Source: Clostridia bacterium (GTDB lineage Bacteria > Bacillota > Clostridia > UMGS1883 > UMGS1540). Taken from it: 64,000 nucleotides of DNA. Both the position numbers and the translations under genes were made by a program. The notes beneath the pieces are model-generated. The model did no database searches and had not been told where the DNA came from. It worked only from the letters and a program-made list of their open reading frames with translations. The stretch lies in assembly GCA_045590195.1 (NCBI GenBank), contig JAZNQN010000044.1, positions 19,186 through 83,185 on the forward strand. Reading direction: 5' to 3'. This document shows positions 1-64,000 of this stretch, one piece after another; position 1 is the first letter of the stretch, and every line of letters begins with the position of its first letter.

Positions 1-495
1 GATGAAGAACAAAACAAGCTCTACATCAGAACAAACATATACAGAGATAACGGAGAATTAAAAGAAGGTAAACCTAAAACGGACGAGGGCGAAAGATGCA
101 TCATACTGCCAAAGGCAACTGCGGATATGTTAAAACAGCGAAGGCGGATATCAAAATGGATATTCCCGAACCTGACAACTCCTGGATTACCCATAGCACC
201 GGAGGCAGCCTACAGAAAAGCAAAACTGATTCTAAAAAGTCTGAATCTGCCGAACATATCCTTCCATGACCTACGACACACCTTCGCAACACATGCCATA
301 GCAAGCGGTGTAGATGCAAAAACACTATCAACGATACTTGGACATACAAACCCAAGCTTCACCCTCGACACATACACACATGTAACAACAGATATGCAAC
401 AAAAAGCATCAAATATAATAGAAATCTTTATGGAAGATATACTCGGAAAGGAGATGAAACCATGGCAAGACGAAAAAGCGGACAAGGAACAGTAA
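1..495 (+). CDS. Tyrosine recombinase/integrase, C-terminal portion (gene starts left of the window)
   Basis: Frame 1 is open from nt 1 to the TAA at 493-495. Catalytic-domain motifs HDLRHTFATHAIASGVDAKTLSTILGHTNPSFTLDTYTHV match the HxxR box and C-terminal Tyr region of the phage-integrase family. Confidence 0.85.
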   Translation, partial: DEEQNKLYIRTNIYRDNGELKEGKPKTDEGERCIILPKATADMLKQRRRISKWIFPNLTTPGLPIAPEAAYRKAKLILKSLNLPNISFHDLRHTFATHAIASGVDAKTLSTILGHTNPSFTLDTYTHVTTDMQQKASNIIEIFMEDILGKEMKPWQDEKADKEQ

Positions 496-1889
496 GACTC
501 AGAAAAGATGGTCGATGGGAAGGCAGAATTGTAATCGGTTACGATGAAAATGGTCTTCCTAAGACAAAAAATGTAACAGCCAAGACAAAAACGGAATGTA
601 TTGAGAAGCTGGAAAAGCTCAAAGATGAAACAGGTTTTATCCGCAGAGAAAAAGTGCATAGCAGAATGACCTTCGGTGAATGGATGGACTTCTGGTATCA
701 GAATTACTGCAAAATGCGAATAAAGGAATCAACTCAAGAGGGCTATGAAACAAGAATATATAATCATATAATCCCCAAGATAGGAAAAATTCCCCTAAAT
801 GAATTGACTCAAAATGACCTGCAGAAATTCTACAACAGCCTTAAACAAGACGGCAGACTGAGATATCGGGATACGCTCGGCGAAGGACTGTCCGACAGGT
901 TCGTGCGAAGCTGCCATGCAAACTGCAGAACTGCACTTCAAAAGGCAACGGATGACAGACTTATAAAAAAGAATCCTGCAATAGGCTGCAAGATACCACC
1001 TAAAAAGTCAAGAGAGATGCAGGTGCTGACGCCGGATGAAATTAAAAGGTTTCTTATACAAGCAAAATATGACGGATTCTTCGAAATCTTCTTAGTAGCC
1101 TTATCTACAGGCTTACGGCGAGGAGAAGATATGGCACTAAAATGGGAAGACTTAAACCTCGATACAGGAGAACTAAAGGTGCGAAGACAAGTCAAACGGA
1201 CAAAAGGCAGATTGGTCATAACAGAGCCAAAGACAGAAGAATCGGTAAGAACGATAATACTACCCAAAAGCCTTGTAAACATCCTGAAGGAATATAAGGA
1301 AACAATAGACTCAGAGTGGATGTTCCCATCACCAAAAGTTGAAGGGATGCCAAGAGATCCCTCAGCAGTATATGGAATGATGCAGGTAATATTAGAAAGA
1401 GCAGAATGTAAAAAGCTTCGATTCCACGATCTCCGCCACACCTTCGCAACCACATCGGTAGCAAACGGAATGGACATCAAAACCTTATCCACCATCCTCG
1501 GACATGTATCAAGCAAAACAACACTTGATATATACCTGCACAGCACCGAGGAAATGAAGAAAGAAGCGGCTGAAAAGATTAACGCCCGATTCAACAAGGA
1601 TACAAACGGTAGCGAAGAAACAATCACAGAAGAACAAGAGAAGCCTCCGCAAGCCAAATTTGAGCCTAAAAAGGGCAAGATGAGAAAGCCCGGCACAGGA
1701 TGCATCAGTAAGATAAACGACCACCTATACGAAGGAAGATACTCGCCAAAGGATGACTACGGCAAACGAATGGCAAGAAACATATATGCACCGACAAGAG
1801 AAGAATGTGAAGAAAAGCTCGGCATACTGATAAAGGAAATGAAAGCCGAAATCGCAGAACAAAAAGCAAAGCTCAAAAATGCAAAATAA
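462..1889 (+). CDS. Tyrosine recombinase/integrase, 475 aa, with arm-type DNA-binding motif at both termini
   Basis: RBS AAGGAG lies 7 nt upstream of the ATG, and the gene overlaps the upstream integrase by 34 nt. Catalytic motifs are LSTGLRRGE and HDLRHTFATTSVANG...LGHVSSKTTLDIYLHS. The N-terminal motif GTVRLRKDGRWEGRI...TKTECIEKLEKLK is repeated near the C-terminus as GCISKINDHLYEGRY...TREECEEKLGILIK. Confidence 0.85.
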   Translation: MARRKSGQGTVRLRKDGRWEGRIVIGYDENGLPKTKNVTAKTKTECIEKLEKLKDETGFIRREKVHSRMTFGEWMDFWYQNYCKMRIKESTQEGYETRIYNHIIPKIGKIPLNELTQNDLQKFYNSLKQDGRLRYRDTLGEGLSDRFVRSCHANCRTALQKATDDRLIKKNPAIGCKIPPKKSREMQVLTPDEIKRFLIQAKYDGFFEIFLVALSTGLRRGEDMALKWEDLNLDTGELKVRRQVKRTKGRLVITEPKTEESVRTIILPKSLVNILKEYKETIDSEWMFPSPKVEGMPRDPSAVYGMMQVILERAECKKLRFHDLRHTFATTSVANGMDIKTLSTILGHVSSKTTLDIYLHSTEEMKKEAAEKINARFNKDTNGSEETITEEQEKPPQAKFEPKKGKMRKPGTGCISKINDHLYEGRYSPKDDYGKRMARNIYAPTREECEEKLGILIKEMKAEIAEQKAKLKNAK

Positions 1890-1894
1890 CACAA

Positions 1895-1932
1895 ATGGCA
1901 CGGACATAAAAAAATCCGTGCCATAGCTTTTG
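1895..1932 (+). terminator. Rho-independent terminator after the integrase
   Basis: 10-bp perfect stem ATGGCACGGA (1895-1904) / TCCGTGCCAT (1915-1924), followed by AGCTTTTGG. Confidence 0.7.
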
Positions 1933-1998
1933 GTGTATTAAATTTTGATACGCCTTAAACAAAGAAAAAGACTTTGTCCCACAGTTGAAGATGAAAAA

Positions 1999-2035
1999 AT
2001 GTGGTCAAACTCGTTTTTTTGACATTTTTTTAGAC
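1999..2035. repeat. Repeat module A (ATGTGGTCAAA...TTGAC...TTTTTTTAG), degenerate copy of module B
   Basis: The exact 11-mer ATGTGGTCAAA (1999-2009) recurs at 2203-2213. Both copies are followed by TTGAC, a T7 run and AG. Confidence 0.7.
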
Positions 2036-2042
2036 AAATCAA

Positions 2043-2074
2043 AAACCTCAGAAACCGCTTGGTTACTGAGGTTT
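2043..2074 (-). terminator. Terminator hairpin immediately 3' of tRNA-Pro
   Basis: AAACCTCAG (2043-2051) pairs with CTGAGGTTT (2066-2074). On the minus strand the stem is followed by a U-run (complement of A-run 2041-2045). Confidence 0.6.
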
Positions 2075-2078
2075 AAGG

Positions 2079-2155
<77 letters not shown>

Positions 2156-2200
2156 ATATAAAATATTTGGTTTTTTCTATATTCCCGTATCTGTGGGATA

Positions 2201-2248
2201 ACATGTGGTCAAAACTTATTTGACCACATGTATTTTGTTTTTTTAGTC
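2201..2248. repeat. Repeat module B with 12-bp perfect inverted repeat and T-run (terminator-like on the plus strand)
   Basis: ACATGTGGTCAA (2201-2212) / TTGACCACATGT (2220-2231), followed by ATTTTGTTTTTTTAG. It is homologous to module A. Confidence 0.75.
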
Positions 2249-2317
2249 ACCGTAAAGTGGCATTGTTAAAAGGTTTGCGGGAGTTCGGCTGATTACTAAT
2301 GAATTGAATAGTACCGT

Positions 2318-2357
2318 GTCCCGAACGATGCGCGCTACCAAACTGCGCTACACCCCG
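2318..2357 (-). pseudogene. Orphan 5' half of a second tRNA-Pro allele (acceptor 5' strand through anticodon loop)
   Basis: 38 of 40 nt are identical to 2116-2155 of the intact tRNA. The differences are A/T at the anticodon stem and T/C at the acceptor stem. Homology ends at the anticodon loop and no 3' half follows. Confidence 0.8.
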
Positions 2358-2371
2358 TAACAACCTAAATT

Positions 2372-2400
2372 ATTATAGCACAGAGAATACATAAAGTCAA
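2372..2400 (-). promoter_or_regulatory. Near-consensus sigma-A promoter reading into the orphan tRNA half
   Basis: On the minus strand, TTGACT (2400-2395), a 17-nt spacer and TATAAT (2377-2372). The -10 ends about 14 nt upstream of the orphan tRNA 5' end at 2357. Confidence 0.65.
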
Positions 2401-2410
2401 ATATTTTTTT

Positions 2411-2437
2411 AAAGGTGCAACAATTTGTTGCACCTTT
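2411..2437 (-). terminator. Hairpin 7 nt downstream of the serpin stop (weak U-tract)
   Basis: AAAGGTGCAAC (2411-2421) / GTTGCACCTTT (2427-2437). Only 3 U follow on either strand. Confidence 0.45.
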
Positions 2438-2443
2438 AATCAG

Positions 2444-4204
2444 TTATTCCGCAATCATATATTCGCCAATAAACAATATTTCTTCGTTTGTATTATCACG
2501 AATTACAAAAGTAAATGGTTTATCAAATTTTACTTCGATTGGCTCTGTTGGCGCAGAGGCAGCACCTGCCATCATTATTGCAGTTACAGCTGCAGCTTCA
2601 GTTCCTTTTTCGTCAACATTTATATACGTTTTATGAAGTATTTTATCTATGTACATATTAAACTCGTCTTTTTTATCAAACATCTTTTCAAATTCAGCCT
2701 CAAAGGCATCAAAGGCCTTAATTATACCGGCATTTTTCAAAATATCGTTAAGCTCTATTGATGTTTCGATTTTGAATTTCGGCACATAAAGATGAATTCT
2801 TTGACCTTTCATTCTGCCAAGACCAATAATATTTTCCAGTTCAGCTACCCTATTCTCATAATCTGTCATCATTATATACATACTTATATTTACATTATCA
2901 CGATGAAAATCGGCCACAGAGCCATCATCATTTAAAGTGTGAGTAGTACTCTCATAAGGTAACTCTATTACAGTTGTTTTATCATCAGCAAAATACATAA
3001 AATTAGCTGTGTTTTGCATAAATTCAGCTTTTGAAACTGTTCCGTCGAAATTATAAAAATTATCTTTAGAGGTTAATTCTTCTTCAAATTCATTATTCCA
3101 GTTTCCGCTGAAATATACCGCATTTATAAGTGCGGCCCAAAAATCAGCGCTATTTATAATTTCAGGAATTTTTTCGTTTGTTTTATCCGAAACCCAGTTA
3201 TTTATTGTTTTAACAGCATTTTTTCTGTCAACCTCTTTTGCCTCAGCACCATAATAGGAATACACTGTGTCTTTATATGTTCTTGAAAAATTTTTGGTGC
3301 TTTCATCCTTATTAAGCCAAATAGAATTTGCAATACTAAGCTTAACAGCTTTTGCCTCTAAATAGCTTTCAATTAAAGACTTTGCAGTTTCATTATACTG
3401 AGCTATATCATAAATTTCGGCAACTTCGCTTATTTCTTTATAAGTTTCGCCCTCTGCCCCGTTTGCTGCAAGCGCAAGAGCCATTTTAATTGAAAGCGGC
3501 GAAAACATATAGTTACTATTTTTCGGCATACCGCTATTTAAATCATCTGCAAAATAACTTTTGGCAGGTGTACCGCCAAATAGTATTCCTTCAAAATCAT
3601 TTTGTGTGTAAAGTCCCTTATCAATTAGCTTTTTATAAAGCATTTGTCCGTCAGCACATTTTGATGTAAGAGCGCTGCGGCAAAGCCTTGTTACATCACT
3701 TCTTAAAAGACTGTAATTTCCTTCAACAACGCTTTTGGTAAAATTATTGTTTATTACATCTGCAGCTTTTCCAATTTTAAGAGCGTTTTCAATTGTAACT
3801 TCAGAATATCCCATAACAGTCAATAAAATTTTTAAAAACTCTTTTCCCGTAACAGTTCTTTGCGGCTGAAAAGTAGTAGCTGATGTACCGTCAATATAGC
3901 CTGCTATGTAAAATTTTTCTATAACATCGGCCGCCCAGTGGCCTTTTACATCTTCAAACGGGAAATCGGCCATAGCTATGTCACTAAATGCTACTCCTGT
4001 TGTGCGCCAGATGAAAGTTAGCGCTTCTGCACGAGTTACCTCTCTCTCCAGTTCATAACCAATATCTGTACCCTTTAAAATGCCAAGTATTGCCATACCT
4101 TCTGCACCGGTATCAATAGGTATTTCTTCCCTTGGTAAGATTGCTGCCGAAGCAGATACGAAAAGCATTAAGGCAGCTAACAATAAAGCAAATATTTTTT
4201 TCAT
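2444..4204 (-). CDS. Secreted, SLH-domain (cell-wall anchored) serpin-family protease inhibitor, 586 aa
   Basis: Signal peptide MKKIFALLLAALMLFVSASA. SLH-type repeat FEDVKGHWAADVIEKFYIAGYIDGTSATTFQPQRTVTGKEF. Serpin core motifs MFSPLSIKMALALAANGAEGETY and NAVYFSGNWNNEF. Reactive-centre hinge EKGTEAAAVTAIMMAGAASAP...VKFDKPFTFVIRD. RBS AAGGAGG upstream of the ATG. Confidence 0.85.
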   Translation of the reverse strand: MKKIFALLLAALMLFVSASAAILPREEIPIDTGAEGMAILGILKGTDIGYELEREVTRAEALTFIWRTTGVAFSDIAMADFPFEDVKGHWAADVIEKFYIAGYIDGTSATTFQPQRTVTGKEFLKILLTVMGYSEVTIENALKIGKAADVINNNFTKSVVEGNYSLLRSDVTRLCRSALTSKCADGQMLYKKLIDKGLYTQNDFEGILFGGTPAKSYFADDLNSGMPKNSNYMFSPLSIKMALALAANGAEGETYKEISEVAEIYDIAQYNETAKSLIESYLEAKAVKLSIANSIWLNKDESTKNFSRTYKDTVYSYYGAEAKEVDRKNAVKTINNWVSDKTNEKIPEIINSADFWAALINAVYFSGNWNNEFEEELTSKDNFYNFDGTVSKAEFMQNTANFMYFADDKTTVIELPYESTTHTLNDDGSVADFHRDNVNISMYIMMTDYENRVAELENIIGLGRMKGQRIHLYVPKFKIETSIELNDILKNAGIIKAFDAFEAEFEKMFDKKDEFNMYIDKILHKTYINVDEKGTEAAAVTAIMMAGAASAPTEPIEVKFDKPFTFVIRDNTNEEILFIGEYMIAE

Positions 4205-4257
4205 ATTATACCTCCTTTTTCCTTTTTAGACGAGCAGTTTTAAAAAAAGTTCCAAAA

Positions 4258-4293
4258 AACCCAAAAAATCCGCCAAGGCGGATTTTTTGGGTT
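4258..4293. terminator. Long hairpin between htrA and the serpin gene
   Basis: AACCCAAAAAATCCGCC / GGCGGATTTTTTGGGTT forms a near-perfect ~16-bp stem with T-runs on both sides. Confidence 0.75.
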
Positions 4294-4318
4294 TAGGGAT
4301 ATATCTATGAAAACGTGG

Positions 4319-5677
4319 TTATTGCGCTTTTGTAGTATCTTCGCCAAGAACAACCGAAACATCCATTGCAGAGCCGTTTCTGTTGATTTTAAGAGTTATA
4401 GTGTCGCCTGCTTTGTGTGAATCGCGTATTTCATTAAGGCCTTCGGAGCTTGTAACTTCCTGTCCGTTACAGGAAATAATTATATCACCCTTCATAATTC
4501 CGGCTTTTGCAGCACCTGTTCCCTCTGTAACTTCTACAACAAAAAGTCCTTTTGCAGGGAGATTGTAATAATAAGCTTCCTGCTCGGAAACATATCTTAC
4601 TGAAAGCCCAATAAGCGGACGGCCTTTTACATAGCCAAAGTTAATAAGGTCTTCAATAATAGGTTTTGCATCACTTATTGGAATTGCAAACCCAAGGCCT
4701 TCAACCCCGCTTGAAGAAACCTTAACCGAGTTAATGCCGATAACTTCGCCAAATTCGTTAACAAGCGCTCCACCGCTGTTACCAGGATTAATTGCAGCAT
4801 CTGTCTGAATCATTTTATAGGTTCTTCTGTCAACAGTAACAGTTCTGTTAACGGCACTTATAATACCCTGAGTAAGCGAGCCTGCAAACTCAAGCCCTAG
4901 TGGATTACCGATTGCAACAACTTTTTCGCCTGCTTCAAGATTTGTGCTTTCACCAAAAACAGCCGCAGGAAGATTTGTTTCCTCTATTTTAATTACCGCA
5001 AGGTCGGTTTTTTCGTCGCCACCAATAAGTTTTGCCTCATATTCTTTTCCTGTATTTAAAACAACTTTAACCGAGGTTGCACCTGCGATTACATGGTAGT
5101 TTGTAACAATGTATCCGTTCTCTGTAAAAATAATACCTGAGCCACTACCTGATGAAACATCTGAGAAAAAGCCCTGATACTGAACTGTGCTGACAATTCC
5201 AACTACTGATGGGCCAACAAGTTTTCCAATATCAACTGTTGACAACACTTTTCTGTCGTCTTTATTATAAGTTACGGGCTGTGCATTTGTTTTGTTTTCT
5301 TCGATTTGTGAAGTTCCAAATGAAAACTGCTGCATATTTCCGTTTTGCATAAGGCCGCTGATTACAGGCGATACAAGCGAAAAAATGAGAGCTCCCATTA
5401 TTGCGCTGACCGTTGCAACAAGCCAGGTTTTGGGCTTTTTATGCTTTTTCTCTCTTTTTATATTCTGCTTATAAGAAGAAACAACCACAGGATAAACATC
5501 ACCTTTTTTAAATCTGTAAGAAGTATCTTCATCTATTGTAAAGAAAGATTGTTGATTTTCATTTTCCAATGTTTCTGCATCAAAAGCCATATTTGCTTCT
5601 TCTTCAGAAAAATTGTTGTTTTCAAAATTTTCTTGCATAGTTTCTCTCCTTTGTTTTATTTGATTTAATTTTAACAC
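4319..5677 (-). CDS. htrA: HtrA/DegP-family serine protease with N-terminal TM helix and C-terminal PDZ domain
   Basis: Catalytic triad contexts NYHVI, DLAVIK and GNSGGALVN. PDZ-like segment GLFVVEVTEGTGAAKAGIMKGDIII. Confidence 0.9.
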   Translation of the reverse strand: MLKLNQIKQRRETMQENFENNNFSEEEANMAFDAETLENENQQSFFTIDEDTSYRFKKGDVYPVVVSSYKQNIKREKKHKKPKTWLVATVSAIMGALIFSLVSPVISGLMQNGNMQQFSFGTSQIEENKTNAQPVTYNKDDRKVLSTVDIGKLVGPSVVGIVSTVQYQGFFSDVSSGSGSGIIFTENGYIVTNYHVIAGATSVKVVLNTGKEYEAKLIGGDEKTDLAVIKIEETNLPAAVFGESTNLEAGEKVVAIGNPLGLEFAGSLTQGIISAVNRTVTVDRRTYKMIQTDAAINPGNSGGALVNEFGEVIGINSVKVSSSGVEGLGFAIPISDAKPIIEDLINFGYVKGRPLIGLSVRYVSEQEAYYYNLPAKGLFVVEVTEGTGAAKAGIMKGDIIISCNGQEVTSSEGLNEIRDSHKAGDTITLKINRNGSAMDVSVVLGEDTTKAQ

Positions 5678-5723
5678 TTAATTATTATCAATCTATGAAC
5701 AAACTTAAAAAAAAATTTAAAAC

Positions 5724-7139
5724 CTAGGCTTTTTTTAGTTTAAACTTAAATCTTGCCCACCTGTCTTTTTCGCTTTCAACTAAAATTTTTTCGCCGTGAT
5801 TTGCCAAAATGCTGTGAACCATAAAAAGCCCTAATCCCATACCATTTTTATCATAGCTACGAGATTTATCTGACTTATAAAATCTTTCAAACACATGGCT
5901 TATTTCCTCAGGGGTAATACCAATGCCAGAATTTTCAACAGAAATATCAACCTTTCCTCCCGAAGCTCGCAATACTTTAATTTTTATATATCCGCCTTCA
6001 AAATTAAATTTAATTGCGTTATCGATAAGGTTAGTCATAACCTGTGAAATTGCATCTTTATCGGCGAAAACAAATTCGTTTTCATTTTCAAATTCAATAT
6101 CAACATCAATTTTTTTCTCGTTAATCTGATTTTCAAATCTTAATATAGTTATTCTTACAAGCTCGTTAATATCAAAGCTTCTTGGCGAAAGCTTCATAGT
6201 GCCCGATTCAATTCTGGAAAGGTCTAAAAGTTTTCCAACAAGCCTTGCAAGACGTTTTGTTTCATCAAGAACAATTTTCAGGTATTTATCCTTATCTTCT
6301 TCTGAAATAGTTCCATCAAGAATCCCCTCAACAAAACCTGAAATTGTAGTCATAGGCGTTCTAAGTTCGTGAGAAACGTTTGAAATAAAATCAGAACGCA
6401 TATCTTCAAGGTTTTTTAAAGAATCGGTCATTTTATTAAAGTTTTCAGCAAGTTCCGCAATATCAGTATTCCCTTCTGCCCGAACTTTCAAATCAAAATT
6501 CCCTTTTGCTATTTCTTTGGAAATTTTATTCATTTCCATTATCGGCCTTGATATTCTTTTAGAGTAAAAATAAAGCATAACAACAACGCCGAAAAAAACG
6601 ATAGTTATTGTTGTAAGAAAGGTTTTAACAAAATAATACTTTTGCTGATTAACAACCGGAGATGGAACAGACAAAAAAGTTGCCCCTACAATAGAGTTAT
6701 TCCCTTTAAGAGGAATTCCAACCGTTAAATATGTCCCCTTAAAAAGGCCGTTCATATTACCAATCTGCAAAAAATCGTTACCATCTAAAACCTTTTTGGC
6801 AATTTTATCTTCAGGAACTCTGTCTCCAAAATGCTTCGATGCATTGTTGCTGGTTAACAGATTTCCATACCTGTCCATAATATACACAACGCCGTTTACT
6901 TTGCTTGCAGAATCGTTTAAGCTTTTTTTATAAAGCTTTTCAACAGTAGGCGTTCTGTTTGACAGATAAAATATCGTAAGGTCATTTATTCTTTCTGCTT
7001 CATCTCTTAAAATGTCGCCTTTTTCATTTATAAAAAAGTCGCCTAAAAAGCCAAATAAAACAGTTCCCGTAACAATTAAAAGAACAAGCGTTATAATTAC
7101 ACTTACAAATATAATTCTCGAGTAAATTGTTTTAAGCAT
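5724..7139 (-). CDS. Sensor histidine kinase (2 TM, HAMP, HisKA, HATPase)
   Basis: H-box SNVSHELRTPMT, N-box LIDNAIKF and G-box GMGLGLFMV. The ATG directly abuts the response-regulator stop. Confidence 0.9.
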   Translation of the reverse strand: MLKTIYSRIIFVSVIITLVLLIVTGTVLFGFLGDFFINEKGDILRDEAERINDLTIFYLSNRTPTVEKLYKKSLNDSASKVNGVVYIMDRYGNLLTSNNASKHFGDRVPEDKIAKKVLDGNDFLQIGNMNGLFKGTYLTVGIPLKGNNSIVGATFLSVPSPVVNQQKYYFVKTFLTTITIVFFGVVVMLYFYSKRISRPIMEMNKISKEIAKGNFDLKVRAEGNTDIAELAENFNKMTDSLKNLEDMRSDFISNVSHELRTPMTTISGFVEGILDGTISEEDKDKYLKIVLDETKRLARLVGKLLDLSRIESGTMKLSPRSFDINELVRITILRFENQINEKKIDVDIEFENENEFVFADKDAISQVMTNLIDNAIKFNFEGGYIKIKVLRASGGKVDISVENSGIGITPEEISHVFERFYKSDKSRSYDKNGMGLGLFMVHSILANHGEKILVESEKDRWARFKFKLKKA

Positions 7140-7838
7140 TTACTTCACCTCAAACTTATATCCTACTCCCCACACAGTTTTAAGCGACCAGCCTTCATCA
7201 ACGCCTTCAAGCTTTTCACGAAGCCTTTTTACATGAACATCAACCGTTCTTGAATCGCCAAAATAATCAAAATCCCAAACTTCACCCAGCAGCTGTTCTC
7301 TAGTAAAAACGCGGTTTGGATGAGATGCAAGAAAATATAAAAGCTCGAGTTCCTTTGGCGGAACATCAATTTCTTCTTCCTGAACGCGAAGCTCGTAATT
7401 GTTAAGGCTTATGTAAAGCCCGGGAAGGGAAACCTCGCCATTATCGGCTTTGTCAGCTTTATTTTCAAATCTTCTTAAAACTGCCTTTATTCTTGCAGAA
7501 AGCTCTTTTGCCTCAAAAGGCTTAACAATGTAGTCATCCGCTCCCATTTCGAGCCCTAAAACTTTGTCAAATGTTTCGCCTTTGGCAGTAAGCATAATTA
7601 TCGGAACATTACTCTCTGCCCTGATTTCTCTGCAAACTCTTATTCCATCGATTTTAGGAAGCATAATATCAAGCACTATAAGGTCAGGCGATGCTGATTT
7701 AAACTTTTCTATTGCCTCTTCGCCATCGTATGCAAACAAGGTTTCATAACCTTCTTTTTTAAGATACAAACCTATAAGGTCGCAAATATTTTTATCATCG
7801 TCAACAACCAAAATTTTCGTTTCGTTCATTAAATTCAC
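7140..7838 (-). CDS. OmpR/PhoB-family response regulator
   Basis: Receiver motifs VVDDDKNICDLI and DLIVLDIMLPKIDG. Winged-helix motifs RTVDVHVKRLREKL and GVGYKFE. Confidence 0.9.
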   Translation of the reverse strand: MNLMNETKILVVDDDKNICDLIGLYLKKEGYETLFAYDGEEAIEKFKSASPDLIVLDIMLPKIDGIRVCREIRAESNVPIIMLTAKGETFDKVLGLEMGADDYIVKPFEAKELSARIKAVLRRFENKADKADNGEVSLPGLYISLNNYELRVQEEEIDVPPKELELLYFLASHPNRVFTREQLLGEVWDFDYFGDSRTVDVHVKRLREKLEGVDEGWSLKTVWGVGYKFEVK

Positions 7839-8017
7839 TCCTTTTATTTTATTCTAACATAATTTGTTAATAAAATGTAGGTGTATTTTTTAAGTAAAAG
7901 TAAATTTTTTGTAAACTACTCTATTATTATATATAAATATGCAATAAAAATCAACACATTGACAAAATTTATAAGATGTTGTAAAATTGTCGTATAATAA
8001 AAACAAAGGGGTTTTTT

Positions 8018-9112
8018 ATGAATACTATAACTTCTGAACCTAAAATAGAAAAAAAGCGTATGCTTTTTATTGATATTCTTAAAACTATCGCAATTTTCGG
8101 CGTTTTAATAATTCATTTCACACCGAGAGCTTATACTGAATATTCTCCTTATTCATTTCAGTATATATTTACTGTTTTTATAAACTGCCTGGTACGCTTT
8201 AGTGTACCTGTTTTTGTAATGTGCAGCGGTACACTTTTTCTTGATGATAACAAATCAGTTTCAGTAAGGAGTATTTATAAAAAATACATACCACGTATAG
8301 TTATAGCCCTTTTCATTTTTGCGGTAATTTACGAAGGGTTTTCAATTTGTTGTTCTTTTCTTAATACGGGCGTTTGGGATACTGCTTTTTTTGTCACTGC
8401 CTTGAAAAACCTTTTAACCTTTAACACCCATTTTCACTTGTATTATCTTTACATAATTATAATTCTTTATGCTCTTACGCCAACAATTAAATTGTTTTTA
8501 AAATCTGCCAGGAAAAGAGATATTGAATATATAATTTTGTTTATTTTTATAACAAGCATTTTTCTGCCGTTTCTCAGAAACTTTTATCCTCTCGACCGCT
8601 ATTTCGGAGGTATGACTTTTCAGTACTCTTTAAATCTTGTATACAGCCTGATTGTTTACTACATACTTGGATACTATTTAAACAAATTCCCTCCAGAAGG
8701 CAAGAAATTTATTCTTACAATTGCACTTGGTATACTTAGTGTTTTTATAACATTTTTCGGCACAACAAACCGCCTTATTGAAAGCGGCTCTCTTTCCGAA
8801 ATTTATCTGCAGGGAACTTCGCCAACTGTATTTTTTATGTCGACAGCGCTGTTCTCTTCAGCAAAAAAACTAAGCAAAAATATCAGTGAACATTCTTTTG
8901 CATCAAGAATTTTTAAATTTATTTCAAAAGTAAGCTTTACAATTTATCTTGTACACGAGTGTTTTAATATTTTGTTTGAAAAACTTGGATTTACTATTTT
9001 TTGTATGAATCCTCTTATTTCTCTCCCTCTTTTGCTCATTTCAAACACAATACTTTCATCACTTGCATATCTGATTTTAAGAAAAATTCCAGGCATTAAA
9101 AGTATTTTGTAA
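8018..9112 (+). CDS. Acyltransferase-3 family integral membrane protein (O-acyltransferase type)
   Basis: About 10 hydrophobic helices. N-terminal FIDILKTIAIFGVLIIHF is typical of the family. This is a family-level call from memory. Confidence 0.55.
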   Translation: MNTITSEPKIEKKRMLFIDILKTIAIFGVLIIHFTPRAYTEYSPYSFQYIFTVFINCLVRFSVPVFVMCSGTLFLDDNKSVSVRSIYKKYIPRIVIALFIFAVIYEGFSICCSFLNTGVWDTAFFVTALKNLLTFNTHFHLYYLYIIIILYALTPTIKLFLKSARKRDIEYIILFIFITSIFLPFLRNFYPLDRYFGGMTFQYSLNLVYSLIVYYILGYYLNKFPPEGKKFILTIALGILSVFITFFGTTNRLIESGSLSEIYLQGTSPTVFFMSTALFSSAKKLSKNISEHSFASRIFKFISKVSFTIYLVHECFNILFEKLGFTIFCMNPLISLPLLLISNTILSSLAYLILRKIPGIKSIL

Positions 9113-9126
9113 TAAAAGCAAATCTA

Positions 9127-9155
9127 TTGACAAAATATGATATTTTTTATATAAT
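9127..9155 (+). promoter_or_regulatory. Perfect consensus sigma-A promoter
   Basis: TTGACA (9127-9132), a 17-nt spacer and TATAAT (9150-9155). Confidence 0.7.
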
Positions 9156-9293
9156 TAAGTATATTTTTCGAAATGTGGTGATTTTATTTTTTTACCAAGA
9201 TTTAATGTAACGGTTTCTTCGTCTGTTCATAATAAGACGGCAACCGATTGCTTTTACATAAACGGTTCATGCCCGCCCGGCGGCTCAAAAATT

Positions 9294-10196
9294 ATGACAA
9301 AACCTGTTCTTCGCAGCGTTAACGGGAAAAATCTTGTTTTTGCAGTTTCTGATAGTCTTTGCGTTTCAGAAGATATTCCAACACCTTCTCATACGCTTTG
9401 TACTATGCTAAAAAAATATCACGATAAGCTTGCTGAAGCAAATGTTGAACAGCTTGATGCAGTAATGCGTGATTTTGCAACAGATTTAAACGGAGAAATA
9501 AGCGTTATTGCTTCTGCTTCATCTTATAAAGACTACGCTTCCTCTCTTTCTCTTCTCACTGTAAACGGCGGCGTTGCAACAGTTACAAATGTTGGTAATA
9601 CTTCAGCTTTTTTAATGCGTGATGGTCAGCTTACTGAGCTTGCCTCGCCAAATGTTGCAAAATTGCATAAGGCTATCGTTCCAGGAAACGGAAATATGAT
9701 TGGAAATTTCAGAAGTGGCGAAACTTTAACGCCCGACCTTTCCGATTCATACGAAATTGTAAAAAACGATGTTTTCCTTCTTTGCTCTGATGGGCTTACT
9801 TCAGCACTTAATCAGCAAAGAATTTCATACATACTTTCACTTGATTTATCTGATGAGCGCCTTGCTACAAGGCTTGTAAGCGAAGCCCTCGCCCGCGGTG
9901 CAAACGATGATATAACTGTAATGATTATAAGAAATGGAGCAACACCTTATTCTTCGCCCAAGAAGAGAAAAACTGCTGTATCGCTTTGTTTTGGGGTTAT
10001 TTTACTTGCAGTTTTTGTTGCATTTATAACTTCATCATTCAAATCCTGTTCCAAAAAACCTGAAATTTCAAATGAAGGAGCAACTATCACAGAAACTGCA
10101 TCGCCGAAGCCTGATGAGTTTATGACTTCAGAAAACGATGCTTCTCCCACCCCGGTACCAACAGACGATTTTATTCTGCGAACACCAAAACCATAA
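9294..10196 (+). CDS. PP2C-like domain protein with degenerate metal-binding motifs, C-terminal TM helix and Pro/Thr/Ser-rich tail
   Basis: VTNVGNTSAFLMRDGQLTEL corresponds to canonical NVGDSR..R.G....T. Also FLLCSDGLTSAL, GANDDITVMIIR and the TM helix VSLCFGVILLAVFVAFITSSF. The start codon is uncertain (see findings). Confidence 0.6.
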   Translation: MTKPVLRSVNGKNLVFAVSDSLCVSEDIPTPSHTLCTMLKKYHDKLAEANVEQLDAVMRDFATDLNGEISVIASASSYKDYASSLSLLTVNGGVATVTNVGNTSAFLMRDGQLTELASPNVAKLHKAIVPGNGNMIGNFRSGETLTPDLSDSYEIVKNDVFLLCSDGLTSALNQQRISYILSLDLSDERLATRLVSEALARGANDDITVMIIRNGATPYSSPKKRKTAVSLCFGVILLAVFVAFITSSFKSCSKKPEISNEGATITETASPKPDEFMTSENDASPTPVPTDDFILRTPKP

Positions 10197-10200
10197 ATTT

Positions 10201-10230
10201 AAAGCTGAGCAAAATTTGCTCAGCTTTTTT
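10201..10230. terminator. Bidirectional terminator between the PP2C-like gene and yunB
   Basis: AAAGCTGAGC / GCTCAGCTTT stem flanked by an A-run and a T-run. Confidence 0.8.
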
Positions 10231-10918
10231 AATCGCCATCCGGCAAAAGGTTTAAAACTGCGTCCTGAGGGTCGCTTTGCCCTGTAACATTAGTATATGT
10301 TCCCGGTACTCCTCCAACAATTATTGTTTCCGCAATCGGTATCTGGGTTTTAACAGAAGTACTTTTTGAGCTGATTGGAAGAAGCACTGAGATTGTCATA
10401 CTTATTTCAAGATAAATTTCGTGTTTCGTTTGGTTAATACCGGCAGAAGTAAACTCATTTTTAACATCAATTCCGGCGTAACCAACAGGTACCATTTTTA
10501 TTTTAATTTTAGGCCCAAGGCCTGAAAACATACTTTGATTTAAAAGATTTCCAAGCGGTATTTTCGTAGTCATAAGGTCAATATCGCTTACCTTTTTTTC
10601 AACTTCCATAGCAATAGTTGACTTGAGTCTGTTTATCTCAACAACATTCGAAGTAACCGCAGCAACATTGTTTTCTCCATTTTTCTGAAAAGATACAAGG
10701 TCGCTGTATTTAATATCCGAATTTGCCATTATATCGTTTACAACATTTGCAATAACTCTTACTGCAACGCTTTTTGCCCGAGAAGATGCAACTTCGTTTA
10801 TTATTGGCCTCATTCGTACTTCGAAAATTGTAAATGAAATTATTGTACAAATCAGAAAAATGCAGAAAAATATGTAAAGCCATTTTTTCCTACTGCTTCG
10901 CCGATATTTCTTAGCCAC
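10229..10918 (-). CDS. yunB: Sporulation protein YunB-like
   Basis: N-terminal TM helix plus IPLGNLL...GLGPKIKIKMVPVG...FTSAGINQTKHEIYLEI...AETIIVGGVP, the pattern I recall for the YunB family. Confidence 0.6.
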   Translation of the reverse strand: MAKKYRRSSRKKWLYIFFCIFLICTIISFTIFEVRMRPIINEVASSRAKSVAVRVIANVVNDIMANSDIKYSDLVSFQKNGENNVAAVTSNVVEINRLKSTIAMEVEKKVSDIDLMTTKIPLGNLLNQSMFSGLGPKIKIKMVPVGYAGIDVKNEFTSAGINQTKHEIYLEISMTISVLLPISSKSTSVKTQIPIAETIIVGGVPGTYTNVTGQSDPQDAVLNLLPDGD

Positions 10919-10964
10919 AAAGCATCACCATTTTTATTCTATTCAGCAAATTTTCTTTTCGTTA

Positions 10965-11001
10965 CAAAAAACCGCCTGCAGAACAAACTTTCCGCAAACG
11001 G
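10965..11001 (-). terminator. Terminator after the radical-SAM gene
   Basis: In the minus-strand RNA, CCGUUUGC pairs with GCAGGCGG (with G-U pairs) and is followed by UUUUUUG. Confidence 0.55.
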
Positions 11002-11964
11002 TTATTCTTCGTAAAACTCAAGTTTTACTTTGTATTTATTTTCAATATAATCTGCATTGCATCGCTTTTGTCCCAAATACTGGGAAAGTTTACCCTTGGG
11101 AACCTTCATTGAAATTACTTTTTCGCTAGAATTTTTCACAAATTCTTCAATTTCATCGCGTAAAATTCTCGCCCTGACCATTTCGCCCATAGCGCTATGA
11201 TATCCGCCTGCCAGAATTTCATCGCCAAGAGTATCTGTTTCCTGAAGACCTACCCTTATAACGTTAACGCCGCCGCTTTCTAAAATTTTAACAGCCTTTG
11301 CAGAAATTTCAACTGCTTCAGTAATGCTAAGTGGCTTATATTCGCTATATTTATACATTTCGCCAAGCTTTGTGTGTTTCAATACACAAGTTGGATATAC
11401 CCTCGCCTCGTCAGCACCAAGCCTCACAATTTCATTTGCTGTGAAAATAGTTTTTTCTTCTGTATCTCCGGGAAGACCGGGCATCATCTGAAGACCAAGA
11501 ATAAAGCCGTGTTTTTTAATAAGCTTTGCCGCATTTTCGGCATCTTTTGCACTATGGCCTCTGTTTGATAATTTAAGTACATCATCACACATCGACTGGA
11601 CACCAAGTTCAATATTTGTAACACCGTAATTTTTCAGCATTATCAGTATGTCTTCAGTTATATAATCAGGCCTTGTAGAAAGCCTTATGCCATCAACAAT
11701 TCCTCTGTCAACATATTCTTTTGCAACAGAAAGATATTCTTTTTGTTTTTCGGTTTCTATTCCCGTAAAACTTCCACCGAAAAAAGCAATAAGTGCTTTT
11801 CTGTTTTTCAAAAAACTCAGAAATGTATCAATAGTCGATTTAACATTTTCGGCAGTAGGCTCGCTTTTTTCTCCTGTGATTGAGTGCTGATTGCAAAAAA
11901 CGCAGTCATTTTTACAACCAAAATGCGGAATAAAAACCGGAATATTCGAATACTTTTCACTCAT
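11002..11964 (-). CDS. Radical SAM protein (ELP3-like / COG1243-type)
   Basis: FIPHFGCKNDCVFCNQ carries the CxxxCxxC motif close to the N-terminus. The gene is directly coupled to rnc (1-nt overlap). Confidence 0.6.
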   Translation of the reverse strand: MSEKYSNIPVFIPHFGCKNDCVFCNQHSITGEKSEPTAENVKSTIDTFLSFLKNRKALIAFFGGSFTGIETEKQKEYLSVAKEYVDRGIVDGIRLSTRPDYITEDILIMLKNYGVTNIELGVQSMCDDVLKLSNRGHSAKDAENAAKLIKKHGFILGLQMMPGLPGDTEEKTIFTANEIVRLGADEARVYPTCVLKHTKLGEMYKYSEYKPLSITEAVEISAKAVKILESGGVNVIRVGLQETDTLGDEILAGGYHSAMGEMVRARILRDEIEEFVKNSSEKVISMKVPKGKLSQYLGQKRCNADYIENKYKVKLEFYEE

Positions 11965-12653
11965 CAGTTTATAACCCCAAACTCGGAAAGTGCCTTTTTT
12001 GCGGCAAGCTGTTCAGAATCTTTTTTAGTTCTGCCAACTCCGCGCTTAAACTCCTTGTTGTCAATTAAAAGAGAAGTTGTAAAAACCTTATTGTGGTCAG
12101 GCCCTTCTTCCAAAATGAGCTTATATGTTATTTTGCCGCCGTTTCTGCCCTGAATATATTCCTGAAGCGCAGTTTTATAATCAGAAATGTGCTTTCCGCC
12201 AAGAGCCTCTGCAATCTGCGGCTTTAATCTTTCAAGAACAAACTCCTCGGCACACTCAAATCCGCCATCAAGATACAAAGCGGCAATCAAAGCCTCCAGA
12301 GCGTCGGCCAAAATTGAAGGACGTTCTCTTCCGCCTGTCATTTCTTCGCCTTTGCCAAGATATATATATTCGCCAAGGTTTATTTCCTGAGCACATTCAG
12401 CAAGTGAGCGCTCGCAAACAATATTTGCTCTTGTTTTCGACATTTCGCCCTCTGCCAGAGTATTCAGAGAAAAAAGATATTTACTTATAACAAGGCTTAA
12501 AACCGAGTCGCCAAGAAATTCCATTCTCTCGTTATAAGGCGATTTTCCATGCATTTCATTTGCATACGAAGAATGAGTGAGCGCAGTTTTAAGAAGCGAC
12601 ATATTTTTAAATTCGTGATTTGTAATTTGCAAAAATATTTTCTTTAAATCCAC
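11964..12653 (-). CDS. rnc: Ribonuclease III
   Basis: Signature ERMEFLGDSVL, ALTHSSYANE and a C-terminal dsRNA-binding domain. Confidence 0.95.
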   Translation of the reverse strand: MDLKKIFLQITNHEFKNMSLLKTALTHSSYANEMHGKSPYNERMEFLGDSVLSLVISKYLFSLNTLAEGEMSKTRANIVCERSLAECAQEINLGEYIYLGKGEEMTGGRERPSILADALEALIAALYLDGGFECAEEFVLERLKPQIAEALGGKHISDYKTALQEYIQGRNGGKITYKLILEEGPDHNKVFTTSLLIDNKEFKRGVGRTKKDSEQLAAKKALSEFGVIN

Positions 12654-12674
12654 ATTGCAAACCTTCCTTCTGAA

Positions 12675-12711
12675 AAATCAAAAATAAATCCACACCTTGC
12701 AGTGTGGATTT
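12675..12711 (-). terminator. Terminator after acpP
   Basis: AAATCCACAC / GTGTGGATTT stem. On the minus strand it is followed by AUUUUUGAUUUUU. Confidence 0.75.
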
Positions 12712-12715
12712 AAAA

Positions 12716-12946
12716 TTATTCGGCAATTGAACCGATATAGTCTACAACATCTGCTACTGTTGAAATTTTTTCAGCAGCGTCATCGGGAATTTCAATTGAG
12801 AATTCTTCTTCAAAAGCCATAACAAGCTCTACAATATCAAGTGAATCCGCACCGAGTGTATCTACGAATGAAGCATCCATAGTAACTTTGTCTTCGGAAA
12901 CTCCAAGCTGGTCAACGATAATTGCTTTAACTTTATCAAATACCAC
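12716..12946 (-). CDS. acpP: Acyl carrier protein
   Basis: Phosphopantetheine site [19 protein letters not shown]. The start is placed at the second in-frame GTG (12946), 6 nt after GGAGGTG. The ORF-track start at 12955 lies inside the RBS. Confidence 0.9.
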
Positions 12947-13970
12947 TATCTGCACCTCCTTCTTCTACAGCCGAGTATTTTGCCATTTCTTCCTGAAGCT
13001 TTAATATAAAGTCGCTTTTTGCAAAAGCATCTGCCTGCTTTATTGTATGCATTATAGTTTTTGCATCACTTGTTCCGTGAGCTTTAATAACGCATTTTGT
13101 AACTCCAAGGAAAGGCGCACCGCCATATTCTTTGTAATCCATTTTTTTCTTAAGTTTATAAATACCTTTTTTAAGCATCAAAGCTGCAAGTTTTGAAACA
13201 ATACCGCTTAAAAAAAGTTCTTTAACATTTTTGAAAAGCACAAGACCAGTGCCTTCAGTTGCCTTGAGAAGAATGTTTCCTGAAAAACCATCGCACACAA
13301 CTACATCGCACGCGCCCATCACAGGATCTCTTCCCTCAACATTGCCAACAAAATTAAGGCCGCTGTTTTGTAAAAGTTCATAAGCTTCTTTAACAAGCTC
13401 GTTACCCTTACCGGCTTCAGCACCAATATTTAAAAGGCCGATTTCAGGGTTTTCTTTTCCTAAAACCCTTTGTGCATAAATTGAGCCCATAATTGCAAAT
13501 TCAAGCAGGTTTTTGGGTTTACAGTTTGTGTTTGCACCTGTATCAACAATAATAAAATTATCTTTATCGCTTGGAAGAGTTGGCACAAGAGCAGGCCTTG
13601 AAACGCCCTCAATTCTTTTAAGAAAGTGAATAGCACCGGTTAAAAGAGCACCTGTGCTTCCGGCAGAAACTAAAGCATCTGCCTTCCCCTCTGCAAGCAG
13701 ATTAAAAGCACGAACCATGGAAGAATCTTTTTTAGTTCTGATGGCCGAGGTGGGTTTATCATCGTTTGTAATTACCTCGGTTGCATTTATAATTTCAATT
13801 TTTTCTTTGTCATATTTTTCGTTTGCAAGGATATCGGAAATAGTTTTTTCTTCGCCTACAACTAAAATTTTACCGTCAATAACCAAAGAAGCCATAGCAG
13901 CTCCACGAACTATTTCCTTTGGGGCATTGTCGCCGCCCATTGCGTCAATCGCAATAACCATAACAATCAC
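12936..13970 (-). CDS. plsX: Phosphate acyltransferase PlsX
   Basis: N-terminal [11 protein letters not shown] and full-length colinearity with the PlsX pattern (GSTGA, HGTS). Confidence 0.9.
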
Positions 13971-14138
13971 CTCACTACATACTATTTAGGTATTATACCT
14001 TAAATACGCCAATTTTGCAAGAGAATTTTACAAAAAAATTAAAATCCGGTAACAAAAAAAGTTTTTTACCTATTTATATAACGATTTTTGTTGATTAAAT
14101 TTTCTTTTTCTGTTATACTGTATTATGAGGTGTTTTTT

Positions 14139-17100
14139 GTGTATTTAAAAAAACTAGAAATGCAGGGGTTTAAATCTTTTGTTGATAAAATCTCGCTTGA
14201 TTTCGGTAACGGAATAACCGCCATTGTTGGCCCGAACGGCAGCGGAAAAAGTAATATTTCCGATGCTATACGCTGGGTTTTAGGCGAGCAGAGCATTAAA
14301 ACTTTGCGCGGAAGCAAAATGGAAGATGTTATTTTTGCCGGAACCGAAAAAAGAAAGCCTACCGGCTTTGCCGAGGTTTCGTTAACACTTGATAACTCTG
14401 AAAGAATTTTTGATATTGACTATAATGAAATAACTGTTACACGAAGAGTTTACAGAAGCGGTGAAAGCGAATACTTTATAAACCGTGCAATTTGTCGCCT
14501 TCGTGATATTGCCGAACTTTTTATGGATACAGGCCTTGGTAAAGACGGGTATTCCATAATAGGCCAGGGTAAAATTGATGCGATAGTATCAGGAAAGCCT
14601 GAAGAACGCCGCAAAATTTTTGAAGAAGCGGCAGGTGTTTCAAAATTTAAATACAAAAAAATTCAGGCTGAGCATAAACTCGCCCAGACAGAGGACAACC
14701 TTGAAAGAGTACTTGATATTGCAGGCGAGCTTGAAAGCAGGCTCTCCCCTCTTAAAAAACAATCAGAAAAAGCTACGCGGTATCTTGAACTTCGTGACAA
14801 ACTTACTCAGCTTGACATAAATCTTTATGTTGAAAAAATTACACACCTCACAAAATCACTTGAACAGCAGAGAGAAAAACTTTCTTTCCACATAAAAGAA
14901 CTTGAAACTGAAAATGCGCTTTATGAGCAGTTTCAGGAAAAAGAGGCACAGTTTTATTCAGAAACCGCTGAAGTTGAGCTTAACTTATCAAACCTTCGCG
15001 AAGCGTTACATAAAACCCAGATTTCTCAAACAGAGCTTGCAGGCGAAATATCTCTTATTAAAAATAATATTAGTGATTTTGGCCGCAGAATTTCTGAAAC
15101 TGAAACTGAAATCAATATGATACTTGGCGACTTTTCCGGCGAAGATGCCAAAAAGGCAGAAATTGCCGCAGATATTGAAAAATATACTGCCGAAAAAAAT
15201 CGTCTGTTATCGGAGATTGACGGCATAAGCGAAAAAATTTCTGACATTTCTGCTGAAGTTGACCAGGTTAATTCTTCTCTTCAGCTTAAAATGCAGGAGG
15301 AAAACAACAAACAGCGTGAAATCGACTTGCTTCAGGGCAAAATTGCAACAATTGATGCACTTGATCAGAATTTCGATGAAAGGCTTGAAAAACTTACTCA
15401 GGCTGCAAACGATGCAAAGGCAAGCCATAATAGCGCAAAAGAAAAATATGATGAGTACGAAAAAGAAATAAATGATAAAAAAGCTCATCAGGCTAAGCTT
15501 TTGGAAACATCGAAAAAACTTGAAAGCGATGCCGAAGCCAAAAAAACTGAAATTTCACAGCTTAAAAATGAGTATAACGACTTAAATGACGAATATAATA
15601 AAAAGATGTCACGCCTGAATATTCTTACAGATATGGAAAAAAATCTTGACGGATTTGCACACGGCGTAAAAGCACTTTTAAAAAGTGATGTTTCAAAGGA
15701 ATATAATATTCACGGCATCTATTCAAAGCTTATTAAAACCGACGAAAAATATTTTACCGCAGTTGAAGTTGCCCTTGGAAATGCAATGCAAAACATAGTT
15801 GTTTCAACTGACAGCGATGCAAAAGCGGCAATAAGATACTTAAAAGGCGGAAATCATGGCCGTGTAACATTTTTGCCGGTATCATCTGTTAAAGGCAAAC
15901 GCGGAACATTTGAAGGCGAAATAAAATCGTGCCCGGGTTACCTTGGCCTTGTTTGCGACAAAATTGAATGTAGCGAGCAGTATCGCGAAATTACAGAGAG
16001 CTTATTAGGCCAAACTGCGCTTTTTGACAATATAGACAACGCCTTAAAAGCCGCAAAGCAATTTAACTATAAAATAAAAATTGTTACACTTGGCGGCGAG
16101 GCACTTCATCCCGGCGGTTCAATTTCCGGCGGAAGTGCACCAAAAAATTCAGGGCTTTTGGGCAGAGAAAGCGAAATTGCAAAGCTTACTGAAGTTTGCC
16201 GCAACCTCGAAAAGAAAATGGATAAAGCAGATGACAAAATTGCCGATTTCACCGATGAAATCCGCTCACTTTTAAAAGAACACGAGGTTTGCAGCGAAAA
16301 TCTTCGCAAAACAGGCGAAGAGATATTAAAGCTTATTGGTACACGCGAAATTCAATCGCACATTTTATCAAGAGAAGAATCGGAAATGGAAAAACTTTCC
16401 TCCGAACTTTCCCTTATTAAAAGAGCTGGCGAAAACAGCGCATCTGAAAAGAAACAGCTTCAATTACAAATTGATGCTGAAAACTTAAACAGGGAAAGAA
16501 TTAAAGCCGACGCAGAGCTTTTGCGTCAGCAAATAAGCGACCTTATCAAAAAACGTGAGAGCCTTAACTCAAAAACAGTTGAAATTCGTGTTAAAATTTC
16601 AACTCAGAATTCGCAAATCGAAATGTGTAATATGAAATCCGAAAACATTTCTGCCGAGCATCAGCGCCAGGAACAGCGAATTAAGCTTTTAAAATTCAGC
16701 ATTGAAGAAATGGAAAAGCGAATTTCCCAGCTTCAGGCTGAAATTAAAGTTAAAGAGCAAAATGTTGAAGAAAACAAGGCTTTAGCCGATAAATACGAAG
16801 GCGAAATTACAAGCATTATTTCTTCCAAGGCTGACAGTGACAAGGAAATTTCTGCTTTAAAGGAAAACATTCGGGTTCAGAACGAGAAATTAAACAATCT
16901 TAAAATTGCTTATGCAAGAATGGAAGATGGCATTTCTCACTCTGAGCAAAGCCTTGATGATGCAATTGGAAAGCTTTGGAGCGAATACGACATCAGCTTT
17001 TCTGAAGCGCAAAACCGTGCTACTGAAATTGACAATATTGAAGAAGCCAGGAAAACTGCAGGCACATTAAAAGCACAAATCCGTGCACTTGGTAATATAA

Positions 17101-17699
17101 ATGTTGAGGCAATTGAAGAGTACAAAGAAGTTTCAGAAAGATACGAGTTTTTGTCGAAACAAATTGAAGATTTAACAACTTCAAAAAATGAGCTCACTTC
17201 TCTTATCAGTGATACCGTTAAGAGTATGAACACAAGATTTATTACTGAATTTGAAAACATAAATCAGCATTTTGCAAATATTTTCCGAGAGCTTTTTGGT
17301 GGCGGTACTGCTGCACTCAGCCTTACCGACCCTACTAATATTGCCGAAACAGGAATTGAAATCAGCGTAAGGCCTCCGGGCAAAAAGCTTCAACGCCTAA
17401 GCCTTTTATCAGGCGGAGAAATGGCGCTTACTGCCATAGCAATTTTATTTGCAATTTTGAAAGTGCGCCCTACCCCATTTTGTATTCTTGACGAAATCGA
17501 GGCAGCACTTGACGACAACAACATTCAAAGATTTTGTAACTACATTAAAAACTTTTCAAACACTACTCAGTTTATCGTTGTAACTCATCGACGCGGAACA
17601 ATGGAAGCGGCTGATATTTTATATGGTGTTACAATGCAGGAGAAAGGCATTTCAAAACTTCTTTCGATGCGTCCCGATGAAGTAGAGGTTGAAAACTAA
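14139..17699 (+). CDS. smc: Chromosome partition protein Smc
   Basis: Walker A GPNGSGKSN, long coiled coils, a hinge, signature LSGGE and Walker B FCILDEIEAALD. The start is moved to the in-frame GTG at 14139 preceded by GAGGTG, giving VYLKKLEMQGFKSF. Confidence 0.95.
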   Translation: MYLKKLEMQGFKSFVDKISLDFGNGITAIVGPNGSGKSNISDAIRWVLGEQSIKTLRGSKMEDVIFAGTEKRKPTGFAEVSLTLDNSERIFDIDYNEITVTRRVYRSGESEYFINRAICRLRDIAELFMDTGLGKDGYSIIGQGKIDAIVSGKPEERRKIFEEAAGVSKFKYKKIQAEHKLAQTEDNLERVLDIAGELESRLSPLKKQSEKATRYLELRDKLTQLDINLYVEKITHLTKSLEQQREKLSFHIKELETENALYEQFQEKEAQFYSETAEVELNLSNLREALHKTQISQTELAGEISLIKNNISDFGRRISETETEINMILGDFSGEDAKKAEIAADIEKYTAEKNRLLSEIDGISEKISDISAEVDQVNSSLQLKMQEENNKQREIDLLQGKIATIDALDQNFDERLEKLTQAANDAKASHNSAKEKYDEYEKEINDKKAHQAKLLETSKKLESDAEAKKTEISQLKNEYNDLNDEYNKKMSRLNILTDMEKNLDGFAHGVKALLKSDVSKEYNIHGIYSKLIKTDEKYFTAVEVALGNAMQNIVVSTDSDAKAAIRYLKGGNHGRVTFLPVSSVKGKRGTFEGEIKSCPGYLGLVCDKIECSEQYREITESLLGQTALFDNIDNALKAAKQFNYKIKIVTLGGEALHPGGSISGGSAPKNSGLLGRESEIAKLTEVCRNLEKKMDKADDKIADFTDEIRSLLKEHEVCSENLRKTGEEILKLIGTREIQSHILSREESEMEKLSSELSLIKRAGENSASEKKQLQLQIDAENLNRERIKADAELLRQQISDLIKKRESLNSKTVEIRVKISTQNSQIEMCNMKSENISAEHQRQEQRIKLLKFSIEEMEKRISQLQAEIKVKEQNVEENKALADKYEGEITSIISSKADSDKEISALKENIRVQNEKLNNLKIAYARMEDGISHSEQSLDDAIGKLWSEYDISFSEAQNRATEIDNIEEARKTAGTLKAQIRALGNINVEAIEEYKEVSERYEFLSKQIEDLTTSKNELTSLISDTVKSMNTRFITEFENINQHFANIFRELFGGGTAALSLTDPTNIAETGIEISVRPPGKKLQRLSLLSGGEMALTAIAILFAILKVRPTPFCILDEIEAALDDNNIQRFCNYIKNFSNTTQFIVVTHRRGTMEAADILYGVTMQEKGISKLLSMRPDEVEVEN

Positions 17700-17716
17700 G
17701 CCGAAAGGAAAAAATT

Positions 17717-18637
17717 ATGGAAGAAAAAAAGGGATTATTTCAACGCCTTAAAGCCGGGCTTACTAAAACCCGTGAAGCAATTTCAGAAAGCGTTGAAAAT
17801 GTATTTAAAGCTTTTGTAAAAGTTGATGAAGATTTATTTGAAGAGCTTTTGGAGGCACTTATAGAAGCCGACCTTGGCGCAACACTGGCTATGGACATTA
17901 CCGACGAACTTCGTGACAAAGTTAAATCCGAACGAATTACTGACGGCAATGAGGTGAGAAATGCGCTTTACGAAATTATTGCAGAAAAACTTGCAACCGA
18001 TACACCTTCGCTTGATTTATCGGGAAAGCCTGCAGTTATTTTTGTTATTGGCGTTAATGGCGTTGGTAAAACCACTACAATCGGTAAAATAGCATCAAAA
18101 CTTAAAGCTGAAGGCAAAACAGTTTTATTGGCTGCGGCCGATACATTTCGTGCAGCCGCTATAAATCAGCTTGATATTTGGGCACAACGTGCAGGTGTTG
18201 ATATTATTAAAGGTGCAGAAGGGGCCGACCCTTCCTCTGTTATATTTGATGCATGCACAGCTGCAAAAAAACGCGGTGCAGATGTTCTCATATGTGACAC
18301 TGCCGGAAGGCTTCACAACAAGAAAAACCTTATGGATGAGCTTTCAAAAATGTATCGTGTAATTGGCAGAGAACTTCCCGAAAGCTCAAAAGAAACTTTG
18401 CTTGTACTTGATGCCTCTACCGGACAAAATGCTTTGGTTCAGGCTCAGATGTTTGCAGAAACCTCTGAAATTACAGGAATTATTCTTACAAAACTTGATG
18501 GAACTGCCAAAGGCGGTATCGTGATTTCAATAGTTTCAAGCCTTGATATTCCCGTGAAATTCATTGGTGTTGGCGAAGAAGCTGACGACCTTCAACCGTT
18601 TAATCCAAGCGATTTTGCAAAGGCACTTTTCGAATAG
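17717..18637 (+). CDS. ftsY: Signal recognition particle receptor FtsY
   Basis: SRP-GTPase motifs GVNGVGKTTTIGK, DTAGR and TKLDGTAKGG. Confidence 0.95.
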   Translation: MEEKKGLFQRLKAGLTKTREAISESVENVFKAFVKVDEDLFEELLEALIEADLGATLAMDITDELRDKVKSERITDGNEVRNALYEIIAEKLATDTPSLDLSGKPAVIFVIGVNGVGKTTTIGKIASKLKAEGKTVLLAAADTFRAAAINQLDIWAQRAGVDIIKGAEGADPSSVIFDACTAAKKRGADVLICDTAGRLHNKKNLMDELSKMYRVIGRELPESSKETLLVLDASTGQNALVQAQMFAETSEITGIILTKLDGTAKGGIVISIVSSLDIPVKFIGVGEEADDLQPFNPSDFAKALFE

Positions 18638-18640
18638 GAG

Positions 18641-21337
18641 TTGATTGAAATTTTAAAAGGAAAAACTGTAAACCGCTTATTCTATGCTGCCATTTGGCTT
18701 GCAGCTTTCATACTGCTTTCATTTGTTCTGATTAAATTTGCAGCAAATGTTTTAGAAATAAGCGAAATCGGATACGAAGATGTTTATTTTAAAAATCTGT
18801 CTACAATTGTAGTAACAGGTTTAATTTCCTTTGGTATTTTATTTGTTGTTTTTGCCGCAAATCTTTTAATCTTGCGCAAAAATCTTGTGCGTATTTGGGG
18901 AACACCCAGCATAATGAAATCTGTTACATCTTCTTTTGTGTTCTCGGCAGTTTTTTCTTTGATTATATCAATTTTTGTAACATTAAGACTTTACCCACTT
19001 TACCTTCAGTTTTTCAGCAGTATTCCCTTTGGAACGGTTGACCCTATAATTGGGCAGGACATTGGTTACTATGTATTTCAGCGACCATTTTTGCTTGAAG
19101 CCTCAAATATGATTCAGTTTGTGCTTTTCTTTCAGATTATTTATTCTTTTGCAATTTATTCAATAAGCTATCTTAAAACAGATTTTCTTATGTATAAAGA
19201 GCTTTTTAAAGAAAAAAGAATTATGAATCATCTGTTAACATCTGTTGTAATTTACTTTATAAGTATTGCAATTTCTTATAAGTTTACTGCTGAAAATATT
19301 CTTTTCGGCGAATTTGGCAATCATCTTTCAGGGGCAGGTTTTACCGATGTTTTTATCTGGCAGAACCACTATAAAATTGCACCATTTGTTTTAATAGCAG
19401 TAATTGTGTTAACATTTATTTTTCTTAAGAAGAGCAAAATTAAATTTGCCGCTATCACCTTACTTATCGTTCCTCTTTTCTGGGTTGGAACTTTTATAAC
19501 CTCGGCTGTTTCCGAACTTTGGTTTGTAAAACCTTACGAGGTTTCCATGCAAAGAGCATATATAAATCATAATCTCGATGCAACCAAAAAGGCTTTTGGC
19601 CTTGATAACATAACTTTTAAAGAATTTCCTGCTGATGACAGCATTACTCTGCAAGATGTTTACGAAAATAAGAATACTGTTGATAATATTCGAATTACCG
19701 ACATAAATCAAACTCTTGCAGCTACTAATTCGCTTCAAAGCCTAAGAAGTTTTTATTCTTTTAACGACAGCGACATTATTCCGTATAATTTAAATGGTGT
19801 TAAAACTCCGCTTATGGTTTCTGTTCGTGAAACCGATCAGGATAAACTTCAGAAATCGGCCCAAAGCTATATAAATAAAAAACTTCGTTACACACACGGA
19901 TATGGCATTGTTGCAAATCCAACAAATTCTGTTACAGAAGAAGGTCAGCCAAACTATATTATTAAAGATATTCCTTCTTCTTCGCTTTCGGGTGCACCCC
20001 AAATTACTCAGCCCCGCATTTACTACGGAGAAAAAACCGACGATTATGTAATCGTTGGTACAAGATACAACGAGCTTGACTATATGGAAGGCGATAAAAC
20101 TGTTGAGTATTCTTATACCGGAAACAGTGGAATTAAATTAAATTTTTTAAACAGAATTATTTTCTCTGTTGATAAGCTTGACCCAATGCTTCTTATGTCA
20201 AGCTATATTTCGGGCGAAAGCAGGCTTTTAACTAATCGTGATATTTTAGACAGGGTTAATATTGCGGCTCCATTTTTAACCTACGATAACGACCCGTATA
20301 TTGTTATAGACTCAGATGGTACTTTAAAATGGGTTGTTGACATTTATACTACAACTAACCTTTACCCCTACGCTCAAAACTACAATGGAATAAATTATAT
20401 AAGAAACAGCGCCAAAGCGGTTGTAGATGCATACAGCGGCGAAGTTACTTTTTATATTACTGATATGACAGATCCTATTATAAGGGTTTTCAGCCGAATG
20501 TATCCAACTCTGTTTTGCTTTGATCCTATTCCTGAATGTGTTATAAATCAGGCGCGTTATCCTGAGTATATATTCAAACTCCAGTCGGAAGTTTATAAAA
20601 TGTATCATGTTACCGAGCCCGAGGCACTTTACAGTAATTCAGATATATGGGTAACTGCAAAAGAAAAATACTCACAGGATGAAACTGTTGATGTTGCACC
20701 CTATTATAACTTAATGAACTTAGGAAACGGCGATGACCTCGTTTTAATGCAGCCATATACCCCTCAGGGAAAAGAAACACTGGTAGCATGGATTGCCGCA
20801 AGCAGCCTTTACGACAGCTACGGCAAATTAACTGTTTACACCTTCCCTAAGGGAAAAACTGTTTATGGTACACTTCACGTAGAAAACAAAATCGATAACG
20901 ACCCTAACATTTCAAAAGAAATTTCACTTTGGGATCAGGGCGGCTCGAAGGTAATCAAAGGAAATCTTCTGGTAATACCTATTAAAAATTCTCTGCTTTA
21001 CGTTGAGCCAATATATATCACTGCAAAAAATTCGGCAGCTCTGCCTGAAGTTAAAAGAGTTGTTGTATGCTTTGGCGACAAAGTTGCCATGGAACCCACC
21101 CTTTGGGGAGCAATAGATGTTTTATTCGGCGGAAAACAGCCCACTGTTCCTGCCGACAGCACTCAGCAGTTAACTGTTGATGACCTTATGAAGGACGCAG
21201 TTAAAAAATACGAAGAGGCAAAAGAAAACAGCGCTTCGGGAAATTTTGAAACATTTGGCAAAGCCCTTGACCAGCTTGGCGATATTTTAAATCAGATGAA
21301 TGAAAAAATATCTGAAAACAAAGCTGAAACGGATTAA
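18641..21337 (+). CDS. Large membrane protein, UPF0182 (COG1615)-like
   Basis: About 7 N-terminal TM helices followed by a ~650-aa soluble region. The family assignment is from memory of the architecture only. Confidence 0.5.
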   Translation: MIEILKGKTVNRLFYAAIWLAAFILLSFVLIKFAANVLEISEIGYEDVYFKNLSTIVVTGLISFGILFVVFAANLLILRKNLVRIWGTPSIMKSVTSSFVFSAVFSLIISIFVTLRLYPLYLQFFSSIPFGTVDPIIGQDIGYYVFQRPFLLEASNMIQFVLFFQIIYSFAIYSISYLKTDFLMYKELFKEKRIMNHLLTSVVIYFISIAISYKFTAENILFGEFGNHLSGAGFTDVFIWQNHYKIAPFVLIAVIVLTFIFLKKSKIKFAAITLLIVPLFWVGTFITSAVSELWFVKPYEVSMQRAYINHNLDATKKAFGLDNITFKEFPADDSITLQDVYENKNTVDNIRITDINQTLAATNSLQSLRSFYSFNDSDIIPYNLNGVKTPLMVSVRETDQDKLQKSAQSYINKKLRYTHGYGIVANPTNSVTEEGQPNYIIKDIPSSSLSGAPQITQPRIYYGEKTDDYVIVGTRYNELDYMEGDKTVEYSYTGNSGIKLNFLNRIIFSVDKLDPMLLMSSYISGESRLLTNRDILDRVNIAAPFLTYDNDPYIVIDSDGTLKWVVDIYTTTNLYPYAQNYNGINYIRNSAKAVVDAYSGEVTFYITDMTDPIIRVFSRMYPTLFCFDPIPECVINQARYPEYIFKLQSEVYKMYHVTEPEALYSNSDIWVTAKEKYSQDETVDVAPYYNLMNLGNGDDLVLMQPYTPQGKETLVAWIAASSLYDSYGKLTVYTFPKGKTVYGTLHVENKIDNDPNISKEISLWDQGGSKVIKGNLLVIPIKNSLLYVEPIYITAKNSAALPEVKRVVVCFGDKVAMEPTLWGAIDVLFGGKQPTVPADSTQQLTVDDLMKDAVKKYEEAKENSASGNFETFGKALDQLGDILNQMNEKISENKAETD

Positions 21338-21351
21338 TATTTAAAATAGTC

Positions 21352-21380
21352 TTGATTAGTTTAGAAATATACTGTATAAT
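21352..21380 (+). promoter_or_regulatory. Sigma-A promoter upstream of ruvX
   Basis: TTGATT, a 17-nt spacer and TATAAT. Confidence 0.6.
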
Positions 21381-21409
21381 ATAGTTATACTTAAATTAGG
21401 AGAATTTTT

Positions 21410-21817
21410 GTGCGAATTATAGGATTTGACTATGGTGACAGCAGAATAGGCGTTGCAGTTAGCGACCTTTTAGGGCTTACAGCCCAGAGCGTTGGCCTTA
21501 TAGCCGAAAAAAACTTTGAAAAACAAGTTATAAAGGTTTTAGAGTATTGCGATGAATACAAAGCAGAAAAAATTGTTTTAGGTATGCCTAAAAATATGAA
21601 CGGAACAATTGGCGAACGCGGCGAAAAAACTCAGCTTTTTGCCGATGCACTCAGGGAAAAAACCTCTGTTCCCATAATTTTTTGGGATGAACGCCTTACA
21701 ACTTCTGCCGCACACAGAACACTTTCCGAAAGTAACGTAAGTGGAAAAAAACGAAAAGGTATTCTTGATAAAATAGCTGCAGTTTTTATTTTGCAGGGTT
21801 ATCTTGACAGCCTTTAA
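21410..21817 (+). CDS. ruvX: Holliday-junction resolvase-like nuclease RuvX/YqgF
   Basis: MRIIGFDYGDSRIGVAVSD with a GTG start. The length of 135 aa fits the family. Confidence 0.9.
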   Translation: MRIIGFDYGDSRIGVAVSDLLGLTAQSVGLIAEKNFEKQVIKVLEYCDEYKAEKIVLGMPKNMNGTIGERGEKTQLFADALREKTSVPIIFWDERLTTSAAHRTLSESNVSGKKRKGILDKIAAVFILQGYLDSL

Positions 21818-21842
21818 TATATTTTAAGAGAGGTAGTATAAA

Positions 21843-22130
21843 ATGAGCGAAGAAAGAGATAATATTGTTGTACTTGTTGATGATGAAGGCCAGGAGCTTA
21901 AGTTTGAAGTTCTTGATATAATCGAGTATGAAGGAAGCGAATATGCCGCAGGCCTTGATGCTGACAAGGCTGATTCTGATGATGAAGAAGATACTGTTAT
22001 TATTATGAAAATTGTTCACGCAAACGAAGAAGAAGATATTTTAGAGCCTGTTGCAGACGAGGCTACTCTTCAGGCAGTTTTCGAAATTTTCAAAGAACAT
22101 ATGGCAGACGAATTCGAATTTGAAGAATAA
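21843..22130 (+). CDS. DUF1292 (YrzB-like) small acidic protein
   Basis: IVVLVDDEGQELKFEVLDIIEYEGSEYA. The position directly downstream of ruvX is typical in Firmicutes. Confidence 0.75.
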   Translation: MSEERDNIVVLVDDEGQELKFEVLDIIEYEGSEYAAGLDADKADSDDEEDTVIIMKIVHANEEEDILEPVADEATLQAVFEIFKEHMADEFEFEE

Positions 22131-22133
22131 TAA

Positions 22134-22326
22134 GTTCCCTGCTGTGTGTCGGGAGACGGAGCAATAATTTTTTCCGATGCTATTTTAAACGGGAGATTAA
22201 ATAAATACAATTGGTGTGTAAGGCCCCCCGCTTTGCGGTTTGAGGGTAACCCGTAGATTGTAATGATAATCACCCACCTGACTTTTCAGGTTAAAATTTA
22301 TCCGTTTATCGCCACTTGCGGGGCTA
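22134..22326 (+). ncRNA. Candidate structured ncRNA, 6S RNA-like (about 190 nt)
   Basis: This is a gene-free interval between convergent genes. The 5' segment 22137-22159 pairs with the 3' segment 22302-22324 (17 of 23 pairs, including 6 G-U pairs that only work on the plus strand). Internal hairpins are CCGC-TTT-GCGG and ACCTGA-CTTT-TCAGGT. A terminator follows at 22337-22363. Confidence 0.4.
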
Positions 22327-22336
22327 AATAAAAAAT

Positions 22337-22363
22337 AAGAGCTATGACAGCGTCATAGCTCTT
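22337..22363. terminator. Bidirectional terminator (ncRNA candidate / tyrS)
   Basis: 12-bp stem AAGAGCTATGAC / GTCATAGCTCTT with T-rich flanks on both strands. Confidence 0.8.
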
Positions 22364-22372
22364 TTAGTTTTC

Positions 22373-23599
22373 TTATTTTAATGTAATTTTAAGGTATGCT
22401 TTCTTACCTCTTTTTGCAACAAGGCCATCATCGCCAAAATCTTCAACTGTAACCTTCTCATCAAAAGCAGCTACTTTTTTATCGTTAATTGTAAGGCCAC
22501 CCTGTTGAACAAGACGTTTAGCTTCAGATTTTGAAGGAAGGAAACCTGCGGCTACAACTAAATCTATTGCTGTCATACCTGCTTCAACATCAGCTTTTGA
22601 AACCTCTGCAGTAGGCATATCAGCCGAAACACCGCCACCTGCAAAAATTGCTCTTGCAGCATCCTGTGCTTTTTTAGCTTCTTCTTCGCCATGAACAAGT
22701 TTTGTAACCTCAAAAGCAAGGCGTTCTTTAACTTCATTAAGCTGCTGTCCTTCAAGTTTTTCATATTCTCTTATTTCTTCCATAGGTACAAATGTAACAA
22801 GCTTCATAAAGCGGCAAACATCGGCATCCTGAACATTTCTCCAGTACTGATAAAATTCAAACGGAGAAACTTTTTCGGGGTCAAGCCAAAGAGCACCTTT
22901 AGCAGTTTTACCCATTTTCTGGCCTTCGCTGTTTGTAAGAAGGGTAAATGTCATACCATAAACCTGTTTGTTTTCTTTTCTTCTTACAAGGTCGATACCG
23001 CCCAAAATATTGCTCCACTGGTCATCGCCACCGAGCTCAATTTTACAATCGTACTCTTTTGAAAGACAAAGGAAATCGTAGCTCTGCATAAGCATATAGT
23101 TAAATTCAAGGAACGAAAGACCTTTTTCAAGTCTTGTCTGGAAGCATTTTGCACGAAGCATTTCATTAACTGAGAAGCACGAGCCGATATCTCTTAAAAA
23201 TTCAATGTAATTTAAGTTTCTGAGCCAATCGGCATTATTTACCATAATAGCCTTGTCATCAGAAAAATCAACTATACATGAAAGCTGTTTTTTAAATCTT
23301 TCACAGTTATAGTTAATTGTGTCAACAGTCATCATCTGGCGCATATCTGTTCTGCCCGATGGGTCGCCAACCATAGCGGTTCCACCACCAACAAGGGCAA
23401 TTGGGCGATGGCCTGCGTTTTGCATATGGCGCATTACAACCATCTGCAAGAAGTGGCCGATATGGAGAGAATCTGCAGTTGGGTCAAAGCCAATATAAAA
23501 AGTTACTTTTTCTTTTCCTAAAAGTTCACGAATTTCTTCTTCGTGAGTTGTTTGCGCAATAAGACCGCGCTCTTTTAAAATATCAAAAACGTTAGTCAT
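22373..23599 (-). CDS. tyrS: Tyrosyl-tRNA synthetase
   Basis: [17 protein letters not shown] (HIGH motif), KMGKT (KMSKS-type motif) and a C-terminal S4-like domain. Confidence 0.95.
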
Positions 23600-23663
23600 A
23601 AATTTATCCTCTCTTTAGCATAATATAGTATTTTATCACATAAAAGTAAAACTTTCAAGTGTT

Positions 23664-24590
23664 TTATACATATAATCCCAAAATTCCAAACATAATTGGT
23701 ATAGTAATTATACTTAAAATGTTCGACATAAATGTAGCTTTCGCCCCTGTAAGCGAATCGCCGCCGTATGCCTCGGGAAAAACAACGCTATTAAGCCCAA
23801 GTGGCATTGCTAGTGTAACAATAGCAACAGTTACAAATATTGTATCAACTTTTAAAAGCATCATTACTGCAAAAAAAGCTATCGGAATTATAATACCACG
23901 TAAAAATGCAGTAACAAACAGCCTGATGTCTTTAAAAATTGGCTTAATTGGCGTTGCACCAAGAACAAACCCTGTAAGAATCATTGCTGAAGGCGACATA
24001 CAGCTTTCTGCCGAGGTAAGCGCTTTCATAAGAAAAGTAGGAAGTTTTATTTCTGCAATTCCAAAAATCATTCCTAAAATCAAAGCAATAATTATTGGAT
24101 TTAAAAGTTTTTTTGCGGTAAAGCTTCTGTTTGGGTTTAGTATGTACATTCCGTAAGTATAAATTGTAAACTGATACGGAATTGCAAACATCATCATAAA
24201 AAAAAGCATCTGCTCGCCAAAAACAGCCTCCATAAGCGGGTAACCCATATAACCAAGGTTAGGAATTAAAAGACTGTACATATAAACATCTTTCTGCAAA
24301 TTATTCTTCGCGAGAAGTTTTGAAAAAATTTTCGCAGGAACAAAGCTTATTGCCAAAACTAAAATACCAAAAAGAAGTAAATACATATTCTCCGAAAGAT
24401 TTTTCAAATTAAAATTTTCAAGAAAATTCAGAAAAAACATGGCCGGAAGAAAAAGATTTACAAGCAAGCTTGATAAAACTTTGCTAACATCATCCCCGCC
24501 TATTTTCTTTTTCCTCATAATAAAGCCTATTATCATAAAAAGGAACATATTCCCAAGCTGATTTAATGTTAAATTTAATGTTTCAAACAA
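23664..24590 (-). CDS. AEC (auxin-efflux-carrier) family permease
   Basis: About 10 TM helices in 308 aa. The N-terminal pattern LFMIIGFIMRKKKI...LVNLFLPAMFF resembles AEC-family transporters. Confidence 0.55.
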   Translation of the reverse strand: MFETLNLTLNQLGNMFLFMIIGFIMRKKKIGGDDVSKVLSSLLVNLFLPAMFFLNFLENFNLKNLSENMYLLLFGILVLAISFVPAKIFSKLLAKNNLQKDVYMYSLLIPNLGYMGYPLMEAVFGEQMLFFMMMFAIPYQFTIYTYGMYILNPNRSFTAKKLLNPIIIALILGMIFGIAEIKLPTFLMKALTSAESCMSPSAMILTGFVLGATPIKPIFKDIRLFVTAFLRGIIIPIAFFAVMMLLKVDTIFVTVAIVTLAMPLGLNSVVFPEAYGGDSLTGAKATFMSNILSIITIPIMFGILGLYV

Positions 24591-24592
24591 TT

Positions 24593-25432
24593 TTATGCCT
24601 CCAAATTATAAAGCTTTTTCAAAAGTGCAATTTCTCTGGCATAACCTTCAATTTCGTTTGGAGTTTCGAGATAAAATGGCAAATTACAAACCCTTTTATT
24701 ATTTATAATTTTTACCATAGCATCAATGCCAATATTGCCGTCGCCTATTTTTTCGTGACGGTCTTTGTGAGCACCTTGTGGATTCATACTGTCATTTATA
24801 TGAATTGCACGAAGGCGTGAAAGACCAATAACACGGTCAAATTCGTCTAAAACGCCATCGAAATTTTCTACAACATCATATCCGCCATCGTGTACGTGAC
24901 ATGTGTCAAGACAAACTCCTAATTTTTCAGAAAGTTCAACTTTGTCTATAATTTCTTTTATTTCCTCAAAGTTTCTGCCAATTTCACTGCCTTTTCCAGC
25001 CATTGTTTCAAGTAAAACAGTTGTTGTTTGCTCAGGTTTTAAAATTTCGTTTAAGGCATCGCTTATAAACTTAATTCCAACCTCTACTCCCTGCCCCGTG
25101 TGACTGCCCGGATGAAAATTATACAAATTGTTTGGGGTATATTCCATTCTCATAAGGTCGTCGGCCATAGTATTTTTTGCAAATTCTCTTATACCTTTAT
25201 CAGCTGAGCAAAGATTTAATGTATAAGGAGCGTGGGCTAAAATAACGTCTATTCCGTTTTCTTTAGAGAACTCCAAAAAAGCGGCAACATCTTTTTCGTC
25301 AATATCCTTAGCTTTTCCGCCACGTGGATTTCTTGTAAAAAACTGAAAAGTATTAGCACCTATACTAATTGCTTCTTTTCCCATTGCAAGATAACCTTTT
25401 GAAGCGGAAAGGTGACATCCTATTTTAAACAT
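24593..25432 (-). CDS. nfo: Endonuclease IV (AP endonuclease)
   Basis: [32 protein letters not shown] and AIHINDS. The start is placed at the internal ATG (25432), 1 nt after the upstream stop. Confidence 0.9.
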
Positions 25433-25433
25433 C

Positions 25434-25847
25434 TTAATTCCTCTCTTTGTCAAATTTATCAACGTTTTCAAGTAGTGAATTCACGCTTTTGAACCATTCA
25501 ATAATCATATGGCGCATCATTCCAACATCTTCCGATTTTGCCAATAGACCAAAAATCGGTTTTCCCATTCCGTACGCCATACCTATTTCTGCCCATGCAT
25601 CGCATCCTGATGGGCCAACATAAATTATAAGGTCGGCACTTTTAACGGAGGTTACGCAAAAATTGAATACACCCTGTCCAACTTCACTATATATAAACGC
25701 ATCAAGGTCTTTTTTAGAAAGAAAAGCCTCTTCAGGTCTACCCTCACGAAGCCACGACAAAATCGTGTGTCCTCTCTCTTCTAAAAGATTTGTAAGCATT
25801 TCAACCGCGTGCTGATGCTTCCAGGAAGCCGCTATATATATTTTCAT
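25434..25847 (-). CDS. Nucleoside 2-deoxyribosyltransferase-fold (NDT/DNPH1-like) small protein
   Basis: MKIYIAASW... and [19 protein letters not shown] match the D..T..E.G.A...GKP nucleophile-Glu motif of the NDT superfamily. Confidence 0.5.
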
Positions 25848-25973
25848 AATTATCCCTCCAAATTCCAGTTTATTTTACCACATTTTTTTATTTATGTACA
25901 CCCTTTTATTTAAAAAATATTGAAAACTTTAAAGTATTGTGTTAAAATTTAAGAAAAAACTTTGGAGTATCTA

Positions 25974-27095
25974 ATGAGTGATTTTGAAGTGATTTCACAA
26001 AAAGCAATTAAATACTTAAAGTCTTCGGGATTTGAGGCTTATGTTGTTGGTGGATTTGTAAGAAACACTTTAATGGGACTTCCTGTTTCTGATATTGATA
26101 TATGTACAAACGCTCTGCCCGAAGAAATAGGCAGGGTTTTTACCGAATTTAATGTTTATGAAACAGGAATTAAACACGGAACCGTAACGGTTATAATTGA
26201 TAAAACCCCCGTAGAAATCACAACTTACAGAATTGATGGCGAATATAAAAATCACAGGAAACCTGATGAAGTTTTGTTTACAACTTCAATTTACGAAGAT
26301 TTAAGCAGGCGTGATTTTACCATAAACGCAATGGCTTTTGACGAAAATCAAAACATTTTGGATTTGTTTGACGGCAGAGAAGATTTGATAAACAATATTG
26401 TTCGCTGCGTTGGAAATGCAGAAAAACGATTTGAAGAAGATGCTCTGCGAATTTTAAGAGCCCTTCGTTTTTCTTCGGTTCTGGGTTTTGATGTTGAAGA
26501 TACAACAAAAAAAGCTATTTTTTCAAAATTTAAGCTTTTATCATTTGTTTCAAAAGAAAGAATTACCGAAGAGATATTAAAACTTTTAGGCGGAAAACAC
26601 GCCAAAATTATTTTAAAAGAGTTTTCTGAAATTTTTGAATACTTATCGGGAGGCAAAATATCTGAAAAACTTTATCTTGAAAAAAACGATCCTCTCATTT
26701 TGCTTTCCTTTTTTGAAAAAACTGATTTTTTAAGGCTCTCGGCAAGCGACAGCAAAATCATTAAATTCATAAAAGAAAACTGCCACAAAACTATTATTTC
26801 TGACTACGATATTTTAAGCCTTTTAAATTGCGGTGGAGTTGATGCTACTGAAAAGATTATGCTTCTTTCAAAAAACTGCCACCTTCTTAAAACTTTTTAT
26901 AAATTGGCAGAAAACGGATGCTACTTTGAAAAACATCTCGCTGTTTCCGGCAATGATATTATAAAGCTTGGCTACAATGGAAAAGATGTTGGGAAAATTT
27001 TGAATAGCATTTTAAACCTCGTAATGCAAGGCGAAATTTCAAACAAATATGAGGTTTTAATGGACTTTATTAAAAAAAATAAATTTTTTGCATAA
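25974..27095 (+). CDS. cca: CCA-adding tRNA nucleotidyltransferase
   Basis: YVVGGFVRNTLMGLPVSDIDICT and RRDFTINAMA. The start is at ATG 25974, 8 nt after GGAG. Confidence 0.85.
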   Translation: MSDFEVISQKAIKYLKSSGFEAYVVGGFVRNTLMGLPVSDIDICTNALPEEIGRVFTEFNVYETGIKHGTVTVIIDKTPVEITTYRIDGEYKNHRKPDEVLFTTSIYEDLSRRDFTINAMAFDENQNILDLFDGREDLINNIVRCVGNAEKRFEEDALRILRALRFSSVLGFDVEDTTKKAIFSKFKLLSFVSKERITEEILKLLGGKHAKIILKEFSEIFEYLSGGKISEKLYLEKNDPLILLSFFEKTDFLRLSASDSKIIKFIKENCHKTIISDYDILSLLNCGGVDATEKIMLLSKNCHLLKTFYKLAENGCYFEKHLAVSGNDIIKLGYNGKDVGKILNSILNLVMQGEISNKYEVLMDFIKKNKFFA

Positions 27096-27101
27096 ATTTG
27101 C

Positions 27102-27130
27102 TTGCATTATTAAAAATTATGTGTTATAAT
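27102..27130 (+). promoter_or_regulatory. Sigma-A promoter of rpmE with extended -10
   Basis: TTGCAT, a 17-nt spacer ending in TGTGT, and TATAAT. Confidence 0.65.
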
Positions 27131-27171
27131 AACTGAGTTATTAGATGTATTCTATGAAAGAGGTGAAACAA

Positions 27172-27375
27172 ATGAGAGAAGGAATTCATCCCGAATACCA
27201 GCCCACAACAATTAAGTGCGCTTGTGGAAATGTTATAGAAACCGGTTCGACAAAGGAAAATCTTTCTGTTGAAATTTGCTCCGAGTGTCATCCTTTCTTT
27301 ACAGGTAAACAGAAATTGGTTGATACAGGCGGACGTGTTGAGAAATTCAAAAAGAGATTTAACTTGGAAAAATAA
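27172..27375 (+). CDS. rpmE: 50S ribosomal protein L31
   Basis: [20 protein letters not shown]...[24 protein letters not shown] is upstream of ATG 27172. Confidence 0.95.
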
Positions 27376-27390
27376 GACCACAATAGTAAG

Positions 27391-27420
27391 AAGCGCAAAA
27401 ATTTGCGCTTTTTATTTTTA
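27391..27420 (+). terminator. Terminator after rpmE
   Basis: AAGCGCAAA / TTTGCGCTT stem followed by TTTATTTTT. Confidence 0.8.
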
Positions 27421-27443
27421 CACTTTATTCTTGAGGTGATTAC

Positions 27444-28523
27444 TTGGTTAAAATAATTCACAGCGGCGACTTTCACTTCGATTCGCCATATATTGGCTTT
27501 CCTGATGAGGTTGCAAAAATCAGAAGTGAAGAACAGCTTGCCACACTTAAAAAAATAATTGAATATACCAAAAATGAAAAGGCGGATATTCTTCTTCTGG
27601 CAGGAGATATTTTTGAAAACGAATATGTTTCATATAAAACAGTTGAGTTTTTAAAGCATTGTTTTGCCGAAATTCCTGATACTTATGTTTTTATTTCTCC
27701 CGGAAATCACGATTGTATTTCAGGAAACGAAATATATTCTAACATAGATTTAGGCGAAAATGTTGTTGTTTTTTCTCCTGAAATAGATTTTGTAGAAATT
27801 TCTGCCCTTAACACCCGTGTTTACGGATACGGCCTTTTTACAAGAACAGATCAGGTAAACCTTCAGGAAAATATGCCAACACTTGACAAAAGCTTTATAA
27901 ATATTTTTCTTGTTCACGCCGCTCTTCCGCCATATACAGATACTTCTCCTATCACTAAAGAAGAAATAGCTGAAAGCGGGTTCGACTTTATAGCTTCCGG
28001 ACACATACATATTTTTGAAGGAATTAAAAAGTACGGCGACACCTATGCAGTTTTTCCCGGAATGCCTGAAGGCAGACATTTTAAAGTTGCCGAATGTGGC
28101 GAGAAAGGTTTTTTAAAAATTCTAATTGACAAAAATAAATTCGAAACAGAATTTATTAAAAGCAGCACAAGAACTTTATCAAAATACGAAATCGATGTTA
28201 CCGGTTGCCTTTTAAATTCTGACATTCTGGCAAAGCTTGGAGAATTAGATAAAAAGAATTTATATAACTTTGTTCTCACAGGCACTGTTTCAGAAAATGT
28301 TTACTTTAACATACCTTCACTTGAAAAGCTGCTCTGTGAAAACTTTTTCTACGCCAAGGTAACTGACAACACAGAAAAAAGCAAAAAAACATCACTCTCT
28401 CCTATTGAGCAGATGTTTTACGATACCCTTAAAAAAAGCGGCAAAAGCGACGAGATTATTGAAAGAGCTTTTAATATAGGCCTTTCAGCCATCAGAGGGG
28501 AGGAAATCAAAAGTGAAAATTAA
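27444..28523 (+). CDS. Metallophosphoesterase DNA-repair exonuclease (SbcD/YhaO-like)
   Basis: HSGDFHFD, AGDIFE, PGNHD and SGHIH motifs. TTG start after GAGGTGA. Confidence 0.8.
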   Translation: MVKIIHSGDFHFDSPYIGFPDEVAKIRSEEQLATLKKIIEYTKNEKADILLLAGDIFENEYVSYKTVEFLKHCFAEIPDTYVFISPGNHDCISGNEIYSNIDLGENVVVFSPEIDFVEISALNTRVYGYGLFTRTDQVNLQENMPTLDKSFINIFLVHAALPPYTDTSPITKEEIAESGFDFIASGHIHIFEGIKKYGDTYAVFPGMPEGRHFKVAECGEKGFLKILIDKNKFETEFIKSSTRTLSKYEIDVTGCLLNSDILAKLGELDKKNLYNFVLTGTVSENVYFNIPSLEKLLCENFFYAKVTDNTEKSKKTSLSPIEQMFYDTLKKSGKSDEIIERAFNIGLSAIRGEEIKSEN

Positions 28524-30492
28524 AAATTTAAACCTGATTTCCTACGGCAAGTTTGAAAACCGCGAAATTACTCTTTCTAATGGTTTTAATATTATTAAAG
28601 GCTCAAACGAGGCCGGAAAATCAACCGTTTTATCTTTCATTAAAGCAATGCTTTATGGTTTCAGCGGAAGAGGAAACATTTTAGCAAACGACAGAAAGCA
28701 TTATCTCCCCTGGGGTAAACAAACCCTTTCCGGCACAATGGAGCTTTCTCTTGACAGCGGAAAAACAGTTAAAATTTCGCGCACGTCGGGCAAAAGTCAG
28801 GGATACGATAAACTTGAATGTTTCGACGTTGCAAATGGCGATGATTTTAACTTTATACCTGAAAATGAGGTTACATGCAACGAAGATGCTTTTTTGAAAA
28901 CTCTGTGTATAAAGCAGCTTCAAACTGCTATAAGCGGTGAGGATGATGAAATTTCCAGAAAGCTTATTAACCTTATCGGTAGCGGAAACGAAGATATAAG
29001 CGCACAAAAAAGCGAAGCAATTATAACCGATTACATTAAAAAATTTAAAGCTTTGCGCGGCGAAAAAGGTTTGATTTTTGACCTGCAAAACCAGATTGCA
29101 GATATAAATTTAAAAATTTCAGAATCTGAACAACAAAGGCTTTTATCCTTTGAAAAAATTAAAGAAAAGAAAAGCCTTGCTGACAAGATTAAACAATGCA
29201 AGGATAAACTTTTAGTTATTAAAAAATATCAGCAAAGCGCAAAAAACCAGGAAATTTTTGAAAGACTTGATAACCTTATGAATAGCAAAAAAGGTTTGGA
29301 GGGCGAAATATCTTCTCTTAAAACTGAAATTTCACAACTTGAAGATGTTGCAACTTCTCTGACAGCCTACAAAAACGAGCCTCCTGAAGCTATTTTTACT
29401 CCACTTTGTGAAACTGCTTCACTTGAAGGCGAAATTTTAAATTGCAAAAGCAAAATTAAATCTGCAAATATGTTTTCTTTGCTTTCTTTGGTTCTGGCAG
29501 CGATTTTTGGCGTTTTATCAGTTTTTTACCTGCCATTGGTTTTTACTGAAATATTGTTTGTTACTGCCTTAGTTTTATTTTTGGTAAAAAGCAGTTCACA
29601 GCGCAAAAAACTTGTAAAAGCTGAAAACGATTTACACGAAACCGAAACACAAAACAATAATATTAAATCTGCACTTAATATTTATGGTGCGGCTGATATT
29701 AAAGAATTTGCCGAGAAAAAGGCTAAATACACCTCACTTATAAGCGAACTTGAAATTCTTGTTTCTACTCTCGAAACAGCCGAGAAAAAACTTAATGATA
29801 TTAACTCGGAAATTGATTTATATGAAAAGAAAACTGAAGGTATAGAGAGAGTTTCATCGCCATATACTGCCGATGAACTTGCAGAAGAAGAAAGAGATCT
29901 GAACATTATTTTTGAAGATGCAATTTCACGCAGCAGTCATATTGATGGTTTTTTAAGTGCGGCAGAAAACGAAGAAGAAACTCCTGATGTTCTTGTTAAT
30001 AAACGAACTGTGTTAATTGAAAAGCTTGACAGAGCTACAGCTGAGCACGATGCGGCAACATTGGCACTTGATGCAATAAACGATGTTTTCTCGCAAATGA
30101 GAAGCGACTTTACTCCGCTTGTAAATGGAAAAGCATCGGAATATTTAAGCCTTTTAACAGGCGGTAGTATTGATAAAATTTATATCGACAAAAAGTTTTC
30201 TGTTACAGCAGAAAAAGATGGTGTTTATGACCTTTCTTATTTCTCACTTGGTACATCTGACCAGACATATCTTGCAATAAGGCTTGCGGTTATAGATTTG
30301 CTCTTTGGAAAAGACAAGCCAATTTTTATCGACGATGCATTTTTACAATATGATGAAGAAAGAGAAAAAACTGCATTTAAGCTCCTTTCAGAAAGAGCAA
30401 AGGAAGGACAGCAGATTATATTTTTCACCTGCCGCCCTATTCCCGAGTTTGAAGGAAATGCAAATATAATTGACCTTGACAATTTAAACTAA
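28513..30492 (+). CDS. AAA/SMC-like ATPase (SbcC/YhaN-like) with central TM hairpin
   Basis: Walker A GSNEAGKST, coiled-coil regions, two hydrophobic helices (about residues 320-360) and Walker B PIFIDDAF. It overlaps the upstream nuclease gene by 11 nt. Confidence 0.75.
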   Translation: MKIKNLNLISYGKFENREITLSNGFNIIKGSNEAGKSTVLSFIKAMLYGFSGRGNILANDRKHYLPWGKQTLSGTMELSLDSGKTVKISRTSGKSQGYDKLECFDVANGDDFNFIPENEVTCNEDAFLKTLCIKQLQTAISGEDDEISRKLINLIGSGNEDISAQKSEAIITDYIKKFKALRGEKGLIFDLQNQIADINLKISESEQQRLLSFEKIKEKKSLADKIKQCKDKLLVIKKYQQSAKNQEIFERLDNLMNSKKGLEGEISSLKTEISQLEDVATSLTAYKNEPPEAIFTPLCETASLEGEILNCKSKIKSANMFSLLSLVLAAIFGVLSVFYLPLVFTEILFVTALVLFLVKSSSQRKKLVKAENDLHETETQNNNIKSALNIYGAADIKEFAEKKAKYTSLISELEILVSTLETAEKKLNDINSEIDLYEKKTEGIERVSSPYTADELAEEERDLNIIFEDAISRSSHIDGFLSAAENEEETPDVLVNKRTVLIEKLDRATAEHDAATLALDAINDVFSQMRSDFTPLVNGKASEYLSLLTGGSIDKIYIDKKFSVTAEKDGVYDLSYFSLGTSDQTYLAIRLAVIDLLFGKDKPIFIDDAFLQYDEEREKTAFKLLSERAKEGQQIIFFTCRPIPEFEGNANIIDLDNLN

Positions 30493-30539
30493 AAAGTATA
30501 GACTATTATAAAAAGCACTTTGCAGAAAGAGGTATAAAA

Positions 30540-31376
30540 ATGAAACTTGATATTCGTTATCCATCTCATCAGGACGATGCAAAACTTTACACAACAGAAG
30601 AACTCAGAGAGAAATTTTTAATTGAAAAAGTTTTCTCTGCTGATGAAATTTTATTTACATACAGCCATTTTGACAGAATTGTTGCCGGTGGCGTTATGCC
30701 GGTTAAAAAAGTGTTAAAGCTTGAAAGCGGCAAAGAATTCGGCACAGATTATTTTCTTGAAAGACGCGAAATGGGCGTTATTAACGTTGGTGGAAAAGGT
30801 AGAATTACACTCGACGGTAAAGAATACATTTTAAACCCACGCGATGGTATTTATATTGGTATGGGCACAAAAGATGTTATCTTTGAAAGCGAAGATGCAT
30901 CTGCACCTGCAAAATTTTATGTAAACTCCTGCCCTGCTCACGCGAAATATGACACAGTTCATATTGACATTACCAAAGCTAAAAAAGTACCTTGTGGAAG
31001 CGAAGCTGAGGCTAACAAAAGGGTTATAAATCAGTACATTCATCCTGAAGTAATAAAGTCATGTCAGCTTTCAATGGGCCTTACCGAACTTCAGGAGGGA
31101 AGCGTTTGGAACACAATGCCATGCCACACTCACGAGAGAAGAATGGAAGTTTACTTCTATTTTGATATGGAAGAAGATCAGGCTGTTTTCCATATGATGG
31201 GCGAACCTCAGGAAACCAGACATATTGTTATGACAAACGAACAGGCTGTAATTTCTCCTTCCTGGTCAATTCACAGCGGTTGCGGAACTAAAAATTATAC
31301 ATTTATCTGGGGTATGTGCGGCGAAAATCTTACATTTACCGATATGGACCACGTAAAAACAAACGAGCTTAAATAA
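30540..31376 (+). CDS. kduI: 5-dehydro-4-deoxy-D-glucuronate isomerase
   Basis: 278 aa with MKLDIRYPSHQDDAKLYTTEELREKFL and the cupin His cluster CHTHERRMEVYFY. Confidence 0.85.
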   Translation: MKLDIRYPSHQDDAKLYTTEELREKFLIEKVFSADEILFTYSHFDRIVAGGVMPVKKVLKLESGKEFGTDYFLERREMGVINVGGKGRITLDGKEYILNPRDGIYIGMGTKDVIFESEDASAPAKFYVNSCPAHAKYDTVHIDITKAKKVPCGSEAEANKRVINQYIHPEVIKSCQLSMGLTELQEGSVWNTMPCHTHERRMEVYFYFDMEEDQAVFHMMGEPQETRHIVMTNEQAVISPSWSIHSGCGTKNYTFIWGMCGENLTFTDMDHVKTNELK

Positions 31377-31387
31377 AGGAGAGCATT

Positions 31388-32179
31388 ATGATATACTTAA
31401 AAATTGTTGACAAAGACGGTAACATTAAATTCAAAGAAGCAGGAAACAATATTAAAGCTACATACAACGCAAAATACGAAGAAGGCGACAAAATTTTAGT
31501 TGAACTTGCTGATATTGACAAAGTTGCAATTCAGCTTGACAGCACAATGAAAGAAAGCTTTGTATATTTAAGTGAAAAGAAATACGAGTTCCCTATTCCT
31601 TTTGGCGTTGCGGCAAAAAGCTATCATCCGGATGCCTGGAACAAAGATGTAAACGTTATTTCTGTTCGTACTGTTTCCGATGAAGAATATTATGCTTACA
31701 GAAATGTTGCTCTTAATACTGCGTGTGTAAGACATTATGAAAACTGCTTCCCATATGCTAAAGCAAATGTTGTAACACGTGATGAGCCATGGTTTGAAGA
31801 GAGAAACTCAATCGACGGTGTACTTGACAACTGCTCACATGGTGCATATCCTTATCAGTCATATGCAGGCGGCGCAAGAGAAGATATTGACTATACCCTC
31901 TATTTTGGCGGCGAAGTTGAGTTTGACAAAATCACAATTTACCTTCGTGCAGATTTTGCTGATGACCACGATACTTACTGGAAATCTATGACTGCAGAGC
32001 TTTCCGACGGAACTCGCCTCCCTCTTACTTTTGTAAAAACAGGCGAAGGCCAGTCGTTCACATTTGGAAAAAGCTTTAAAACTGACAGAATTCATCTTAC
32101 AGATTTTAAACAGGCAGCATATCCCCTTTCATGGGCAGCTCTTACACAAATTGAAGTTTATGGAAAATACGTAAAGTAG
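31388..32179 (+). CDS. Hypothetical cytoplasmic protein with discoidin/galactose-binding-like C-terminal half
   Basis: No signal peptide. NSIDGVLDN...WKSM...LSWAALTQIEVYGKY resembles F5/8-type-C-like domains. This is weak, motif-level evidence only. Confidence 0.3.
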   Translation: MIYLKIVDKDGNIKFKEAGNNIKATYNAKYEEGDKILVELADIDKVAIQLDSTMKESFVYLSEKKYEFPIPFGVAAKSYHPDAWNKDVNVISVRTVSDEEYYAYRNVALNTACVRHYENCFPYAKANVVTRDEPWFEERNSIDGVLDNCSHGAYPYQSYAGGAREDIDYTLYFGGEVEFDKITIYLRADFADDHDTYWKSMTAELSDGTRLPLTFVKTGEGQSFTFGKSFKTDRIHLTDFKQAAYPLSWAALTQIEVYGKYVK

Positions 32180-32187
32180 GTGCTGAT

Positions 32188-32634
32188 ATGATTAAATTTG
32201 ATATTAACATTAAAAAGCTTGATGCGCGAGCACAAATTCCTACATATGGTTCGCCTTTCGCAGCCGGAGCTGATCTTTATGCCCTTTGCGACAGTGAGGT
32301 TGAAATTGCTCCCCACACAACTATTTTAATTCACACAGGCATTTCAATGGAAATTCCTGAAGGTTATGGCGGATTTATTTTTGCAAGAAGCGGCCTTGCT
32401 TCAAAAAGAAATCTTGCGCCGGCAAATAAAGTTGGTGTTGTAGATTCAGATTACAGAGGCGAAGTAATGGTTGCACTTCATAACCACGGCGAAATTCCAC
32501 AAGTGATTTCAAACGGCGAGAGAATTGCACAGCTTTGCATTATGCCTTATGCGGCTGCAAACTTTGTAGAATGCGAAACACTTTCTGATACAGTTCGTGG
32601 CGCAGGTGGCTTTGGCACAACAGGAACAAAATAA
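32188..32634 (+). CDS. dut: dUTP diphosphatase
   Basis: AAGADLYA, ARSGLASK, GVVDSDYRGEV and RGAGGFGTTG. Confidence 0.95.
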   Translation: MIKFDINIKKLDARAQIPTYGSPFAAGADLYALCDSEVEIAPHTTILIHTGISMEIPEGYGGFIFARSGLASKRNLAPANKVGVVDSDYRGEVMVALHNHGEIPQVISNGERIAQLCIMPYAAANFVECETLSDTVRGAGGFGTTGTK

Positions 32635-32657
32635 AAAAGATGGCTAAGCCATCTTTT
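32635..32657. terminator. Bidirectional terminator between dut and eno
   Basis: AAAAGATGGC-TAA-GCCATCTTTT. Confidence 0.8.
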
Positions 32658-33899
32658 TTATTTTTCGTGAAAATTACTTTCTATTTCCAGAAGTTTGTTA
32701 TATTTTGAATTTCTCTCACTTCGGCAAGGAGCCCCTGTTTTAATCTGTCCTGCATTTGTGCCAACTGCAAGGTCGGCAATAAAACTGTCTTCCGTTTCCC
32801 CGCTTCTGTGTGAAATAACTGTACCATAACCATTTTCCTTTGCAAGATGTATTGCCTGCAAGGTTTCGGTAACTGTTCCTATCTGATTTGGCTTTATAAG
32901 AATTGAATTTGCAATTTTTTTATCAATTCCCTTTTGAAGTCTTTTTGTGTTAGTAACAAACAAATCATCGCCAACAAGTTGTATTTTCTTCGAAAGTTTT
33001 TTTGTTAAATGGTCCCACGTTTCCATATCATCTTCTGCCGCTCCATCTTCAATTGACAAAATCGGGTAACATTCAATAAGATGCTCGTAATATGTGCAAA
33101 GCTCTTCCCCTGTCATGACAGTTCCTTTTTTCGGCATTTTGTACATTCCGTTTTCATACCACTCACTACTTGCAACGTCAAGGGCAATTTTTATATCATC
33201 ATAAAGCTTATATCCTGCTTTTTCGGTTGCTCGCATTATAAGTTCAATTGCCTCTTCCTCGCTATCTAAATCAGGTGCAAATCCGCCTTCATCTCCAACG
33301 CCCGTAGAATACCCCTGAGAGGATAAAAGCTTTTTAAGAGTATGATAAATCTCGCTACACATTTTAATTCCTACAGCAAAGGATTTGGCACTTACAGGCA
33401 TAATCATAAACTCCTGAATGTCTATATTATTATCTGCGTGTGCTCCGCCATTTAAAATATTCATCATAGGCAGCGGCATCATATAAGCATTTATTCCACC
33501 AATGTATTTGTGAAAAGGCACGCCAACGCACTTTGCCGCAAGGCGTGCATTGGCAATTGATACTGCCAAAATTGCATTAGCACCAAGATTTGATTTGTTT
33601 TCAGTTCCGTCTGCTTCAAGCATTATCCTGTCGATTTTTTCCTGTTCAAGGCAGCACTTTCCTAAGAGTGCATCTTTTATTGTGTTTTCAACATTACAAA
33701 CCGCCTTTAAAACGCCTTTACCATTAAAGCGACTGCTATCATCGTCACGAAGTTCAACCGCTTCGTGCACTCCTGTTGATGCACCTGATGGCACAGAAGC
33801 TTTTGCACTTTTGCCGCAAGAAGAAAAAATTTCTGCTTCAATTGTTGGGTTTCCTCTTGAGTCGAGTATTTCATAAGCTTTTATGTTTTTAATAATCAT
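32658..33899 (-). CDS. eno: Enolase (short, somewhat divergent 413-aa form)
   Basis: [44 protein letters not shown] and SHRSGETED. Confidence 0.9.
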
Positions 33900-33960
33900 A
33901 AAGTTCTCCTTTTTGCAAATTTTTTCTTTATTGTTTGCCTAAAAGGAAAATTTATGCATA

Positions 33961-33984
33961 AAAAAACCGCTTTCGCGGTTTTTT
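33961..33984. terminator. Terminator closing the mdh-to-transporter operon
   Basis: AAAAAACCGC-TTTC-GCGGTTTTTT, 3 nt after the transporter stop. Confidence 0.85.
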
Positions 33985-33987
33985 TGA

Positions 33988-35214
33988 TTAGAACAATATT
34001 ATCAAAAACTGTGACACAAGCACAACTGCAATAAGTGCAATAGGATAAGTTGCCGCATAAGCTGATGCAACATCTTCAGTTCCTGAAACATTTATAAGTG
34101 TTCCAAGGGCCGGAGTTGATGTCATACCACCGCAAATTGAGCCAAGAGCATTGAGAAGATTAAGCTTTAGTACATATCTTGCAAAAAGATATCCAAGTAT
34201 CATTGGCAAAATTGTCATAACAGCGCCATATACAAAGTAAACCGGCTGGAAATTCTCAACAAATTTTGCTCCGCCTGCAACACCTGCACCGATTAAGAAA
34301 AGCATAAGGCCAAGCTCGCGGAAAACTTTAAGAGTTGGCTGTGGAGGCATAATGCTTACCATACCAACCTTTCCGAAGTGACCAAAAACAAGTGCCGCAA
34401 GAAGGCATCCGCCCGTTGTTGTAAGCGAAAAAGTTGTTCCCGAAAGGCCACTTGAAGAAAGCGGAATTTTAACCATTCCAATAATAATACCAATAACTGC
34501 CGCAATTGCGAAAGCGCATATACCAAATGAATCAAGCTCTAAAAGATTTTTGGAAACCTCTTTTTTCTCAGCTTTTTCAGCGGCAACAAGCTTTTCTCTT
34601 TCCTTTGCCATATCAGCGTTAACAATCTTTGGAACAAGCTGAACAAAAAGCACAACGCCGATTACACCAAAAATATATGCAATACCATTACCAACAGCAA
34701 CTATATCTTCATACATTTCTCCAACAGTTGCTTTTGCGGCTGAAAATGCCGGTGTTGAAGTAAGTGCGCCTGAGAGAAGCCCTGCAACCATAGCAGTAAA
34801 CTTTTCTGTGTTGGTTTCTCCAAGTGCTCTGCCAATGAGAATACAAATTACAGCCGAAATTCCCCCTGCAATTATAATTATAAGGCCAAGCATAACATAA
34901 GATTTAAAATTCTTTTTCATATTGCTGAAAAATTTTGGTCCGGCAATAAATCCAACGGATGTTACAAAAAGAATAAGGCCTATATTTTCAACAATTTTAA
35001 GTGCATCTTTTGTAAAATCGCCAAGCTGTGCCTGCAGAGTTTTATAAAAAAGGCAACCAAAAACCAATGCAGCAATAAATACGCCTGCAGTACCCAGCGA
35101 TACACCTTTTATTGTTATACGGCCGAGAAGGTAGCCTGCTGCTGAAATAATAAGTACTGAAAAAACTAGAAATGTAATTCCTGTTATGGGGATAACTCCA
35201 CCAAATAAACTCAT
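33988..35214 (-). CDS. YidE/YbjL/AAE-type (aspartate:alanine-exchanger family) permease lacking the central TrkA-C domains; candidate dicarboxylate (succinate) exporter
   Basis: Two homologous 5-6-TM halves joined by a short charged linker. N-terminal GYLLGRITIKGVSLGTAGVFIAALVFG is typical of the family. The start is at ATG 35214 (RBS AGAGG), not the ORF-track ATG 35277. Confidence 0.55.
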   Translation of the reverse strand: MSLFGGVIPITGITFLVFSVLIISAAGYLLGRITIKGVSLGTAGVFIAALVFGCLFYKTLQAQLGDFTKDALKIVENIGLILFVTSVGFIAGPKFFSNMKKNFKSYVMLGLIIIIAGGISAVICILIGRALGETNTEKFTAMVAGLLSGALTSTPAFSAAKATVGEMYEDIVAVGNGIAYIFGVIGVVLFVQLVPKIVNADMAKEREKLVAAEKAEKKEVSKNLLELDSFGICAFAIAAVIGIIIGMVKIPLSSSGLSGTTFSLTTTGGCLLAALVFGHFGKVGMVSIMPPQPTLKVFRELGLMLFLIGAGVAGGAKFVENFQPVYFVYGAVMTILPMILGYLFARYVLKLNLLNALGSICGGMTSTPALGTLINVSGTEDVASAYAATYPIALIAVVLVSQFLIILF

Positions 35215-35252
35215 TTTTAAAGACCTCTTTTCAAGTAAAATACACACAAATG

Positions 35253-35282
35253 CTATAATGAATCTGTACCGATTCATTATAG
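35253..35282 (-). promoter_or_regulatory. 12-bp perfect hairpin in the frdA-transporter spacer (possible attenuator or processing site)
   Basis: CTATAATGAATC (35253-35264) / GATTCATTATAG (35271-35282). On the minus-strand RNA it is followed by CAUUUGUGUGUAUUUU. Confidence 0.35.
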
Positions 35283-35307
35283 CATAACTTCAATTATTTT
35301 ACAAGTA

Positions 35308-36915
35308 TCAAATACCACTTTTCTGACCTGTGTAGTTTGGAAGAAGTTTAGGAGAAACCATATCGCCTGCAATGCCCGCCGCTTCTCTTTCAGCTTCAAA
35401 CGCAGCAATATGCTGGAGTGTAAGCTTGCCAACTTTAACATTTTTGCATTTAGCCGCCGCATTTTGACCTGCGTTTCTGCCAAATACAATAATATCTAAA
35501 AGTGAGTTACCCATAAGGCGGTTTCTGCCGTGAATTCCGCCAACAGCTTCGCCTGCAACATAAAGGTTTTCTACATTTGTTGTAGAACCATCAACATTTA
35601 TGTCAAGACCACCATTCTGATAGTGAAGTGTTGGGTAAACCAAAATTGGCTCCTTGCGGATATCAATTCCGTACTGACCAAACATTCTCATCATAGCAGG
35701 AATTCTTTTTTCAATTGTTCCCTCTCCACCTATTTTTTCAATCATAGGAGTATCAAGCCAAACACCAAGGCCGTTTCCTGTTTCAACGCCGTTGCCTCTG
35801 TCATTACATTCTCTGATAATAGAAGCCGCCGCAACGTCACGTGTTTCGAGAGGATGCATAAACACTTCGCCTTTTGAGTTTATAAGTTTGGCACCAAGTG
35901 AACGAACTTTTTCAGTAACAAGTGCACCGAAAATCTGCTGAGGATATGCAGCACCGGTTGGGTGATACTGCAAAGTTTCAGCATAAAGAAGCTTAGCCCC
36001 TACTCTGTAACCTAAAACAAGACCATCGGCAGTTGCGCCATAGTGATTCGATGTTGGGAAACCCTGATAATGCATTCTTCCTGCACCACCTGTTGCAATT
36101 ATGACAGTTTTAGCACGTGCAACCATAAGTTTTTCAGTTTCCATATTAAGGAGCACCGCACCTGCCGCGTTTCCGTTTTCATCAAGAATAATTTCGATTG
36201 CAGCTGTAAAATCAACAACAGGAATCTGTCTGTTTAAAACTTCATCTCGGAGTGTACGCATAATTTCAGCACCTGAATAGTCACGTGCAGCATGCATTCT
36301 CTTTCTTGATGTACCACCACCGTGAGTTGTAATCATTGTGCCATCTTCAGCTTTATCAAACTCAACGCCAAGGTTTGAAAGCCACCAAATAGCCTCAGGT
36401 GCATCGCAAACAAGTTTTGATAAAAGCTCGCGTTTAGCTGCAAAATGTCCGCCGCCAAAAGCATCAACAAAGTGAATTGCAGGGGAATCGTTTGGTTTGT
36501 CAGCCGCCTGAATACCACCTTCTGCCATCATTGTGTTGGCATCGCCAATACGAAGCTTTGTTACAATCATAACATCAGCCCCTGCCTCGTGAGCTTCGAT
36601 TGCGGCAGAAGAACCCGCTCCACCACCGCCAATTACAAGAACATCTACATCGTAGTCGGGTGCATCAAGGTTTACGTCTTCTGCTTTAATACGGCTTTTT
36701 GCCTCTAAAATTTCACAAAGCTCTTTTGGAACACACTGGCCTTTGTTAGGACCTATTTTAAGCTCAGAAAATTCGTCTTTTTTATAATCGGGATGATATG
36801 CCGCAAGCAAATCTTCTTTCTGTTTTGCAGTCATTCTGTCGGGCTCGTATGCAATATTTTTATCTCTCGCCGCCTCAACAGCTTTTATTGATTTTGTTAA
36901 TTCTTCTGAATACAT
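35308..36915 (-). CDS. Fumarate reductase/succinate dehydrogenase flavoprotein-like FAD protein (soluble, non-covalent-FAD type), 535 aa
   Basis: Dinucleotide fold VLVIGGGGAGSSAAIEA. LQYHPTG, TLHYQNGGL and LYVAGEAVGGIHGRNRLMGNSLLDIIVFGRNAG are FrdA/SdhA/NadB family motifs. GDANTMMAEGG replaces the usual SHT..A.GG histidyl-FAD site. Confidence 0.75.
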   Translation of the reverse strand: MYSEELTKSIKAVEAARDKNIAYEPDRMTAKQKEDLLAAYHPDYKKDEFSELKIGPNKGQCVPKELCEILEAKSRIKAEDVNLDAPDYDVDVLVIGGGGAGSSAAIEAHEAGADVMIVTKLRIGDANTMMAEGGIQAADKPNDSPAIHFVDAFGGGHFAAKRELLSKLVCDAPEAIWWLSNLGVEFDKAEDGTMITTHGGGTSRKRMHAARDYSGAEIMRTLRDEVLNRQIPVVDFTAAIEIILDENGNAAGAVLLNMETEKLMVARAKTVIIATGGAGRMHYQGFPTSNHYGATADGLVLGYRVGAKLLYAETLQYHPTGAAYPQQIFGALVTEKVRSLGAKLINSKGEVFMHPLETRDVAAASIIRECNDRGNGVETGNGLGVWLDTPMIEKIGGEGTIEKRIPAMMRMFGQYGIDIRKEPILVYPTLHYQNGGLDINVDGSTTNVENLYVAGEAVGGIHGRNRLMGNSLLDIIVFGRNAGQNAAAKCKNVKVGKLTLQHIAAFEAEREAAGIAGDMVSPKLLPNYTGQKSGI

Positions 36916-36927
36916 ATTGCGCCCTCC

Positions 36928-37602
36928 TTACTTTTCAATATCACGGTTATTATAAAGTTCTTTAATCTCATCAATTGGCTTTTGCATTAGAGCTTCAATA
37001 AGGTCATTGAAAGTACCATCTTTAATTTCTTTAACCCTTTCATCAAGATGGCCACAACCAGGAGCTAAATATTTACCGTTAAGTCTTCTTGCAAGCATTG
37101 CAACCTGTGGATGAGAAATACCTGCAGGACATCTTGAAGAACAAACGCCGCACATTACGCAGTCAAAAGATTCTTCAGCACATTTTTCATACTCAGCACG
37201 CTGTGCATAAGCAATATACTGCATTACATTAAGCTTCTGAGTACAAGCTTTTGTACAAGCATTACAGCCGATGCAGGAATAAATTTCAGGATAAAGCTGC
37301 ATCATAATCTGCTCAGTAGGTTTTACTTTTTCAATATCATAAATTTCTTTAACAAGCGGGAAGAATGGCAATGTAGCAATGTACATCTTATCTTCAACCT
37401 TTGTCTGACATGCAAGACAAGCTTTAAGTTCTCTGTCGCCCTCTATTCTGTAAATTGTGGCACATGCACCGCAAAAACCATTTCGGCATCCGCAACCACG
37501 TTTAAGCTGATAGCCTGCATATTCCATAGCACGCATAATTGTCATGCTGGCAGGTACTTCATATTTTTTACCGAACAAAAATATATTTACCATTTTTTCC
37601 AT
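36928..37602 (-). CDS. FrdB/SdhB-like iron-sulfur subunit (2Fe-2S plus two Cys4 ferredoxin motifs)
   Basis: CGCRNGFCGAC...C, CIGCNACTKAC and CVMCGVCSSRCP. The start is at ATG 37602, preceded by AAAGGAGA. The ORF-track start 37722 overlaps the upstream gene. Confidence 0.75.
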   Translation of the reverse strand: MEKMVNIFLFGKKYEVPASMTIMRAMEYAGYQLKRGCGCRNGFCGACATIYRIEGDRELKACLACQTKVEDKMYIATLPFFPLVKEIYDIEKVKPTEQIMMQLYPEIYSCIGCNACTKACTQKLNVMQYIAYAQRAEYEKCAEESFDCVMCGVCSSRCPAGISHPQVAMLARRLNGKYLAPGCGHLDERVKEIKDGTFNDLIEALMQKPIDEIKELYNNRDIEK

Positions 37603-37621
37603 CAGTAGTATCTCCTTTTTC

Positions 37622-38452
37622 TTAGTATTCGTCAGGCAGCTCGTCAAGCTGGTCACACCTGAAAACCGGGCCGTCTTTACATACATATTTAGAACCAATG
37701 TTGCATCTGCCGCATTTACCAACGCCGCACTTCATTTTAAGTTCCATAGTAGTATAAATCTGAGTTTTTTCAAAGCCAAGTTCCTGAAGGCCCTGAAGGG
37801 TAAATTTAATCATAATAGGCGGACCACAGATTATTGCTGTTTTATTCGTGTCAAACCCGAGTTCCTTTACATAGTTTGGAACAAAGCCAACATGGCCATC
37901 CCATCCATCCTGAGGGTTATCAATTGTAAGATGAACATTTATTCCTTCATCCTTACACCATTCGTCGATAATTTCTTTATAATCAACAAGGTCGTCCATA
38001 CTTCTTGAGCCGTAAACTATATCAATTTTACCATAGCGGTCACGATAGTGACGGCAGTAGTTGATAACTGAACGAAGCGGTGCAAGGCCGATACCGCCGG
38101 CAATAAAGAGCATATCTTTGCCTGCAAATTCGGTGTCAACAGGGAAAGGATTTCCGTAAGGGCCACGAATTGTAATTTGCTGGCCTACTTCTGCCTGATG
38201 AAGCCACTCGGTAACGCAGCCGCACTTTTTAATGGAAAACTCCATATATTCAGTATTTGTTGGAGAAGAAGTAATTGAAAACATAGCCTCTCCCACTCCG
38301 GGAATTGAAAGCATTGCGCATTGACCCGGTTTATGGTCGAATGCTTTTTTGCCGTCGGGTGTTAAAACGCGGAAGGTTTTAACATCGGGGGTATCAATTC
38401 TTACATCACAAATTGTACCAATTTTTGGAATCAATGGATCTTGATTATTCAT
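37622..38452 (-). CDS. FNR-fold FAD/NAD(P)H-binding protein with C-terminal 2Fe-2S (FlxA / AsrB / sulfhydrogenase-gamma-like)
   Basis: FIAGGIGLAPLRS and C-terminal KCGVGKCGRCNIGSKYVC. ATG 38452 lies 8 nt after GGAGG and gives an 8-nt overlap (ATGAATAA) with the upstream gene. Confidence 0.75.
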   Translation of the reverse strand: MNNQDPLIPKIGTICDVRIDTPDVKTFRVLTPDGKKAFDHKPGQCAMLSIPGVGEAMFSITSSPTNTEYMEFSIKKCGCVTEWLHQAEVGQQITIRGPYGNPFPVDTEFAGKDMLFIAGGIGLAPLRSVINYCRHYRDRYGKIDIVYGSRSMDDLVDYKEIIDEWCKDEGINVHLTIDNPQDGWDGHVGFVPNYVKELGFDTNKTAIICGPPIMIKFTLQGLQELGFEKTQIYTTMELKMKCGVGKCGRCNIGSKYVCKDGPVFRCDQLDELPDEY

Positions 38453-39452
38453 TGTCTGCACCTCCAAGTTCTTTCATAACCTTTACAATATTCATTGAAA
38501 TAGGACACTTTGAAAGGCATCTGCCACAACCAACACATCCGAATATTCCATCGTTATTTTCAGGGAAGTATACAAGTTTGTGCATAAATCTCTGACGGAA
38601 ACGTTCTTTCTGAGAATTACGGGAGTTGCCGTGAGCCATTTTAGTAAAATCGGAATACATACACGAATCCCAGCAACGAAAACGTTGAACACCATTTCCT
38701 GTGTTAAAATCTTTAATGTCATAGCACTGACAGGTTGGGCATACAAAAGTACAGGTTCCACAGCCAAGGCAGCTTTCAGAAAGTTCTTCCCATTTTGGGC
38801 TTTCAAAATACTTTTCTGTTTTACCTCCACCAAAAGCATCAGTTTTTAAATTTTTAAGTGGAAGTTTTTCAATGTAAGTGCGAATTTTTGCTTTTTCTTC
38901 ATCTGCGGCTACAGTATCGCACTCCTGGCCAATCCCTTCAAGAAGAGCAGTTCCTTTTTCAGTTTTTGCGTCGATATAAACCACATCATCAACAATTGTG
39001 CATTCAACATCTCCACCGGGTGCAGAAGCATCAATACCAAAAGCAGCACAAAAACAAGTTTCTTCAGGGCGCGAGCAAGCAACAGTTATTATAGTTGCTC
39101 CCTCTCTTCTTTTCTGATAGAATGTGTCAACAGGTTCTGAGAGAAAAACTCTGTCAAGAATTTCAAAGCTTTTAAGATCGCAGGCGCGAACACCAAAAAT
39201 CGCAAAATTACCAATATCTTCACGAATATCGATAACTTCTATATTTTTGCCTTCTGTTTTAAAGTGCATCATATTTTCAACCTGAGGAAAGAAAAAGTCT
39301 TTCGCGCTCCTGGTTGTGTTAAGTTTTTTGGAATATTCTATTCCTTCTTCCCATTTTTTAAATGAAGCACCTTCTTTTCCGTCAGCCGGGAGATAAAGTG
39401 GCATTTTATCGGCAACGGCCTTGAAAAAATCGCAAATGTTAATTTTACGCAT
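38445..39452 (-). CDS. Poly-FeS protein (FlxB / AsrA / sulfhydrogenase-beta-like)
   Basis: CLGCGTCTFVCPTCQCYD, CVGCGRCLSKCP and ETCFCAAFG. The start is ATG 39452 (9 nt after GGAG) or ATG 39461. Confidence 0.7.
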   Translation of the reverse strand: MRKINICDFFKAVADKMPLYLPADGKEGASFKKWEEGIEYSKKLNTTRSAKDFFFPQVENMMHFKTEGKNIEVIDIREDIGNFAIFGVRACDLKSFEILDRVFLSEPVDTFYQKRREGATIITVACSRPEETCFCAAFGIDASAPGGDVECTIVDDVVYIDAKTEKGTALLEGIGQECDTVAADEEKAKIRTYIEKLPLKNLKTDAFGGGKTEKYFESPKWEELSESCLGCGTCTFVCPTCQCYDIKDFNTGNGVQRFRCWDSCMYSDFTKMAHGNSRNSQKERFRQRFMHKLVYFPENNDGIFGCVGCGRCLSKCPISMNIVKVMKELGGADNE

Positions 39453-40437
39453 TTTCGCCATCTCCTTTCTCCACAGCCTCGGAAGGCTCTAAATCTTCTG
39501 TAGTGTAGTTTACAAGCGGAGCACGAAGGCCTACTTCTTCCCCTGCCTGATACTCACCATAGAAAGAGTTTATATCTTTTATAAACTTACGGTTTAAAAG
39601 ATGAAGTGGAATGTTTTGCGGACAAACTCTTGAACATTCGCCGCAATCTGTACATCTTCCGGCAACGTGAAAAGCTCTTATAATGTGAAACATTTTTTCT
39701 TCAAAGCTATCTGCTGCGGCTTTGTTTTCCACGCCTGATTTAGGATTGCCAAATACGCACTGTTCACAAGTACAAGCGGGACAGACATCGCGGCAGGCAT
39801 TACATCTTATACATCTTGAAAGCTCGCCCTGCCAGAAAGCAAATCTTTCATCGGCAGACATTTTTTCAAGGCGCTTAACTTCATCAAAGCGGTTAGAATC
39901 AATAATTTCGCCTTCGTCGCCAATAAGTTCATCGTATGCAACATGCTTGCGGCTTTTGCAAGAGATGCATCTTTCAGCTAAAACATCAGCTTTATTAAAT
40001 ACTTTTTCATCGCCATAAATTGATTTTACCAAAATTTCATCGCCGTTTTCCAAAATTTCAGAAACAGCAGAAATTTCAGCTTTAATTTTTGAAACATCAG
40101 TCATTCCATCGCAGGGAATTCCAACGGCATAAACTTTTTCGCGGTCTATGCGGTGTTCAGTTAAAAGCTGATTAAAACTGTATGTGTCACATGGTTTCAA
40201 GAAAACCAGCACTTTTCCATCTTTCTGGCATTCTTTTACTAGATATTTTGAAAAGTTTGCACCACAAAAAGCATTGTAAACAAAATCTTTTTTAAGAGAT
40301 TCGGCATCTTTAAACACACCGGGGGTTACATCGTATGAAAACTCGCCCTCTTTCCAGCCTAAAACTCTGTCAACCTTTCCGCTTTCAAGGAGGTTTAATG
40401 CTTTATCTATAAGAATATCACGATTTATTGTTTGCAT
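39445..40437 (-). CDS. FeS protein, FrhB-like N-terminus plus 2x[4Fe-4S] (FlxC-like)
   Basis: CIRCNACRDVCPACTC and CTDCGECSRVCP. It overlaps mvhD by 13 nt. Confidence 0.65.
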   Translation of the reverse strand: MQTINRDILIDKALNLLESGKVDRVLGWKEGEFSYDVTPGVFKDAESLKKDFVYNAFCGANFSKYLVKECQKDGKVLVFLKPCDTYSFNQLLTEHRIDREKVYAVGIPCDGMTDVSKIKAEISAVSEILENGDEILVKSIYGDEKVFNKADVLAERCISCKSRKHVAYDELIGDEGEIIDSNRFDEVKRLEKMSADERFAFWQGELSRCIRCNACRDVCPACTCEQCVFGNPKSGVENKAAADSFEEKMFHIIRAFHVAGRCTDCGECSRVCPQNIPLHLLNRKFIKDINSFYGEYQAGEEVGLRAPLVNYTTEDLEPSEAVEKGDGENA

Positions 40438-40859
40438 CTTAAATCCTCCAATCTTTTGTTTTCGCCAAGAGCAGCAACTGCTTCGGCAAATTCATTCATT
40501 GTTTGCGCAAATTTTGCGCCTTCAGCCGCAGAAACCCATTCAACACGGGTTCTTTCTTTTTCAATACCGAGAAAATCGAGCATTGAGAAAAGAAGCGACA
40601 TTCTTCTTCTTGTATAGTAGTTACCAGAAGTATAATGGCAGTCGCCAGGGTGGCAACCACAGATTATAACCCCGTCTGCTCCACGCTGAAATGCTCTTAA
40701 AATAAACATTGGGTTTACCCTACAAGAGCATGGAACACGAATTATTTTAACTTCGGCAGGGTAACTGAGTCGGTTATTACCTGCAAGGTCGGCACCGGCA
40801 TAAGAACACCAGTTACAGCAAAATGCCACTATTAAAGGTTTTTTCTCTTCTATTTGCAT
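40425..40859 (-). CDS. mvhD: MvhD/FlxD-like methyl-viologen-reducing-hydrogenase delta-subunit family protein
   Basis: IVAFCCNWCSYAGADLAG, RVPCSCRV and ICGCHPGDCHY. Confidence 0.85.
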   Translation of the reverse strand: MQIEEKKPLIVAFCCNWCSYAGADLAGNNRLSYPAEVKIIRVPCSCRVNPMFILRAFQRGADGVIICGCHPGDCHYTSGNYYTRRRMSLLFSMLDFLGIEKERTRVEWVSAAEGAKFAQTMNEFAEAVAALGENKRLEDLRCKQ

Positions 40860-42844
40860 ATTGCATCCACCTCCGCTAAAATTTGTGCATTTTTAAAGCC
40901 TTTTAAATCCATTGCACCTGATGGACAGGCAACTGTACAAGCACCGCAGCCCTGACAAACAGCTTCATTAACCTGAGCTACGCGGCGCATTTTTGTTGTT
41001 CTGTTTGGCATACGGAACTCTTTAACTACATAAGTTATTGCACCATATGGGCAAACTCTTTCGCAACTACTGCATCCGTTACACATCATTTCGTCTGATG
41101 CGGCAATACAAGGATTACCAAGAAGTTTATCTTTGCATAAAAGGCCGATAACCTTTGAAGCCGCCGCTCCCGCCTGGGAAACAGTTTCAGGAATATCTTT
41201 CGGGCCTTGACAAGCACCTGACAAAAATACGCCTGCGGTTGGGCTTTCAACCGGACGAAGCTTTGGATGAGCCTCGGTAAAGAAATCGTTTGTATCCATA
41301 CTTGCAGTGAGCATTGTTGCAAGAGGACGAGCTGATTTATCAGGCTCGATTGCGGCTGCTAAAACAACCAAATCTGCATCAATGTTAATCTGTTTATTTG
41401 AAATTAAATCGCTTGCACGCACTTTAAGCTTATCGCCTTCAGGCATAATTTTGCCAACCATACCTTTAATGTAGTGAACACCAAATTCCTCGGTTGCTCT
41501 TCTGTAAAATTCGTCAAAGTTTTTACCGGGAGTTCTGACATCGATGTAGAATACTGTTACGTCAGTATCCGGATATTTATCACGAGTGAGCATTGCGTGT
41601 TTCGCTGTGTACATACAACAAATTTTAGAACAGTATTCCTTACCTTTTTCATTGCATGCATCGCATCTTGAACCTACGCACTGAACGAAAACGATTTTTT
41701 CAGGATGTTTTCCGTCTGAAGGGCGTAAGAGTTTACCTGCTGTTGGGCCTGCCGCATTGGTAAGACGCTCAAATTCGAGAGAAGTTATAACATCTTTCGA
41801 CTGGTTATAAGCATACTCATCAAATTTTTCCATACTGATAGGATTAAAGCCTGTTGCAACAACAATTGCACCATATTTTTCTTCTATAATTTCATCCTGT
41901 TGCTTATAATTGATAGCTCCTGCTGCACAAACCTTTTCACAAAGGCCGCACTTGCCATTTTTAAGCATATTACAGTAATCAGCATCAATTGTTGCAACCT
42001 TTGGAACTGCCTGAGCAAAAGGAATATAAACCGCTCTTCTCATATCCATTCCAAGGTTAAATTCATTAGGAACTTTCTTTTGAGGACATTTTTCTGTACA
42101 AAGGCCGCAACCTGTACATTTAGTTTCGTCAACAAATCTTGCTTTTTTCTTAATTTTTACATCAAAATTTCCTACAAAACCGGAAACTGCTTCAACTTCG
42201 CTATAGGAAAAAATTCTTATTTTATCGTTCTGTGCAACATCAACCATTTTTGGAGTTAAAATACAAGCCGCACAGTCAAGTGTTGGGAAGGTTTTATCAA
42301 TCTGCGCCATCTTGCCGCCGATTGTAGGATTTTTTTCAACTATATCTACCGGGAAACCTGCATCGGCAATATCAAGAGCTGTTTGAATACCTGCAATACC
42401 GCCACCGATAACCAAAGCACGCTTTGTAACAGGGCTTTCGCCAGGTGTAAGCGGAGCGTTAAGGTTAACCTTTGCAACAGCCGCTTTGCCCAAAATAATT
42501 GCTTTTTCAGTTCCTGTAGGGATATCTTTATGAACCCATGAGCACTGCTCACGAATGTTTGCAATTTCAACCATATAAGGGTTAATCCCTGCACTTTCAG
42601 CGGTTTTTCTGAAAGTATTCTCGTGCATACGGGGTGAACAGGAACAAATAACTATACCGGTAAGATTATGCTCTTTAATAGCATCTTTAATCATTTCCTG
42701 TCCCGCTTGGGAACACATATACTGATAGTTAGTGGAGAAAACAACACCAGGCTCTTTTTTCAAGGCTTCGCTAACTGCTTCAACATCAACAGTTGCCGCA
42801 ATATTGCTTCCGCACCAACATACGAATACACCAATTCTTTGCAT
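40850..42844 (-). CDS. hdrA: HdrA-like FAD/FeS heterodisulfide-reductase subunit A (full-length, bifurcation-type architecture)
   Basis: N-terminal Cys-rich domain (VCWCGSN, ICSCSPR). FAD fold ALVIGGGIAGIQTALD. Inserted ferredoxin CTGCGLCTEKCP/CGLCEKVC. VQCVGSR. C-terminal CNGCSSCERVCP and CQGCGACTVACP. Confidence 0.85.
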   Translation of the reverse strand: MQRIGVFVCWCGSNIAATVDVEAVSEALKKEPGVVFSTNYQYMCSQAGQEMIKDAIKEHNLTGIVICSCSPRMHENTFRKTAESAGINPYMVEIANIREQCSWVHKDIPTGTEKAIILGKAAVAKVNLNAPLTPGESPVTKRALVIGGGIAGIQTALDIADAGFPVDIVEKNPTIGGKMAQIDKTFPTLDCAACILTPKMVDVAQNDKIRIFSYSEVEAVSGFVGNFDVKIKKKARFVDETKCTGCGLCTEKCPQKKVPNEFNLGMDMRRAVYIPFAQAVPKVATIDADYCNMLKNGKCGLCEKVCAAGAINYKQQDEIIEEKYGAIVVATGFNPISMEKFDEYAYNQSKDVITSLEFERLTNAAGPTAGKLLRPSDGKHPEKIVFVQCVGSRCDACNEKGKEYCSKICCMYTAKHAMLTRDKYPDTDVTVFYIDVRTPGKNFDEFYRRATEEFGVHYIKGMVGKIMPEGDKLKVRASDLISNKQINIDADLVVLAAAIEPDKSARPLATMLTASMDTNDFFTEAHPKLRPVESPTAGVFLSGACQGPKDIPETVSQAGAAASKVIGLLCKDKLLGNPCIAASDEMMCNGCSSCERVCPYGAITYVVKEFRMPNRTTKMRRVAQVNEAVCQGCGACTVACPSGAMDLKGFKNAQILAEVDAICK

Positions 42845-42858
42845 TTGCTTTCTCCTTT

Positions 42859-43245
42859 CTATTTACTATATTTTCTCATTGCACTTACAATTGCCTGTTG
42901 TGGCAACTGTTCATCTAAAAGTGAAGGTATTGCATCAGCTTTAAGATGATTTTCGCCCTGCTGACGTACTTTTAAAAGCCTTACTGCTTCAATAAGTTTT
43001 GCCGGCTCTACGCCTCTGGGACAACGCTCAACACAGGCAAAACAAGAAAGACATTTGAAAATTGAAGGCGACTCCATAAGTTTATCAACATCACCGTTTT
43101 CAACCATATAAACAAACTGATGAGGATGATATTCCATTTCATCATAAGAAGGACATGTACCTGTGCATTTGCCGCATTTCATACATTTTTTAGGATTAAC
43201 ACCGCTGATGCGCAAAATTTCGTTTGAAAGCTCTGTTTTATTCAT
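42859..43245 (-). CDS. hdrC: HdrC-like 2x[4Fe-4S] subunit
   Basis: CMKCGKCTGTCP and CLSCFACVERCP. ATG 43245 lies 9 nt after AAGGAGG and gives an 8-nt ATGAATAA overlap with hdrB. Confidence 0.8.
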   Translation of the reverse strand: MNKTELSNEILRISGVNPKKCMKCGKCTGTCPSYDEMEYHPHQFVYMVENGDVDKLMESPSIFKCLSCFACVERCPRGVEPAKLIEAVRLLKVRQQGENHLKADAIPSLLDEQLPQQAIVSAMRKYSK

Positions 43246-44032
43246 TTGCACAGCCCTCCTTTACGCCAAGCGCCTGTGCTAAAAGCTCGGTAAAATATTT
43301 AATTTCTATACCGTCGGCGTGTTTTTCAAGATTATATTTGCAAAGTGGGCAAGCTGTTACTATCATATCTGCACCCATTTTTTTGGCACTTTCCAAAATA
43401 GCAATACTCTTCTTCTTTGCACTTTCACTATCTTCAAGAGCTATATATCCGCCGCAGCATTCGTTTCTGTATGGCGAAACTATTGCTTCCGCACCCATAG
43501 CTTTTACAAGATTTTCAAGAATCTGCGGATTTTCGCTGTCGTCCATCTGCATAACTTTACCAGGACGAAGCAAAAGACAACCATAATATGGAGCAATTTT
43601 TTTACCCTCAAGAGGATTTGTAACTTTTTTGGCAATTTCTTCAAAGCCAATTTCATCTCTCAAAAGCTCAAGATAATGAATAACCTCTGCATCTCCCTCA
43701 TAAGGCGTATCAAGATTCATATAGTTATTTGCTTTAAAAGCAAAATCGCTATCGTTATTAAACTGATAATTTGTTTGTTTTATTACATTATGGCAGGCAG
43801 CACAAACTGTTACAAGCTTCTGACCTTTTTCTTTTGCCTCTACAAGGGCACGAATTGAGGAAAGCTTTGTTGCAATTTCATCCTTCGAAGTTGTAAAAAC
43901 TCCGCCGCAGCACTGCCAGTTATTTATTTCTTCCAGATTAACCCCTAATGCCGCCGCACTTTCTCTTGCGTATTTATCAAGTTCTTTTGCTTTGGTTTTA
44001 AGAGTACAACCGGGATAATATGAAAAATTCAT
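43238..44032 (-). CDS. hdrB: HdrB-like subunit with two CCG domains
   Basis: YYPGC...NWQCCGG...CAACHN and YYGC...ECCGGY...CPLCKYN. The start is at ATG 44032 (MNFSYYPGC) after AGGGAG. Confidence 0.85.
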   Translation of the reverse strand: MNFSYYPGCTLKTKAKELDKYARESAAALGVNLEEINNWQCCGGVFTTSKDEIATKLSSIRALVEAKEKGQKLVTVCAACHNVIKQTNYQFNNDSDFAFKANNYMNLDTPYEGDAEVIHYLELLRDEIGFEEIAKKVTNPLEGKKIAPYYGCLLLRPGKVMQMDDSENPQILENLVKAMGAEAIVSPYRNECCGGYIALEDSESAKKKSIAILESAKKMGADMIVTACPLCKYNLEKHADGIEIKYFTELLAQALGVKEGCANE

Positions 44033-44054
44033 ACCTAAACTCCCTTCTGCAAAA

Positions 44055-45431
44055 TTATACCATCTGTTCAGGATGGAACACTTCGTCAAATTTTTCTTCG
44101 GTTAAAAAGCCAAGCTCGATACAAGCCTCTTTAAGAGAAATATTGTCTTTATAAGCTTTTTTAGCTGTTTTAGCCGCATTTTCATAACCGATATAAGGGT
44201 TAAGCGCAGTAACAAGCATAAGTGAATTATGAAGATTATGATGCATTTTTTCGCGGTTTGCCTTAATGCCTACTGCACAGTTTTTGTTAAATGAAACAAT
44301 GGCTTCTGCCATAAGACGTGCCGACTGCAAAAAGTTATATATGCATACAGGCATAAATACATTAAGTTCAAAGTTACCCTGTGAAGCTGCCATAGAAACA
44401 GCAACATCATTACCCATTACCTGAACGGCAACCATTGTTACCGCTTCACACTGAGTTGGGTTAACTTTACCCGGCATAATTGATGAGCCCGGTTCATTTT
44501 CAGGGATGAAAATTTCTCCAAGGCCATCACGAGGACCGCTTGCAAGCCAACGGATATCGTTTGCTATTTTCATCATATCGCAGGCAAGGGCTTTAATTGC
44601 ACCATGTGCAAAAACAAGCTCGTCTTTTGAAGTTAATGCGTGAAATTTATTCTCAGCAGTTACAAATGGTTTTCCTGTTATTTTCGAAACCTCTGCCGCA
44701 ACGCCTTCTGAAAAACCTTTTGGAGCATTAAGTCCTGTTCCAACTGCAGTTCCGCCAAGTGCAAGTTCACAAAGCGGCTTTACGCTTTGCTTCAAAAGCT
44801 CTACATCTTTCTGGAGGCTTGATCTCCAGCCGCTGATTTCCTGGCTGAATTTTATTGGAGTTGCATCCTGAAGATGTGTTCTTCCGCTTTTTACTATATC
44901 TTCGTTTTCTTTTTCAAGGCGTGAAAAAGTATCGATAAGAGTTTGGACAGCAGGAATAAGTTTATCTTCTATCATCAAAACTGCGGAAATATGCATAGCT
45001 GTAGGGAAAGTATCGTTTGACGACTGGCTCATATTAACATCATCATTAGGATGAAGAATACTTTTGCCCGCAATCTGATTTCCACGGTTTGCAATTACTT
45101 CGTTTGCATTCATATTCGACTGAGTGCCGGAGCCCGTTTGCCATACAACAAGAGGAAAATGGCTATTAAGCTTGCCGCTTATAACCTCATCGCAAGCACT
45201 GGAAATTGCCGAAAGTTTTTCTTCAGTCATTTTTTCGGGTTTCAAAGCGTGATTTGCGATTGCTGCAGCTTTTTTCAAAATGCCGAATGCATGTGTAATT
45301 TCACGTGGCATTGTTTCAATATTTACACCGATTTCAAAATTTTCGTGACTTCTCTGGGTTTGAGCCGCCCACAACCTGTCGGCAGGAACTTTAACCTCTC
45401 CCATCGAGTCGTGTTCAATACGATAATCCAT
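44055..45431 (-). CDS. fumC: Class II fumarate hydratase
   Basis: [15 protein letters not shown] signature. N-terminal [21 protein letters not shown] is FumC-like rather than AspA-like. Confidence 0.85.
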
Positions 45432-45449
45432 AACTACTCCTCTTTTCTT

Positions 45450-46406
45450 TTATATATCCATTTGTTTTATAAGTGATTTCAAAGTATCTGCGCTATGGTG
45501 AAGTGCGCGAACCTCTTCATCATTAAGAGGCAAAAGCATTTTTCCACAAGCGCCCTTGTTGTCAACAACATTGAGAAGGCTCAAAGAAACATCATCTATT
45601 CCATATTCGCCGTGAAGCATTGTTGAAACAGTCATAGTAGTATTTATACCGCCGAGAATACATTTACAAATGTGGCAAACAGATACTGAAACAGCGTAGA
45701 ATGTTGCACCTTTTCTTTCAATAACTCTTCCGCCTGATTTGCGAACATAATCCTCAACTTCATCAAAGTCTATACTTGGCAGCTTAAAGCCTTTCTGAGA
45801 AAAATCGCCTACTACCGAAGACTGACCTTCCTGAATAGGAATGTTAGATACATTTGCAATTGACCACGGAACAAAAGAAGAATCACCATGTTCACCAAGA
45901 ACATAGGCGTGAACATTTTTCTGGTTGATTGAGTAATACTCCGAAAGCCTTGCACGAAGGCGGGCGGTATCAAGAATAGTTCCCGAACCTATAATCTGAT
46001 TTTCAGGAAGCCCTGAACATTTAAAGAATGTGTAAGTTAAAATGTCAACAGGATTGCTCACTATAAGGTAAACTGCATTTGGTGCATAGCGAACAATTTC
46101 AGGAATAATCTGTTTAGTAATATTAACATTTGTCTGAGCAAGGTCAAGCCTTGACTGACCTGGCTTTCTTGCAATACCTGAAGTTACTATTACTATATTT
46201 GAGCCTACTGCATCCTGATATGAACCTGCGTAAACTGTTGCTGATGAGCAAAACGGTGTTCCCTGGCGAATGTCAAGTGCTTCGCCAAGTGCTTTTTCCT
46301 GATTAATATCAATAAGCACAATTTCAGATGCCAGCCCCATAACAGTTAAAGTATACGCAATTGTTGAGCCAACACTACCTGTTCCTATTATTGTAATTTT
46401 GTTCAT
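45450..46406 (-). CDS. mdh: LDH-like malate dehydrogenase
   Basis: NKITIIGTGSVGST Rossmann motif and catalytic LGEHGDS. The substrate loop GIARKPGQSRLDL has Arg at the LDH Gln102-equivalent position. Confidence 0.7.
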   Translation of the reverse strand: MNKITIIGTGSVGSTIAYTLTVMGLASEIVLIDINQEKALGEALDIRQGTPFCSSATVYAGSYQDAVGSNIVIVTSGIARKPGQSRLDLAQTNVNITKQIIPEIVRYAPNAVYLIVSNPVDILTYTFFKCSGLPENQIIGSGTILDTARLRARLSEYYSINQKNVHAYVLGEHGDSSFVPWSIANVSNIPIQEGQSSVVGDFSQKGFKLPSIDFDEVEDYVRKSGGRVIERKGATFYAVSVSVCHICKCILGGINTTMTVSTMLHGEYGIDDVSLSLLNVVDNKGACGKMLLPLNDEEVRALHHSADTLKSLIKQMDI

Positions 46407-46447
46407 GGTATTCTTCCTTTCGTGTATGAAATATCGTTACAACCTCA

Positions 46448-46487
46448 ATTGTAGCACACATTTAAATTAAAATCAATAGAAATTGAT
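46448..46487 (-). promoter_or_regulatory. Candidate operon promoter with overlapping 6-4-6 palindrome
   Basis: On the minus strand, TTGATT (46476-46471), a 17-nt spacer and TACAAT (46453-46448). The palindrome ATCAAT-AGAA-ATTGAT at 46472-46487 covers the -35. Confidence 0.45.
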
Positions 46488-46504
46488 AATTTTTTAACAA
46501 TCTT

Positions 46505-46540
46505 TTTTAAAAAGCTAACTCTATATTTAAATATAGAGTT
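46505..46540 (-). terminator. Terminator after the 46547-47980 hydrogenase gene
   Basis: AACTCTATATTT/AAATATAGAGTT palindrome, followed on the minus strand by AGCUUUUU. Confidence 0.7.
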
Positions 46541-46546
46541 TTAGCA

Positions 46547-47980
46547 TTATATTATACTGTTTGCATCACTCACGGCGTTATATATAGTTTTGTCTGCGGC
46601 CTTTTTTCCGAAGTTATCTATCATATTTTTATCGCGCGATGTGTGAGTAAGGCACCCTGCCCCACCAATACAACCACCAACACAAGCCATACCTTCTATA
46701 AAGTTTGCATCGAGCATCCCTTTGCTTTTCTTCAGAAGGTTTATTTTACACTCTTCAATTCCGTCGCACGAAATTGCATTAAGTGTAAAGTCGGTTACTC
46801 CTTTTTCTTTAAGCCCCTGTGCAACTGCATCGGCAAGGCCACCACAACGGGCAAAAATTCTTCCGAAATACGATGCGCCGTCAAGTTCGCTTTCTTCAAG
46901 AGAAGTAATATCTATATCGCGGCTGTCAAAAAGCGCCTGAAGCTCTTCAAAAGTTAAAACAGTATCAACATATTTTGAAACTTCTGCTTTCTGTGCCTCA
47001 GCTTTTTTTGCAGTACATGGACCGATAAAAATAACTTTTGCACTTTCATCGTGTTCTTTAATGTATTTTGCAATAGTTGCCATTGGCGAAAGATTATGTG
47101 AAATATTTTCAGAAAGGTTATCAAAATTTTGCTCAATATATTTTACAAACGCAGGGCAACAAGAGCTTGTTAAAAATCTTTTTTCTGCAAGCTCCTCTGC
47201 TTCGGATGCTGCAACCATATCAGCGCCAAGTGCAGCCTCAACAACATTGAAAAATCCGAGTTCTTTAATACCTGTCACAACCTGACCAAGCCTTGCATAG
47301 TTAAACTGACTTGAAATTGTAGGTGCAACAACGGCATAAATATTATACTTTGTATTATTTTCGCTACCTTTTAAAAGGTCGATTGCATCGAGAATAAATG
47401 ATTTATCTGTAATTGCGCCAAATGGGCACTGATATACACAGGCTCCACACGCAATACATTTATCATCAAGAATTTTTGCCGACATATCTACATTCGTTTC
47501 AATTGCATCCACCTTGCAAGCGCTTTGGCACGGACGACGGTAGTTTGCAATTGCGTTGAACGGACAAACTTTTGCGCAGGCACCACAGTTTTTACACTTG
47601 GTTTTATCAATGTGCGCTTTTGGGTTTTCATCAAAAGTTATGGCACCAAATTTGCAAACATCTTCACATCTGTGTGCCAGGCATCCGCGGCATGAATGAG
47701 TTACCTCGTATCCGCCCATAGGACATTCATCGCAGGCAATACTGATAACTTCAATTACATTTTTATTCCTTTTGTTACCACCCATCGCCATTTTAACTCT
47801 TTTTGCAAGAATGGCTCTTTCTTTATAAACGCAGCAACGCATAGTTGCCTCTTTCCCGGGCACAAGTATTTCCGGGATGTCGGATATATTTTCCATAAGA
47901 GTACCTGCCCAGTACAGACGGGCAACTTCTCTTAATACTTTATATTTCAGGTGTTGAACTTTAGTATCAAACTTTCTCAT
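46547..47980 (-). CDS. [FeFe]-hydrogenase-family protein with N-terminal poly-ferredoxin region (HfsD-like)
   Basis: H-cluster motifs LTSSCCPAF, GPCTAKKAE and EGMACVGGCIGGAGC. Upstream FeS motifs CKNCGACAKVCP and CIACGACVYQCP. Start ATG 47980 (after AAGGTGA) is preferred over GTG 47989. Confidence 0.75.
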   Translation of the reverse strand: MRKFDTKVQHLKYKVLREVARLYWAGTLMENISDIPEILVPGKEATMRCCVYKERAILAKRVKMAMGGNKRNKNVIEVISIACDECPMGGYEVTHSCRGCLAHRCEDVCKFGAITFDENPKAHIDKTKCKNCGACAKVCPFNAIANYRRPCQSACKVDAIETNVDMSAKILDDKCIACGACVYQCPFGAITDKSFILDAIDLLKGSENNTKYNIYAVVAPTISSQFNYARLGQVVTGIKELGFFNVVEAALGADMVAASEAEELAEKRFLTSSCCPAFVKYIEQNFDNLSENISHNLSPMATIAKYIKEHDESAKVIFIGPCTAKKAEAQKAEVSKYVDTVLTFEELQALFDSRDIDITSLEESELDGASYFGRIFARCGGLADAVAQGLKEKGVTDFTLNAISCDGIEECKINLLKKSKGMLDANFIEGMACVGGCIGGAGCLTHTSRDKNMIDNFGKKAADKTIYNAVSDANSII

Positions 47981-47990
47981 AATATTCACC

Positions 47991-49163
47991 TTAAAAATAA
48001 CTTACTTTAATTCTTTTACCCATTTTTTCAAGATGTTTGGATAACTCTTCTACCATATTCATTTTGATATTAAAATTTATGGGCAAATCAGGATTTTGAT
48101 GAGCAGGATTTACAGCTCTTCCAACATAAAAGTTAATATCGGTTGCTTCTTCAAACAAAAGTTGAGAAATTAACGACGCAGCATCTTTACCCATTTCCCA
48201 GTCATTATAAAGGCGGTTTTCATTAACAAAGTCCTCGGCATATTTAAGCACATGGCTCATTGTAATTACACCTTCAGTTACCAGGTCAACGCCATCAATT
48301 ATCGCTACTGGCGGAATTCCTTGTTTTTCAAACTTCAAAGTTGGTTTTACTTCCTTGCCAAGGTATTCGGCTGCAATTGAAGATGTTGTACCGCCGCAAA
48401 CAATGTGTTTACCCTCTTTTGCAAAGAAAAGTGCCATCATTTTTCTGCAATCATCTCTGTTTGATGGTGGACCAAAAACAAGGTTTATAGGCGCTCTTTT
48501 TCTTATTCTTACAACGCAGGCACTGGTATCATCGCCCGGTTCTCCGCCATAAAGTTTATTACATTCATCAGTTAAAATGGTTGCCAGGGTTTTTGCGTTA
48601 TATCCGGCACATTCAATAGTTTCCATAAACTCAGTTATCTGCTCAGTTTTCCAACCGAAATTATAAATATTTCCAATTCCTGCATGAGGACAACCATCGC
48701 TCATTGCAAGAAATAAATCGTTTTCGCAAAGCTTTATTCTCGAACGAAGCATCTTTTTATCGCCAATTGAAAATGTTTCCTGGTTATATTCAAAGTTCTT
48801 TCCGTCGCGAAGCAAAATTACAGGCGGATTATCATATTGAATAATTTCTGCAAACTCATTATTAACAATATGAATAATTGTAAATGTTGAATATGCCACT
48901 CCCCTTTGCGAACAAACGGGAAGTGTTGCTGCAATAGTTGAAACGCAGTCTTCAATTGACAGCCCTGCTGCCAGAAGAGTTGAAATTATTTTAGAAGTAA
49001 GTGTTGACAAAATGCCAGCTTTAACACCACTTCCAAGCCCATCGGCAAGAACAATTACAGATGAATTTTCGCCTGAGCTTACAACATCTATATGATCGCC
49101 GCAAAGCTCCTCACCGTGGTGGTTTAATGAGCGATATCCAATATCAGCACACAAATCATTCAT
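47991..49163 (-). CDS. SpoIIE/PP2C-type serine phosphatase with ~170-aa C-terminal domain (HfsC-like)
   Basis: GEELCGDHIDVV, VLADGLGSGVKAGILS and LAMSDGCPHAG. 8-nt ATGAATGA overlap with hydS. Confidence 0.75.
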   Translation of the reverse strand: MNDLCADIGYRSLNHHGEELCGDHIDVVSSGENSSVIVLADGLGSGVKAGILSTLTSKIISTLLAAGLSIEDCVSTIAATLPVCSQRGVAYSTFTIIHIVNNEFAEIIQYDNPPVILLRDGKNFEYNQETFSIGDKKMLRSRIKLCENDLFLAMSDGCPHAGIGNIYNFGWKTEQITEFMETIECAGYNAKTLATILTDECNKLYGGEPGDDTSACVVRIRKRAPINLVFGPPSNRDDCRKMMALFFAKEGKHIVCGGTTSSIAAEYLGKEVKPTLKFEKQGIPPVAIIDGVDLVTEGVITMSHVLKYAEDFVNENRLYNDWEMGKDAASLISQLLFEEATDINFYVGRAVNPAHQNPDLPINFNIKMNMVEELSKHLEKMGKRIKVSYF

Positions 49164-50838
49164 CAGCTATTGTCTCCTTAAGTTTTGTAAGCGCAATTTT
49201 TGTTTCAGCAGCTGTTTCGCCAAGTAACGATGCAATTTCCTGAACAATGCGCATTTGCTTTTCAACAACTTTATCTGCTACTTCGATGGTTTCTGTCCCA
49301 ATTCTCTCTTTACGCTCTTTCTCTCTTTCCTCGGCAGTTACATCACGCAAAATGCAAATTATAATTCTATACTCTTTATCCGGAATAATTGTTTTTTCAA
49401 CATATTTGTCGTATTCTGCAAGATATTTTCTTCTGTTAGAAATCCTTCTTCCGCTTTCCATTGCATTTATAAACGGAGTAGGGTCTAAAATTCTTACAAC
49501 AGGCTCACCCATTACATCGGAAACAGATTTTACGTTCAAAATTTTTCTTGCGGAGTTGTTGATAAGCTGAACTTCAAGTTGTTCGTTTACAACAATAATT
49601 CCGTTAGGTGTGTTGTTAACTATTGTATCTGAGAAAACTTCAGCTTTATCTTTTAAAAACGGCAAACACATTGAAAGGTCGGCCTTTCCGTGGTATATTG
49701 CAATTGCTTTTTCACGGCAGGTATCATATCCACAGGAGCCACAGTTAAGCTCGTCTTCAGGACGAACTTTTCCCATTGTTTTCAGTACTTTGACTATTTC
49801 TTCATCGGCAGGTGGCTGAAGTCGTCTTTCAATAGGCTCAATGCCTTTTTGAAGTTCAGTAAAATCAGGCTGTGAAATTTCAAAGTCTTTTTCGCCTGCA
49901 TAATCAGAAACAGCTTTAAATTCACTCACAGGAGCTGAATTGAATTTTTCCATTATCGGACCGCAAATACAGCTTCCGCTGCAGGCCGACATTTCAATAA
50001 AGCATCCGTGTACTTTTCCGCTTTCAATATCACGAAGCGCTTCAATACAGTTATTAGTGCCATCAATGGCCATATATGTATATTCAGGAAGTCGCTCGTC
50101 CATTGTTTTTAATATACCTCCCGTTGTCGGGAAAAGCCTTGCACGGCTTTTTTCGGTAACATCTAGCTCTTTTTCAATCTCTATATTTTCTTCTTTGAAC
50201 CAGTTTGTAAGTTCATCGAAGGTTAAAACTGCGTCTACAATATCTCCGTAGTAATCACCCTCATCTTTTTTGGAAAGGCAGGGGCCGATAAATACTGTTT
50301 TCGCACCTGGATATTTCTTTTTAATTTCTATGGAATGAGCCTGCATAGGCGACATTGTGTTTGAAAGGTAAGGCAAAACAGAAGGAAAATACTTCTGAAC
50401 AAGCAAATTAACACTGTGGCAACAGGAAGAAATAAGAATATCAGGCTTTTCTTCACGAAGTTTGCGCTGGTATTCGTTTTTTACAATTGTTGCACCAATA
50501 GCAGTTTCTTCAGCATCGAAAAAGCCAAGTTTTAATAAAGCCTTTTTCATTGCCTCTATTCCGACACCATCATAATTTGCAATAAAAGACGGAGCAAGAG
50601 AAGCAACAACCTGTTCACCATTTGCAATCATTACTCTTACTTTTTCGCGCTGGTCTGTAATTTCTTTAGCATTTTGCGGACAAACAACAAAGCATTGACC
50701 GCATAAAATACACTCATTGCCAATAATATGTGCCTGATTACCTGAGAAACGAATGGCTTTTACGGGACAATGTCTAATACATTTATAACAGTTTTTACAG
50801 TTTGATTTTTTAAGTTTAAGCCATTCCACTATGCTCAC
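49156..50838 (-). CDS. hydS: Putative sensory [FeFe]-hydrogenase (HydS/HfsB-like): 2x[4Fe-4S], variant H-domain, extra Cys4 motif, PAS domain
   Basis: CKNCYKCIRHCP and CILCGQCFVVCP. Variant H-cluster motifs ISSCCHSV, GPCLSKKDE and EMSACSGSCICGP. CGSCGYDTC...C. PAS-like SDTIVNNTPNGIIVVNEQLEVQLINNSARKIL. Confidence 0.75.
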   Translation of the reverse strand: MSIVEWLKLKKSNCKNCYKCIRHCPVKAIRFSGNQAHIIGNECILCGQCFVVCPQNAKEITDQREKVRVMIANGEQVVASLAPSFIANYDGVGIEAMKKALLKLGFFDAEETAIGATIVKNEYQRKLREEKPDILISSCCHSVNLLVQKYFPSVLPYLSNTMSPMQAHSIEIKKKYPGAKTVFIGPCLSKKDEGDYYGDIVDAVLTFDELTNWFKEENIEIEKELDVTEKSRARLFPTTGGILKTMDERLPEYTYMAIDGTNNCIEALRDIESGKVHGCFIEMSACSGSCICGPIMEKFNSAPVSEFKAVSDYAGEKDFEISQPDFTELQKGIEPIERRLQPPADEEIVKVLKTMGKVRPEDELNCGSCGYDTCREKAIAIYHGKADLSMCLPFLKDKAEVFSDTIVNNTPNGIIVVNEQLEVQLINNSARKILNVKSVSDVMGEPVVRILDPTPFINAMESGRRISNRRKYLAEYDKYVEKTIIPDKEYRIIICILRDVTAEEREKERKERIGTETIEVADKVVEKQMRIVQEIASLLGETAAETKIALTKLKETIADE

Positions 50839-51095
50839 TCCCCTATATTTAATACTTTAAGTATATGTTCCTTAAAAAAGTCATCGAACTTATGTATTGT
50901 AAGTCCTACAAAAACTTCATCGTTTATCTGAACGGTTACGCCTTCGCGATTGCATTTTCCAATGCAAAAGCTTCCGGCAACAGAAACTTTGTCGCCAATA
51001 TTATAATCACTTACTGCTTTTTCAAAAGCATTTGCTATTTCATATGAACCTTTAATATGACAGGAACTGCCAATACAAACTAATACTTTAAGCAA
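50835..51095 (-). CDS. Thioredoxin-like [2Fe-2S] ferredoxin (86 aa, HfsA-like position)
   Basis: C7-x4-C12...C44-x3-C48 pattern (VCIGSSCH...SFCIGKC). TTG start and a 4-nt GTGA overlap with hydS. Confidence 0.65.
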   Translation of the reverse strand: MLKVLVCIGSSCHIKGSYEIANAFEKAVSDYNIGDKVSVAGSFCIGKCNREGVTVQINDEVFVGLTIHKFDDFFKEHILKVLNIGE

Positions 51096-51120
51096 AAATA
51101 AATCATTCCTTTTTGATTTT

Positions 51121-51152
51121 TTAAAAGGCCGCAGTGCGGTTGCACCGCGGCC
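51121..51152 (-). terminator. GC-rich terminator separating the two small ferredoxin genes
   Basis: GGCCGC-A-GTGC GGTT GCAC-C-GCGGCC, followed on the minus strand by CUUUUAA. Confidence 0.65.
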
Positions 51153-51160
51153 ATATGTTA

Positions 51161-51409
51161 TTATTTTACAAGAGGAAGTATATTATCTTTGAAAAACGCT
51201 CTTGCCTCTTTTTCGGTAATTCGGAATGTTTTGTCATCTACTTTTACAGAAACGCCAACATTTGTACAATTTTTCATACAAAATGACGCCGCAAGTTCAA
51301 TTTTATCATGAAGATTATTATCTTCAATCATATGCTGAAATGATGACACAACATTATGTGCTCCGTTTAAATGACACGCGCTTCCAATGCATACACTAAT
51401 TTTTATCAT
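51161..51409 (-). CDS. Thioredoxin-like [2Fe-2S] ferredoxin (82 aa), last gene of the nfn-hyd operon
   Basis: VCIGSACH...SFCMKNC. It is a paralog of the 86-aa protein and starts 2 nt after the hydA stop. Confidence 0.7.
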   Translation of the reverse strand: MIKISVCIGSACHLNGAHNVVSSFQHMIEDNNLHDKIELAASFCMKNCTNVGVSVKVDDKTFRITEKEARAFFKDNILPLVK

Positions 51410-51411
51410 TA

Positions 51412-53109
51412 TTATTCCTCCGATTTTTTCGCATAGTTCACATGTAAAAGTTTATGAACTTTACCTTTAATAATATTGTTATAAAGTGACGAAACAATTG
51501 GGTTTTCTTCTGAACGACGTATGCTTAAGAGTCTGTCAGATTTATAAAGTCCGCTCTTTCTGGCAGCAATCTCGTGCTGCATTGCAAATGGCTGACCGCC
51601 ACCATTTATACATCCGCCAGGGCAAGCCATAACTTCAATAAAGTCAATCTGTTCGCCGTCTTTTACGCGCTGAAGAACTTTTTCAGCATTTGCAAGACCG
51701 CTTACAACTACAATATGAAGTTCTCTTTCTCCATACATAAGTTTAAATTCTTTAATGCCATCAAGGCCACGCTGACCGCAATCTGCAATAGAAAGAAGTC
51801 CGCTTCTTGATTTATTTGCAGCAACACGGCGAAGTACAGCTTCTGTAACACCACCTGTTACACCAAATATTACACCTGCACCTGAAATAGTACCAAATGG
51901 CATATCGACAGCTTCAGGCTCTAAGGTATCAAACATAATACCTGCTTCTTTAACCATTGAAACAAGTTCCTGAGTTGTAATAACTGCATCAACATTAGGC
52001 TGACCGTCCATTTTGAACTCATCTCTTGCAGCTTCAAACTTTTTAGCTGTACAAGGCATTACTGCAACATGGAACATTTTTCTTGAAGCTTCTTTTGCCT
52101 GGTCTTTCAAAATTGAAGCCATCATCTGCATTGGGCTGCGGCAAGTTGATACATTAGGAAGAAATTCAGGGAATTTCTTTTCGCAGAACTGAATCCAGCC
52201 AGGGCAGCATGAAGTAATAAGTGGAAGATTTTCGCCTTTTTCAAGTTTAGTAAGAAATTCTTCACTTTCTTCCAAAACAGTTAAATCTGCTCCGAGAGAA
52301 GTATCATAAATTTCATCAAATCCCATACGATGAAGAGCGGCAACAATTTTACCCATTACATCTTCCCCGTCGCGAACACCAAGTTCTTTACCAAGTGCAA
52401 CTCTTACCGCAGGAGCAACCTGAACAGTTGTTTTAACTTCAGGGTCGCTTATTGCTTTCCAAACGGGAGCAATATTATTTTTAACAACAAGAGCACCTGT
52501 TGGACATACTGCAACACACTGACCACAGCCAACACATGGGCTTTCTGAAAGTGGTTTATTAAACGCAGTGCTGATTGTCATATTAGAGCCACGGTATGCA
52601 AAGTCGATAGCGCCAACATTCTGAACCTCGTTACACATTCTCACACAGTCGCCGCAAAGAATACATTTGCCTGTATCTCTTGTAATGCATACGGAAGACG
52701 TATCTTCATCTTTTGTTGAAACTGCAGTATTAGGGAAACGAACGCCTTCAATATTAAAGCGCATTGCCAAATCCTGCAATTTACATTTTGCGTTGTTCTC
52801 ACAGGTTGTACAGTCGCGGCAATGGTTAGCAAGAAGAAGTTCGAGAATATTTTTTCTGTATCTTCTAAGGCGCTCTGTATTTGTTTTTATGTTCATACCT
52901 GCACGAGGAGGTGTTGAACAAGCGGCATCAAGTCCGCCTCTTTCGTTTTCTACCATACACATACGGCATGCACCGTAAACCGAAAGCTCGGAATGATAGC
53001 AGAATGTAGGCATTTTTACGCCTGTTTTATTTATAAGTTCAAGAAGATTTTTCTCTCCGTTAATTTCAACGGGGATACCGTCGATTGTCAAATACTGTTT
53101 CTCAGTCAT
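51412..53109 (-). CDS. hydA: [FeFe]-hydrogenase catalytic subunit HydA (bifurcating-type, set 1)
   Basis: N-terminal 2Fe-2S (FCYHSELSVYGACRMCMVE). FeS motifs CILCGDCVRMC and CVGCGQCVAVCP. Canonical H-cluster motifs TSCCPGW, MPCTAKKFEA and EVMACPGGCINGGGQP. Confidence 0.9.
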   Translation of the reverse strand: MTEKQYLTIDGIPVEINGEKNLLELINKTGVKMPTFCYHSELSVYGACRMCMVENERGGLDAACSTPPRAGMNIKTNTERLRRYRKNILELLLANHCRDCTTCENNAKCKLQDLAMRFNIEGVRFPNTAVSTKDEDTSSVCITRDTGKCILCGDCVRMCNEVQNVGAIDFAYRGSNMTISTAFNKPLSESPCVGCGQCVAVCPTGALVVKNNIAPVWKAISDPEVKTTVQVAPAVRVALGKELGVRDGEDVMGKIVAALHRMGFDEIYDTSLGADLTVLEESEEFLTKLEKGENLPLITSCCPGWIQFCEKKFPEFLPNVSTCRSPMQMMASILKDQAKEASRKMFHVAVMPCTAKKFEAARDEFKMDGQPNVDAVITTQELVSMVKEAGIMFDTLEPEAVDMPFGTISGAGVIFGVTGGVTEAVLRRVAANKSRSGLLSIADCGQRGLDGIKEFKLMYGERELHIVVVSGLANAEKVLQRVKDGEQIDFIEVMACPGGCINGGGQPFAMQHEIAARKSGLYKSDRLLSIRRSEENPIVSSLYNNIIKGKVHKLLHVNYAKKSEE

Positions 53110-53113
53110 TTTC

Positions 53114-54988
53114 TCAAACCTCCTTTATAGCCTTGAATGCACAAGCATCAATACAGCTACCGCAACGAATACATTTTGAAAGGTTAATTGTAAATGGTTC
53201 CTTAATTTTTCCTTCGATAGCTTCAACAGGACACTGACGGGCACATTTTGAGCAACCTTTACAAAGCTCAGGGTCAATAACAATTGTTTTAAGTTTCTGA
53301 CATTCACCCGCTGGACAACGCTTGTCGTAAATATGAGCTTCATATTCATCACGGAAGTTTTTAATTGTACTTACTACCGGAGAAGGAGCACTTTTGCCAA
53401 GTCCGCAAAGAGCTGTAGCCGAAATTGTATCAGCAAGCTCGAGAAGGAGTTCAATATCTCCATCCTGACCTTCGCCTGCGACAATTCTTTCAAGAATCTG
53501 AAGCATTCTCTTTGTACCTTCACGGCAAGGAACGCATTTACCACAGCTTTCGTTCTGTGTAAAGTTCATAAAGAATCTTGCAACCTCTACCATACAGGTA
53601 TTTGAGTCCATAACAACAAGTCCGCCGGAGCCTATCATAGCTCCAACCTTTTTAAGTGTATCAAAGTCAAGAGGAAGGTCTAAATGTTCTTTTGTAAGAC
53701 AAGCACCTGAAGGGCCGCCTATCTGTACGGCTTTAAATTCGCCGTCGCCTTTCATACCGCCACCGATATCAAAAATAATCTCGCGGAGAGTTGTTCCCAT
53801 AGGAACTTCGATAAGGCCTGTATTTGCAATGTTACCTGTAAGAGCAAAAGCTTTTGTGCCTGCACTTCCCTCTGTTCCGATACCGAGATACCAGTCTGCG
53901 CCACGGTTTATAATTTCAGCAACGTTTGCATATGTTTCAACATTATTAAGTACTGTTGGTTTATCAAAAAGACCATGTTCAACAGTTCTTGGAGGTTTAA
54001 CTCTCGGGAAACCACGTTTACCTTCGATTGAAGCAGTAAGCGCACTACCTTCGCCACAAACAAACGCACCTGCACCACGGCTGATGTGCATTTTAAACGA
54101 AAAGCCTGTTCCGAGAATATTTTCGCCAAGAAGGCCTAGTTCTTCTGCCTGAGTTATTGCATTTTTAAGTCTGTCAACAGCGAGAGGATATTCAGCACGA
54201 ACATATATGTAACCTTCACATGCGCCACAGGCAACACCTGCAATCATCATACCCTCAAGCATTCTGTGAGGGTCACCTTCCATAATACTTCTGTCCATAA
54301 ATGCACCGGGGTCACCCTCGTCACCATTACAAACAACATATTTAATAGGCTCTTTCTGGCGTTTAACCTGTTCCCATTTTCTTCCGGCAGGAAATCCGCC
54401 GCCCCCACGTCCGCGAAGGTTTGATTTACTGATTTCAGATACAATGTCATCAGCAGTCATATCAAAAAGTGCTTTTTCAAAAGCGGAATAACCACCAATG
54501 GCAATATATTCACGAATTGATTCGGCATCAATTTTACCGCAGTGTTCCAAAACGATACGGGTTTGCTGTTTATAAAAAGGAATTTCATCCTGTTTTTTGT
54601 ATGAAACGCCATCTTTTTTGCAGGCAAGGCGGTCAATGGGTTCTCCTTTAAGAACTGTTTTTTCAATAATTTCTTCACAGTCTTCAACTTTTACTTTTGT
54701 GTAAAGCCAACCCTGTGGGTCGATTCTGAGAAGTGGGCCCATTTCACAAAAACCATGGCAACCGCTCTTTTTAAGGCCTATGCTTTCATCGTGGGGATCA
54801 ACTTCAAGCTCCACTGCAACTTTAATGCCTCTTTCATCACAAAGTTCTTTAAGTCTGTCATAAATTTTAAGTGAGCCACCGGCAACGCAACCTGTTCCGG
54901 CACAAACAATGATTTTTTCGGTTTGTAGTTCATAAGACTTTTTCACTTCTTCACGAAGCTTCATAAAATCTTCTCTGTTTTTAAGCAT
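53114..54988 (-). CDS. hydB: HydB, NuoF-like FMN/NAD(P)H subunit (set 1)
   Basis: GRGGGGFPAGRKWE, CNGDEGDPGAFMDR, ESCGKCVPCREG, an N-terminal thioredoxin-like 2Fe-2S domain and a C-terminal 2x[4Fe-4S]. Confidence 0.9.
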   Translation of the reverse strand: MLKNREDFMKLREEVKKSYELQTEKIIVCAGTGCVAGGSLKIYDRLKELCDERGIKVAVELEVDPHDESIGLKKSGCHGFCEMGPLLRIDPQGWLYTKVKVEDCEEIIEKTVLKGEPIDRLACKKDGVSYKKQDEIPFYKQQTRIVLEHCGKIDAESIREYIAIGGYSAFEKALFDMTADDIVSEISKSNLRGRGGGGFPAGRKWEQVKRQKEPIKYVVCNGDEGDPGAFMDRSIMEGDPHRMLEGMMIAGVACGACEGYIYVRAEYPLAVDRLKNAITQAEELGLLGENILGTGFSFKMHISRGAGAFVCGEGSALTASIEGKRGFPRVKPPRTVEHGLFDKPTVLNNVETYANVAEIINRGADWYLGIGTEGSAGTKAFALTGNIANTGLIEVPMGTTLREIIFDIGGGMKGDGEFKAVQIGGPSGACLTKEHLDLPLDFDTLKKVGAMIGSGGLVVMDSNTCMVEVARFFMNFTQNESCGKCVPCREGTKRMLQILERIVAGEGQDGDIELLLELADTISATALCGLGKSAPSPVVSTIKNFRDEYEAHIYDKRCPAGECQKLKTIVIDPELCKGCSKCARQCPVEAIEGKIKEPFTINLSKCIRCGSCIDACAFKAIKEV

Positions 54989-55466
54989 TGTTTATCTCCT
55001 CTCTGAGTTTTTTCAAAAGCTCTGATGCTTTATCCGGTGTCATTGCAGAATATACAACATCGTTTACTGTAAGTACCGGAGCAAGACCACAAGCGCCGAG
55101 ACATGATACTGTTTCAAGTGTAAAGTTTAAGTCGTCGGTAGTTTTTTTGCTTTCGCTAAGTCCAAGTTCACTGCGAAGACGCTCCAAAATCGGAATGGAA
55201 CGGCGAACATGACAAGCTGTTCCGTCGCATATTTTTATTACATATTTTCCCTTTGGTTCAAGAGAAAAGTTTTCGTAAAATGTTGCTACGCTGAAAATCC
55301 TAACTTCAGGAATGTTAAGCTGTTTTGCAAGATGTGGAAAAATATCTTTTGGCAAGTAATGATATTCTTCCTGAATTTCCTGCAAAATTGCGATAATTGC
55401 CTGTGGATTTTTGTCGTATTTATCGACTATTTTATCTACGATTGCAAAATCAAACTGTTCACTCAT
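54981..55466 (-). CDS. hydC: HydC, NuoE-like 2Fe-2S subunit (set 1)
   Basis: CDGTACHVRR...CLGACGLAP. 8-nt overlap with hydB. Confidence 0.9.
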   Translation of the reverse strand: MSEQFDFAIVDKIVDKYDKNPQAIIAILQEIQEEYHYLPKDIFPHLAKQLNIPEVRIFSVATFYENFSLEPKGKYVIKICDGTACHVRRSIPILERLRSELGLSESKKTTDDLNFTLETVSCLGACGLAPVLTVNDVVYSAMTPDKASELLKKLREEINNA

Positions 55467-55488
55467 AGTTTTACTCCTTTGTTTTTAA

Positions 55489-56898
55489 TTATTTATTCTT
55501 AAGGTATTCATCGATTGCCTTGGCAGCAGTTTTACCTGCGCCCATAGCAGATATAACCGTTGCAGCACCTGTTACTGCATCGCCGCCTGCATAAACTGCA
55601 TCGCGTGATGTAAGGCCATCTTCATTTACAATAATTCCGCCTCTGTTATTAACTTCAAGGCCCTTTGTAGTATCTTTTATAAGCGGGTTAGGCGAAGTAC
55701 CAATAGACATTACAACTGCATCAACCTCTAACTCATATTCTGAACCCGGAATTTCTACAGGACGTCTTCTTCCTTTTTCATCAGGTTCGCCAAGTTCCAT
55801 TTTCATAAGGCGAATACCTGTTACAAAACCGTTTTTAGGATCTCTTGGATCCTCAGGATTGTTATAACCCAGAATTTCAACCGGGTTTCTGAGAAGCTGA
55901 AAATCGATTCCCTCTTCTTCAGCATGTTCAACTTCTTCCCTTCTTGCAGGAAGTTCTTCCATTGAACGACGGTAAATAATATAAACCTTCTCAGCTCCAA
56001 GTCTTAAAGCAGTTCTTGCAGCATCCATAGCAACATTACCGCCGCCTACAACTGCAACACGGCCACCTTTCATAATAGGTGTGCTGCCATCTTCACGATA
56101 AGCTTTCATGAGATTGCTTCTTGTTAAGAATTCGTTTGCAGAATAAACGCCTTTAAGAGATTCGCCGGGAATTCCCATGAAATTTGGAAGGCCTGCACCG
56201 CTGCCTACAAAAACAGCTTCATAGCCCATATCAAAAAGCTCGTCGATTGTAAGGGTTTTACCGATTACAACATTAGGCTCAACATTTACGCCAAGTTCTT
56301 TTAAAGTTTCAACTTCTTTAGCAACTATTGCCTTTGGAAGACGAAATTCAGGAATACCATAAACAAGTACACCGCCTGCTGTGTGAAGTGCTTCATAAAC
56401 TGTTACGTCGTAACCTTTTTTAGCAAGGTCACCTGCACAGGTAAGGCCTGAAGGGCCGCTACCAACAACGGCAACTTTGTGGCCGTTAGACAATGGTTTT
56501 TCAGCCTTTTCCTTGGCGTTTTCATTATGCCAGTCAGCAACAAAACGCTCAAGTCGGCCAATGCCTACAGGCTCAAACTTAATTCCAAGAGTACATTTAC
56601 TCTCACACTGTGTTTCCTGTGGGCAAACTCTTCCGCAAACCGCAGGAAGTGAAGATGATTTTGAAATAGACTGATATGCACCTTCAAAATCGCCATTTTT
56701 AATATGAGTAATAAAATCAGGAATATCAATATTTACAGGACAGCCTGCAACGCAAGGCTGGTTTTTACAATTTAAGCATCTTTCAGCTTCTCCTACAGCC
56801 ATTTCCTGAGTATAACCAAGAGCAACTTCATTGAAGTTATGGCCCCTCACATCAGCAGGCTGTGTTGGCATTTCATGCTTTTTAGGATTTATTGCCAT
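55489..56898 (-). CDS. nfnB: NfnB / GltD-like (SudA-like) NADPH-dependent FAD/FeS oxidoreductase subunit
   Basis: CLNCKNQPCVAGCPVNIDIP, VAVVGSGPSGLTCAG and VAVVGGGNVAMDAAR. Confidence 0.8.
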   Translation of the reverse strand: MAINPKKHEMPTQPADVRGHNFNEVALGYTQEMAVGEAERCLNCKNQPCVAGCPVNIDIPDFITHIKNGDFEGAYQSISKSSSLPAVCGRVCPQETQCESKCTLGIKFEPVGIGRLERFVADWHNENAKEKAEKPLSNGHKVAVVGSGPSGLTCAGDLAKKGYDVTVYEALHTAGGVLVYGIPEFRLPKAIVAKEVETLKELGVNVEPNVVIGKTLTIDELFDMGYEAVFVGSGAGLPNFMGIPGESLKGVYSANEFLTRSNLMKAYREDGSTPIMKGGRVAVVGGGNVAMDAARTALRLGAEKVYIIYRRSMEELPARREEVEHAEEEGIDFQLLRNPVEILGYNNPEDPRDPKNGFVTGIRLMKMELGEPDEKGRRRPVEIPGSEYELEVDAVVMSIGTSPNPLIKDTTKGLEVNNRGGIIVNEDGLTSRDAVYAGGDAVTGAATVISAMGAGKTAAKAIDEYLKNK

Positions 56899-56923
56899 TT
56901 TAAATTCCTCCTTCTAAATCAGT

Positions 56924-57772
56924 TCAGGCATTTTTGAAAAGATTGCAAGCTTCTTCATATGCGTGACGCTCAAAATCTGCATACATTCTGCCTCTTGACA
57001 TTGCCTCGTCAAAATCGATTTCGTAGGCATTAAATTCAGGCCCGTCAACACATGCAAACTTTGTAACCTTTTTGCCATCCTGGTTCAAAGTAAGTCGGCA
57101 ACCGCCGCACATACCAGTTCCGTCGATCATAATAGGATTCATTGAAGCTGTTACAGGAACACCAAAAGGTTTGGCAGTTAGAGTAACAAACTTCATCATA
57201 ATAAGCGGACCAATTGTGATGATAATGTCAAATTTTTCTCCGCCTTCAAGCATTTCTTTAAGCGGAACAGTTACGTTACCGTGACGACCATAAGAACCGT
57301 CATCAGTCATTAAAATAAGGTTGTCCGAGCATTCTCTGAACTCATCTTCCAAAATTACAAGATTTTTATCTCTGAAACCGATAATGCTTGTAACTTCAGC
57401 CCCAAGGCGATGAAATTCCTGCGCAACAGGCATAGCAATAGCACAGCCAACGCCTCCGCCTACGATACAAACTTTTTTAATACCTTCAGTATGAGTTGCT
57501 CTTCCAAGAGGACCAACAAAATCTTCAATGAACTCACCTTCGTTTTTCTGACCGAGTTTTGCAGTTGTTCCTCCAACTATTTGAAAAATTATTTTAACTG
57601 TGCCATCTTCCTTGTTGCAACCTGCAACTGTAAGCGGTATTCTTTCGCCTTCGCTGTCGACACGTAAAATAATAAACTGACCTGGTTTTGCCTTTGCTGC
57701 AACTAACGGAGCTTCAATTTCCATCTGGGTTACAGTTGGGTTTAACACTCTTTTACGCACAATTTTGTACAT
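56924..57772 (-). CDS. nfnA: NfnA / SudB / PyrK-like FAD 2Fe-2S subunit
   Basis: PGQFIILRV, IVGGGVGCAIAMP and C-terminal GTGMCGGCRL...FACVDGPEF. Confidence 0.8.
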   Translation of the reverse strand: MYKIVRKRVLNPTVTQMEIEAPLVAAKAKPGQFIILRVDSEGERIPLTVAGCNKEDGTVKIIFQIVGGTTAKLGQKNEGEFIEDFVGPLGRATHTEGIKKVCIVGGGVGCAIAMPVAQEFHRLGAEVTSIIGFRDKNLVILEDEFRECSDNLILMTDDGSYGRHGNVTVPLKEMLEGGEKFDIIITIGPLIMMKFVTLTAKPFGVPVTASMNPIMIDGTGMCGGCRLTLNQDGKKVTKFACVDGPEFNAYEIDFDEAMSRGRMYADFERHAYEEACNLFKNA

Positions 57773-57927
57773 AAAAATTCACCTCTCTATATTTTAAATA
57801 ATTGTTATATTACATACATAACTTTACATAATATATAATAACACAATTACACTTTTTTGCATATTATAAAATTTGCATATCCGTTATATACTTATAGGCA
57901 TATGGTTATTTCGTTTTTACATAACAA

Positions 57928-57958
57928 CAGCGCGATACATTTATTATGTACCGCGCTG
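57928..57958 (-). terminator. Terminator after hydA (set 2)
   Basis: CAGCGCG-x-TACAT TTATT ATGTA-x-CGCGCTG, followed on the minus strand by a U-rich tract. Confidence 0.6.
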
Positions 57959-57974
57959 CTTAAAATTATTTAAA

Positions 57975-59711
57975 TCAGTATTTCTTTCTTTCTACATAGT
58001 GAGTATGTAAAAGGTCGTGAGCTTTGTGTGAACCGGGTTCGCCAAAGTACTCTTTATAGAGTTTGTCAACATCAGGATTCTTATGACTCTGTCTTACAGT
58101 AGATGCTTTGTCTTCAGCATAAAGGGCTTTTGCCCTTTCAGCCTTAACATCCATATCCATACGAAGCTTAGCCGGAACAATCGGCTGACCGCCACCTGTT
58201 ACGCAACCACCGGGACAAGCCATAATTTCGATAAAGTGATAATCTGCTTTGCCCTCTTTAATACTGTCGAGAAGTGCACGTGCATTTCCAAGGCCATGAG
58301 CAATAGCAACTTTAACTTCTTTACCCCCGAGAGTAAGAGCAGCTTCTTTAATGCCCTCAACACCTCTTACTGCCTCAAAATCAAGGCTTGCAGGCTCTTT
58401 ACCGTCAAGAATTTCGGCAACTGTACGAAGTGCTGCTTCCATAACACCACCTGTTGCACCAAAGATAACACCTGCGCCTGTATCCATACCAAATGGGTCA
58501 TCGAATTTTGCATCTTCAAGAGAAGCAAAATCTATACCCTGTTCTTTAATCATTTTAGCAAGTTCTCTTGTTGTAAGAACGATATCAACATCTTGAAATT
58601 CGTTGCCAAGTTCTTCTCTGCCAGCTTCGAACTTTTTAGCTACGCAAGGCATAACGGAAACTACAACCATTTTTTCAGGGTCGATATTATTCTTTTCTGC
58701 ATAGTAAGATTTAAGAACAGCACCAAACATTTCGTGAGGAGATTTACAGCTTGAAAGGTTTGGAATAAATTCAGGATAGTAATGTTCACAGAACTTAACC
58801 CAACCAGGGCTGCAAGAAGTTATAAGTGGCAACTTACCACCATCTTTAATTCTGTTTATAAGCTCTGTTCCTTCTTCCATAATTGTAAGGTCGGCAGCTG
58901 TATTTGTATCAAAAACTTTGTCAAATCCGAGCATCTTGAGTGCATTTGCCATTTTACCTGTAACAGGTGTGCCAATTTCAAATCCGAATTCTTCGCCAAG
59001 TGCCGCTCTTACAGCAGGAGCTGTCTGAACGATAACATATTTTTCAGGATCGGCAATTGCTTCCCAAGTCTGTGCAATACTGTCTTTTTCATAAAGTGCA
59101 CCAACAGGACAAGCAGCAATACACTGACCACAGTTAACACAGGCAACATCGCCAAGTGATTGTTCAAACGCACAAGCAATTGAAGTGTTGAAACCACGGT
59201 TAACAGCGTCAATAACAGATACAGTTTGAATATTTTTACAAGCACTTACACAGCGACGGCAGAGAATACATTTGTTGTTATCACGAACAATTGATGCTGA
59301 TGAATCATCAATTTCCTGGACATTTCTCTCGCCTTCAAAAGCAATATCACGAACACCGAGTTCTTCAGCCAAAGTCTGAAGTTCACAATTTCTGTTTCTT
59401 TCGCAAGTAAGACATCTTTTGTCATGAGCGGAAAGAATAAGCTCAAGTGTGATTTTTCTTGCTTTTCTGACTTTTTCGCTGTTTGTTACAACCTCAAGGC
59501 CTTCTGAAACAGGATAAACACAAGCCGCCTGAAGTGTTCTTGCAGTTGAAACTTCAACTACGCACATACGGCATGAACCTGTTTTGCTTACATCCTTTAA
59601 ATAACAAAGAGTAGGGATGTGAATATTTGCACTGCGTGCAGCTTCAAGAACGGTATAATTTGCAGGAACGCTAAGGCTCTTGCCGTTAATTTTAATATTT
59701 ACATTTTCCAT
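57975..59711 (-). CDS. hydA: [FeFe]-hydrogenase catalytic subunit HydA (set 2) with atypical TSCSPGW L1 motif
   Basis: The domain order matches set 1. MPCVAKKFEA and EIMACPGGCVTGGGQP are canonical, but L1 reads LITSCSPGW (codons TGC AGC CCT, with Ser at 58809-58811). Confidence 0.85.
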   Translation of the reverse strand: MENVNIKINGKSLSVPANYTVLEAARSANIHIPTLCYLKDVSKTGSCRMCVVEVSTARTLQAACVYPVSEGLEVVTNSEKVRKARKITLELILSAHDKRCLTCERNRNCELQTLAEELGVRDIAFEGERNVQEIDDSSASIVRDNNKCILCRRCVSACKNIQTVSVIDAVNRGFNTSIACAFEQSLGDVACVNCGQCIAACPVGALYEKDSIAQTWEAIADPEKYVIVQTAPAVRAALGEEFGFEIGTPVTGKMANALKMLGFDKVFDTNTAADLTIMEEGTELINRIKDGGKLPLITSCSPGWVKFCEHYYPEFIPNLSSCKSPHEMFGAVLKSYYAEKNNIDPEKMVVVSVMPCVAKKFEAGREELGNEFQDVDIVLTTRELAKMIKEQGIDFASLEDAKFDDPFGMDTGAGVIFGATGGVMEAALRTVAEILDGKEPASLDFEAVRGVEGIKEAALTLGGKEVKVAIAHGLGNARALLDSIKEGKADYHFIEIMACPGGCVTGGGQPIVPAKLRMDMDVKAERAKALYAEDKASTVRQSHKNPDVDKLYKEYFGEPGSHKAHDLLHTHYVERKKY

Positions 59712-59730
59712 AATTATCTGCTCCCCTCTC

Positions 59731-61605
59731 TTAGTGTTTTTCTATTGCGCCAAATTTACAGCTATCCATACACACGCCACATTTGATACATTTGTCTGTA
59801 TCAATTGTAAATGGCGATTTGATTTCGCCTGAAATTGCGCCAACAGGACATTTTCTTGCACAGAGTGAACACCCTTTACATTTATCTGCAACAATCTCGT
59901 ATTTAAGAAGTTTTTTACATACGCCTGCAGGACATTTTTTATCACGAACGTGAGCAATGTATTCATCCCTGAAATAACGAAGTGTGCTGAGTACAGGGTT
60001 AGGAGCTGTCTGGCCAAGGCCACAAAGTGAAGAAGTTTTAATAGCTTCACAAAGCTCTTCAAGCTTATCAATATCTTCCATTGTTCCCTTACCTTCTGTA
60101 ATTTTTGTAAGAATTTCAAGAAGGCGTTTTGTACCGATACGGCATGGCGAACATTTACCACAGCTCTCATCAACTGTAAATTCAAGGAAGAATTTAGCAA
60201 TATCAACCATACAGTTATCTTCATCCATTACAATAAGACCACCGCTGCCCATCATAGAGCCAATGCTCATAAGCGAATCGTAATCAATAGCTGTATCAAT
60301 CAAAGATGCAGGAATACATCCTCCCGAAGGGCCACCTGTCTGAGCGGCTTTAAATTTCTTACCGTTTGGAATTCCGCCGCCAATTTCTTCGATGATTTCA
60401 CGAAGAGTTGTTCCCATAGGAACTTCAACAAGACCTGTGTTATTGATTTTACCACCAAGAGCAAATACTTTTGTACCTGCGCTCTTTTCGGTACCAATAC
60501 CTTTAAACCAAGCGGCACCATTATTTATAATCATAGGAATATTTGCATAAGTTTCAACATTATTCAGAAGAGTTGGTTTCTGCCACAAACCTTTAACAGC
60601 CGGGAACGGAGGACGTGGACGTGGTTCGCCACGGTGACCTTCAATAGAAGTCATAAGAGCTGTTTCCTCGCCGCAAACAAATGCACCGGCACCAAGACGA
60701 AGCTCAAGGTTAAATTCGAAATCAGTTCCAAAAATATTTTTACCAAGAATTCCATATTCCCTTGCCTGTTCAATAGCAATATTAAGGCGGTCAACCGCGA
60801 TAGGATATTCGGCACGAATATAGATATAACCCTGCTTAGCGCCTACTGCATAAGCTGCAATTGACATAGCCTCTATAATAGTGTGAGGATCACCCTCAAG
60901 AACACTACGGTCCATAAACGCACCAGGGTCGCCTTCATCGGCATTACATGCAACATATTTTTCTTCGCCGGGAGCATTTGCAGTAAACAACCATTTCATA
61001 CCTGTTGAGAAGCCGGCACCGCCACGGCCACGAAGACTTGAGTTTTTAACTTCATCAATTACTTCAGCAGGTGTCATACTTGTAAGAACTTTTTCAAGGG
61101 CTTTATAACCATCGAAAGCTATGTATTCATCAATATTTTCAGGATTAACAACACCACAGTTACGAAGAGCAAGACGCTGTTGTTTTCTGTAGAAATTAAC
61201 ATCGTTAAGACCTTTGATATTTTCACCATCAATTGTTTCCTGATAAACAAGGCGTTTTACAACGTTTCCACCCTTAAGGTGTTCACTGACAATTTCCTTA
61301 ACATCTTCAATTTTTACGCAGCTGTAAAAACATCCTTCAGGATATACTATCATAATCGGGCCAAGTGCACAAAGGCCAAAGCAACCGGTCTGAACAACCT
61401 GAATTTCGTCTGCAATACCAAAATCTGCAAGCTGTTTTTTAAGTTCTGTAATAATTTTGGGCGAACCCGATGAAGTACAACCTGTACCGCCACATACGAG
61501 CACATGGTGGCGAATTTTATCGGGAACCACATTTTTATCTTTACGAAGTGAAATTCTTTTAAAAGTTTCACTACGTATAGCATTTATTTCATTTAAGCTT
61601 TTCAT
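59731..61605 (-). CDS. hydB: HydB, NuoF-like subunit (set 2)
   Basis: GRGGAGFSTGMKW, CNADEGDPGAFMDR and ESCGKCSPCRIG. ATG 61605 lies 7 nt after GGAGG. Confidence 0.9.
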   Translation of the reverse strand: MKSLNEINAIRSETFKRISLRKDKNVVPDKIRHHVLVCGGTGCTSSGSPKIITELKKQLADFGIADEIQVVQTGCFGLCALGPIMIVYPEGCFYSCVKIEDVKEIVSEHLKGGNVVKRLVYQETIDGENIKGLNDVNFYRKQQRLALRNCGVVNPENIDEYIAFDGYKALEKVLTSMTPAEVIDEVKNSSLRGRGGAGFSTGMKWLFTANAPGEEKYVACNADEGDPGAFMDRSVLEGDPHTIIEAMSIAAYAVGAKQGYIYIRAEYPIAVDRLNIAIEQAREYGILGKNIFGTDFEFNLELRLGAGAFVCGEETALMTSIEGHRGEPRPRPPFPAVKGLWQKPTLLNNVETYANIPMIINNGAAWFKGIGTEKSAGTKVFALGGKINNTGLVEVPMGTTLREIIEEIGGGIPNGKKFKAAQTGGPSGGCIPASLIDTAIDYDSLMSIGSMMGSGGLIVMDEDNCMVDIAKFFLEFTVDESCGKCSPCRIGTKRLLEILTKITEGKGTMEDIDKLEELCEAIKTSSLCGLGQTAPNPVLSTLRYFRDEYIAHVRDKKCPAGVCKKLLKYEIVADKCKGCSLCARKCPVGAISGEIKSPFTIDTDKCIKCGVCMDSCKFGAIEKH

Positions 61606-61632
61606 AATCAAACCTCCAAGTTCAAATCTGGT

Positions 61633-62121
61633 TTATTCCATATACTTTTTCAAGATGCCTTCAACTTCGTCAACGGTAAGTTTTCCGTAAACGTCTTCGC
61701 CAACTGTCATAACAGGAGCAAGACCGCAGGCACCGATACATCTTGTAGCATCGATAGAGAAAAGACCGTCGGGAGTACATTCTCCAACTTCTATTCCCAA
61801 AATTTCCTTAACCTTCTCCAGAATAAGATTTGAACCTTTTACATAACATGCAGTACCAAGACAAACACCTATCTGATATTTGCCCTTTGGATTAAGTGAA
61901 AACTGAGCATAAAAAGTTACAACTCCATAAATTTCAGCCAAAGGAATATTAAGTCCTTCTGCAATCATTGTCTGCACTTCGATTGGCAGATATCCATAAA
62001 TTTTCTGCGCTTCGTGCAAAACAGGAATAACTGCGCCGGGCTGATCTTTGTGCATTTCAATAACTTCGTTAAGCTTTGCAGCCTGTTCACTTGTTCCTGC
62101 AAATGGTATTGTTTGTGCCAT
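61633..62121 (-). CDS. hydC: HydC, NuoE-like subunit (set 2)
   Basis: CLGTACYVKG...CIGACGLAP. Confidence 0.9.
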   Translation of the reverse strand: MAQTIPFAGTSEQAAKLNEVIEMHKDQPGAVIPVLHEAQKIYGYLPIEVQTMIAEGLNIPLAEIYGVVTFYAQFSLNPKGKYQIGVCLGTACYVKGSNLILEKVKEILGIEVGECTPDGLFSIDATRCIGACGLAPVMTVGEDVYGKLTVDEVEGILKKYME

Positions 62122-62399
62122 TAAAAACTCCTCCTATGTTTTATATTAATGCATAATAACACATCATTGTTAATATTATATCAATTATATCACTTTTACA
62201 CAAGTACCTAAATTATTTTTGGTTACATTGTACAAAACTTACCGCGTATTTTCCGTTTTTACCTATGCTTTTTTTGCATAATGACTATATAAAAAATGTT
62301 GGATAACAAAATTACACAAATATAGCTAAAAAAACTTTGACTTTTTTCCTATAATATGTTATCATTATTTAATAATGCATTTTACGAGGAGTGAATCAA

Positions 62400-63962
62400 G
62401 TGGCAGAAAACATTAAAAGTACCACAGAAGAACAGGTACAGGATTTAAACGAAATTTTACAGGTAAGAAGAGATAAGCTTGCCGAACTTCAGCAAAGCGG
62501 CAACGATCCTTTTCAGATAACAAAATTTGACCGTACACATTCTTCAAAAGATATTTGCGAAGGATACACAACCGAAGAACGCACAGTAACTGTTCGCGGA
62601 GAGGAAACACAGGTAACTGCTAAAATCTCCCCTCTCGACGGGAAAATTGTTACTGTTGCCGGCAGAATTATGTCAAAACGTGGTATGGGTAAAGTTGGCT
62701 TTGCTCACATTGCTGATATTGACGGTCAGCTTCAGCTTTTTGTTAAAAAAGATATTCTTGGCGAAGATGACTATAATACATTTAAAAAATATGATATTGG
62801 CGACATTGTTGGCGCTGAAGGCGAAGTTTTCACAACACAGACAGGCGAAATTTCAGTTCGTGTAAATAAACTTACACTTCTTTCAAAATCACTTCAGCCT
62901 CTCCCTGAGAAGTTCCATGGTATGACAAATACCGACCTTCGTTACAGACAGCGCTATGTCGACCTTATTATGAACGCCGATGTTAAAGATACATTTATCA
63001 AGCGTTCAAAGATTATCAGCGCAATCCGCACATATCTTGCAAAAGAAAACTTTCTCGAAGTTGAAACACCAATGCTTGTTTCAAACGCAGGCGGCGCTGC
63101 TGCCCGTCCTTTCGAAACACATTTTAATGCTCTTGATGAAGATTTCAAACTTCGTATTTCTCTTGAACTTTACTTAAAACGTCTTATCGTTGGTGGTCTT
63201 GAAAGAGTATATGAAATTGGAAGAGTTTTCAGAAACGAAGGCCTTGACACCCGTCATAATCCTGAGTTTACTCTTATGGAGCTTTATCAGGCATATACAG
63301 ATTACCACGGTATGATGGATTTAACTGAAAACCTCTACCGCTATGTTGCAAACGAAGTTTTAGGCACAACTAAAATTGTTTATAACGGTATTGAAATGGA
63401 TTTAGGCAAGCCTTTTGAAAGAATTACAATGCTTGATGCAGTTAAAAAGTATTCCGGTGTTGACTTTAATGAAATTAAAACTACCGAAGAAGCTCACGCA
63501 GTTGCAAAAGAACACAATATCGAATTTGAGAAACATCATAAAAAAGGCGATATCTTAAACCTTTTCTTTGAAGAATATGTTGAACATCACTTAATTCAGC
63601 CTACATTTGTTATGGATCATCCGGTTGAAATTTCTCCTCTTACCAAGAAGAAACCGGAAAATCCTGATTATGTTGAACGTTTTGAATTCTTTATGAACGG
63701 CTGGGAAATGGCAAATGCTTATTCAGAACTTAACGACCCAATTGACCAGAGAGAACGTTTTAAGGCTCAGGAAGAACTTCTTGCTATGGGCGATGAAGAA
63801 GCTAACACAACTGATGAAGACTTTATGCGTGCACTTGAAATTGGTATGCCTCCAACAGGCGGTATCGGATTTGGTATTGACAGAATGTGTATGCTCCTTA
63901 CCGACTCTGCTGCAATCCGCGATGTACTTCTCTTCCCGACAATGAAACCGCTTGATAAGTAA
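62400..63962 (+). CDS. lysS: Lysyl-tRNA synthetase (class II)
   Basis: [17 protein letters not shown] (motif 2), [14 protein letters not shown] (motif 3) and an OB-fold N-domain. GTG 62400 lies 8 nt after GAGGAG; the ORF-track GTG 62391 sits too close to the RBS. Confidence 0.9.
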
Positions 63963-64000
63963 AAACAAAAAACTCTTGCAAACGGCGGTGCTTCTTAGGG

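Follow-up and report, generated by a model that had tools for sequence, protein, structure and literature searches.

The window analysed here, the whole 64-kb stretch of DNA (64,000 nt), carries a gene for a serpin fused to an N-terminal SLH domain, which belongs to a large and uncharacterised family. Sequence and model evidence support its assignment as an exported protein with a predicted complete SLH domain and an inhibitory-type hinge, and, judging from its upstream sequence, the gene appears to be switched on by a putative envelope-stress promoter of its own and not together with the HtrA gene next to it. We consider it reasonably probable, if far from settled, that the protein is tethered to the wall and acts as a suicide inhibitor of serine proteases that cut after small P1 residues, being made from its own ECF-type promoter and induced by envelope stress.

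The SLH-serpin gene (2444..4204, minus strand, stop codon included) encodes 586 aa, and was delimited by the ORF list, Pfam matches and at least 120 full-length homologs. The ATG start is preceded by a ribosome-binding site AAGGAGG (4211..4217, minus strand), read from the sequence, and Rfam detected neither a riboswitch nor a leader in the vicinity of the gene. The first 20 residues (4145..4204, minus strand) form a predicted Sec-type signal peptide, with an MKK n-region, an 11-aa hydrophobic core with a mean Kyte-Doolittle value of 3.05, and the residues ASA/A at aa 18–21. The AF2 model places a helix at aa 2–15 within this segment, and an equivalent N-terminus was present in 117 of 120 relatives. 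The initial annotation had described an exported protein, and both the hydrophobicity and the −3/−1 residues fit a type I signal peptide.

Pfam detected a single SLH repeat, at aa 82–123 (3836..3961, minus strand; PF00395, E = 5.3e-8, 33.2 bits against a cut-off of 20.8). The initial annotation was right that SLH repeats are present, but its count of one complete and two partial repeats was an understatement, and the view that only one repeat is real was ruled out by profile and structural comparison, which revealed a full three-repeat domain at approximately aa 28–182 (3659..4123, minus strand). A family profile of the N-terminal 190 aa, compared with PDB sequences, matched the SLH domain of Bacillus anthracis Sap with an E-value of 2.5e-22. 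The AF2 model of the domain (pLDDT 93, pTM 0.90) contains three equivalent helix sets (25–27/34–39/58–69, 84–86/92–100/120–130 and 141–147/154–161/168–179). In a Foldseek search of the PDB with this model, the best 15 matches were all SLH triads, including the complete three-repeat domains of SpaA and Sap (probability 1.00, TM 0.55–0.68), and the next match had an E-value of 0.85.

TRAE-type motifs are found in all three repeats, as T57-R58-A59-E60, T119-G120-K121-E122 and L167-R168-S169-D170. Among 35 relatives, T57-R58-A59 is invariant and E60 nearly so, in alignment with the TRAE of Sap. R168 occupies the matching position in repeat 3, where the corresponding helix begins, and repeat 2 carries G120 instead of Arg; R58, G120 and R168 are each invariant in the family alignment. 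The pyruvate-binding Arg of the motif is thus retained in repeats 1 and 3, a two-of-three pattern shared with SpaA, which has the motifs TRAE, TVEE and TRAQ. A search with the family HMM found no other SLH protein within the window.

The serpin domain occupies aa 222–583 (2456..3541, minus strand), and is separated from the SLH part by a low-confidence linker at aa 210–214 in the AF2 model. PF00079 matched with an E-value of 1.2e-83 and 281.8 bits (cut-off 27), covering model positions 10–368 of 370, so that both domains proposed in the initial annotation scored above their Pfam cut-offs. Matches at E < 1e-10 were obtained to 191 PDB serpin sequences, those to conserpin, tengpin and miropin ranging from 1e-45 to 1e-41. 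The full-length AF2 model (pLDDT 84.5) shows a serpin core with the serpin order of secondary structure. It also contains extra strands at 420–424 and 430–435, which form a family-specific β-hairpin insertion of about 20 aa (aa 418–437; 2894..2953, minus strand), corresponding to a gap relative to conserpin; the insertion is kept in the family alignment and missing from P0118.

The hinge and reactive-centre loop (RCL) span aa 532–557, from P17 Glu532 to P9' (2534..2611, minus strand), as delimited from the sequence, the family alignment, residue statistics and the AF2 model. The segment reads EKGTE (from E532), AAAV, TAIMM and AGA (to A548) on the non-prime side, and ASAPTEPIE (from A549) on the prime side. 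Counting from the hinge, the predicted scissile bond is Ala548-Ala549 (nt 2558–2563, minus strand); if the S-x-P-x-E motif of the prime side is taken as the anchor, P1 would fall at A549, and is Ala either way. In the AF2 model, aa 538–551 have pLDDT < 50, and the loop is predicted to be exposed, disordered and not inserted. Re-reading of the sequence and alignment bore out the loop and position count of the initial annotation, in which P1 is Ala. Its estimate of a prime side about four residues longer also agrees with the span from E532 to P563, which is 31 residues here and 27 in α1-antitrypsin, and the 109 relatives aligned have prime sides 3–5 residues longer than α1-antitrypsin.

The hinge conforms to the inhibitory consensus, with E532 (P17), G534 (P15), T535 (P14) and A537-A538-A539-V540 (P12–P9). 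In the 109 relatives, Glu at P17, Gly at P15, Thr at P14 and Ala at P12 are each found in every sequence, followed by Ala at P11 (107), Ala at P10 (106), Val at P9 (100) and an essentially invariant Thr at P8, so the inhibitory-type hinge with AAAV at P12–P9, noted earlier for this one protein, is a property of the family. P1 is also small throughout most of the same alignment (Thr 54, Ser 33, Ala 17, Gly 3), and P1' is Ser or Ala across the family.

A database search for the SLH-serpin architecture returned full-length members in at least 120 clusters (90% identity), with dozens of representatives at 50% identity, mostly from MAGs of Clostridia/Oscillospiraceae. Many of these appear to be of animal-gut origin, as judged solely from record titles. 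The statement in the initial annotation that bacterial serpins are sporadic therefore needs qualifying. We found no description of an SLH-serpin fusion in the literature consulted, where papers mentioning both serpins and S-layer homology treat them independently, and neither a gut serpinome review nor a serpin phylogeny paper mentions SLH or an anchor. Genomic contexts were examined for approximately 18 family loci, and the frequencies quoted below refer to this small sample.

An ECF-sigma-type promoter motif, GGAAC-N16-CGTCTAA, lies 49 nt 5' of the ATG (4226..4253, minus strand; GGAACTTTTTTTAAAACTGCTCGTCTAA), and is the sole match within the window. GGAACTT (−35) and CGTC (−10) are published ECF elements (PMC3397946), and both the −35/−10 spacing of 16–17 nt (GGAAC-N16/17-CGTCTAA) and the distance to the start codon are those expected of an ECF promoter. 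In five relatives, the intergenic region has diverged except for this motif, whose two elements are kept although the spacer and flanks vary. It also occurs 48–68 nt 5' of the start codon in four loci where the serpin is not linked to htrA (L081, L092, L002, L003), and near-variants of it are present in L093, L094 and L098. Within the 3.0 Mb of loci examined, the strict motif has 14 matches, 13 of them on the serpin strand and 10–11 within about 70 nt 5' of a serpin start codon. New here is the occurrence of this motif upstream of SLH-serpins and of some non-SLH serpins.

The motif is absent upstream of the serpin in L008 and L091, and three family loci carry another upstream block, TGCAAC-N18-GTATTAT. 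In L095, an ECF sigma gene lies directly upstream of the SLH-serpin, and that locus itself lacks the motif. One copy of the motif is found upstream of a LytR-CpsA-Psr gene (L092). Ten window ORFs (nine of 130–229 aa and one of 300 aa) were scanned, and neither an ECF sigma domain nor an anti-sigma gene was detected among them. The larger neighbours in the window are housekeeping genes.

Upstream of the SLH-serpin gene, on the same strand and across a 114-nt gap, lies a gene for a membrane-anchored HtrA/DegP-family protease (4319..5677, minus strand), identified by Trypsin_2 and PDZ matches in Pfam, NCBIfam HtrA models and a TM segment at aa 84–102. It is preceded by genes assigned by Pfam to a histidine kinase (5724..7139) and an OmpR-type response regulator (7140..7838), which together occupy 5724..7838 (minus strand). 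This arrangement allows a different reading, in which the serpin is a dedicated regulator that traps or buffers the neighbouring HtrA at the membrane-wall interface, limiting self-damage during secretion stress. Both proteins are predicted to be extracytoplasmic, and HtrA/DegP proteases favour a P1 that is small and either aliphatic or hydroxyl-bearing (Val/Ala/Thr/Ile), in agreement with the Thr/Ser/Ala of the family. The gene order is also maintained in part of the family, as RR-HK-htrA-serpin in L086 and L087 and as htrA-serpin in L084/85 and L090, though the genes 3' of the serpin differ among these loci.

The adjacency is confined to a clade of 69–98% identity, however, and was seen in none of the other contexts examined (L081, L083, L088, L091–L094, L002, L003). 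In addition, an intrinsic terminator comprising a 17-bp hairpin and U-run lies directly after the htrA stop codon (4257..4294, minus strand). RNA folding gave −33.3 kcal/mol for this hairpin (z = −3.9, with 0 of 200 shuffles as good), and L084 and L086 have a hairpin of another sequence in the corresponding position, L090 has a near-identical one, and none was evident in L087. An htrA-serpin operon as a general explanation was rejected on account of this hairpin and of the lack of linkage outside the close clade of at least 69% identity. The position directly downstream of htrA, stressed in the initial annotation, is real, but the emphasis placed on it was an over-reading given the clade-limited linkage, the terminator and the separate promoter. 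Since the linkage is absent in all other contexts examined, it may be synteny inherited within one genus-level clade.

The literature search returned no bacterial serpin-HtrA pair. In the one pair checked, HTRA1 cleaves α1-antitrypsin precisely between P1 and P1' and some complex results, but HTRA1 is not inhibited (PMC4203740). Taken with the terminator and the separate promoter between the genes, these points make a dedicated HtrA regulator unlikely. On the other side of the gene, the possibility that the serpin is cargo of the adjacent integrase element was also rejected, because the 98%-identical locus L090 has the same serpin, then an intact tRNA-Pro, and no integrase. The integrase element starts 3' of the hairpin of the serpin and of the tRNA promoter.

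The mechanism we propose for a wall-tethered inhibitor begins with Sec export and cleavage of the signal peptide, after which the N-terminal three-repeat SLH domain would bind the secondary cell-wall polymer and the short flexible linker would leave the serpin domain displayed on the surface of the cell. Its exposed RCL would present a scissile bond between small residues (Ala-Ala in this protein; Thr/Ser/Ala followed by Ser/Ala in the family), and a protease cutting it would be trapped as an acyl-enzyme upon insertion of the loop into β-sheet A. Transcription would proceed from the gene's own ECF-sigma-type promoter, apart from the htrA operon, and production would for that reason probably be a response to stress on the envelope. 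The protein would most likely serve to shield wall and surface proteins from external serine proteases that take small P1 residues, elastase-like ones of host or microbial origin. An elastase-type target and protection from host or competitor proteases were already proposed in the initial annotation, and we infer the same. A P1 of Thr or Ser is unusual among elastase inhibitors, which counts against this assignment, and a small P1 would suit HtrA-type and α-lytic-type proteases equally well. Cell-retained serpins acting against external proteases have precedents in the membrane-anchored elastase inhibitor of Bifidobacterium longum and the protease-inducible serpin of B. breve (PMC8012564), and in the dockerin serpin of Clostridium thermocellum (PMC12484212).

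A further reading is that another bond in the loop is used, with subtilisin-like or papain-like cysteine proteases cutting after the conserved Met/Ile at P4–P6. Met predominates at P4 (65/109) and is also the most frequent residue at P5 (49/109), as Ile is at P6 (66/109). Several bonds of the RCL serve as cleavage sites in miropin, and SERPINB3, with Ser at P1, inhibits cathepsins. Efficient trapping normally requires a cut approximately 16–17 residues after P17, however, and more N-terminal bonds tend to lead to substrate behaviour. The elastase-type proteases HNE and PR3, on which the siropins act, cut them at P3-P2 and P6-P5, which favours the use of another bond and counts against our preferred reading in that the true scissile bond may differ, but these cleavages occurred without detectable SDS-stable complexes (PMC5127057). 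Inhibition of subtilisins by C. thermocellum PinA (PMC12484212) and induction of the B. breve serpin by papain (PMC8012564) are in keeping with such proteases as targets. Against this, both the pair of small residues at P1/P1' and the prime-side P-x-E-P are conserved in the 109 relatives, pointing to selection on the canonical bond, and we regard the use of another bond as improbable.

A non-inhibitory surface protein of serpin fold, with a binding or structural function or acting as a decoy that is simply cut, would be in keeping with the hairpin insertion at aa 418–437 and a prime side longer than in classical serpins, but is very improbable given the almost invariant P17–P8 hinge, which lacks bulky and charged residues at P14 and P12–P9 and follows an inhibitory consensus that is typically lost in non-inhibitory serpins.

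The reading as a wall-tethered, envelope-stress-induced inhibitor could be extended to the exported serpins of Clostridia in general, both SLH-anchored and lipoprotein-type, as effectors of an ECF-sigma envelope-stress regulon that senses and neutralises proteases at the surface. Surface proteolysis would activate the ECF sigma factor, for example by anti-sigma cleavage, and the sigma factor would in turn switch on the wall-tethered inhibitor via GGAAC-N16-CGTCTAA. We put this forward tentatively and think it the less likely outcome; if true, it would be a hitherto undescribed circuit that is widespread among the Oscillospirales of the gut.

To our knowledge, few bacterial serpins have been studied, namely those of B. 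longum, the siropins, miropin, tengpin, thermopin and PinA. Bacterial serpins are of interest for their ability to neutralise host elastase-type proteases of gut inflammation. SLH wall anchoring, if true, would be a third way to hold a serpin on the bacterial surface, after the dockerin and the membrane anchor. The conserved ECF-type promoter motif suggests that these serpins may be part of an envelope-stress response, and provides a testable handle on when they are made. Should the small-P1 loop inhibit neutrophil or pancreatic elastase, abundant commensals would carry surface-bound anti-elastase activity; should the protein act on HtrA, it would form the first bacterial serpin-HtrA regulatory pair, as far as we know.

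Among known systems, the dockerin serpins of C. (Acetivibrio) thermocellum, such as PinA, are likewise Clostridia serpins with a non-catalytic surface-targeting module and a proposed role in guarding surface proteins from proteases (PMC12484212, citing Kang et al. 2006 and O Cuiv et al. 2013 on cellulosomal serpins). They differ in carrying a dockerin where the SLH-serpin has an N-terminal SLH triad directed at a wall polymer, and PinA targets subtilisin-like proteases (same source), whereas the predicted P1 here is small. Pfam, at E-values up to 1, found no dockerin in the SLH-serpin, and there were no cellulosomal genes near it in the loci examined.

The B. longum/B. breve serpin (BL0108) is also a gut-bacterial serpin retained on the cell, and in B. 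breve is induced by proteases via a neighbouring two-component system (PMC8012564, through which Ivanov et al. 2006 and Alvarez-Martin et al. 2012 are cited). The two-component system of the window lies two genes upstream. The Actinomycetota protein is anchored by an N-terminal membrane segment in place of an SLH domain, and the conserved upstream element of the SLH-serpin is instead an ECF-type promoter that is also found in relatives without a two-component system. Siropins 1 and 2 of Eubacterium siraeum are gut Clostridia serpins with an inhibitory-type small-residue hinge, but are single-domain proteins of 44–48 kDa, one predicted intracellular and one secreted, without an SLH domain, and their mapped cuts lie after Val at non-canonical RCL positions (PMC5127057).

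The closest solved natural bacterial serpins are tengpin from Thermoanaerobacter tengcongensis (PDB 2VH4/2PEE; E = 3e-42) and miropin from Tannerella forsythia (PDB 5NCS; E = 2e-41), neither of which has an SLH anchor. In tengpin, the latency transition is controlled by a short extension at the N-terminus; miropin is a lipoprotein whose RCL is promiscuous. For the anchor itself, the nearest counterparts are Sap of B. anthracis (PDB 3PYW/6BT4) and SpaA of P. alvei (PDB 6CWC and related), which share the three-repeat fold and the TRAE motif in repeat 1. The resemblance is moderate, at the TM-scores given above and 13–20% identity, and repeats 1 and 3 of the SLH-serpin are too diverged for the Pfam SLH model. 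The passenger also differs, being an S-layer lattice domain in Sap and SpaA and a serpin here.

The SLH-serpin gene (2444..4204, minus strand) encodes a protein of 586 aa, with its ATG seven nucleotides after AAGGAGG. Homologs numbered in the hundreds in a protein search, and the ORF is a genuine gene. Pfam analysis called a full-length serpin domain at aa 222-583 (E 1.2e-83) and one S-layer homology (SLH) repeat at aa 82-123 (E 5e-8), while the N-terminus, with MKK, a hydrophobic core (Kyte-Doolittle mean 3.05) and ASA↓A, has the features of a classical Sec signal. The ORF, both Pfam domains, the Sec signal and the htrA neighbour were all present as described in the initial annotation. Signal peptides with a lipobox-like Cys were seen in 14 of 120 relatives (P0092, P0094, P0120 and 11 others), a feature that may give these proteins a lipid anchor in addition to SLH binding.

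Run against the PDB, a profile covering aa 23-212 and made from 24 relatives matched B. anthracis Sap (E 2.5e-22) and P. alvei SpaA (E 7e-5) at their SLH domains. The AlphaFold2 model of this region (pLDDT 93, pTM 0.90) contained three equivalent helix sets, and the best 15 Foldseek PDB matches were all three-repeat SLH domains (probability 1.00, ~160-170 aligned columns, TM 0.55-0.68; next match E 0.85). The long helix of each repeat opens with a TRAE-type motif, TRAE (57-60), TGKE (119-122) and LRSD (167-170), of which R58, G120 and R168 were unchanged in an alignment of 35 relatives. Sequence and model together indicate a complete SLH triad. The TRAE Arg contacts the wall-polymer pyruvate in the structures of Sap and SpaA; SpaA has Arg-bearing motifs in two of three repeats, as does the window protein. 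Its predicted wall anchoring is well supported by homology.

A database search found the same architecture in at least 120 full-length clusters at 90% identity; their proteins, of 570-646 aa, are 41-98% identical to the window protein, and nearly all have both Pfam domains. Named entries, from Clostridia, Clostridiales or Ruminococcaceae MAGs, were annotated as 'hypothetical' or 'S-layer homology domain-containing protein', and record titles placed the related loci mainly in animal-gut and rumen MAGs. Among 1.8 billion 50%-identity representatives, roughly 40 matched the whole profile in a single stretch, and in several dozen more (550-620 aa) the serpin domain and extra N-terminal stretches were matched. 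No description of an SLH-serpin fusion was found in the searched literature on bacterial serpins and S-layer homology.

The hinge and reactive-centre loop read E532-K-G-T-E-A-A-A-V-T-A-I-M-M-A-G-A548↓A549-S-A-P-T-E-P-I-E. Loop statistics were taken from the 109 of 121 sequences (120 listed relatives and the window protein) with a hinge fitting E-x-G-T-E-A. P17 Glu, P15 Gly, P14 Thr, P12 Ala and P8 Thr were each found in 109/109, followed by P11 Ala (107/109), P10 Ala (106/109) and P9 Val (100/109), and from this conservation the domain looks inhibitory. P1 was Thr in 54, Ser in 33, Ala in 17 and Gly in 3 sequences, and P1' was Ser in 66, Ala in 29 and Gly in 8. Since the window clade has one additional loop residue, counting from the hinge puts P1 at Ala548, whereas anchoring on the prime side puts it at Ala549. 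Family loops carry a Pro-rich P-x-E-P stretch on the prime side. From the hinge to the conserved PF motif they span 23-28 residues, most often 24-25, with 25 in the window protein and 21 in alpha-1-antitrypsin; the prime side is therefore longer, as initially proposed. In the full-length AF2 model (pLDDT 84.5), the linker (aa 210-214) is of low confidence, as is the loop (aa 538-551), which is non-inserted. In the prediction, a family-specific insertion of ~20 aa (aa 418-437; 2894..2953, minus strand), absent from the relative P0118, adds a beta-hairpin to the serpin core between its 'ELPY' and 'ISMYIMM' strands; the insertion could serve as an exosite.

The htrA-serpin intergenic region has diverged across five aligned relatives, except for the ribosome-binding site and a block T-GGAAC-N16-CGTCT(A/T)A. 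The window copy (4226..4253), 49 nt before the ATG, is the sole match in 64 kb. The motif also lies 48-68 nt upstream of the start in four loci from other genomes, L081/82 (48% identity), L092 (43%), L002 (39%) and L003 (41%), which encode distant family members beside unrelated neighbour genes; one-base variants occur in L093, L094 and L098. It further precedes serpins without the family's SLH triad: the Firmicutes MAG locus L072 (7735..11041, plus strand) has two lipoprotein-type serpins in tandem (415 and 424 aa, with lipoboxes FTGC/LTGC and no SLH), each with its own upstream GGAAC-N16-CGTCTAA, and another copy stands before the 560-aa serpin of L013 (Agathobaculum), whose N-terminal domain is diverged. 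A strict search for GGAAC-N16/17-CGTCTAA on both strands of 3.0 Mb (94 loci) gave 14 matches, 13 of them on the serpin strand, and 10-11 of these were at most ~70 nt upstream of a serpin start. The lone opposite-strand match (L092, about 5226, minus strand) precedes a gene for a LytR-CpsA-Psr wall-polymer ligase (3601..5067, minus strand) by ~160 nt, beside the SLH-serpin locus, which hints at a shared envelope regulon. GGAACTT is the -35 element of E. coli sigma-E, and a CGTC within the -10 region has been described as common among ECF promoters, those of a Clostridia ECF sigma included (PMC3397946). The conserved motif is thus a putative ECF-type promoter, a regulatory signal previously unreported.

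In L095, an SLH-serpin gene, whose product is 41% identical to the window protein, is directly preceded on its own strand by an ECF-type sigma gene (1..570, plus strand; Sigma70_r2 and r4_2; TIGR02937 E 7e-22) that ends ~90 nt before it, with a hairpin in between; the motif was not found in L095 itself. The SLH-serpin there takes the place usual for an anti-sigma gene. The ten ORFs scanned in the window (nine of 130-229 aa, one of 300 aa) contained no sigma domain. In L001, L083 and L088/89, GGAAC/CGTCT is replaced by another block, TGCAAC-N18-GTATTAT, 50-73 nt upstream of the start, which another alternative sigma factor may recognise as its promoter; neither was seen in L008 and L091.

Upstream of the serpin on the same strand is a gene for a membrane-anchored HtrA/DegP-type protease (4319..5677, minus strand), preceded by genes for a HAMP histidine kinase and an OmpR-type response regulator (5724..7838, minus strand). 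The three form a tight unit (4319..7838) divergent from an Acyl_transf_3 membrane protein gene (8018..9112, plus strand), and the unit resembles the B. subtilis secretion-stress system CssRS-HtrA/HtrB. The order regulator-kinase-htrA-serpin recurred in L086 and L087, and htrA-serpin in L084/85 (69-71% identity), with varying genes beyond the serpin; L090, a relative at 98% identity, has its htrA 3' end and intergenic sequence in common with the window. In flanks of ~4-10 kb, where the contig allows, htrA was not found near members of ≤52% identity (L081/82, L083, L088/89, L091-L094, L002, L003). Directly 3' of the htrA stop, a 17-bp hairpin and U-run (-33.3 kcal/mol, z -3.9) bear the signature of a functional terminator; the hairpin at this position differs in sequence in L084 and L086, is near-identical in L090 and is not evident in L087. 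Because this signature separates the genes, htrA-serpin co-transcription is unlikely as a rule, and the two genes may be neighbours through synteny inherited within one clade. The initial interpretation is partly supported; its emphasis on htrA over-read the adjacency. Regulation of the cell's own HtrA by the SLH-serpin is improbable, though small P1 residues fit proteases of the HtrA type. Alpha-1-antitrypsin is cut by HTRA1 precisely at P1-P1', but HTRA1 was not inhibited in that study (PMC4203740).

We favour a protective inhibitor at the cell surface. The protein would be exported by Sec and bound to secondary wall polymer through its SLH triad, displaying the serpin; a serine protease accepting a small P1 would cut the loop and become covalently trapped, and transcription would start from the ECF-type, envelope-stress promoter. 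The analogous serpins of B. longum and C. thermocellum point to shielding of wall and surface proteins, against elastase-like proteases from outside the cell, as the most probable role; an elastase-type target is plausible. In this scheme the gene, its domains, hinge and loop, family size, terminator and motif conservation rest on direct analysis, and wall binding, inhibition, sigma dependence and target class are inferred. A serpin acting through other bonds of its loop, on subtilisin-like or cysteine proteases, is about as doubtful as HtrA regulation, and a non-inhibitory SLH-serpin, with such a hinge, is very unlikely.

Downstream, an integrase-bearing element (1..2350, extending past the window start) interrupts the tRNA-Pro(CGG) gene following the serpin, at its anticodon loop. 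It contains an integrase (462..1889, plus strand), an integrase fragment (127..495, plus strand) and, ~160 bp from the junction, a complete tRNA-Pro(CGG) (2079..2155, minus strand), apparently a replacement copy; a broken tRNA half remains at about 2309..2347 (minus strand). In L090 the tRNA is intact and there is no integrase. A 12-bp hairpin directly after the serpin stop (2411..2437, minus strand), conserved in L090, is followed by an A-run and not a T-run, and so does not qualify as a canonical terminator of serpin transcription; after it, the tRNA-Pro gene has a strong promoter of sigma-70 type, TTGACT-17-TATAAT (2372..2400). The window also contains a 6S RNA gene (22133..22328, plus strand; Rfam RF00013, 55.8 bits). 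Genes for the sporulation protein YunB (10229..10918, minus strand) and for FlpD, a 4Fe-4S ferredoxin-domain protein and two thioredoxin-like 2Fe-2S proteins (40425..62121) indicate a spore-forming strict anaerobe, consistent with the Clostridia/Oscillospirales affiliation of the relatives.

The SLH-serpin is a predicted surface-tethered bacterial serpin with a new anchor module, in a large unstudied family. The nearest described cases are the dockerin-bearing serpins of C. thermocellum (PMC12484212), the membrane-anchored, elastase-inhibiting serpin of B. longum and the protease-inducible serpin of B. breve, controlled by a neighbouring two-component system (both PMC8012564), and the siropins of E. 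siraeum, which are single-domain serpins (PMC5127057).

Follow-up and report, generated by a model that had tools for sequence, protein, structure and literature searches.

A run of genes on a contig from a gut or rumen Clostridia-type bacterium joins enzymes of fumarate formation to an FrdAB-like pair and to Hdr-, MvhD- and Flx-like proteins, and it raises the question of whether fumarate is reduced here by a soluble, quinone-independent enzyme that draws on NAD(P)H and also reduces ferredoxin. The reading that we favor, with a probability of roughly 0.6, is that the operon encodes a reductive pathway that starts at oxaloacetate and ends with the export of succinate, in which such a fumarate reductase would be served by an NAD(P)H-fed Flx/Hdr module that bifurcates electrons to ferredoxin.

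Organization of the operon

The twelve genes form a co-directional minus-strand run (33988-46406) in the ORF list of the window, that is, the whole 64,000-nt stretch of DNA analysed, as the preliminary description had stated (Table 1). ATG codons preceded by a GGAG-type ribosome-binding site were taken as the best-supported starts, and with these the previously reported spacings were reproduced exactly: gaps of 18 nt (mdh/fumC), 22 nt (fumC/hdrB), 14 nt (hdrC/hdrA), 19 nt (flxA/frdB) and 12 nt (frdB/frdA), and overlaps of 8 nt (hdrB/hdrC), 10 nt (hdrA/mvhD), 13 nt (mvhD/flxC), 8 nt (flxC/flxB) and 8 nt (flxB/flxA). Spacing is tight at 11/11 junctions and the run is bounded by its own terminator; the tightly packed 12-gene operon is real. 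The string ATGAATAA, however, has six occurrences in the window, where 5.7 would be expected by chance, and its presence at both hdrB/hdrC and flxB/flxA, which had been described as a shared coupling string, therefore has no meaning.

Table 1. Features of the operon, in window coordinates, with the basis of each assignment.
Feature	Position	Strand	Basis
Promoter-like site (candidate) 5' of mdh, TTGATT-17 nt-TACAAT, TG-extended	46448..46476	-	pattern scan, 9/12 matches
LDH-like malate dehydrogenase (mdh), 318 aa	45450..46406	-	Pfam Ldh_1_N, Ldh_1_C
Class II fumarate hydratase (fumC), 458 aa	44055..45431	-	TIGR00979, Pfam Lyase_1 + FumaraseC_C
HdrB-like, two CCG domains, 264 aa	43238..44032	-	Pfam, two CCG
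HdrC-like, two [4Fe-4S] motifs, 128 aa	42859..43245	-	Pfam Fer4_17 + Fer4_8
Full-length HdrA, FAD and FeS cysteine motifs, 664 aa	40850..42844	-	5odc_A alignment, NF040770
MvhD/FlxD-like [2Fe-2S] connector, 144 aa	40425..40859	-	Pfam FlpD
FlxC-like iron-sulfur protein, 330 aa	39445..40437	-	Pfam Fer4_8 + Fer4_9
FlxB-like iron-sulfur protein, AsrA/sulfhydrogenase beta type, 335 aa	38445..39452	-	Pfam Fer4_22
FlxA-like FNR-fold subunit, FAD + NAD(P)H + 2Fe-2S sites, 276 aa	37622..38452	-	Pfam
FrdB-like iron-sulfur subunit (Fer2+Fer4), 224 aa	36928..37602	-	alignment with E. coli FrdB, SdhB
FrdA-like flavoprotein, catalytic subunit, 535 aa	35308..36915	-	Pfam FAD_binding_2, E. coli FrdA alignment
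Structured frdA-permease spacer, hairpin + promoter-like site	35250..35304	-	folding + pattern scan
AspT/YidE/YbjL (AAEx) family permease, about 408 aa	33988..35214	-	Pfam, TIGR01625
Intrinsic terminator AAAAAAACCGC-GAAA-GCGGTTTTTTT	33961..33984	-	direct sequence reading

The operon had been described as having one promoter and one terminator. The terminator, which starts 4 nt past the permease stop codon, was confirmed by reading the sequence; the pattern scan had missed it. The upstream hydrogenase gene ends in a hairpin and T-run; a 140-nt gap follows, and in it lies the promoter-like site ahead of mdh, which is only a candidate because such matches are frequent in this AT-rich region (54 found versus 38 expected). 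The frdA-permease spacer, which measures 93 nt given the permease start at ATG 35214, does hold the structure that had been thought possible: a hairpin with a 15-bp stem (35285-35250; -26.4 kcal/mol, z = -5.65, with 0/200 shuffles equally stable), overlapped by a promoter-like TTGTAA-17-TATAAT at 35304-35276. One promoter and one terminator is therefore too simple a picture. The spacer sequence is not conserved among relatives; different hairpins occur at this junction in relatives L010, L029 and L037, and probably also in L018.

The Hdr, MvhD and Flx proteins

Profile searches with Pfam and NCBIfam upheld the Flx/Hdr, FrdAB-like, fumarase and permease assignments. The HdrB-like protein aligned end-to-end with methanogen HdrB (8rvv_B, 5odc_B; E 1e-29), and the cysteines of both CCG motifs were aligned, confirming that the two motifs are intact; its best NCBIfam scores, 148 bits for SdhE of methylmenaquinol:fumarate reductase and 135 bits for HdrB, did not reach the cut-offs, nor did the 70 bits of the HdrC-like protein against TIGR03290 (HdrC). 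HdrA is full-length, as claimed, since residues 3-661 aligned with residues 5-648 of M. wolfeii HdrA 5odc_A (E 4e-208) with every cysteine motif aligned; it also scored 789 bits against NF040770 (HdrA2). The aligned M. wolfeii protein is the structurally characterised bifurcating HdrA, and the match counts for a capacity to bifurcate.

The MvhD-like protein matched FlpD across the full profile (188 bits; Pfam). Among solved structures, the FlxC-like protein was closest to FdhB of Fdh-Hdr complexes (9t1s_M, 7bkb_E, 8rvu_E; E about 1e-23), the FlxB-like protein (Fer4_22, 107 bits in Pfam; NCBIfam matches ShyB, HydB and AsrA) to sulfhydrogenase I beta (9nez_B, E 9e-43), and the FlxA-like protein (FAD_binding_6, NAD_binding_1 and DHODB_Fe-S_bind in Pfam; NCBIfam matches AsrB and HydG) to sulfhydrogenase I gamma (9nez_C, E 5e-56). 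The predicted electron donor of the FlxA-like subunit is NAD(P)H, a designation that covers both NADH and NADPH because the sequence does not separate them. Reduction of ferredoxin by bifurcation is plausible for this set of proteins. A point against it is that, to our knowledge, bifurcation by Flx/Hdr is itself only a proposal, made for Desulfovibrio, with no demonstration on purified enzyme.

An FrdAB-like pair with no anchor gene

As stated in the preliminary description, no FrdC/FrdD-type membrane anchor gene is present in the 12-gene operon. Alignment of the FrdB-like subunit with E. coli FrdB and SdhB located its 2Fe-2S cysteines (C39, C44, C47, C65), a CxxCxxCxxxC motif at residues 110-120 and a shortened inter-motif segment; in the second motif, CVMCGVCSSRCP, four cysteines stand where E. 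coli FrdB has three (3Fe-4S motif). One [2Fe-2S] and two [4Fe-4S] clusters are accordingly predicted.

FAD_binding_2 was the sole substantial Pfam match of the FrdA-like protein, which has none of the C-terminal domain seen in FrdA/SdhA/NadB and is extended by 85 residues at its N terminus. An AF2 model (pLDDT 80.6) had FrdA 1kf6_A as its top Foldseek match (E 2e-28). Compared with E. coli FrdA, H318, T334, E335 and R338 correspond to H232, T244, E245 and R248, and R359, H431 and R466 to R287, H355 and R390; by alignment, the fumarate-site residues are all retained. The covalent-FAD histidine (H44 in E. coli FrdA) is replaced by N127, and asparagine is found at this position in every aligned member. 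Replacement of H44 in E. coli FrdA abolishes succinate oxidation and leaves fumarate reduction intact. Together, the asparagine, the missing C-terminal domain of FrdA, the four-cysteine FrdB motif and the missing anchor gene fit a putative quinone-independent reductase, and the same features argue against succinate oxidation.

These features bear on the reverse reaction, in which a confurcating succinate dehydrogenase would oxidise succinate and reduced ferredoxin and reduce NAD+. This had been considered equally possible; flavin-based bifurcating enzymes can in principle run in either direction, and succinate oxidation by syntrophs needs such help. We now find it extremely doubtful, given the asparagine, a gene set that runs from oxaloacetate through malate and fumarate to succinate with a permease of an exporter family, and succinate production by Pseudoclostridium thermosuccinogenes (PMC7282089), whose operon is described with the same gene order.

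The TfrB model NF004898 was matched by three operon proteins, FrdB-like (positions 18-98), HdrC-like (123-220) and HdrB-like (260-485); there is therefore a characterised fumarate reductase in which FrdB-type and CCG-type modules are parts of one protein. A thiol-mediated two-step system, in which thiols would be re-oxidised by fumarate as in methanogen thiol:fumarate reductase, is suggested by the intact CCG motifs, which form the disulfide-reducing site of methanogen Hdr, and by TfrA as the best NCBIfam match of the FrdA-like protein (339 bits, cut-off 718); this version has been put forward for tubeworm symbionts, and PMC7282089 uses the wording 'ferredoxin (and thiols)'. However, CCG domains occur in a single operon protein and are absent from the FrdB-like subunit, so there is no separate thiol-oxidising site, and no thiol-carrier candidate (DsrC-like, CoM/CoB biosynthesis) is found in the operon or conserved next door. 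CCG proteins can also serve simply as partners of the iron-sulfur subunits of Frd/Sdh, as does SdhE in type E enzymes (the best NCBIfam match of the HdrB-like protein), and we consider the thiol route distinctly improbable.

A proposed path from oxaloacetate to succinate

The first gene had been called MDH-type. NCBIfam favors L-LDH, as the product passes the L-LDH cut-offs and falls short of the one for MDH (269 vs 283); however, its motif GIARKPGQSR places arginine at the Gln102 specificity position, where L-LDH 4m1q has glutamine, and this arginine is kept in all operon homologues. The fumarase scored 715 bits against TIGR00979 (cut-off 665; NCBIfam). The permease has two Asp-Al_Ex domains (202 bits; Pfam) and matches TIGR01625; its AAEx family has a succinate-exporting member (PMC9527358), and the permease is a candidate succinate exporter.

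In the pathway that we favor, the LDH-like enzyme would reduce oxaloacetate to malate, the fumarase would convert malate to fumarate, the FrdA-like flavoprotein, which has no covalent-FAD histidine, would reduce fumarate to succinate, and the permease would export it. NAD(P)H would enter at the FNR-fold FlxA-like subunit, and electrons would reach the FAD of HdrA by way of two iron-sulfur proteins, FlxB-like and FlxC-like, and the MvhD/FlxD connector. From there, the high-potential electron would travel through HdrC, the CCG-domain clusters of HdrB and the FrdB-like clusters to FrdA, and the low-potential electron would reach ferredoxin via the ferredoxin domains that HdrA carries, for a net reaction of 2 NADH + fumarate + 2 oxidised one-electron ferredoxin equivalents to 2 NAD+ + succinate + 2 reduced equivalents. 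We infer complex formation, direct transfer from HdrB to FrdB, NADH over NADPH as donor, and bifurcation to ferredoxin; succinate formation is probably coupled to ferredoxin reduction. Reduced ferredoxin would serve NfnAB and the hydrogenases, whose genes lie immediately upstream, or Rnf, should the genome encode it. The neighborhood holds [FeFe] hydrogenases, HydAB-like pairs and NfnAB, all ferredoxin- or NADH-linked enzymes, and was counted in favor of the bifurcating reading.

Conservation and gene neighbors

The FrdA-like protein was found in at least 593 species genomes, and synteny was sampled in related Clostridia genomes, at the 54 best loci that had 9.5 kb or more of upstream flank. 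The genes hdrB-hdrC-hdrA-mvhD-flxC-flxB-flxA-frdB, which with frdA make up a nine-gene core, are colinear in 53/54 loci; homologues of mdh and of the class II fumarase are present at 49/54 and 51/54, and a permease homologue lies 3' of frdA at about two thirds. The core recurs in Fusobacteriota, Halanaerobiales and Natranaerobius, with all nine genes present in Ilyobacter polytropus, Clostridium estertheticum, Acetoanaerobium pronyense, a Halanaerobiales MAG and Cetobacterium. In Natranaerobius thermophilus, frdBA stands ahead of hdrB, so the association of frdBA with hdr/flx outlasts rearrangement. The co-occurrence of frdAB with hdrABC/mvhD/flx, which had been suggested as a check, extends to further phyla.

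A class II fumarase adjoins the core in this window and, on Pfam matches that by themselves do not tell fumarase from aspartase, in N. thermophilus and A. pronyense, the non-homologous class I fumarase alpha/beta in C. estertheticum and the Halanaerobiales MAG, and aspartate ammonia-lyase in I. polytropus. Transporters beside the cores are of the DcuA/B/C, DASS, CitMHS, TRAP or AAEx types, and a sensor kinase with sCache_3 domains resembles CitA/DcuS-type carboxylate sensors. The partner genes are always fumarate-related and, with the conserved core, support fumarate as the likely substrate and a functional link between Frd and Flx/Hdr. Synteny, fumarase displacement, site residues and the FrdA-type fold together sustain the earlier proposal of an anchor-less FrdAB that would act on fumarate and be fed by Flx/Hdr with NAD(P)H input.

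Two homologous pairs stand apart from hdr/flx, one in a Congzhengia MAG (n=1), where only a CitMHS transporter lies alongside, and one in a Bacillota MAG (n=1) among UbiX/UbiD and CoA-transferase genes; frdBA can therefore be supplied with electrons by different partners, and its substrates may differ too. The latter pair, the atypical FrdA domain architecture and the sub-cut-off scores of the NCBIfam Frd, Sdh, Tfr and NadB models would suit an FrdAB-like enzyme acting on L-aspartate (NadB-like), another enoate or a substituted succinate, with only an indirect meaning for the adjacent fumarase. However, the dicarboxylate-binding and proton-transfer residues of FrdA are all invariant, the NadB Glu121 position is glycine, NadB ranks only 30th in the structural search, and three unrelated kinds of fumarate-forming enzyme recur with C4-dicarboxylate transporters beside the cluster, making another substrate very improbable.

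In Cupriavidus and Pseudoroseomonas, frdBA adjoins a single NuoF-like NADH module; that anaerobes instead pair it with seven Flx/Hdr subunits suggests an added function. These proteobacterial pairs could also point to a non-bifurcating NADH:fumarate oxidoreductase, in which the same eleven proteins, as one complex or a chain, would pass all NADH electrons to fumarate and HdrA would be an electron-transfer flavoprotein that does not reduce ferredoxin. The sequence holds no proof of bifurcation, and a soluble five-subunit NADH-dependent fumarate reductase has been characterised in Hydrogenobacter thermophilus (Miura 2008, as cited in PMC13147460). Nonetheless, we judge this unlikely, because seven extra subunits, among them a full HdrA of the bifurcation type with every cluster motif, are kept across phyla, whereas a single NuoF-like subunit serves frdBA elsewhere. 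NADH:fumarate, moreover, yields about -58 kJ/mol (Table 1 of PMC13147460), enough to drive ferredoxin reduction, and with a non-bifurcating enzyme fermenters would waste this energy. Headspace H2 was earlier reported to nearly abolish succinate formation by P. thermosuccinogenes, which the authors of PMC7282089 relate to a ferredoxin-reducing fumarate reductase.

Comparison with known systems

The composition of the operon is less novel than had been suggested, as the same cluster and the bifurcation hypothesis were proposed for P. thermosuccinogenes (2019 preprint; 2020 paper, PMC7282089) and, in 2019, for tubeworm symbionts (Ca. Endoriftia relatives). In a 2026 review the Frd-Flx/Hdr complex is still put forward as a suggestion, and no purification or biochemical data on this or a homologous complex were found in the literature. 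The operon is therefore another case of an already proposed system whose enzyme is uncharacterised, and the hypothesis is not new. Nor is the gene order a special mirror of that in Desulfovibrio, since the tubeworm-symbiont cluster is also listed as hdrA-flxD-flxC-flxB-flxA. The P. thermosuccinogenes operon is expressed about fourfold higher at low CO2 (PMC7282089).

Operon layout and sequence signals

The preliminary description of this locus had placed twelve consecutive ORFs on the minus strand between one promoter-like site and one terminator, and the run is present as described. With the start codon of each gene taken as the one that follows a GGAG-type ribosome-binding site, the spacings were identical to those first reported (gaps of 18, 22, 14, 19 and 12 nt, overlaps of 8, 10, 13, 8 and 8 nt, and a frdA-permease spacer of 93 nt). 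All twelve ORFs were assigned (mdh-fumC-hdrB-hdrC-hdrA-mvhD-flxC-flxB-flxA-frdB-frdA-permease), and the permease, a member of the AspT/YidE/YbjL (AAEx) transporter family, is the sole membrane protein among them. Pattern scans returned 54 promoter-like sites against 38 expected and 15 terminator-like sites against 14 expected. Because promoter-like matches are frequent in this AT-rich DNA, the operon promoter is treated as a candidate only, and, the counts being near chance, the scans were given little weight and internal terminator-like matches were set aside. The [FeFe]-hydrogenase gene upstream of the operon has its own hairpin and T-run at its end. The string ATGAATAA, proposed earlier as a shared coupling signal, occurs in the window at chance frequency and was dropped. 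An Rfam search found no riboswitch or leader in or ahead of the operon, the sole matches in the window being a tRNA and a 6S RNA elsewhere.

The frdA-permease spacer had been singled out as able to hold a structure, and a hairpin was indeed found there (15-bp stem, -26.4 kcal/mol, z = -5.65). In relatives the spacer at this junction varies from 12 to 218 nt and its sequence is not conserved; yet different hairpins occur at the same junction in several relatives, including the two closest loci. Possible roles for the hairpin are those of an operator, of a processing or stabilising element, or of a partial terminator that sets the level of the permease.

Coordinates of the features discussed, in the window and in four other loci that carry FrdA-like homologues
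Sequence	Feature	Position	Strand	Remark
Window	Tyrosine recombinase/integrase gene	462-1889	+	Left window edge; adjoins the tRNA gene
Window	tRNA gene	2082-2155	-	
Window	6S RNA gene	22133-22328	+	RF00013, 55.8 bits (gathering score 46.4); beside tyrS
Window	Enolase gene	32658-33899	-	Immediately downstream of the operon terminator, same strand
Window	Run of twelve ORFs with flanking signals	33961-46487	-	
Window	Terminator AAAAAAACCGC-GAAA-GCGGTTTTTTT	33961-33984	-	Read from the sequence
Window	frdA-permease spacer hairpin and promoter-like TTGTAA-17-TATAAT	35250-35304		Hairpin overlaps the -10 element
Window	frdB	36928-37602	-	
Window	hdrB	43238-44032	-	
Window	mdh	45450-46406	-	
Window	Promoter-like TTGATT-17-TACAAT, TG-extended	46476-46448	-	Pattern scan; downstream of the [FeFe]-hydrogenase gene end
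Window	15-kb run of ferredoxin/NADH redox genes	46547-61611	-	Adjoins the operon upstream: monomeric [FeFe] hydrogenase (group B1), SpoIIE/PP2C phosphatase, PAS-containing sensory hydrogenase-like protein, HydA-like + NuoF-like pair, NfnB, NfnA, second HydA + HydB pair
L060, Congzhengia MAG	frdBA	8079-11605		Beside a CitMHS transporter only
L092, Bacillota MAG	frdBA and neighbouring genes	9217-18834		With UbiX, two UbiD, two family III CoA-transferases and succinyl-CoA-synthetase-like genes
L002, Cupriavidus metallidurans megaplasmid	frdB-frdA, then NuoF-like FMN/4Fe-4S NADH module	9261-14301		Na+:dicarboxylate symporter after the NuoF-like module
L003, Pseudoroseomonas cervicalis plasmid	frdB-frdA, then NuoF-like FMN/4Fe-4S NADH module	9249-12852		

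The surroundings of the operon fit a ferredoxin/NADH economy. In the upstream redox run, the second HydA scores 933 bits with the model for NADH-dependent group A6 hydrogenases (cut-off 765), and in five related loci (L039, L041, L050, L052 and L064) homologues of the B1 hydrogenase follow the operon within a few kb. On the other side, enolase yields PEP, the precursor of oxaloacetate, which the operon would reduce; no matching enolase was found in the fetched flanks of 80 related loci. The recombinase and tRNA genes at the left edge may mark the border of an integrated element.

Identities of the gene products

Identities were assigned from Pfam and NCBIfam profiles and from comparison with solved structures. 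The product of the first gene passes the NCBIfam cut-offs for L-lactate dehydrogenase and scores 269 with the malate dehydrogenase model (cut-off 283). It carries Arg at the Gln102 specificity position, as do all of its operon homologues, and by the classical specificity rule we take this residue to denote malate dehydrogenase; the first gene would thus encode an LDH-like malate dehydrogenase. The models score it as L-lactate dehydrogenase; malate dehydrogenase is the likely identity given the Arg and the operon context, with systematic misannotation in related genomes as the likely consequence. The second product is a class II fumarase (715 bits, cut-off 665).

The HdrB-like protein can be aligned over its full length with methanogen HdrB and has both cysteine (CCG) motifs intact, and the HdrC-like protein is a dicluster protein with two 4Fe-4S motifs. 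HdrA is full-length (664 aa) and matches HdrA of the solved M. wolfeii Mvh-Hdr complex (5odc_A) at E 4e-208 with every cysteine motif aligned, and MvhD scores 188 bits with Pfam FlpD. The nearest solved relatives of the FlxC-like protein are FdhB subunits of Fdh-Hdr complexes, and those of the FlxB-like and FlxA-like proteins belong to the NAD(P)H-linked module of Pyrococcus sulfhydrogenase I (its beta and gamma subunits, respectively); the PDB entries closest to the Flx subunits are all of these two kinds, none being nearer. The FlxA-like protein has an FNR fold (FAD_binding_6, NAD_binding_1 and DHODB_Fe-S_bind in Pfam) and matches sulfhydrogenase gamma (9nez_C) at E 5e-56. The permease has two Asp-Al_Ex domains (PF06826, 202 bits over two stretches), and we infer that its substrate is succinate; the AAEx family includes a succinate exporter, according to PMC9527358.

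FrdA-like and FrdB-like subunits

The FrdA-like protein was aligned with E. coli FrdA, SdhA and NadB, with E. coli FrdA numbering as reference. The fumarate-site residues are kept: H318, T334, E335, R338, R359, H431 and R466 correspond to H232, T244, E245, R248, R287, H355 and R390, and all are invariant over six aligned sequences except T334, which is matched in FrdA, SdhA and NadB. Asn127 stands at the position of the covalent-FAD His44 and is invariant in a 44-sequence family alignment. The entire C-terminal domain is absent (no Pfam Succ_DH_flav_C match), the protein ending about 35 residues past the FAD domain, and there is an N-terminal extension of about 85-87 residues. Searched alone, the 87-residue extension gave 414 matches, of which the best 150 are nearly all short fragments aligned from their own N-terminus; the extension is family-specific, and that search gave no functional clue.

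An AF2 model of the FrdA-like protein (pLDDT 80.6, pTM 0.85) has E. coli FrdA (1kf6_A) as its best structural match in Foldseek, at E 2e-28. None of the NCBIfam models for Frd, Sdh, Tfr or NadB reaches its cut-off, TfrA scoring highest. The preliminary description had named a grouping of this protein with L-aspartate oxidases as an outcome that would count against it. Profile score, residues and structure point away from them: TIGR00551 scores 265 against a cut-off of 453, Gly stands at the position of NadB Glu121, the C-terminal domain is missing and NadB ranks 30th in Foldseek, and the NadB reading was rejected.

In the FrdB-like protein, the 2Fe-2S and first 4Fe-4S ligands of E. coli FrdB are kept, the third motif (CVMCGVCSSRCP) has four cysteines as against three in the E. 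coli 3Fe-4S motif, and the long insert between the motifs of E. coli FrdB is absent. No membrane anchor gene was found beside frdAB among the twelve assigned operon ORFs. Together, the FrdAB features and the missing anchor fit a soluble, quinone-independent enzyme predicted to be biased to fumarate reduction. The reverse reaction, a confurcating oxidation of succinate, had been regarded as equally possible; since Asn replaces the covalent-FAD histidine and the pathway context is contrary, this direction is most improbable and was set aside.

Conservation of the cluster across genomes

A pattern scan with one genome per species recovered FrdA-type proteins from at least 593 species-level genomes. 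The 80 best loci come almost entirely from MAGs of gut, rumen or faecal Clostridia, including Acutalibacteraceae, Oscillospiraceae, Ruminococcus, Congzhengia and Faecousia, together with the isolate Yeguia hominis; the closest to the window are L010 and L037, both from Oscillospiraceae/Clostridia MAGs. A look-up by exact sequence found no recorded entry identical to the window FrdA. Gene order was counted in the 54 of these 80 loci with at least 9.5 kb of upstream sequence. The order hdrB-hdrC-hdrA-mvhD-flxC-flxB-flxA-frdB is colinear with the window in 53/54, fumC is present in 51/54 and mdh in 49/54, and in the loci with shorter sequence no gene is missing that the available length could hold. 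Median identity to the window over the 80 loci (L004-L083), among which family labels differ, is 83-89% for FrdA, FrdB, FlxA, HdrA, MvhD and FumC and only 62-64% for FlxB, HdrB and the permease. This unevenness could mean that the catalytic and bifurcating subunits are strongly constrained, or that the cluster has spread recently among gut Clostridia.

In more distant carriers the nine-gene core (hdrBCA-mvhD-flxCBA-frdBA) is retained in other settings. It is found in Acetoanaerobium pronyense; in Ilyobacter polytropus, with aspartate ammonia-lyase upstream and aspartate aminotransferase and a TRAP transporter downstream; in Clostridium estertheticum, with class I fumarase alpha/beta and a DASS transporter; in Cetobacterium, with DcuC; and in a Halanaerobiales MAG, with a two-component system (sensor like DcuS/CitA), DASS, class I fumarase and a 2HCT transporter. 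In Natranaerobius thermophilus, frdBA stands ahead of hdrB, and Dcu and CitMHS transporters flank the cluster. Co-occurrence of this FrdAB clade with hdrABC, mvhD and flx genes, proposed as a check at the outset, is seen both in the 53 colinear loci and in the distant carriers. The association outlasts a change of gene order, and in some carriers the class II fumarase gives way to a non-homologous one; of the evidence available, these two findings argue most strongly for fumarate as the substrate and for joint action of Frd with Flx/Hdr. The view that the FrdAB-like pair acts on a different substrate is very unlikely, given that the fumarate-site residues are invariant and fumarate-related neighbours recur.

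FrdBA also occurs apart from Flx/Hdr. The Bacillota MAG locus, which has a divergently oriented sigma-54 activator nearby, hints at a different substrate or direction. The frdB-frdA products on the Cupriavidus and Pseudoroseomonas replicons are 43-47% identical to those of the window, share the N-terminal extension and have the same Asn at the FAD-histidine position. We know of no characterisation of this apparent three-subunit, soluble, NADH-linked relative in Proteobacteria. The CitMHS-only, UbiX/UbiD and NuoF contexts indicate that FrdBA is a portable module with alternative electron-input partners. A non-bifurcating NADH:fumarate reductase could also be imagined for the window operon; this is unlikely, because it leaves unexplained why a seven-subunit Flx/Hdr set is kept in anaerobes when a single NuoF-like subunit partners frdBA elsewhere.

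Proposed reaction and energetics

The electron route judged most likely from the predicted subunits runs from FlxA to the FAD of HdrA and splits there towards fumarate and ferredoxin. NAD(P)H would enter at FlxA and its electrons would reach the HdrA flavin by way of FlxB, FlxC and MvhD. The high-potential branch would lead through HdrC, HdrB, FrdB and FrdA to fumarate and the low-potential branch from HdrA to ferredoxin, which once reduced would serve a hydrogenase or Rnf. Direct wiring of HdrB to FrdB is supported because methanogen TfrB is a natural fusion of FrdB-type and CCG-type parts, because NCBIfam ranks SdhE, the CCG subunit found in type E fumarate reductases, first for the HdrB-like protein, because the operon encodes one CCG protein only, and because no thiol-carrier gene is conserved nearby. 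Matches to portions of the NCBIfam TfrB model were found for the window FrdB, HdrC and HdrB alike. CoM and CoB thiols are not expected in these bacteria. A thiol-mediated scheme as in Tfr is improbable, as both the second CCG site and a thiol carrier are missing.

The furthest-reaching version of the bifurcating reading is given a probability of about one half. It holds that the operon encodes the first flavin-based bifurcating enzyme with fumarate as high-potential acceptor, in which the HdrB CCG clusters would act as a relay only and no disulfide would be reduced, and that this enzyme would be widespread and would provide the energetic equivalent of fumarate respiration for quinone-free fermenters. 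Its carriers would be gut and rumen Clostridia of the Oscillospirales type, Fusobacteriota and halophilic anaerobes. By our own arithmetic with E0' values of +33 mV and -320 mV, about -30 to -50 kJ per reaction is left after two electrons have been lifted to ferredoxin at -420 to -500 mV; PMC13147460 gives about -58 kJ/mol for NADH:fumarate.

If the enzyme is bifurcating, HdrA-based bifurcation would gain a new class of acceptor (the C=C bond of a free dicarboxylate), and HdrB-type CCG clusters would be shown able to feed another redox enzyme directly. Energy conservation would be explained in succinate-forming Clostridia that have no quinone-linked fumarate reductase, and the succinate, H2 and NADH balances of gut and rumen communities would be linked.

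Comparison with known systems

The complexes of methanogens (MvhAGD-HdrABC and Fdh-Hdr; 5odc, 7bkb and 8rvu) are homologous end to end with the window HdrA, HdrB, HdrC and MvhD, all cluster ligands being kept, and the window FlxC resembles FdhB. In contrast to these complexes, the donor would be NAD(P)H via FlxABC rather than H2 or formate, and the acceptor would be fumarate via FrdAB rather than CoM-S-S-CoB. FlxABCD-HdrABC of Desulfovibrio vulgaris (Ramos et al. 2015) has the same seven subunit types and is likewise proposed to bifurcate electrons from NADH; however, the DsrC disulfide is proposed as its high-potential acceptor and its genes lie with an alcohol dehydrogenase gene, whereas in the window FrdAB takes the acceptor position and the gene order is reversed. 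Neither adh nor dsrC was found within or next to the window operon, nor in related loci. TfrAB of Methanothermobacter (Heim et al. 1998), whose TfrB joins an FrdB-like and a CCG part, is soluble and quinone-independent, as the proposed window enzyme would be. The window proteins differ from it in scoring far below the models (339 against 718 for TfrA; 40 for FrdB-like and 45 for HdrB-like against 385 for TfrB) and in having frdB and hdrB as separate genes, with no FrdB-CCG fusion. E. coli FrdABCD (1kf6), the best structural match, shares the catalytic residues and the 2Fe-2S and first 4Fe-4S ligands; unlike it, the window set has no FrdC or FrdD, its flavoprotein lacks both the covalent-FAD histidine and the C-terminal domain, and it has a four-cysteine motif in place of that for 3Fe-4S in FrdB and an extra N-terminal domain in FrdA.

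To our knowledge, no bacterial NADH:fumarate reductase that is soluble and multi-subunit has been purified other than that of Hydrogenobacter thermophilus. PMC13147460 describes the Hydrogenobacter enzyme as a five-subunit NADH-dependent enzyme, irreversible, with an A subunit homologous to FrdA (Miura et al. 2008). Its genes lie at dispersed loci, no Flx/Hdr set is reported, and it is not known to reduce ferredoxin.

Closer precedents exist for the cluster as a whole. For tubeworm symbionts and Thioflavicoccus, Rubin-Blum et al. (2019; PMC6315080) proposed a bifurcating complex for frdBA/tfrAB genes interleaved with hdr, kor and flx genes, which a 2026 review repeats as a suggestion supported by co-expression (PMC13147460). 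That cluster (frdBA/tfrAB-hdrCB-korDABC-hdrA-flxDCBA) likewise has an AB-only fumarate reductase by Flx/Hdr; it is interleaved with 2-oxoglutarate:ferredoxin oxidoreductase and belongs to the reductive TCA cycle of autotrophs, whereas the window operon represents a fermentative branch with malate dehydrogenase, fumarase and exporter. A 2024 preprint reports an HdrA-Sdh/Frd association in Ruminococcus champanellensis.

The nearest published case is the 'succinate operon' of Pseudoclostridium thermosuccinogenes (genes CDQ83_RS03315-65; Koendjbiharie & van Kranenburg, 2019 preprint; PMC7282089), which, by its published description, comprises genes for a fumarate hydratase, seven Flx-Hdr subunits, two fumarate reductase subunits and a putative succinate transporter in the same order, fumC-hdrBCA-mvhD-flxCBA-frdBA-permease, and carries the same NADH/ferredoxin hypothesis. 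PMC7282089 gives an approximately fourfold higher expression of the operon at low CO2, and its authors find an earlier report, of succinate formation all but lost with H2 in the headspace, in keeping with a ferredoxin-reducing fumarate reductase. The window operon differs in starting with the additional LDH-like malate dehydrogenase gene, and its source is an uncultured, mesophilic relative among gut or rumen Clostridia rather than a thermophile.

The interpretation in the preliminary description is largely backed by the comparative evidence, with reservations as to the even weight it gave to the reverse direction, the gene order, which is not distinctive, and the idea, which is not new: the order hdrA-flxD-flxC-flxB-flxA is also that of the tubeworm-symbiont cluster, and the hypothesis has been published, with the cluster, for P. 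thermosuccinogenes and the tubeworm symbionts. No purification, assay or structure of a Frd-Flx/Hdr complex was found in the literature searched. The window locus is thus a further case, with an added malate dehydrogenase gene, of a published but biochemically uncharacterised cluster type, and the practical value of the window is modest because the hypothesis is already in print. Among gut and rumen Clostridia, the cluster has a much wider distribution than one would gather from the published cases. What the present analysis adds to them is the breadth and rigidity of the synteny, the displacement between class I and class II fumarases, the rearranged order in Natranaerobius, the NuoF-type alternative partner in Proteobacteria, and the cofactor-motif differences that set these proteins apart from classical FrdAB.

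Follow-up and report, generated by a model that had tools for sequence, protein, structure and literature searches.

The 64,000-nucleotide window analyzed here (the whole stretch of DNA under study) encodes a FrdAB-like pair, and the question raised by this locus is which reaction the pair catalyzes and which partner supplies its electrons. A first-pass annotation had proposed that the enzyme is tuned for fumarate reduction and that its electron partner is a CCG/ferredoxin-type protein rather than a quinone site; both proposals are supported by the sequence comparisons described below. On balance, these comparisons favor a reading in which a multi-subunit cytoplasmic oxidoreductase uses NADH to reduce both fumarate and ferredoxin, the pair being its terminal module, at which fumarate is reduced. 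The flavoprotein (535 aa) and the FeS subunit (224 aa) are encoded by the last genes of a minus-strand operon, and are followed on the same strand by a transporter gene:

45450..46406, minus strand: malate/lactate dehydrogenase family protein, NAD-dependent, first gene of the reductive branch (Pfam Ldh_1_N, Ldh_1_C)
44055..45431, minus strand: class II fumarase, FumC (Pfam Lyase_1 2.9e-111, FumaraseC_C)
43238..44032, minus strand: HdrB-like protein bearing two CCG domains, 264 aa if translated from ATG 44032 (Pfam CCG, two stretches)
42859..43251, minus strand: HdrC-like 2x[4Fe-4S] subunit (NCBIfam CoB_CoM_SS_C 1.7e-19; Pfam Fer4_17, Fer4_8)
40850..42844, minus strand: HdrA, with FAD and several [4Fe-4S] clusters, putative bifurcating flavoprotein (NCBIfam HdrA2 3.4e-237, 789 bits, residues 3-663 covered)
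40425..40859, minus strand: FlxD, MvhD-like [2Fe-2S] adaptor (Pfam FlpD 6.6e-56), aligning with the C-terminal MvhD portion (positions 643-774) of the HdrA2 model
39445..40437, minus strand: FlxC-like FeS protein (Pfam 4Fe-4S dicluster domains, residues 205-276)
38445..39461, minus strand: FlxB-like FeS protein, AsrA / sulfhydrogenase-beta-like (Pfam Fer4_22 7.8e-31; NCBIfam ShyB 1.3e-50, AsrA 2.2e-44)
37622..38467, minus strand: FlxA-like NAD(P)H-binding flavoprotein with a [2Fe-2S] site, predicted electron entry (Pfam FAD_binding_6, NAD_binding_1, DHODB_Fe-S_bind; NCBIfam AsrB-like 5.3e-59)
36928..37602, minus strand: FeS subunit (FrdB/TfrB-N-like), one [2Fe-2S] and two predicted [4Fe-4S] clusters, without a CCG domain (motifs, profiles)
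35308..36915, minus strand: flavoprotein (FrdA/TfrA-like), predicted fumarate-reducing catalytic subunit with a shortened C-terminus (Pfam FAD_binding_2)
33988..35277, minus strand: Asp-Al_Ex (AspT/YidE/YbjL) family transporter, candidate succinate exporter (Pfam Asp-Al_Ex 8.2e-60, two stretches)

Domain assignments were obtained from Pfam and NCBIfam for all eleven operon genes, which are tightly packed (overlaps of 8-17 nt or gaps of at most 22 nt), and all seven FlxABCD-HdrABC subunit types are encoded together with their expected domains. The operon holds no membrane-anchor gene of the SdhC/D type, the only membrane protein there being the Asp-Al_Ex transporter. The latter probably starts at an internal Met (MSLFGG...), and a passage in PMC9527358 places a succinate exporter in its family. 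Scans for promoters and terminators returned counts near background. We note that HydABC-type hydrogenases and an Nfn-like pair adjoin the operon, such that ferredoxin sinks lie close by.

The flavoprotein contains a GxGxxG dinucleotide fold and matches the Pfam profile PF00890 (FAD_binding_2) along its full length (6e-66, residues 91-472, profile positions 1-414 of 414), which places it in the SdhA/FrdA/NadB superfamily; SdhA and FrdA chains in the PDB are matched with E values of 1e-46 to 1e-63. Three sites in the pair are considered in detail:

36535-36537, minus strand: codon of Asn127, in the register of the 8-alpha-N3-histidyl-FAD histidine (phmmer alignment to solved SdhA chains)
36661..36915, minus strand: 85-residue N-terminal extension of the flavoprotein (translation; conserved in family alignments)
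37126..37161, minus strand: CVMCGVCSSRCP, all-Cys motif in the register of the classical SdhB/FrdB 3Fe-4S motif (translation, alignment)

The first-pass annotation had read the covalent-FAD histidine as replaced by Asn, with the active-site contexts retained, and alignment to SdhA bears out both statements. Asn127 of GDANTMMAEGG lies opposite the covalent-FAD histidine of the reference chains (E. coli 1nek_A, 'RSHTVSAQGG'; avian 1yq3_A; human 8gs8_A; M. smegmatis 7d6v_A, 'GKAHTVMAEGG'), leaving no histidine in this register, and it is invariant in 34/34 close homologs, in 80/80 environmental (distant) relatives, and in each of the 10 full-length distant relatives bearing the N-terminal extension. 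The substrate-binding residues, on the other hand, are present: H318 (QYHPTG), T334-E335-x-x-R338 (VTEKVR), R359 (LETRDV), H431 (HYQNGG) and R466 (HGRNRL) all align with SdhA, and the dicarboxylate-binding and catalytic residues are conserved across the flavoprotein family. The best reading of this site is that the FAD is bound non-covalently. FrdA His44 mutants, in which the FAD is non-covalent, support fumarate reduction and do not support succinate oxidation. Among the NCBIfam models, no curated family cut-off is reached by the pair, the shortfall being a factor of 2 to 5; the top match of the flavoprotein is TfrA (NF004900, 5.8e-101, 338.7 bits against a cut-off of 718), of which positions 6-413 of 546 are covered, while MFR_Fp_SdhA scores 225 bits against a cut-off of 1100.

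The annotation had also pointed to some 85 residues ahead of the dinucleotide fold that carry no known motif, and profile searches with this extension against the PDB and Pfam indeed gave no match (best E 0.3 and 0.07). A mis-called start was considered as its origin and rejected, since a strong ribosome-binding site, conservation from residue 1, homolog lengths and a natural gene fusion all indicate that the extension is genuine. Specifically, the flavoprotein ATG at 36915 lies 7 nt past GGAGG and 12 nt past the stop codon of the FeS gene, residues 1-88 show the same degree of conservation as the core across the 34 close homologs, and flavoprotein homologs are 530-538 aa long. Relatives down to 40% identity have an extension of 77-95 aa with H41-P42, G55 and G59 invariant (the His-Pro is found in 79/79 environmental relatives), and in the natural fusion of the FeS subunit and flavoprotein (P0242), the extension follows directly after the FeS domain.

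The ATG of the FeS subunit is preceded by the ribosome-binding site AAGGAGA, and its homologs are likewise 224 aa long. C39/44/47/65 and two CxxCxxCxxxC motifs are invariant in this subunit, with C110/113/116/120 and C148/151/154/158-P159 retained in homologs down to 26% identity, and the eight Cys and the Pro of both motifs are found in 69 of the 72 environmental partner genes. The last ferredoxin motif is thus the full CxxCxxCxxxCP that had been annotated, and the CxxxxxCxxxCP ([3Fe-4S]) motif of respiratory SQR/QFR types A-D is replaced by the four-Cys CVMCGVCSSRCP. It is from these motifs that we infer the cluster types of the subunit, including a second [4Fe-4S] cluster. The FeS family profile matches FrdB/SdhB at an E value of about 2e-7, and the subunit matches the TfrB N-terminus at 1.6e-10 (NF004898, 40 bits against 385, N-terminal part only), with an MFR_FeS_SdhB score of 18.7 against a cut-off of 600. 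The sequence features of the pair are family traits and not chance.

We turn now to the electron partner. The HdrB-like protein aligns from residue 1, end to end, with methanogen HdrB (8rvv_B, E=1.2e-29; 5odc_B) and keeps both C...CCG...CxxC motifs, although both of its leading NCBIfam matches fall below cut-off, namely an SdhE-like model (top match, 148 bits against 500), which is the anchor of methylmenaquinol:fumarate reductase, and HdrB (135 bits). Based on the NCBIfam matches, the HdrB alignment and the architecture of methanogen TfrB (PMC2754724), HdrB and the FeS subunit correspond to the two halves of TfrB. A two-CCG HdrB together with HdrC is present in 54/54 genomes with flank, which, in an operon that has no anchor gene, agrees with the proposed CCG-type partner. 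The annotation was incorrect, however, in describing the HdrB- and HdrC-like genes as adjacent to the pair, as HdrA, FlxD, FlxC, FlxB and FlxA intervene in the window. The presence of HdrA, FlxD and FlxABC also suggests that the partner is a full, putatively bifurcating Flx-Hdr assembly and not a simple CCG protein.

This arrangement is widespread. The order HdrB-HdrC-HdrA-FlxD-FlxC-FlxB-FlxA-FeS-flavoprotein is identical in 54/54 related species-level gut or rumen Clostridia genomes with sufficient flank, and across the 80 related loci, FlxC is syntenic in 66, fumarase in 52, and the transporter follows the flavoprotein gene in 52, with malate dehydrogenase preceding fumarase in 46. In a collection with one genome for each species, at least 588 stretches match the operon. 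Its proteins are about 85% identical across hundreds of uncultured Clostridia of the gut and rumen as well as one or more cultured species, among them Yeguia hominis; some of its protein clusters have thousands of member sequences. Among distant relatives (48-60% identity), Hdr genes occur in 26 of the 32 loci that have 5 kb or more of upstream sequence, a 2-oxoacid:ferredoxin oxidoreductase (OFOR) occurs in 13/32 environmental loci, and HdrB directly precedes the FeS gene in 24 of the 48 environmental loci where this could be judged, as in the order OFOR-HdrA-MvhD-HdrC-HdrB-FeS-flavoprotein of L081. Elsewhere, the pair lies beside a NuoF-like NADH-dehydrogenase gene only (L083) or has nothing nearby (L085, L164), and the neighbors of the distant relatives P0250, P0256 and P0278 are uninformative. 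The contexts of L083, L085 and L164 mark the pair as a portable module, the presence of which does not by itself imply bifurcation. The natural fusion shows that the FeS subunit and flavoprotein act together.

Starting from gene content, motifs, conservation, synteny and this fusion, all of which are observed directly, we infer a physical complex in which electrons pass directly from HdrB to the FeS subunit, without a thiol intermediate, and which is probably electron-bifurcating, the indication for bifurcation coming solely from the presence of HdrA and the Flx proteins. NADH would be oxidized at FlxA, and FlxB, FlxC and the MvhD-like FlxD would relay the electrons to the FAD of HdrA, where the pair would be split. 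One electron would travel uphill to ferredoxin, and the second downhill by way of HdrC and both clusters in the CCG domains of HdrB to the FeS subunit, and from there via the two [4Fe-4S] clusters and the [2Fe-2S] cluster to the non-covalent FAD of the flavoprotein, where fumarate would be reduced to succinate. The predicted net reaction is 2 NADH + fumarate + oxidized ferredoxin -> 2 NAD+ + succinate + reduced ferredoxin, between E0' values of -320 mV for NAD and +33 mV for fumarate (PMC5861303). Together with malate dehydrogenase, fumarase and the Asp-Al_Ex transporter, this would form a self-contained oxaloacetate-to-succinate branch yielding low-potential electrons. AlphaFold2 models of both subunits were poor (pLDDT 59.5 and 62.3), because the input alignments were about 85% identical; Foldseek with the low-confidence flavoprotein model again found FrdA, SdhA and Fcc3, at a TM of about 0.44, and with the low-confidence FeS model only the N-terminal 2Fe-2S beta-grasp, neither result bearing on the extension or on the interfaces.

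Taking the above into account, several alternatives to a bifurcating fumarate reductase need to be weighed. The pair could belong to a non-bifurcating soluble NADH:fumarate reductase, in which Flx and Hdr are a mere electron wire and ferredoxin is not reduced, with an outcome comparable to that of the five-subunit soluble NADH-dependent fumarate reductase that Hydrogenobacter thermophilus reportedly possesses. Electron transfer from NADH to fumarate is strongly exergonic by itself, soluble NADH-dependent fumarate reductases are known (PMC13147460), and the L083 relative adjoins a NuoF-like gene alone. We nevertheless consider this unlikely, as a full-length HdrA with all ferredoxin domains and the MvhD-like adaptor are strictly conserved, which is overly elaborate for a wire, and the 13/32 environmental clusters with an OFOR contain a ferredoxin user. 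Quite improbable, in turn, is a thiol-mediated two-step scheme in which Flx-HdrABC reduces a disulfide (of a small thiol or DsrC-like protein), and HdrB and the pair re-oxidize the thiol to reduce fumarate. The complete CCG motifs of HdrB and its end-to-end alignment with the catalytic methanogen protein would fit such chemistry, as would the TfrA match of the flavoprotein and the name 'putative thiol:fumarate reductase' given to homologs in the literature, but the FeS subunit itself lacks a CCG domain, and with a single CCG protein in the operon, one site would both make and consume the thiol, with no net gain over direct transfer. Moreover, no candidate carrier gene was found in the operon, and CoM and CoB are not known in Clostridia.

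A different substrate or direction, i.e., an L-aspartate-oxidase-like activity, another enoate reductase, or a succinate dehydrogenase feeding Hdr, appears highly improbable. NadB also lacks the histidine and has the same active site, and the adjoining transporter is of the aspartate:alanine exchanger family; every NadB model is, however, far under its cut-off (TIGR00551, 265 bits against 452.75; others 157-257 against 472-726), and in most relatives the operon also includes fumarase and malate dehydrogenase. In the reverse direction, succinate (+33 mV) would be unable to drive the reduction of NAD+ or ferredoxin, and loss of covalent FAD disfavors succinate oxidation. In addition, Pseudoclostridium thermosuccinogenes, which bears the same operon, excretes succinate (PMC7282089). 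Finally, we give hardly any credence to a classical or type E membrane-associated quinol:fumarate reductase: despite the all-Cys third motif and a CCG protein that recall type E, and the SdhE anchor as the top match of the HdrB-like protein, SdhC/D genes and the covalent-FAD histidine are both absent, type E SdhA has covalent FAD (PMC2754724), the curated cut-offs are missed as described above, and the CCG protein is, in related loci, always followed by HdrC, HdrA and MvhD. The complete dicarboxylate site, the family-wide loss of the histidine, and the operonic malate dehydrogenase, fumarase and transporter all support the annotated tuning for fumarate reduction.

If the enzyme is bifurcating, quinone-free Clostridia that reduce fumarate would save energy in the form of reduced ferredoxin, without a membrane quinol step, and this ferredoxin could feed Rnf, hydrogenases or Nfn. 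Fumarate would then join the few high-potential acceptors that drive flavin-based bifurcation, and HdrB-type CCG clusters would be shown able to pass electrons to a protein partner. More speculatively, and with rather less confidence than in the fumarate-reducing module itself, this may be the first Hdr-type bifurcating system with an organic C=C acceptor, in which the CCG clusters of HdrB would be a pure relay, the extension would act as a docking element or flavin shield, and, with its His-Pro, could offset the lost C-terminal domain. The same tentative reading includes a major unrecognized succinate and ferredoxin route in gut and rumen Clostridia, which is possible given the number of matching stretches and the size of the protein clusters. 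A conserved gut/rumen operon of this kind bears on gut succinate producers and on the engineering of succinate producers. The idea of ferredoxin-coupled fumarate reduction is already published and remains hypothetical: our full-text literature search on bifurcating fumarate reductase returned no match and no biochemical proof of fumarate-linked Flx-Hdr bifurcation, and we know of no purified enzyme of the Hdr-linked kind. What the window adds is a picture of how widely the operon is distributed, together with a clear set of sequence traits by which the family is defined.

The fumarate reductase of the P. thermosuccinogenes succinate operon is reportedly the subject of a 2019 preprint by Koendjbiharie and van Kranenburg. 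That operon has the same gene order, with fumC, seven Flx-Hdr genes (hdrBCA-flxDCBA) and two fumarate reductase genes, the latter of 1603 and 676 nt (534-aa and 224-aa products) compared to 1608 and 675 nt here, and an HdrB gene of 784 compared to 795 nt, the likeness being judged by gene order and sizes. It is co-expressed as one unit, and bifurcation has been proposed for it, with the same function, namely the NADH-dependent reduction of fumarate coupled to that of ferredoxin (PMC7282089). The two differ in the last gene, which encodes an 83-aa hypothetical protein in P. thermosuccinogenes and the Asp-Al_Ex transporter here, and in that P. thermosuccinogenes is a thermophile, whereas the present operon is from a gut/rumen lineage. 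In tubeworm symbionts and Thioflavicoccus mobilis, tfrAB are interspersed with flxABCD-hdrABC and korABCD, and a single bifurcating complex has been proposed (PMC6315080; PMC13147460). The AB-type fumarate reductase and Flx-Hdr are shared with these clusters, as is, in the environmental relatives, the combination of OFOR, Hdr and FeS-flavoprotein, but the symbiont clusters serve the reductive TCA cycle of autotrophic Gammaproteobacteria, whereas the operon here is fermentative and has no 2-oxoglutarate:ferredoxin oxidoreductase.

Methanogen TfrAB, which provides the best curated matches of the pair, is also soluble and contains both a fumarate reductase and a CCG module (PMC2754724). The CCG domains are, however, fused in TfrB and located on a separate HdrB here, with scores below half the cut-off, and TfrA-like representatives keep the histidine, lack the N-terminal extension, and are longer than the present flavoprotein by about 130 C-terminal residues. 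Type E SQR (Sulfolobus/Acidianus SdhABEF) and Campylobacter methylmenaquinol:fumarate reductase share the second [4Fe-4S] motif in place of [3Fe-4S], and in type E a CCG-domain partner replaces the transmembrane anchors (PMC2754724), a CCG protein being present in this operon too. To this extent, the earlier description of the pair as type-E-like is appropriate; it does not extend to the flavin or to the family scores, as type E retains covalent FAD and reacts with membrane quinone, whereas here there is an Asn, a CCG protein within a complete HdrABC-MvhD set, and scores short of the cut-offs. Desulfovibrio vulgaris FlxABCD-HdrABC has the same seven subunit types with the expected domains, and a disulfide (DsrC) has been proposed as its high-potential acceptor, as Ramos et al. 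2015 is cited in PMC7282089 and PMC6315080; here, in contrast, the genes run in the inverted order (hdrBCA-flxDCBA), with an additional, dedicated fumarate reductase pair. Shewanella Fcc3 and NadB, lastly, bind FAD non-covalently and share their catalytic residues with the flavoprotein described here, but are single-subunit or haem-linked enzymes without an FeS subunit, an Hdr partner or the N-terminal extension.

The FeS subunit (FrdB/TfrB-N-like) and the flavoprotein (FrdA/TfrA-like) form the end of a densely packed operon, the genes of which are listed here in order, together with the transporter gene that follows.

45450-46406, minus strand, malate dehydrogenase
44055-45431, minus strand, class II fumarase
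43238-44032, minus strand, HdrB
42859-43251, minus strand, HdrC
40850-42844, minus strand, HdrA
40425-40859, minus strand, FlxD (MvhD-like)
39445-40437, minus strand, FlxC
38445-39461, minus strand, FlxB
37622-38467, minus strand, FlxA
36928-37602, minus strand, FeS subunit, 224-aa ORF with the ribosome-binding site AAGGAGA 5' of its ATG
35308-36915, minus strand, flavoprotein, 535-aa ORF with GGAGG 7 nt 5' of its ATG
33988-35277, minus strand, Asp-Al_Ex-family transporter

Both ORFs of the pair have good ribosome-binding sites, and the flavoprotein starts 12 nt past the stop codon of the FeS gene. HdrB can be aligned over its full length with the catalytic HdrB of methanogens (E 1e-29), with both CCG motifs intact, and the HdrA2 model is covered jointly by HdrA and the MvhD-like protein. 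[quoted passage not shown]

Between the flavoprotein stop codon and the transporter, we observe a 15-bp perfect hairpin with a T-rich tail (35250-35285, minus strand), which overlaps the first codons of the transporter ORF, as well as a promoter-like site, TTGTAA-17-TATAAT, at 35304-35276. The transporter may have its own regulation and may truly start at an internal Met (MSLFGG...). Directly upstream of the operon lies a minus-strand block rich in ferredoxin/NADH/H2 genes (46547-62121), comprising two sets of HydABC-type [FeFe]-hydrogenase genes (51412-55466; 57975-62121), an NfnAB-like pair (55489-57772), a PAS-domain-containing, hydrogenase-like protein (49156-50838) that adjoins a SpoIIE-type phosphatase (47991-49163), and a further [FeFe]-hydrogenase-like ORF (46547-47989); this block fits a ferredoxin-centred redox economy. 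Near the window start are a phage-type integrase (475 aa, 462-1889, plus strand) and a serpin-domain protein (586 aa, 2444-4204, minus strand), serpins being uncommon in bacteria.

Pfam places FAD_binding_2 at flavoprotein residues 91-472. Among NCBIfam models, methanogen TfrA ranks first (338.7 bits), followed by the SdhA/FrdA and NadB models, with all scores far under the curated cut-offs, which puts the flavoprotein inside the superfamily and outside every curated family. The family profile of the FeS subunit retrieves FrdB/SdhB at E about 2e-7, plus generic dicluster ferredoxin domains, while fold searches on low-quality structure models of the pair gave nothing beyond confirmation of the superfamily. 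We considered membership in TfrAB, type E SQR, classical QFR and NadB, and rejected each after testing for a defining feature, which the pair lacks.

HMMER alignment to solved SdhA chains places Asn127, within GDANTMMAEGG, where those chains carry the histidine for covalent FAD attachment (E. coli 1nek_A, RSHTVSAQGG; M. smegmatis 7d6v_A, GKAHTVMAEGG), bearing out the replacement originally noticed, and Asn occupies this site in 80/80 environmental relatives. The same alignments confirm that the active site is retained, as all catalytic residues match: the histidine of HPT, the triad Thr-Glu-x-x-Arg, the Arg of LETRDV that serves as proton donor, and a second His and a second Arg, in HYQNGG and HGRNRL, respectively. 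By analogy with reported work on E. coli FrdA His44 mutants, loss of the histidyl link should make the flavin potential lower and yield a one-way fumarate reductase.

The FeS subunit carries C39-x4-C44-x2-C47...C65, then CIGCNACTKAC and CVMCGVCSSRCP, and all twelve of these cysteines are invariant in an alignment down to 26% identity, such that the all-Cys third motif, as first proposed, holds in both the translation and the family. All eight ferredoxin cysteines and the Pro are present in 69 of the 72 environmental partner genes. Three further cysteines, C37, C62 and C141, are invariant across the close gut clade, but not beyond it in distant family members.

The N-terminal extension of about 85 residues, which could have been a mis-called start, is genuine: flavoprotein homologs of 530-538 aa align from residue 1, and conservation over residues 1-88 equals that of the core. 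It contains four invariant positions (H41, P42, G55 and G59), the His-Pro being present in 79/79 environmental relatives, and it has no match in Pfam or PDB. At the other end, the flavoprotein stops 36-50 residues past the conserved core, a stretch that is longer by about 170 residues in E. coli SdhA and by about 133 in the TfrA model; most of the C-terminal helical region has therefore disappeared from the family, which has acquired a module at the N-terminus. In a natural fusion, P0242 (727 aa; locus L082, 5250-7433), the extension forms the junction between the FeS part (residues 1-221, 40% identity) and the flavoprotein part (residues 230-727, 56% identity); no Hdr genes lie within the 7.7-kb contig of this locus.

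Full-length flavoprotein relatives, sought among 1.8 billion representative proteins and found down to 40% identity, all have an extension of 77-95 aa together with Asn in place of the histidine, whereas TfrA/Sdh1-like proteins of 540-610 aa have "AH T" at this site and lack the extension. The Asn site, the extension and the FeS cysteines are traits that define a family. A separate clade of ~400-420 aa (P0284, P0289, P0292, P0303, P0306, P0308, P0315, P0319, P0331 and P0361) has no extension, either Asn or Lys in place of the histidine, and "PET" for "TEK" in the catalytic loop, and is probably a different, uncharacterised reductase family.

A close relative is encoded in at least 588 stretches of a one-genome-per-species collection, the best 80 of which (81-87% identity; gut or rumen Clostridia MAGs and the isolate Yeguia hominis) were used for neighbourhood counts. 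All 54 loci with a long enough flank keep one and the same gene order from HdrB through to the flavoprotein, with fumarase in 52 and malate dehydrogenase in 46 of these, and the transporter is found in 52 of the best 80. Among environmental relatives (48-60% identity), Hdr genes occur in 26 and 2-oxoacid:ferredoxin oxidoreductase (OFOR) in 13 of the 32 loci with 5 kb or more of upstream sequence, and HdrB is directly upstream of the FeS gene in 24 of 48 loci, as in locus L081 (OFOR-HdrA-MvhD-HdrC-HdrB-FeS-flavoprotein). In a minority of relatives, the pair stands beside a NuoF-like gene or nothing, which makes it a portable module, most often partnered by Hdr. At locus L083 (9366-12891), a NuoF-like gene (Complex1_51K + NADH_4Fe-4S), and not Hdr, comes after a pair of 47% identity, and genes for cytochrome c, DsrE and rhodanese are found nearby; the pair and the NuoF-like gene may encode an NADH:fumarate reductase of simpler build, with three subunits.

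The most economical reading is a bifurcating path from Flx-Hdr to fumarate. Electrons from NADH would enter at FlxA and pass through FlxB, FlxC and FlxD to the HdrA flavin, where the pair would be split, one electron going to ferredoxin and the other through HdrC, HdrB, the FeS subunit and non-covalent FAD to reduce fumarate. We infer complex formation, bifurcation and the kinds of FeS cluster, and also that no thiol intermediate takes part. The potentials of NAD (-320 mV) and fumarate (+33 mV) (PMC5861303) make this path energetically allowed. With malate dehydrogenase, fumarase and the transporter joined to the pair, the operon is predicted from its gene content to encode conversion of oxaloacetate to succinate plus export; one Asp-Al_Ex family member is described as a succinate exporter (PMC9527358). 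The initial interpretation, a fumarate reductase served by a CCG/ferredoxin-type partner, is supported, although incomplete.

The two halves of methanogen TfrB correspond to HdrB and the FeS subunit here, and TfrAB, Hdr and type E enzymes have already been linked to one another (PMC2754724). In the literature searched, we found no purification or assay of a Flx-Hdr-linked fumarate reductase. The "succinate operon" of Pseudoclostridium thermosuccinogenes comprises fumC, the genes for seven Flx-Hdr subunits, a pair of fumarate reductase genes (1603 and 676 nt) and a small hypothetical gene (PMC7282089), and is the same operon as that in the window, a likeness judged only from gene order and length. 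A related proposal concerns tubeworm symbionts and Thioflavicoccus, in which tfrAB is interspersed with flxABCD-hdrABC and korABCD (PMC6315080; PMC13147460). The system in the window is a further example of this known, still hypothetical, kind of enzyme, and this putative Flx-Hdr-linked fumarate reductase is widespread and sharply defined.
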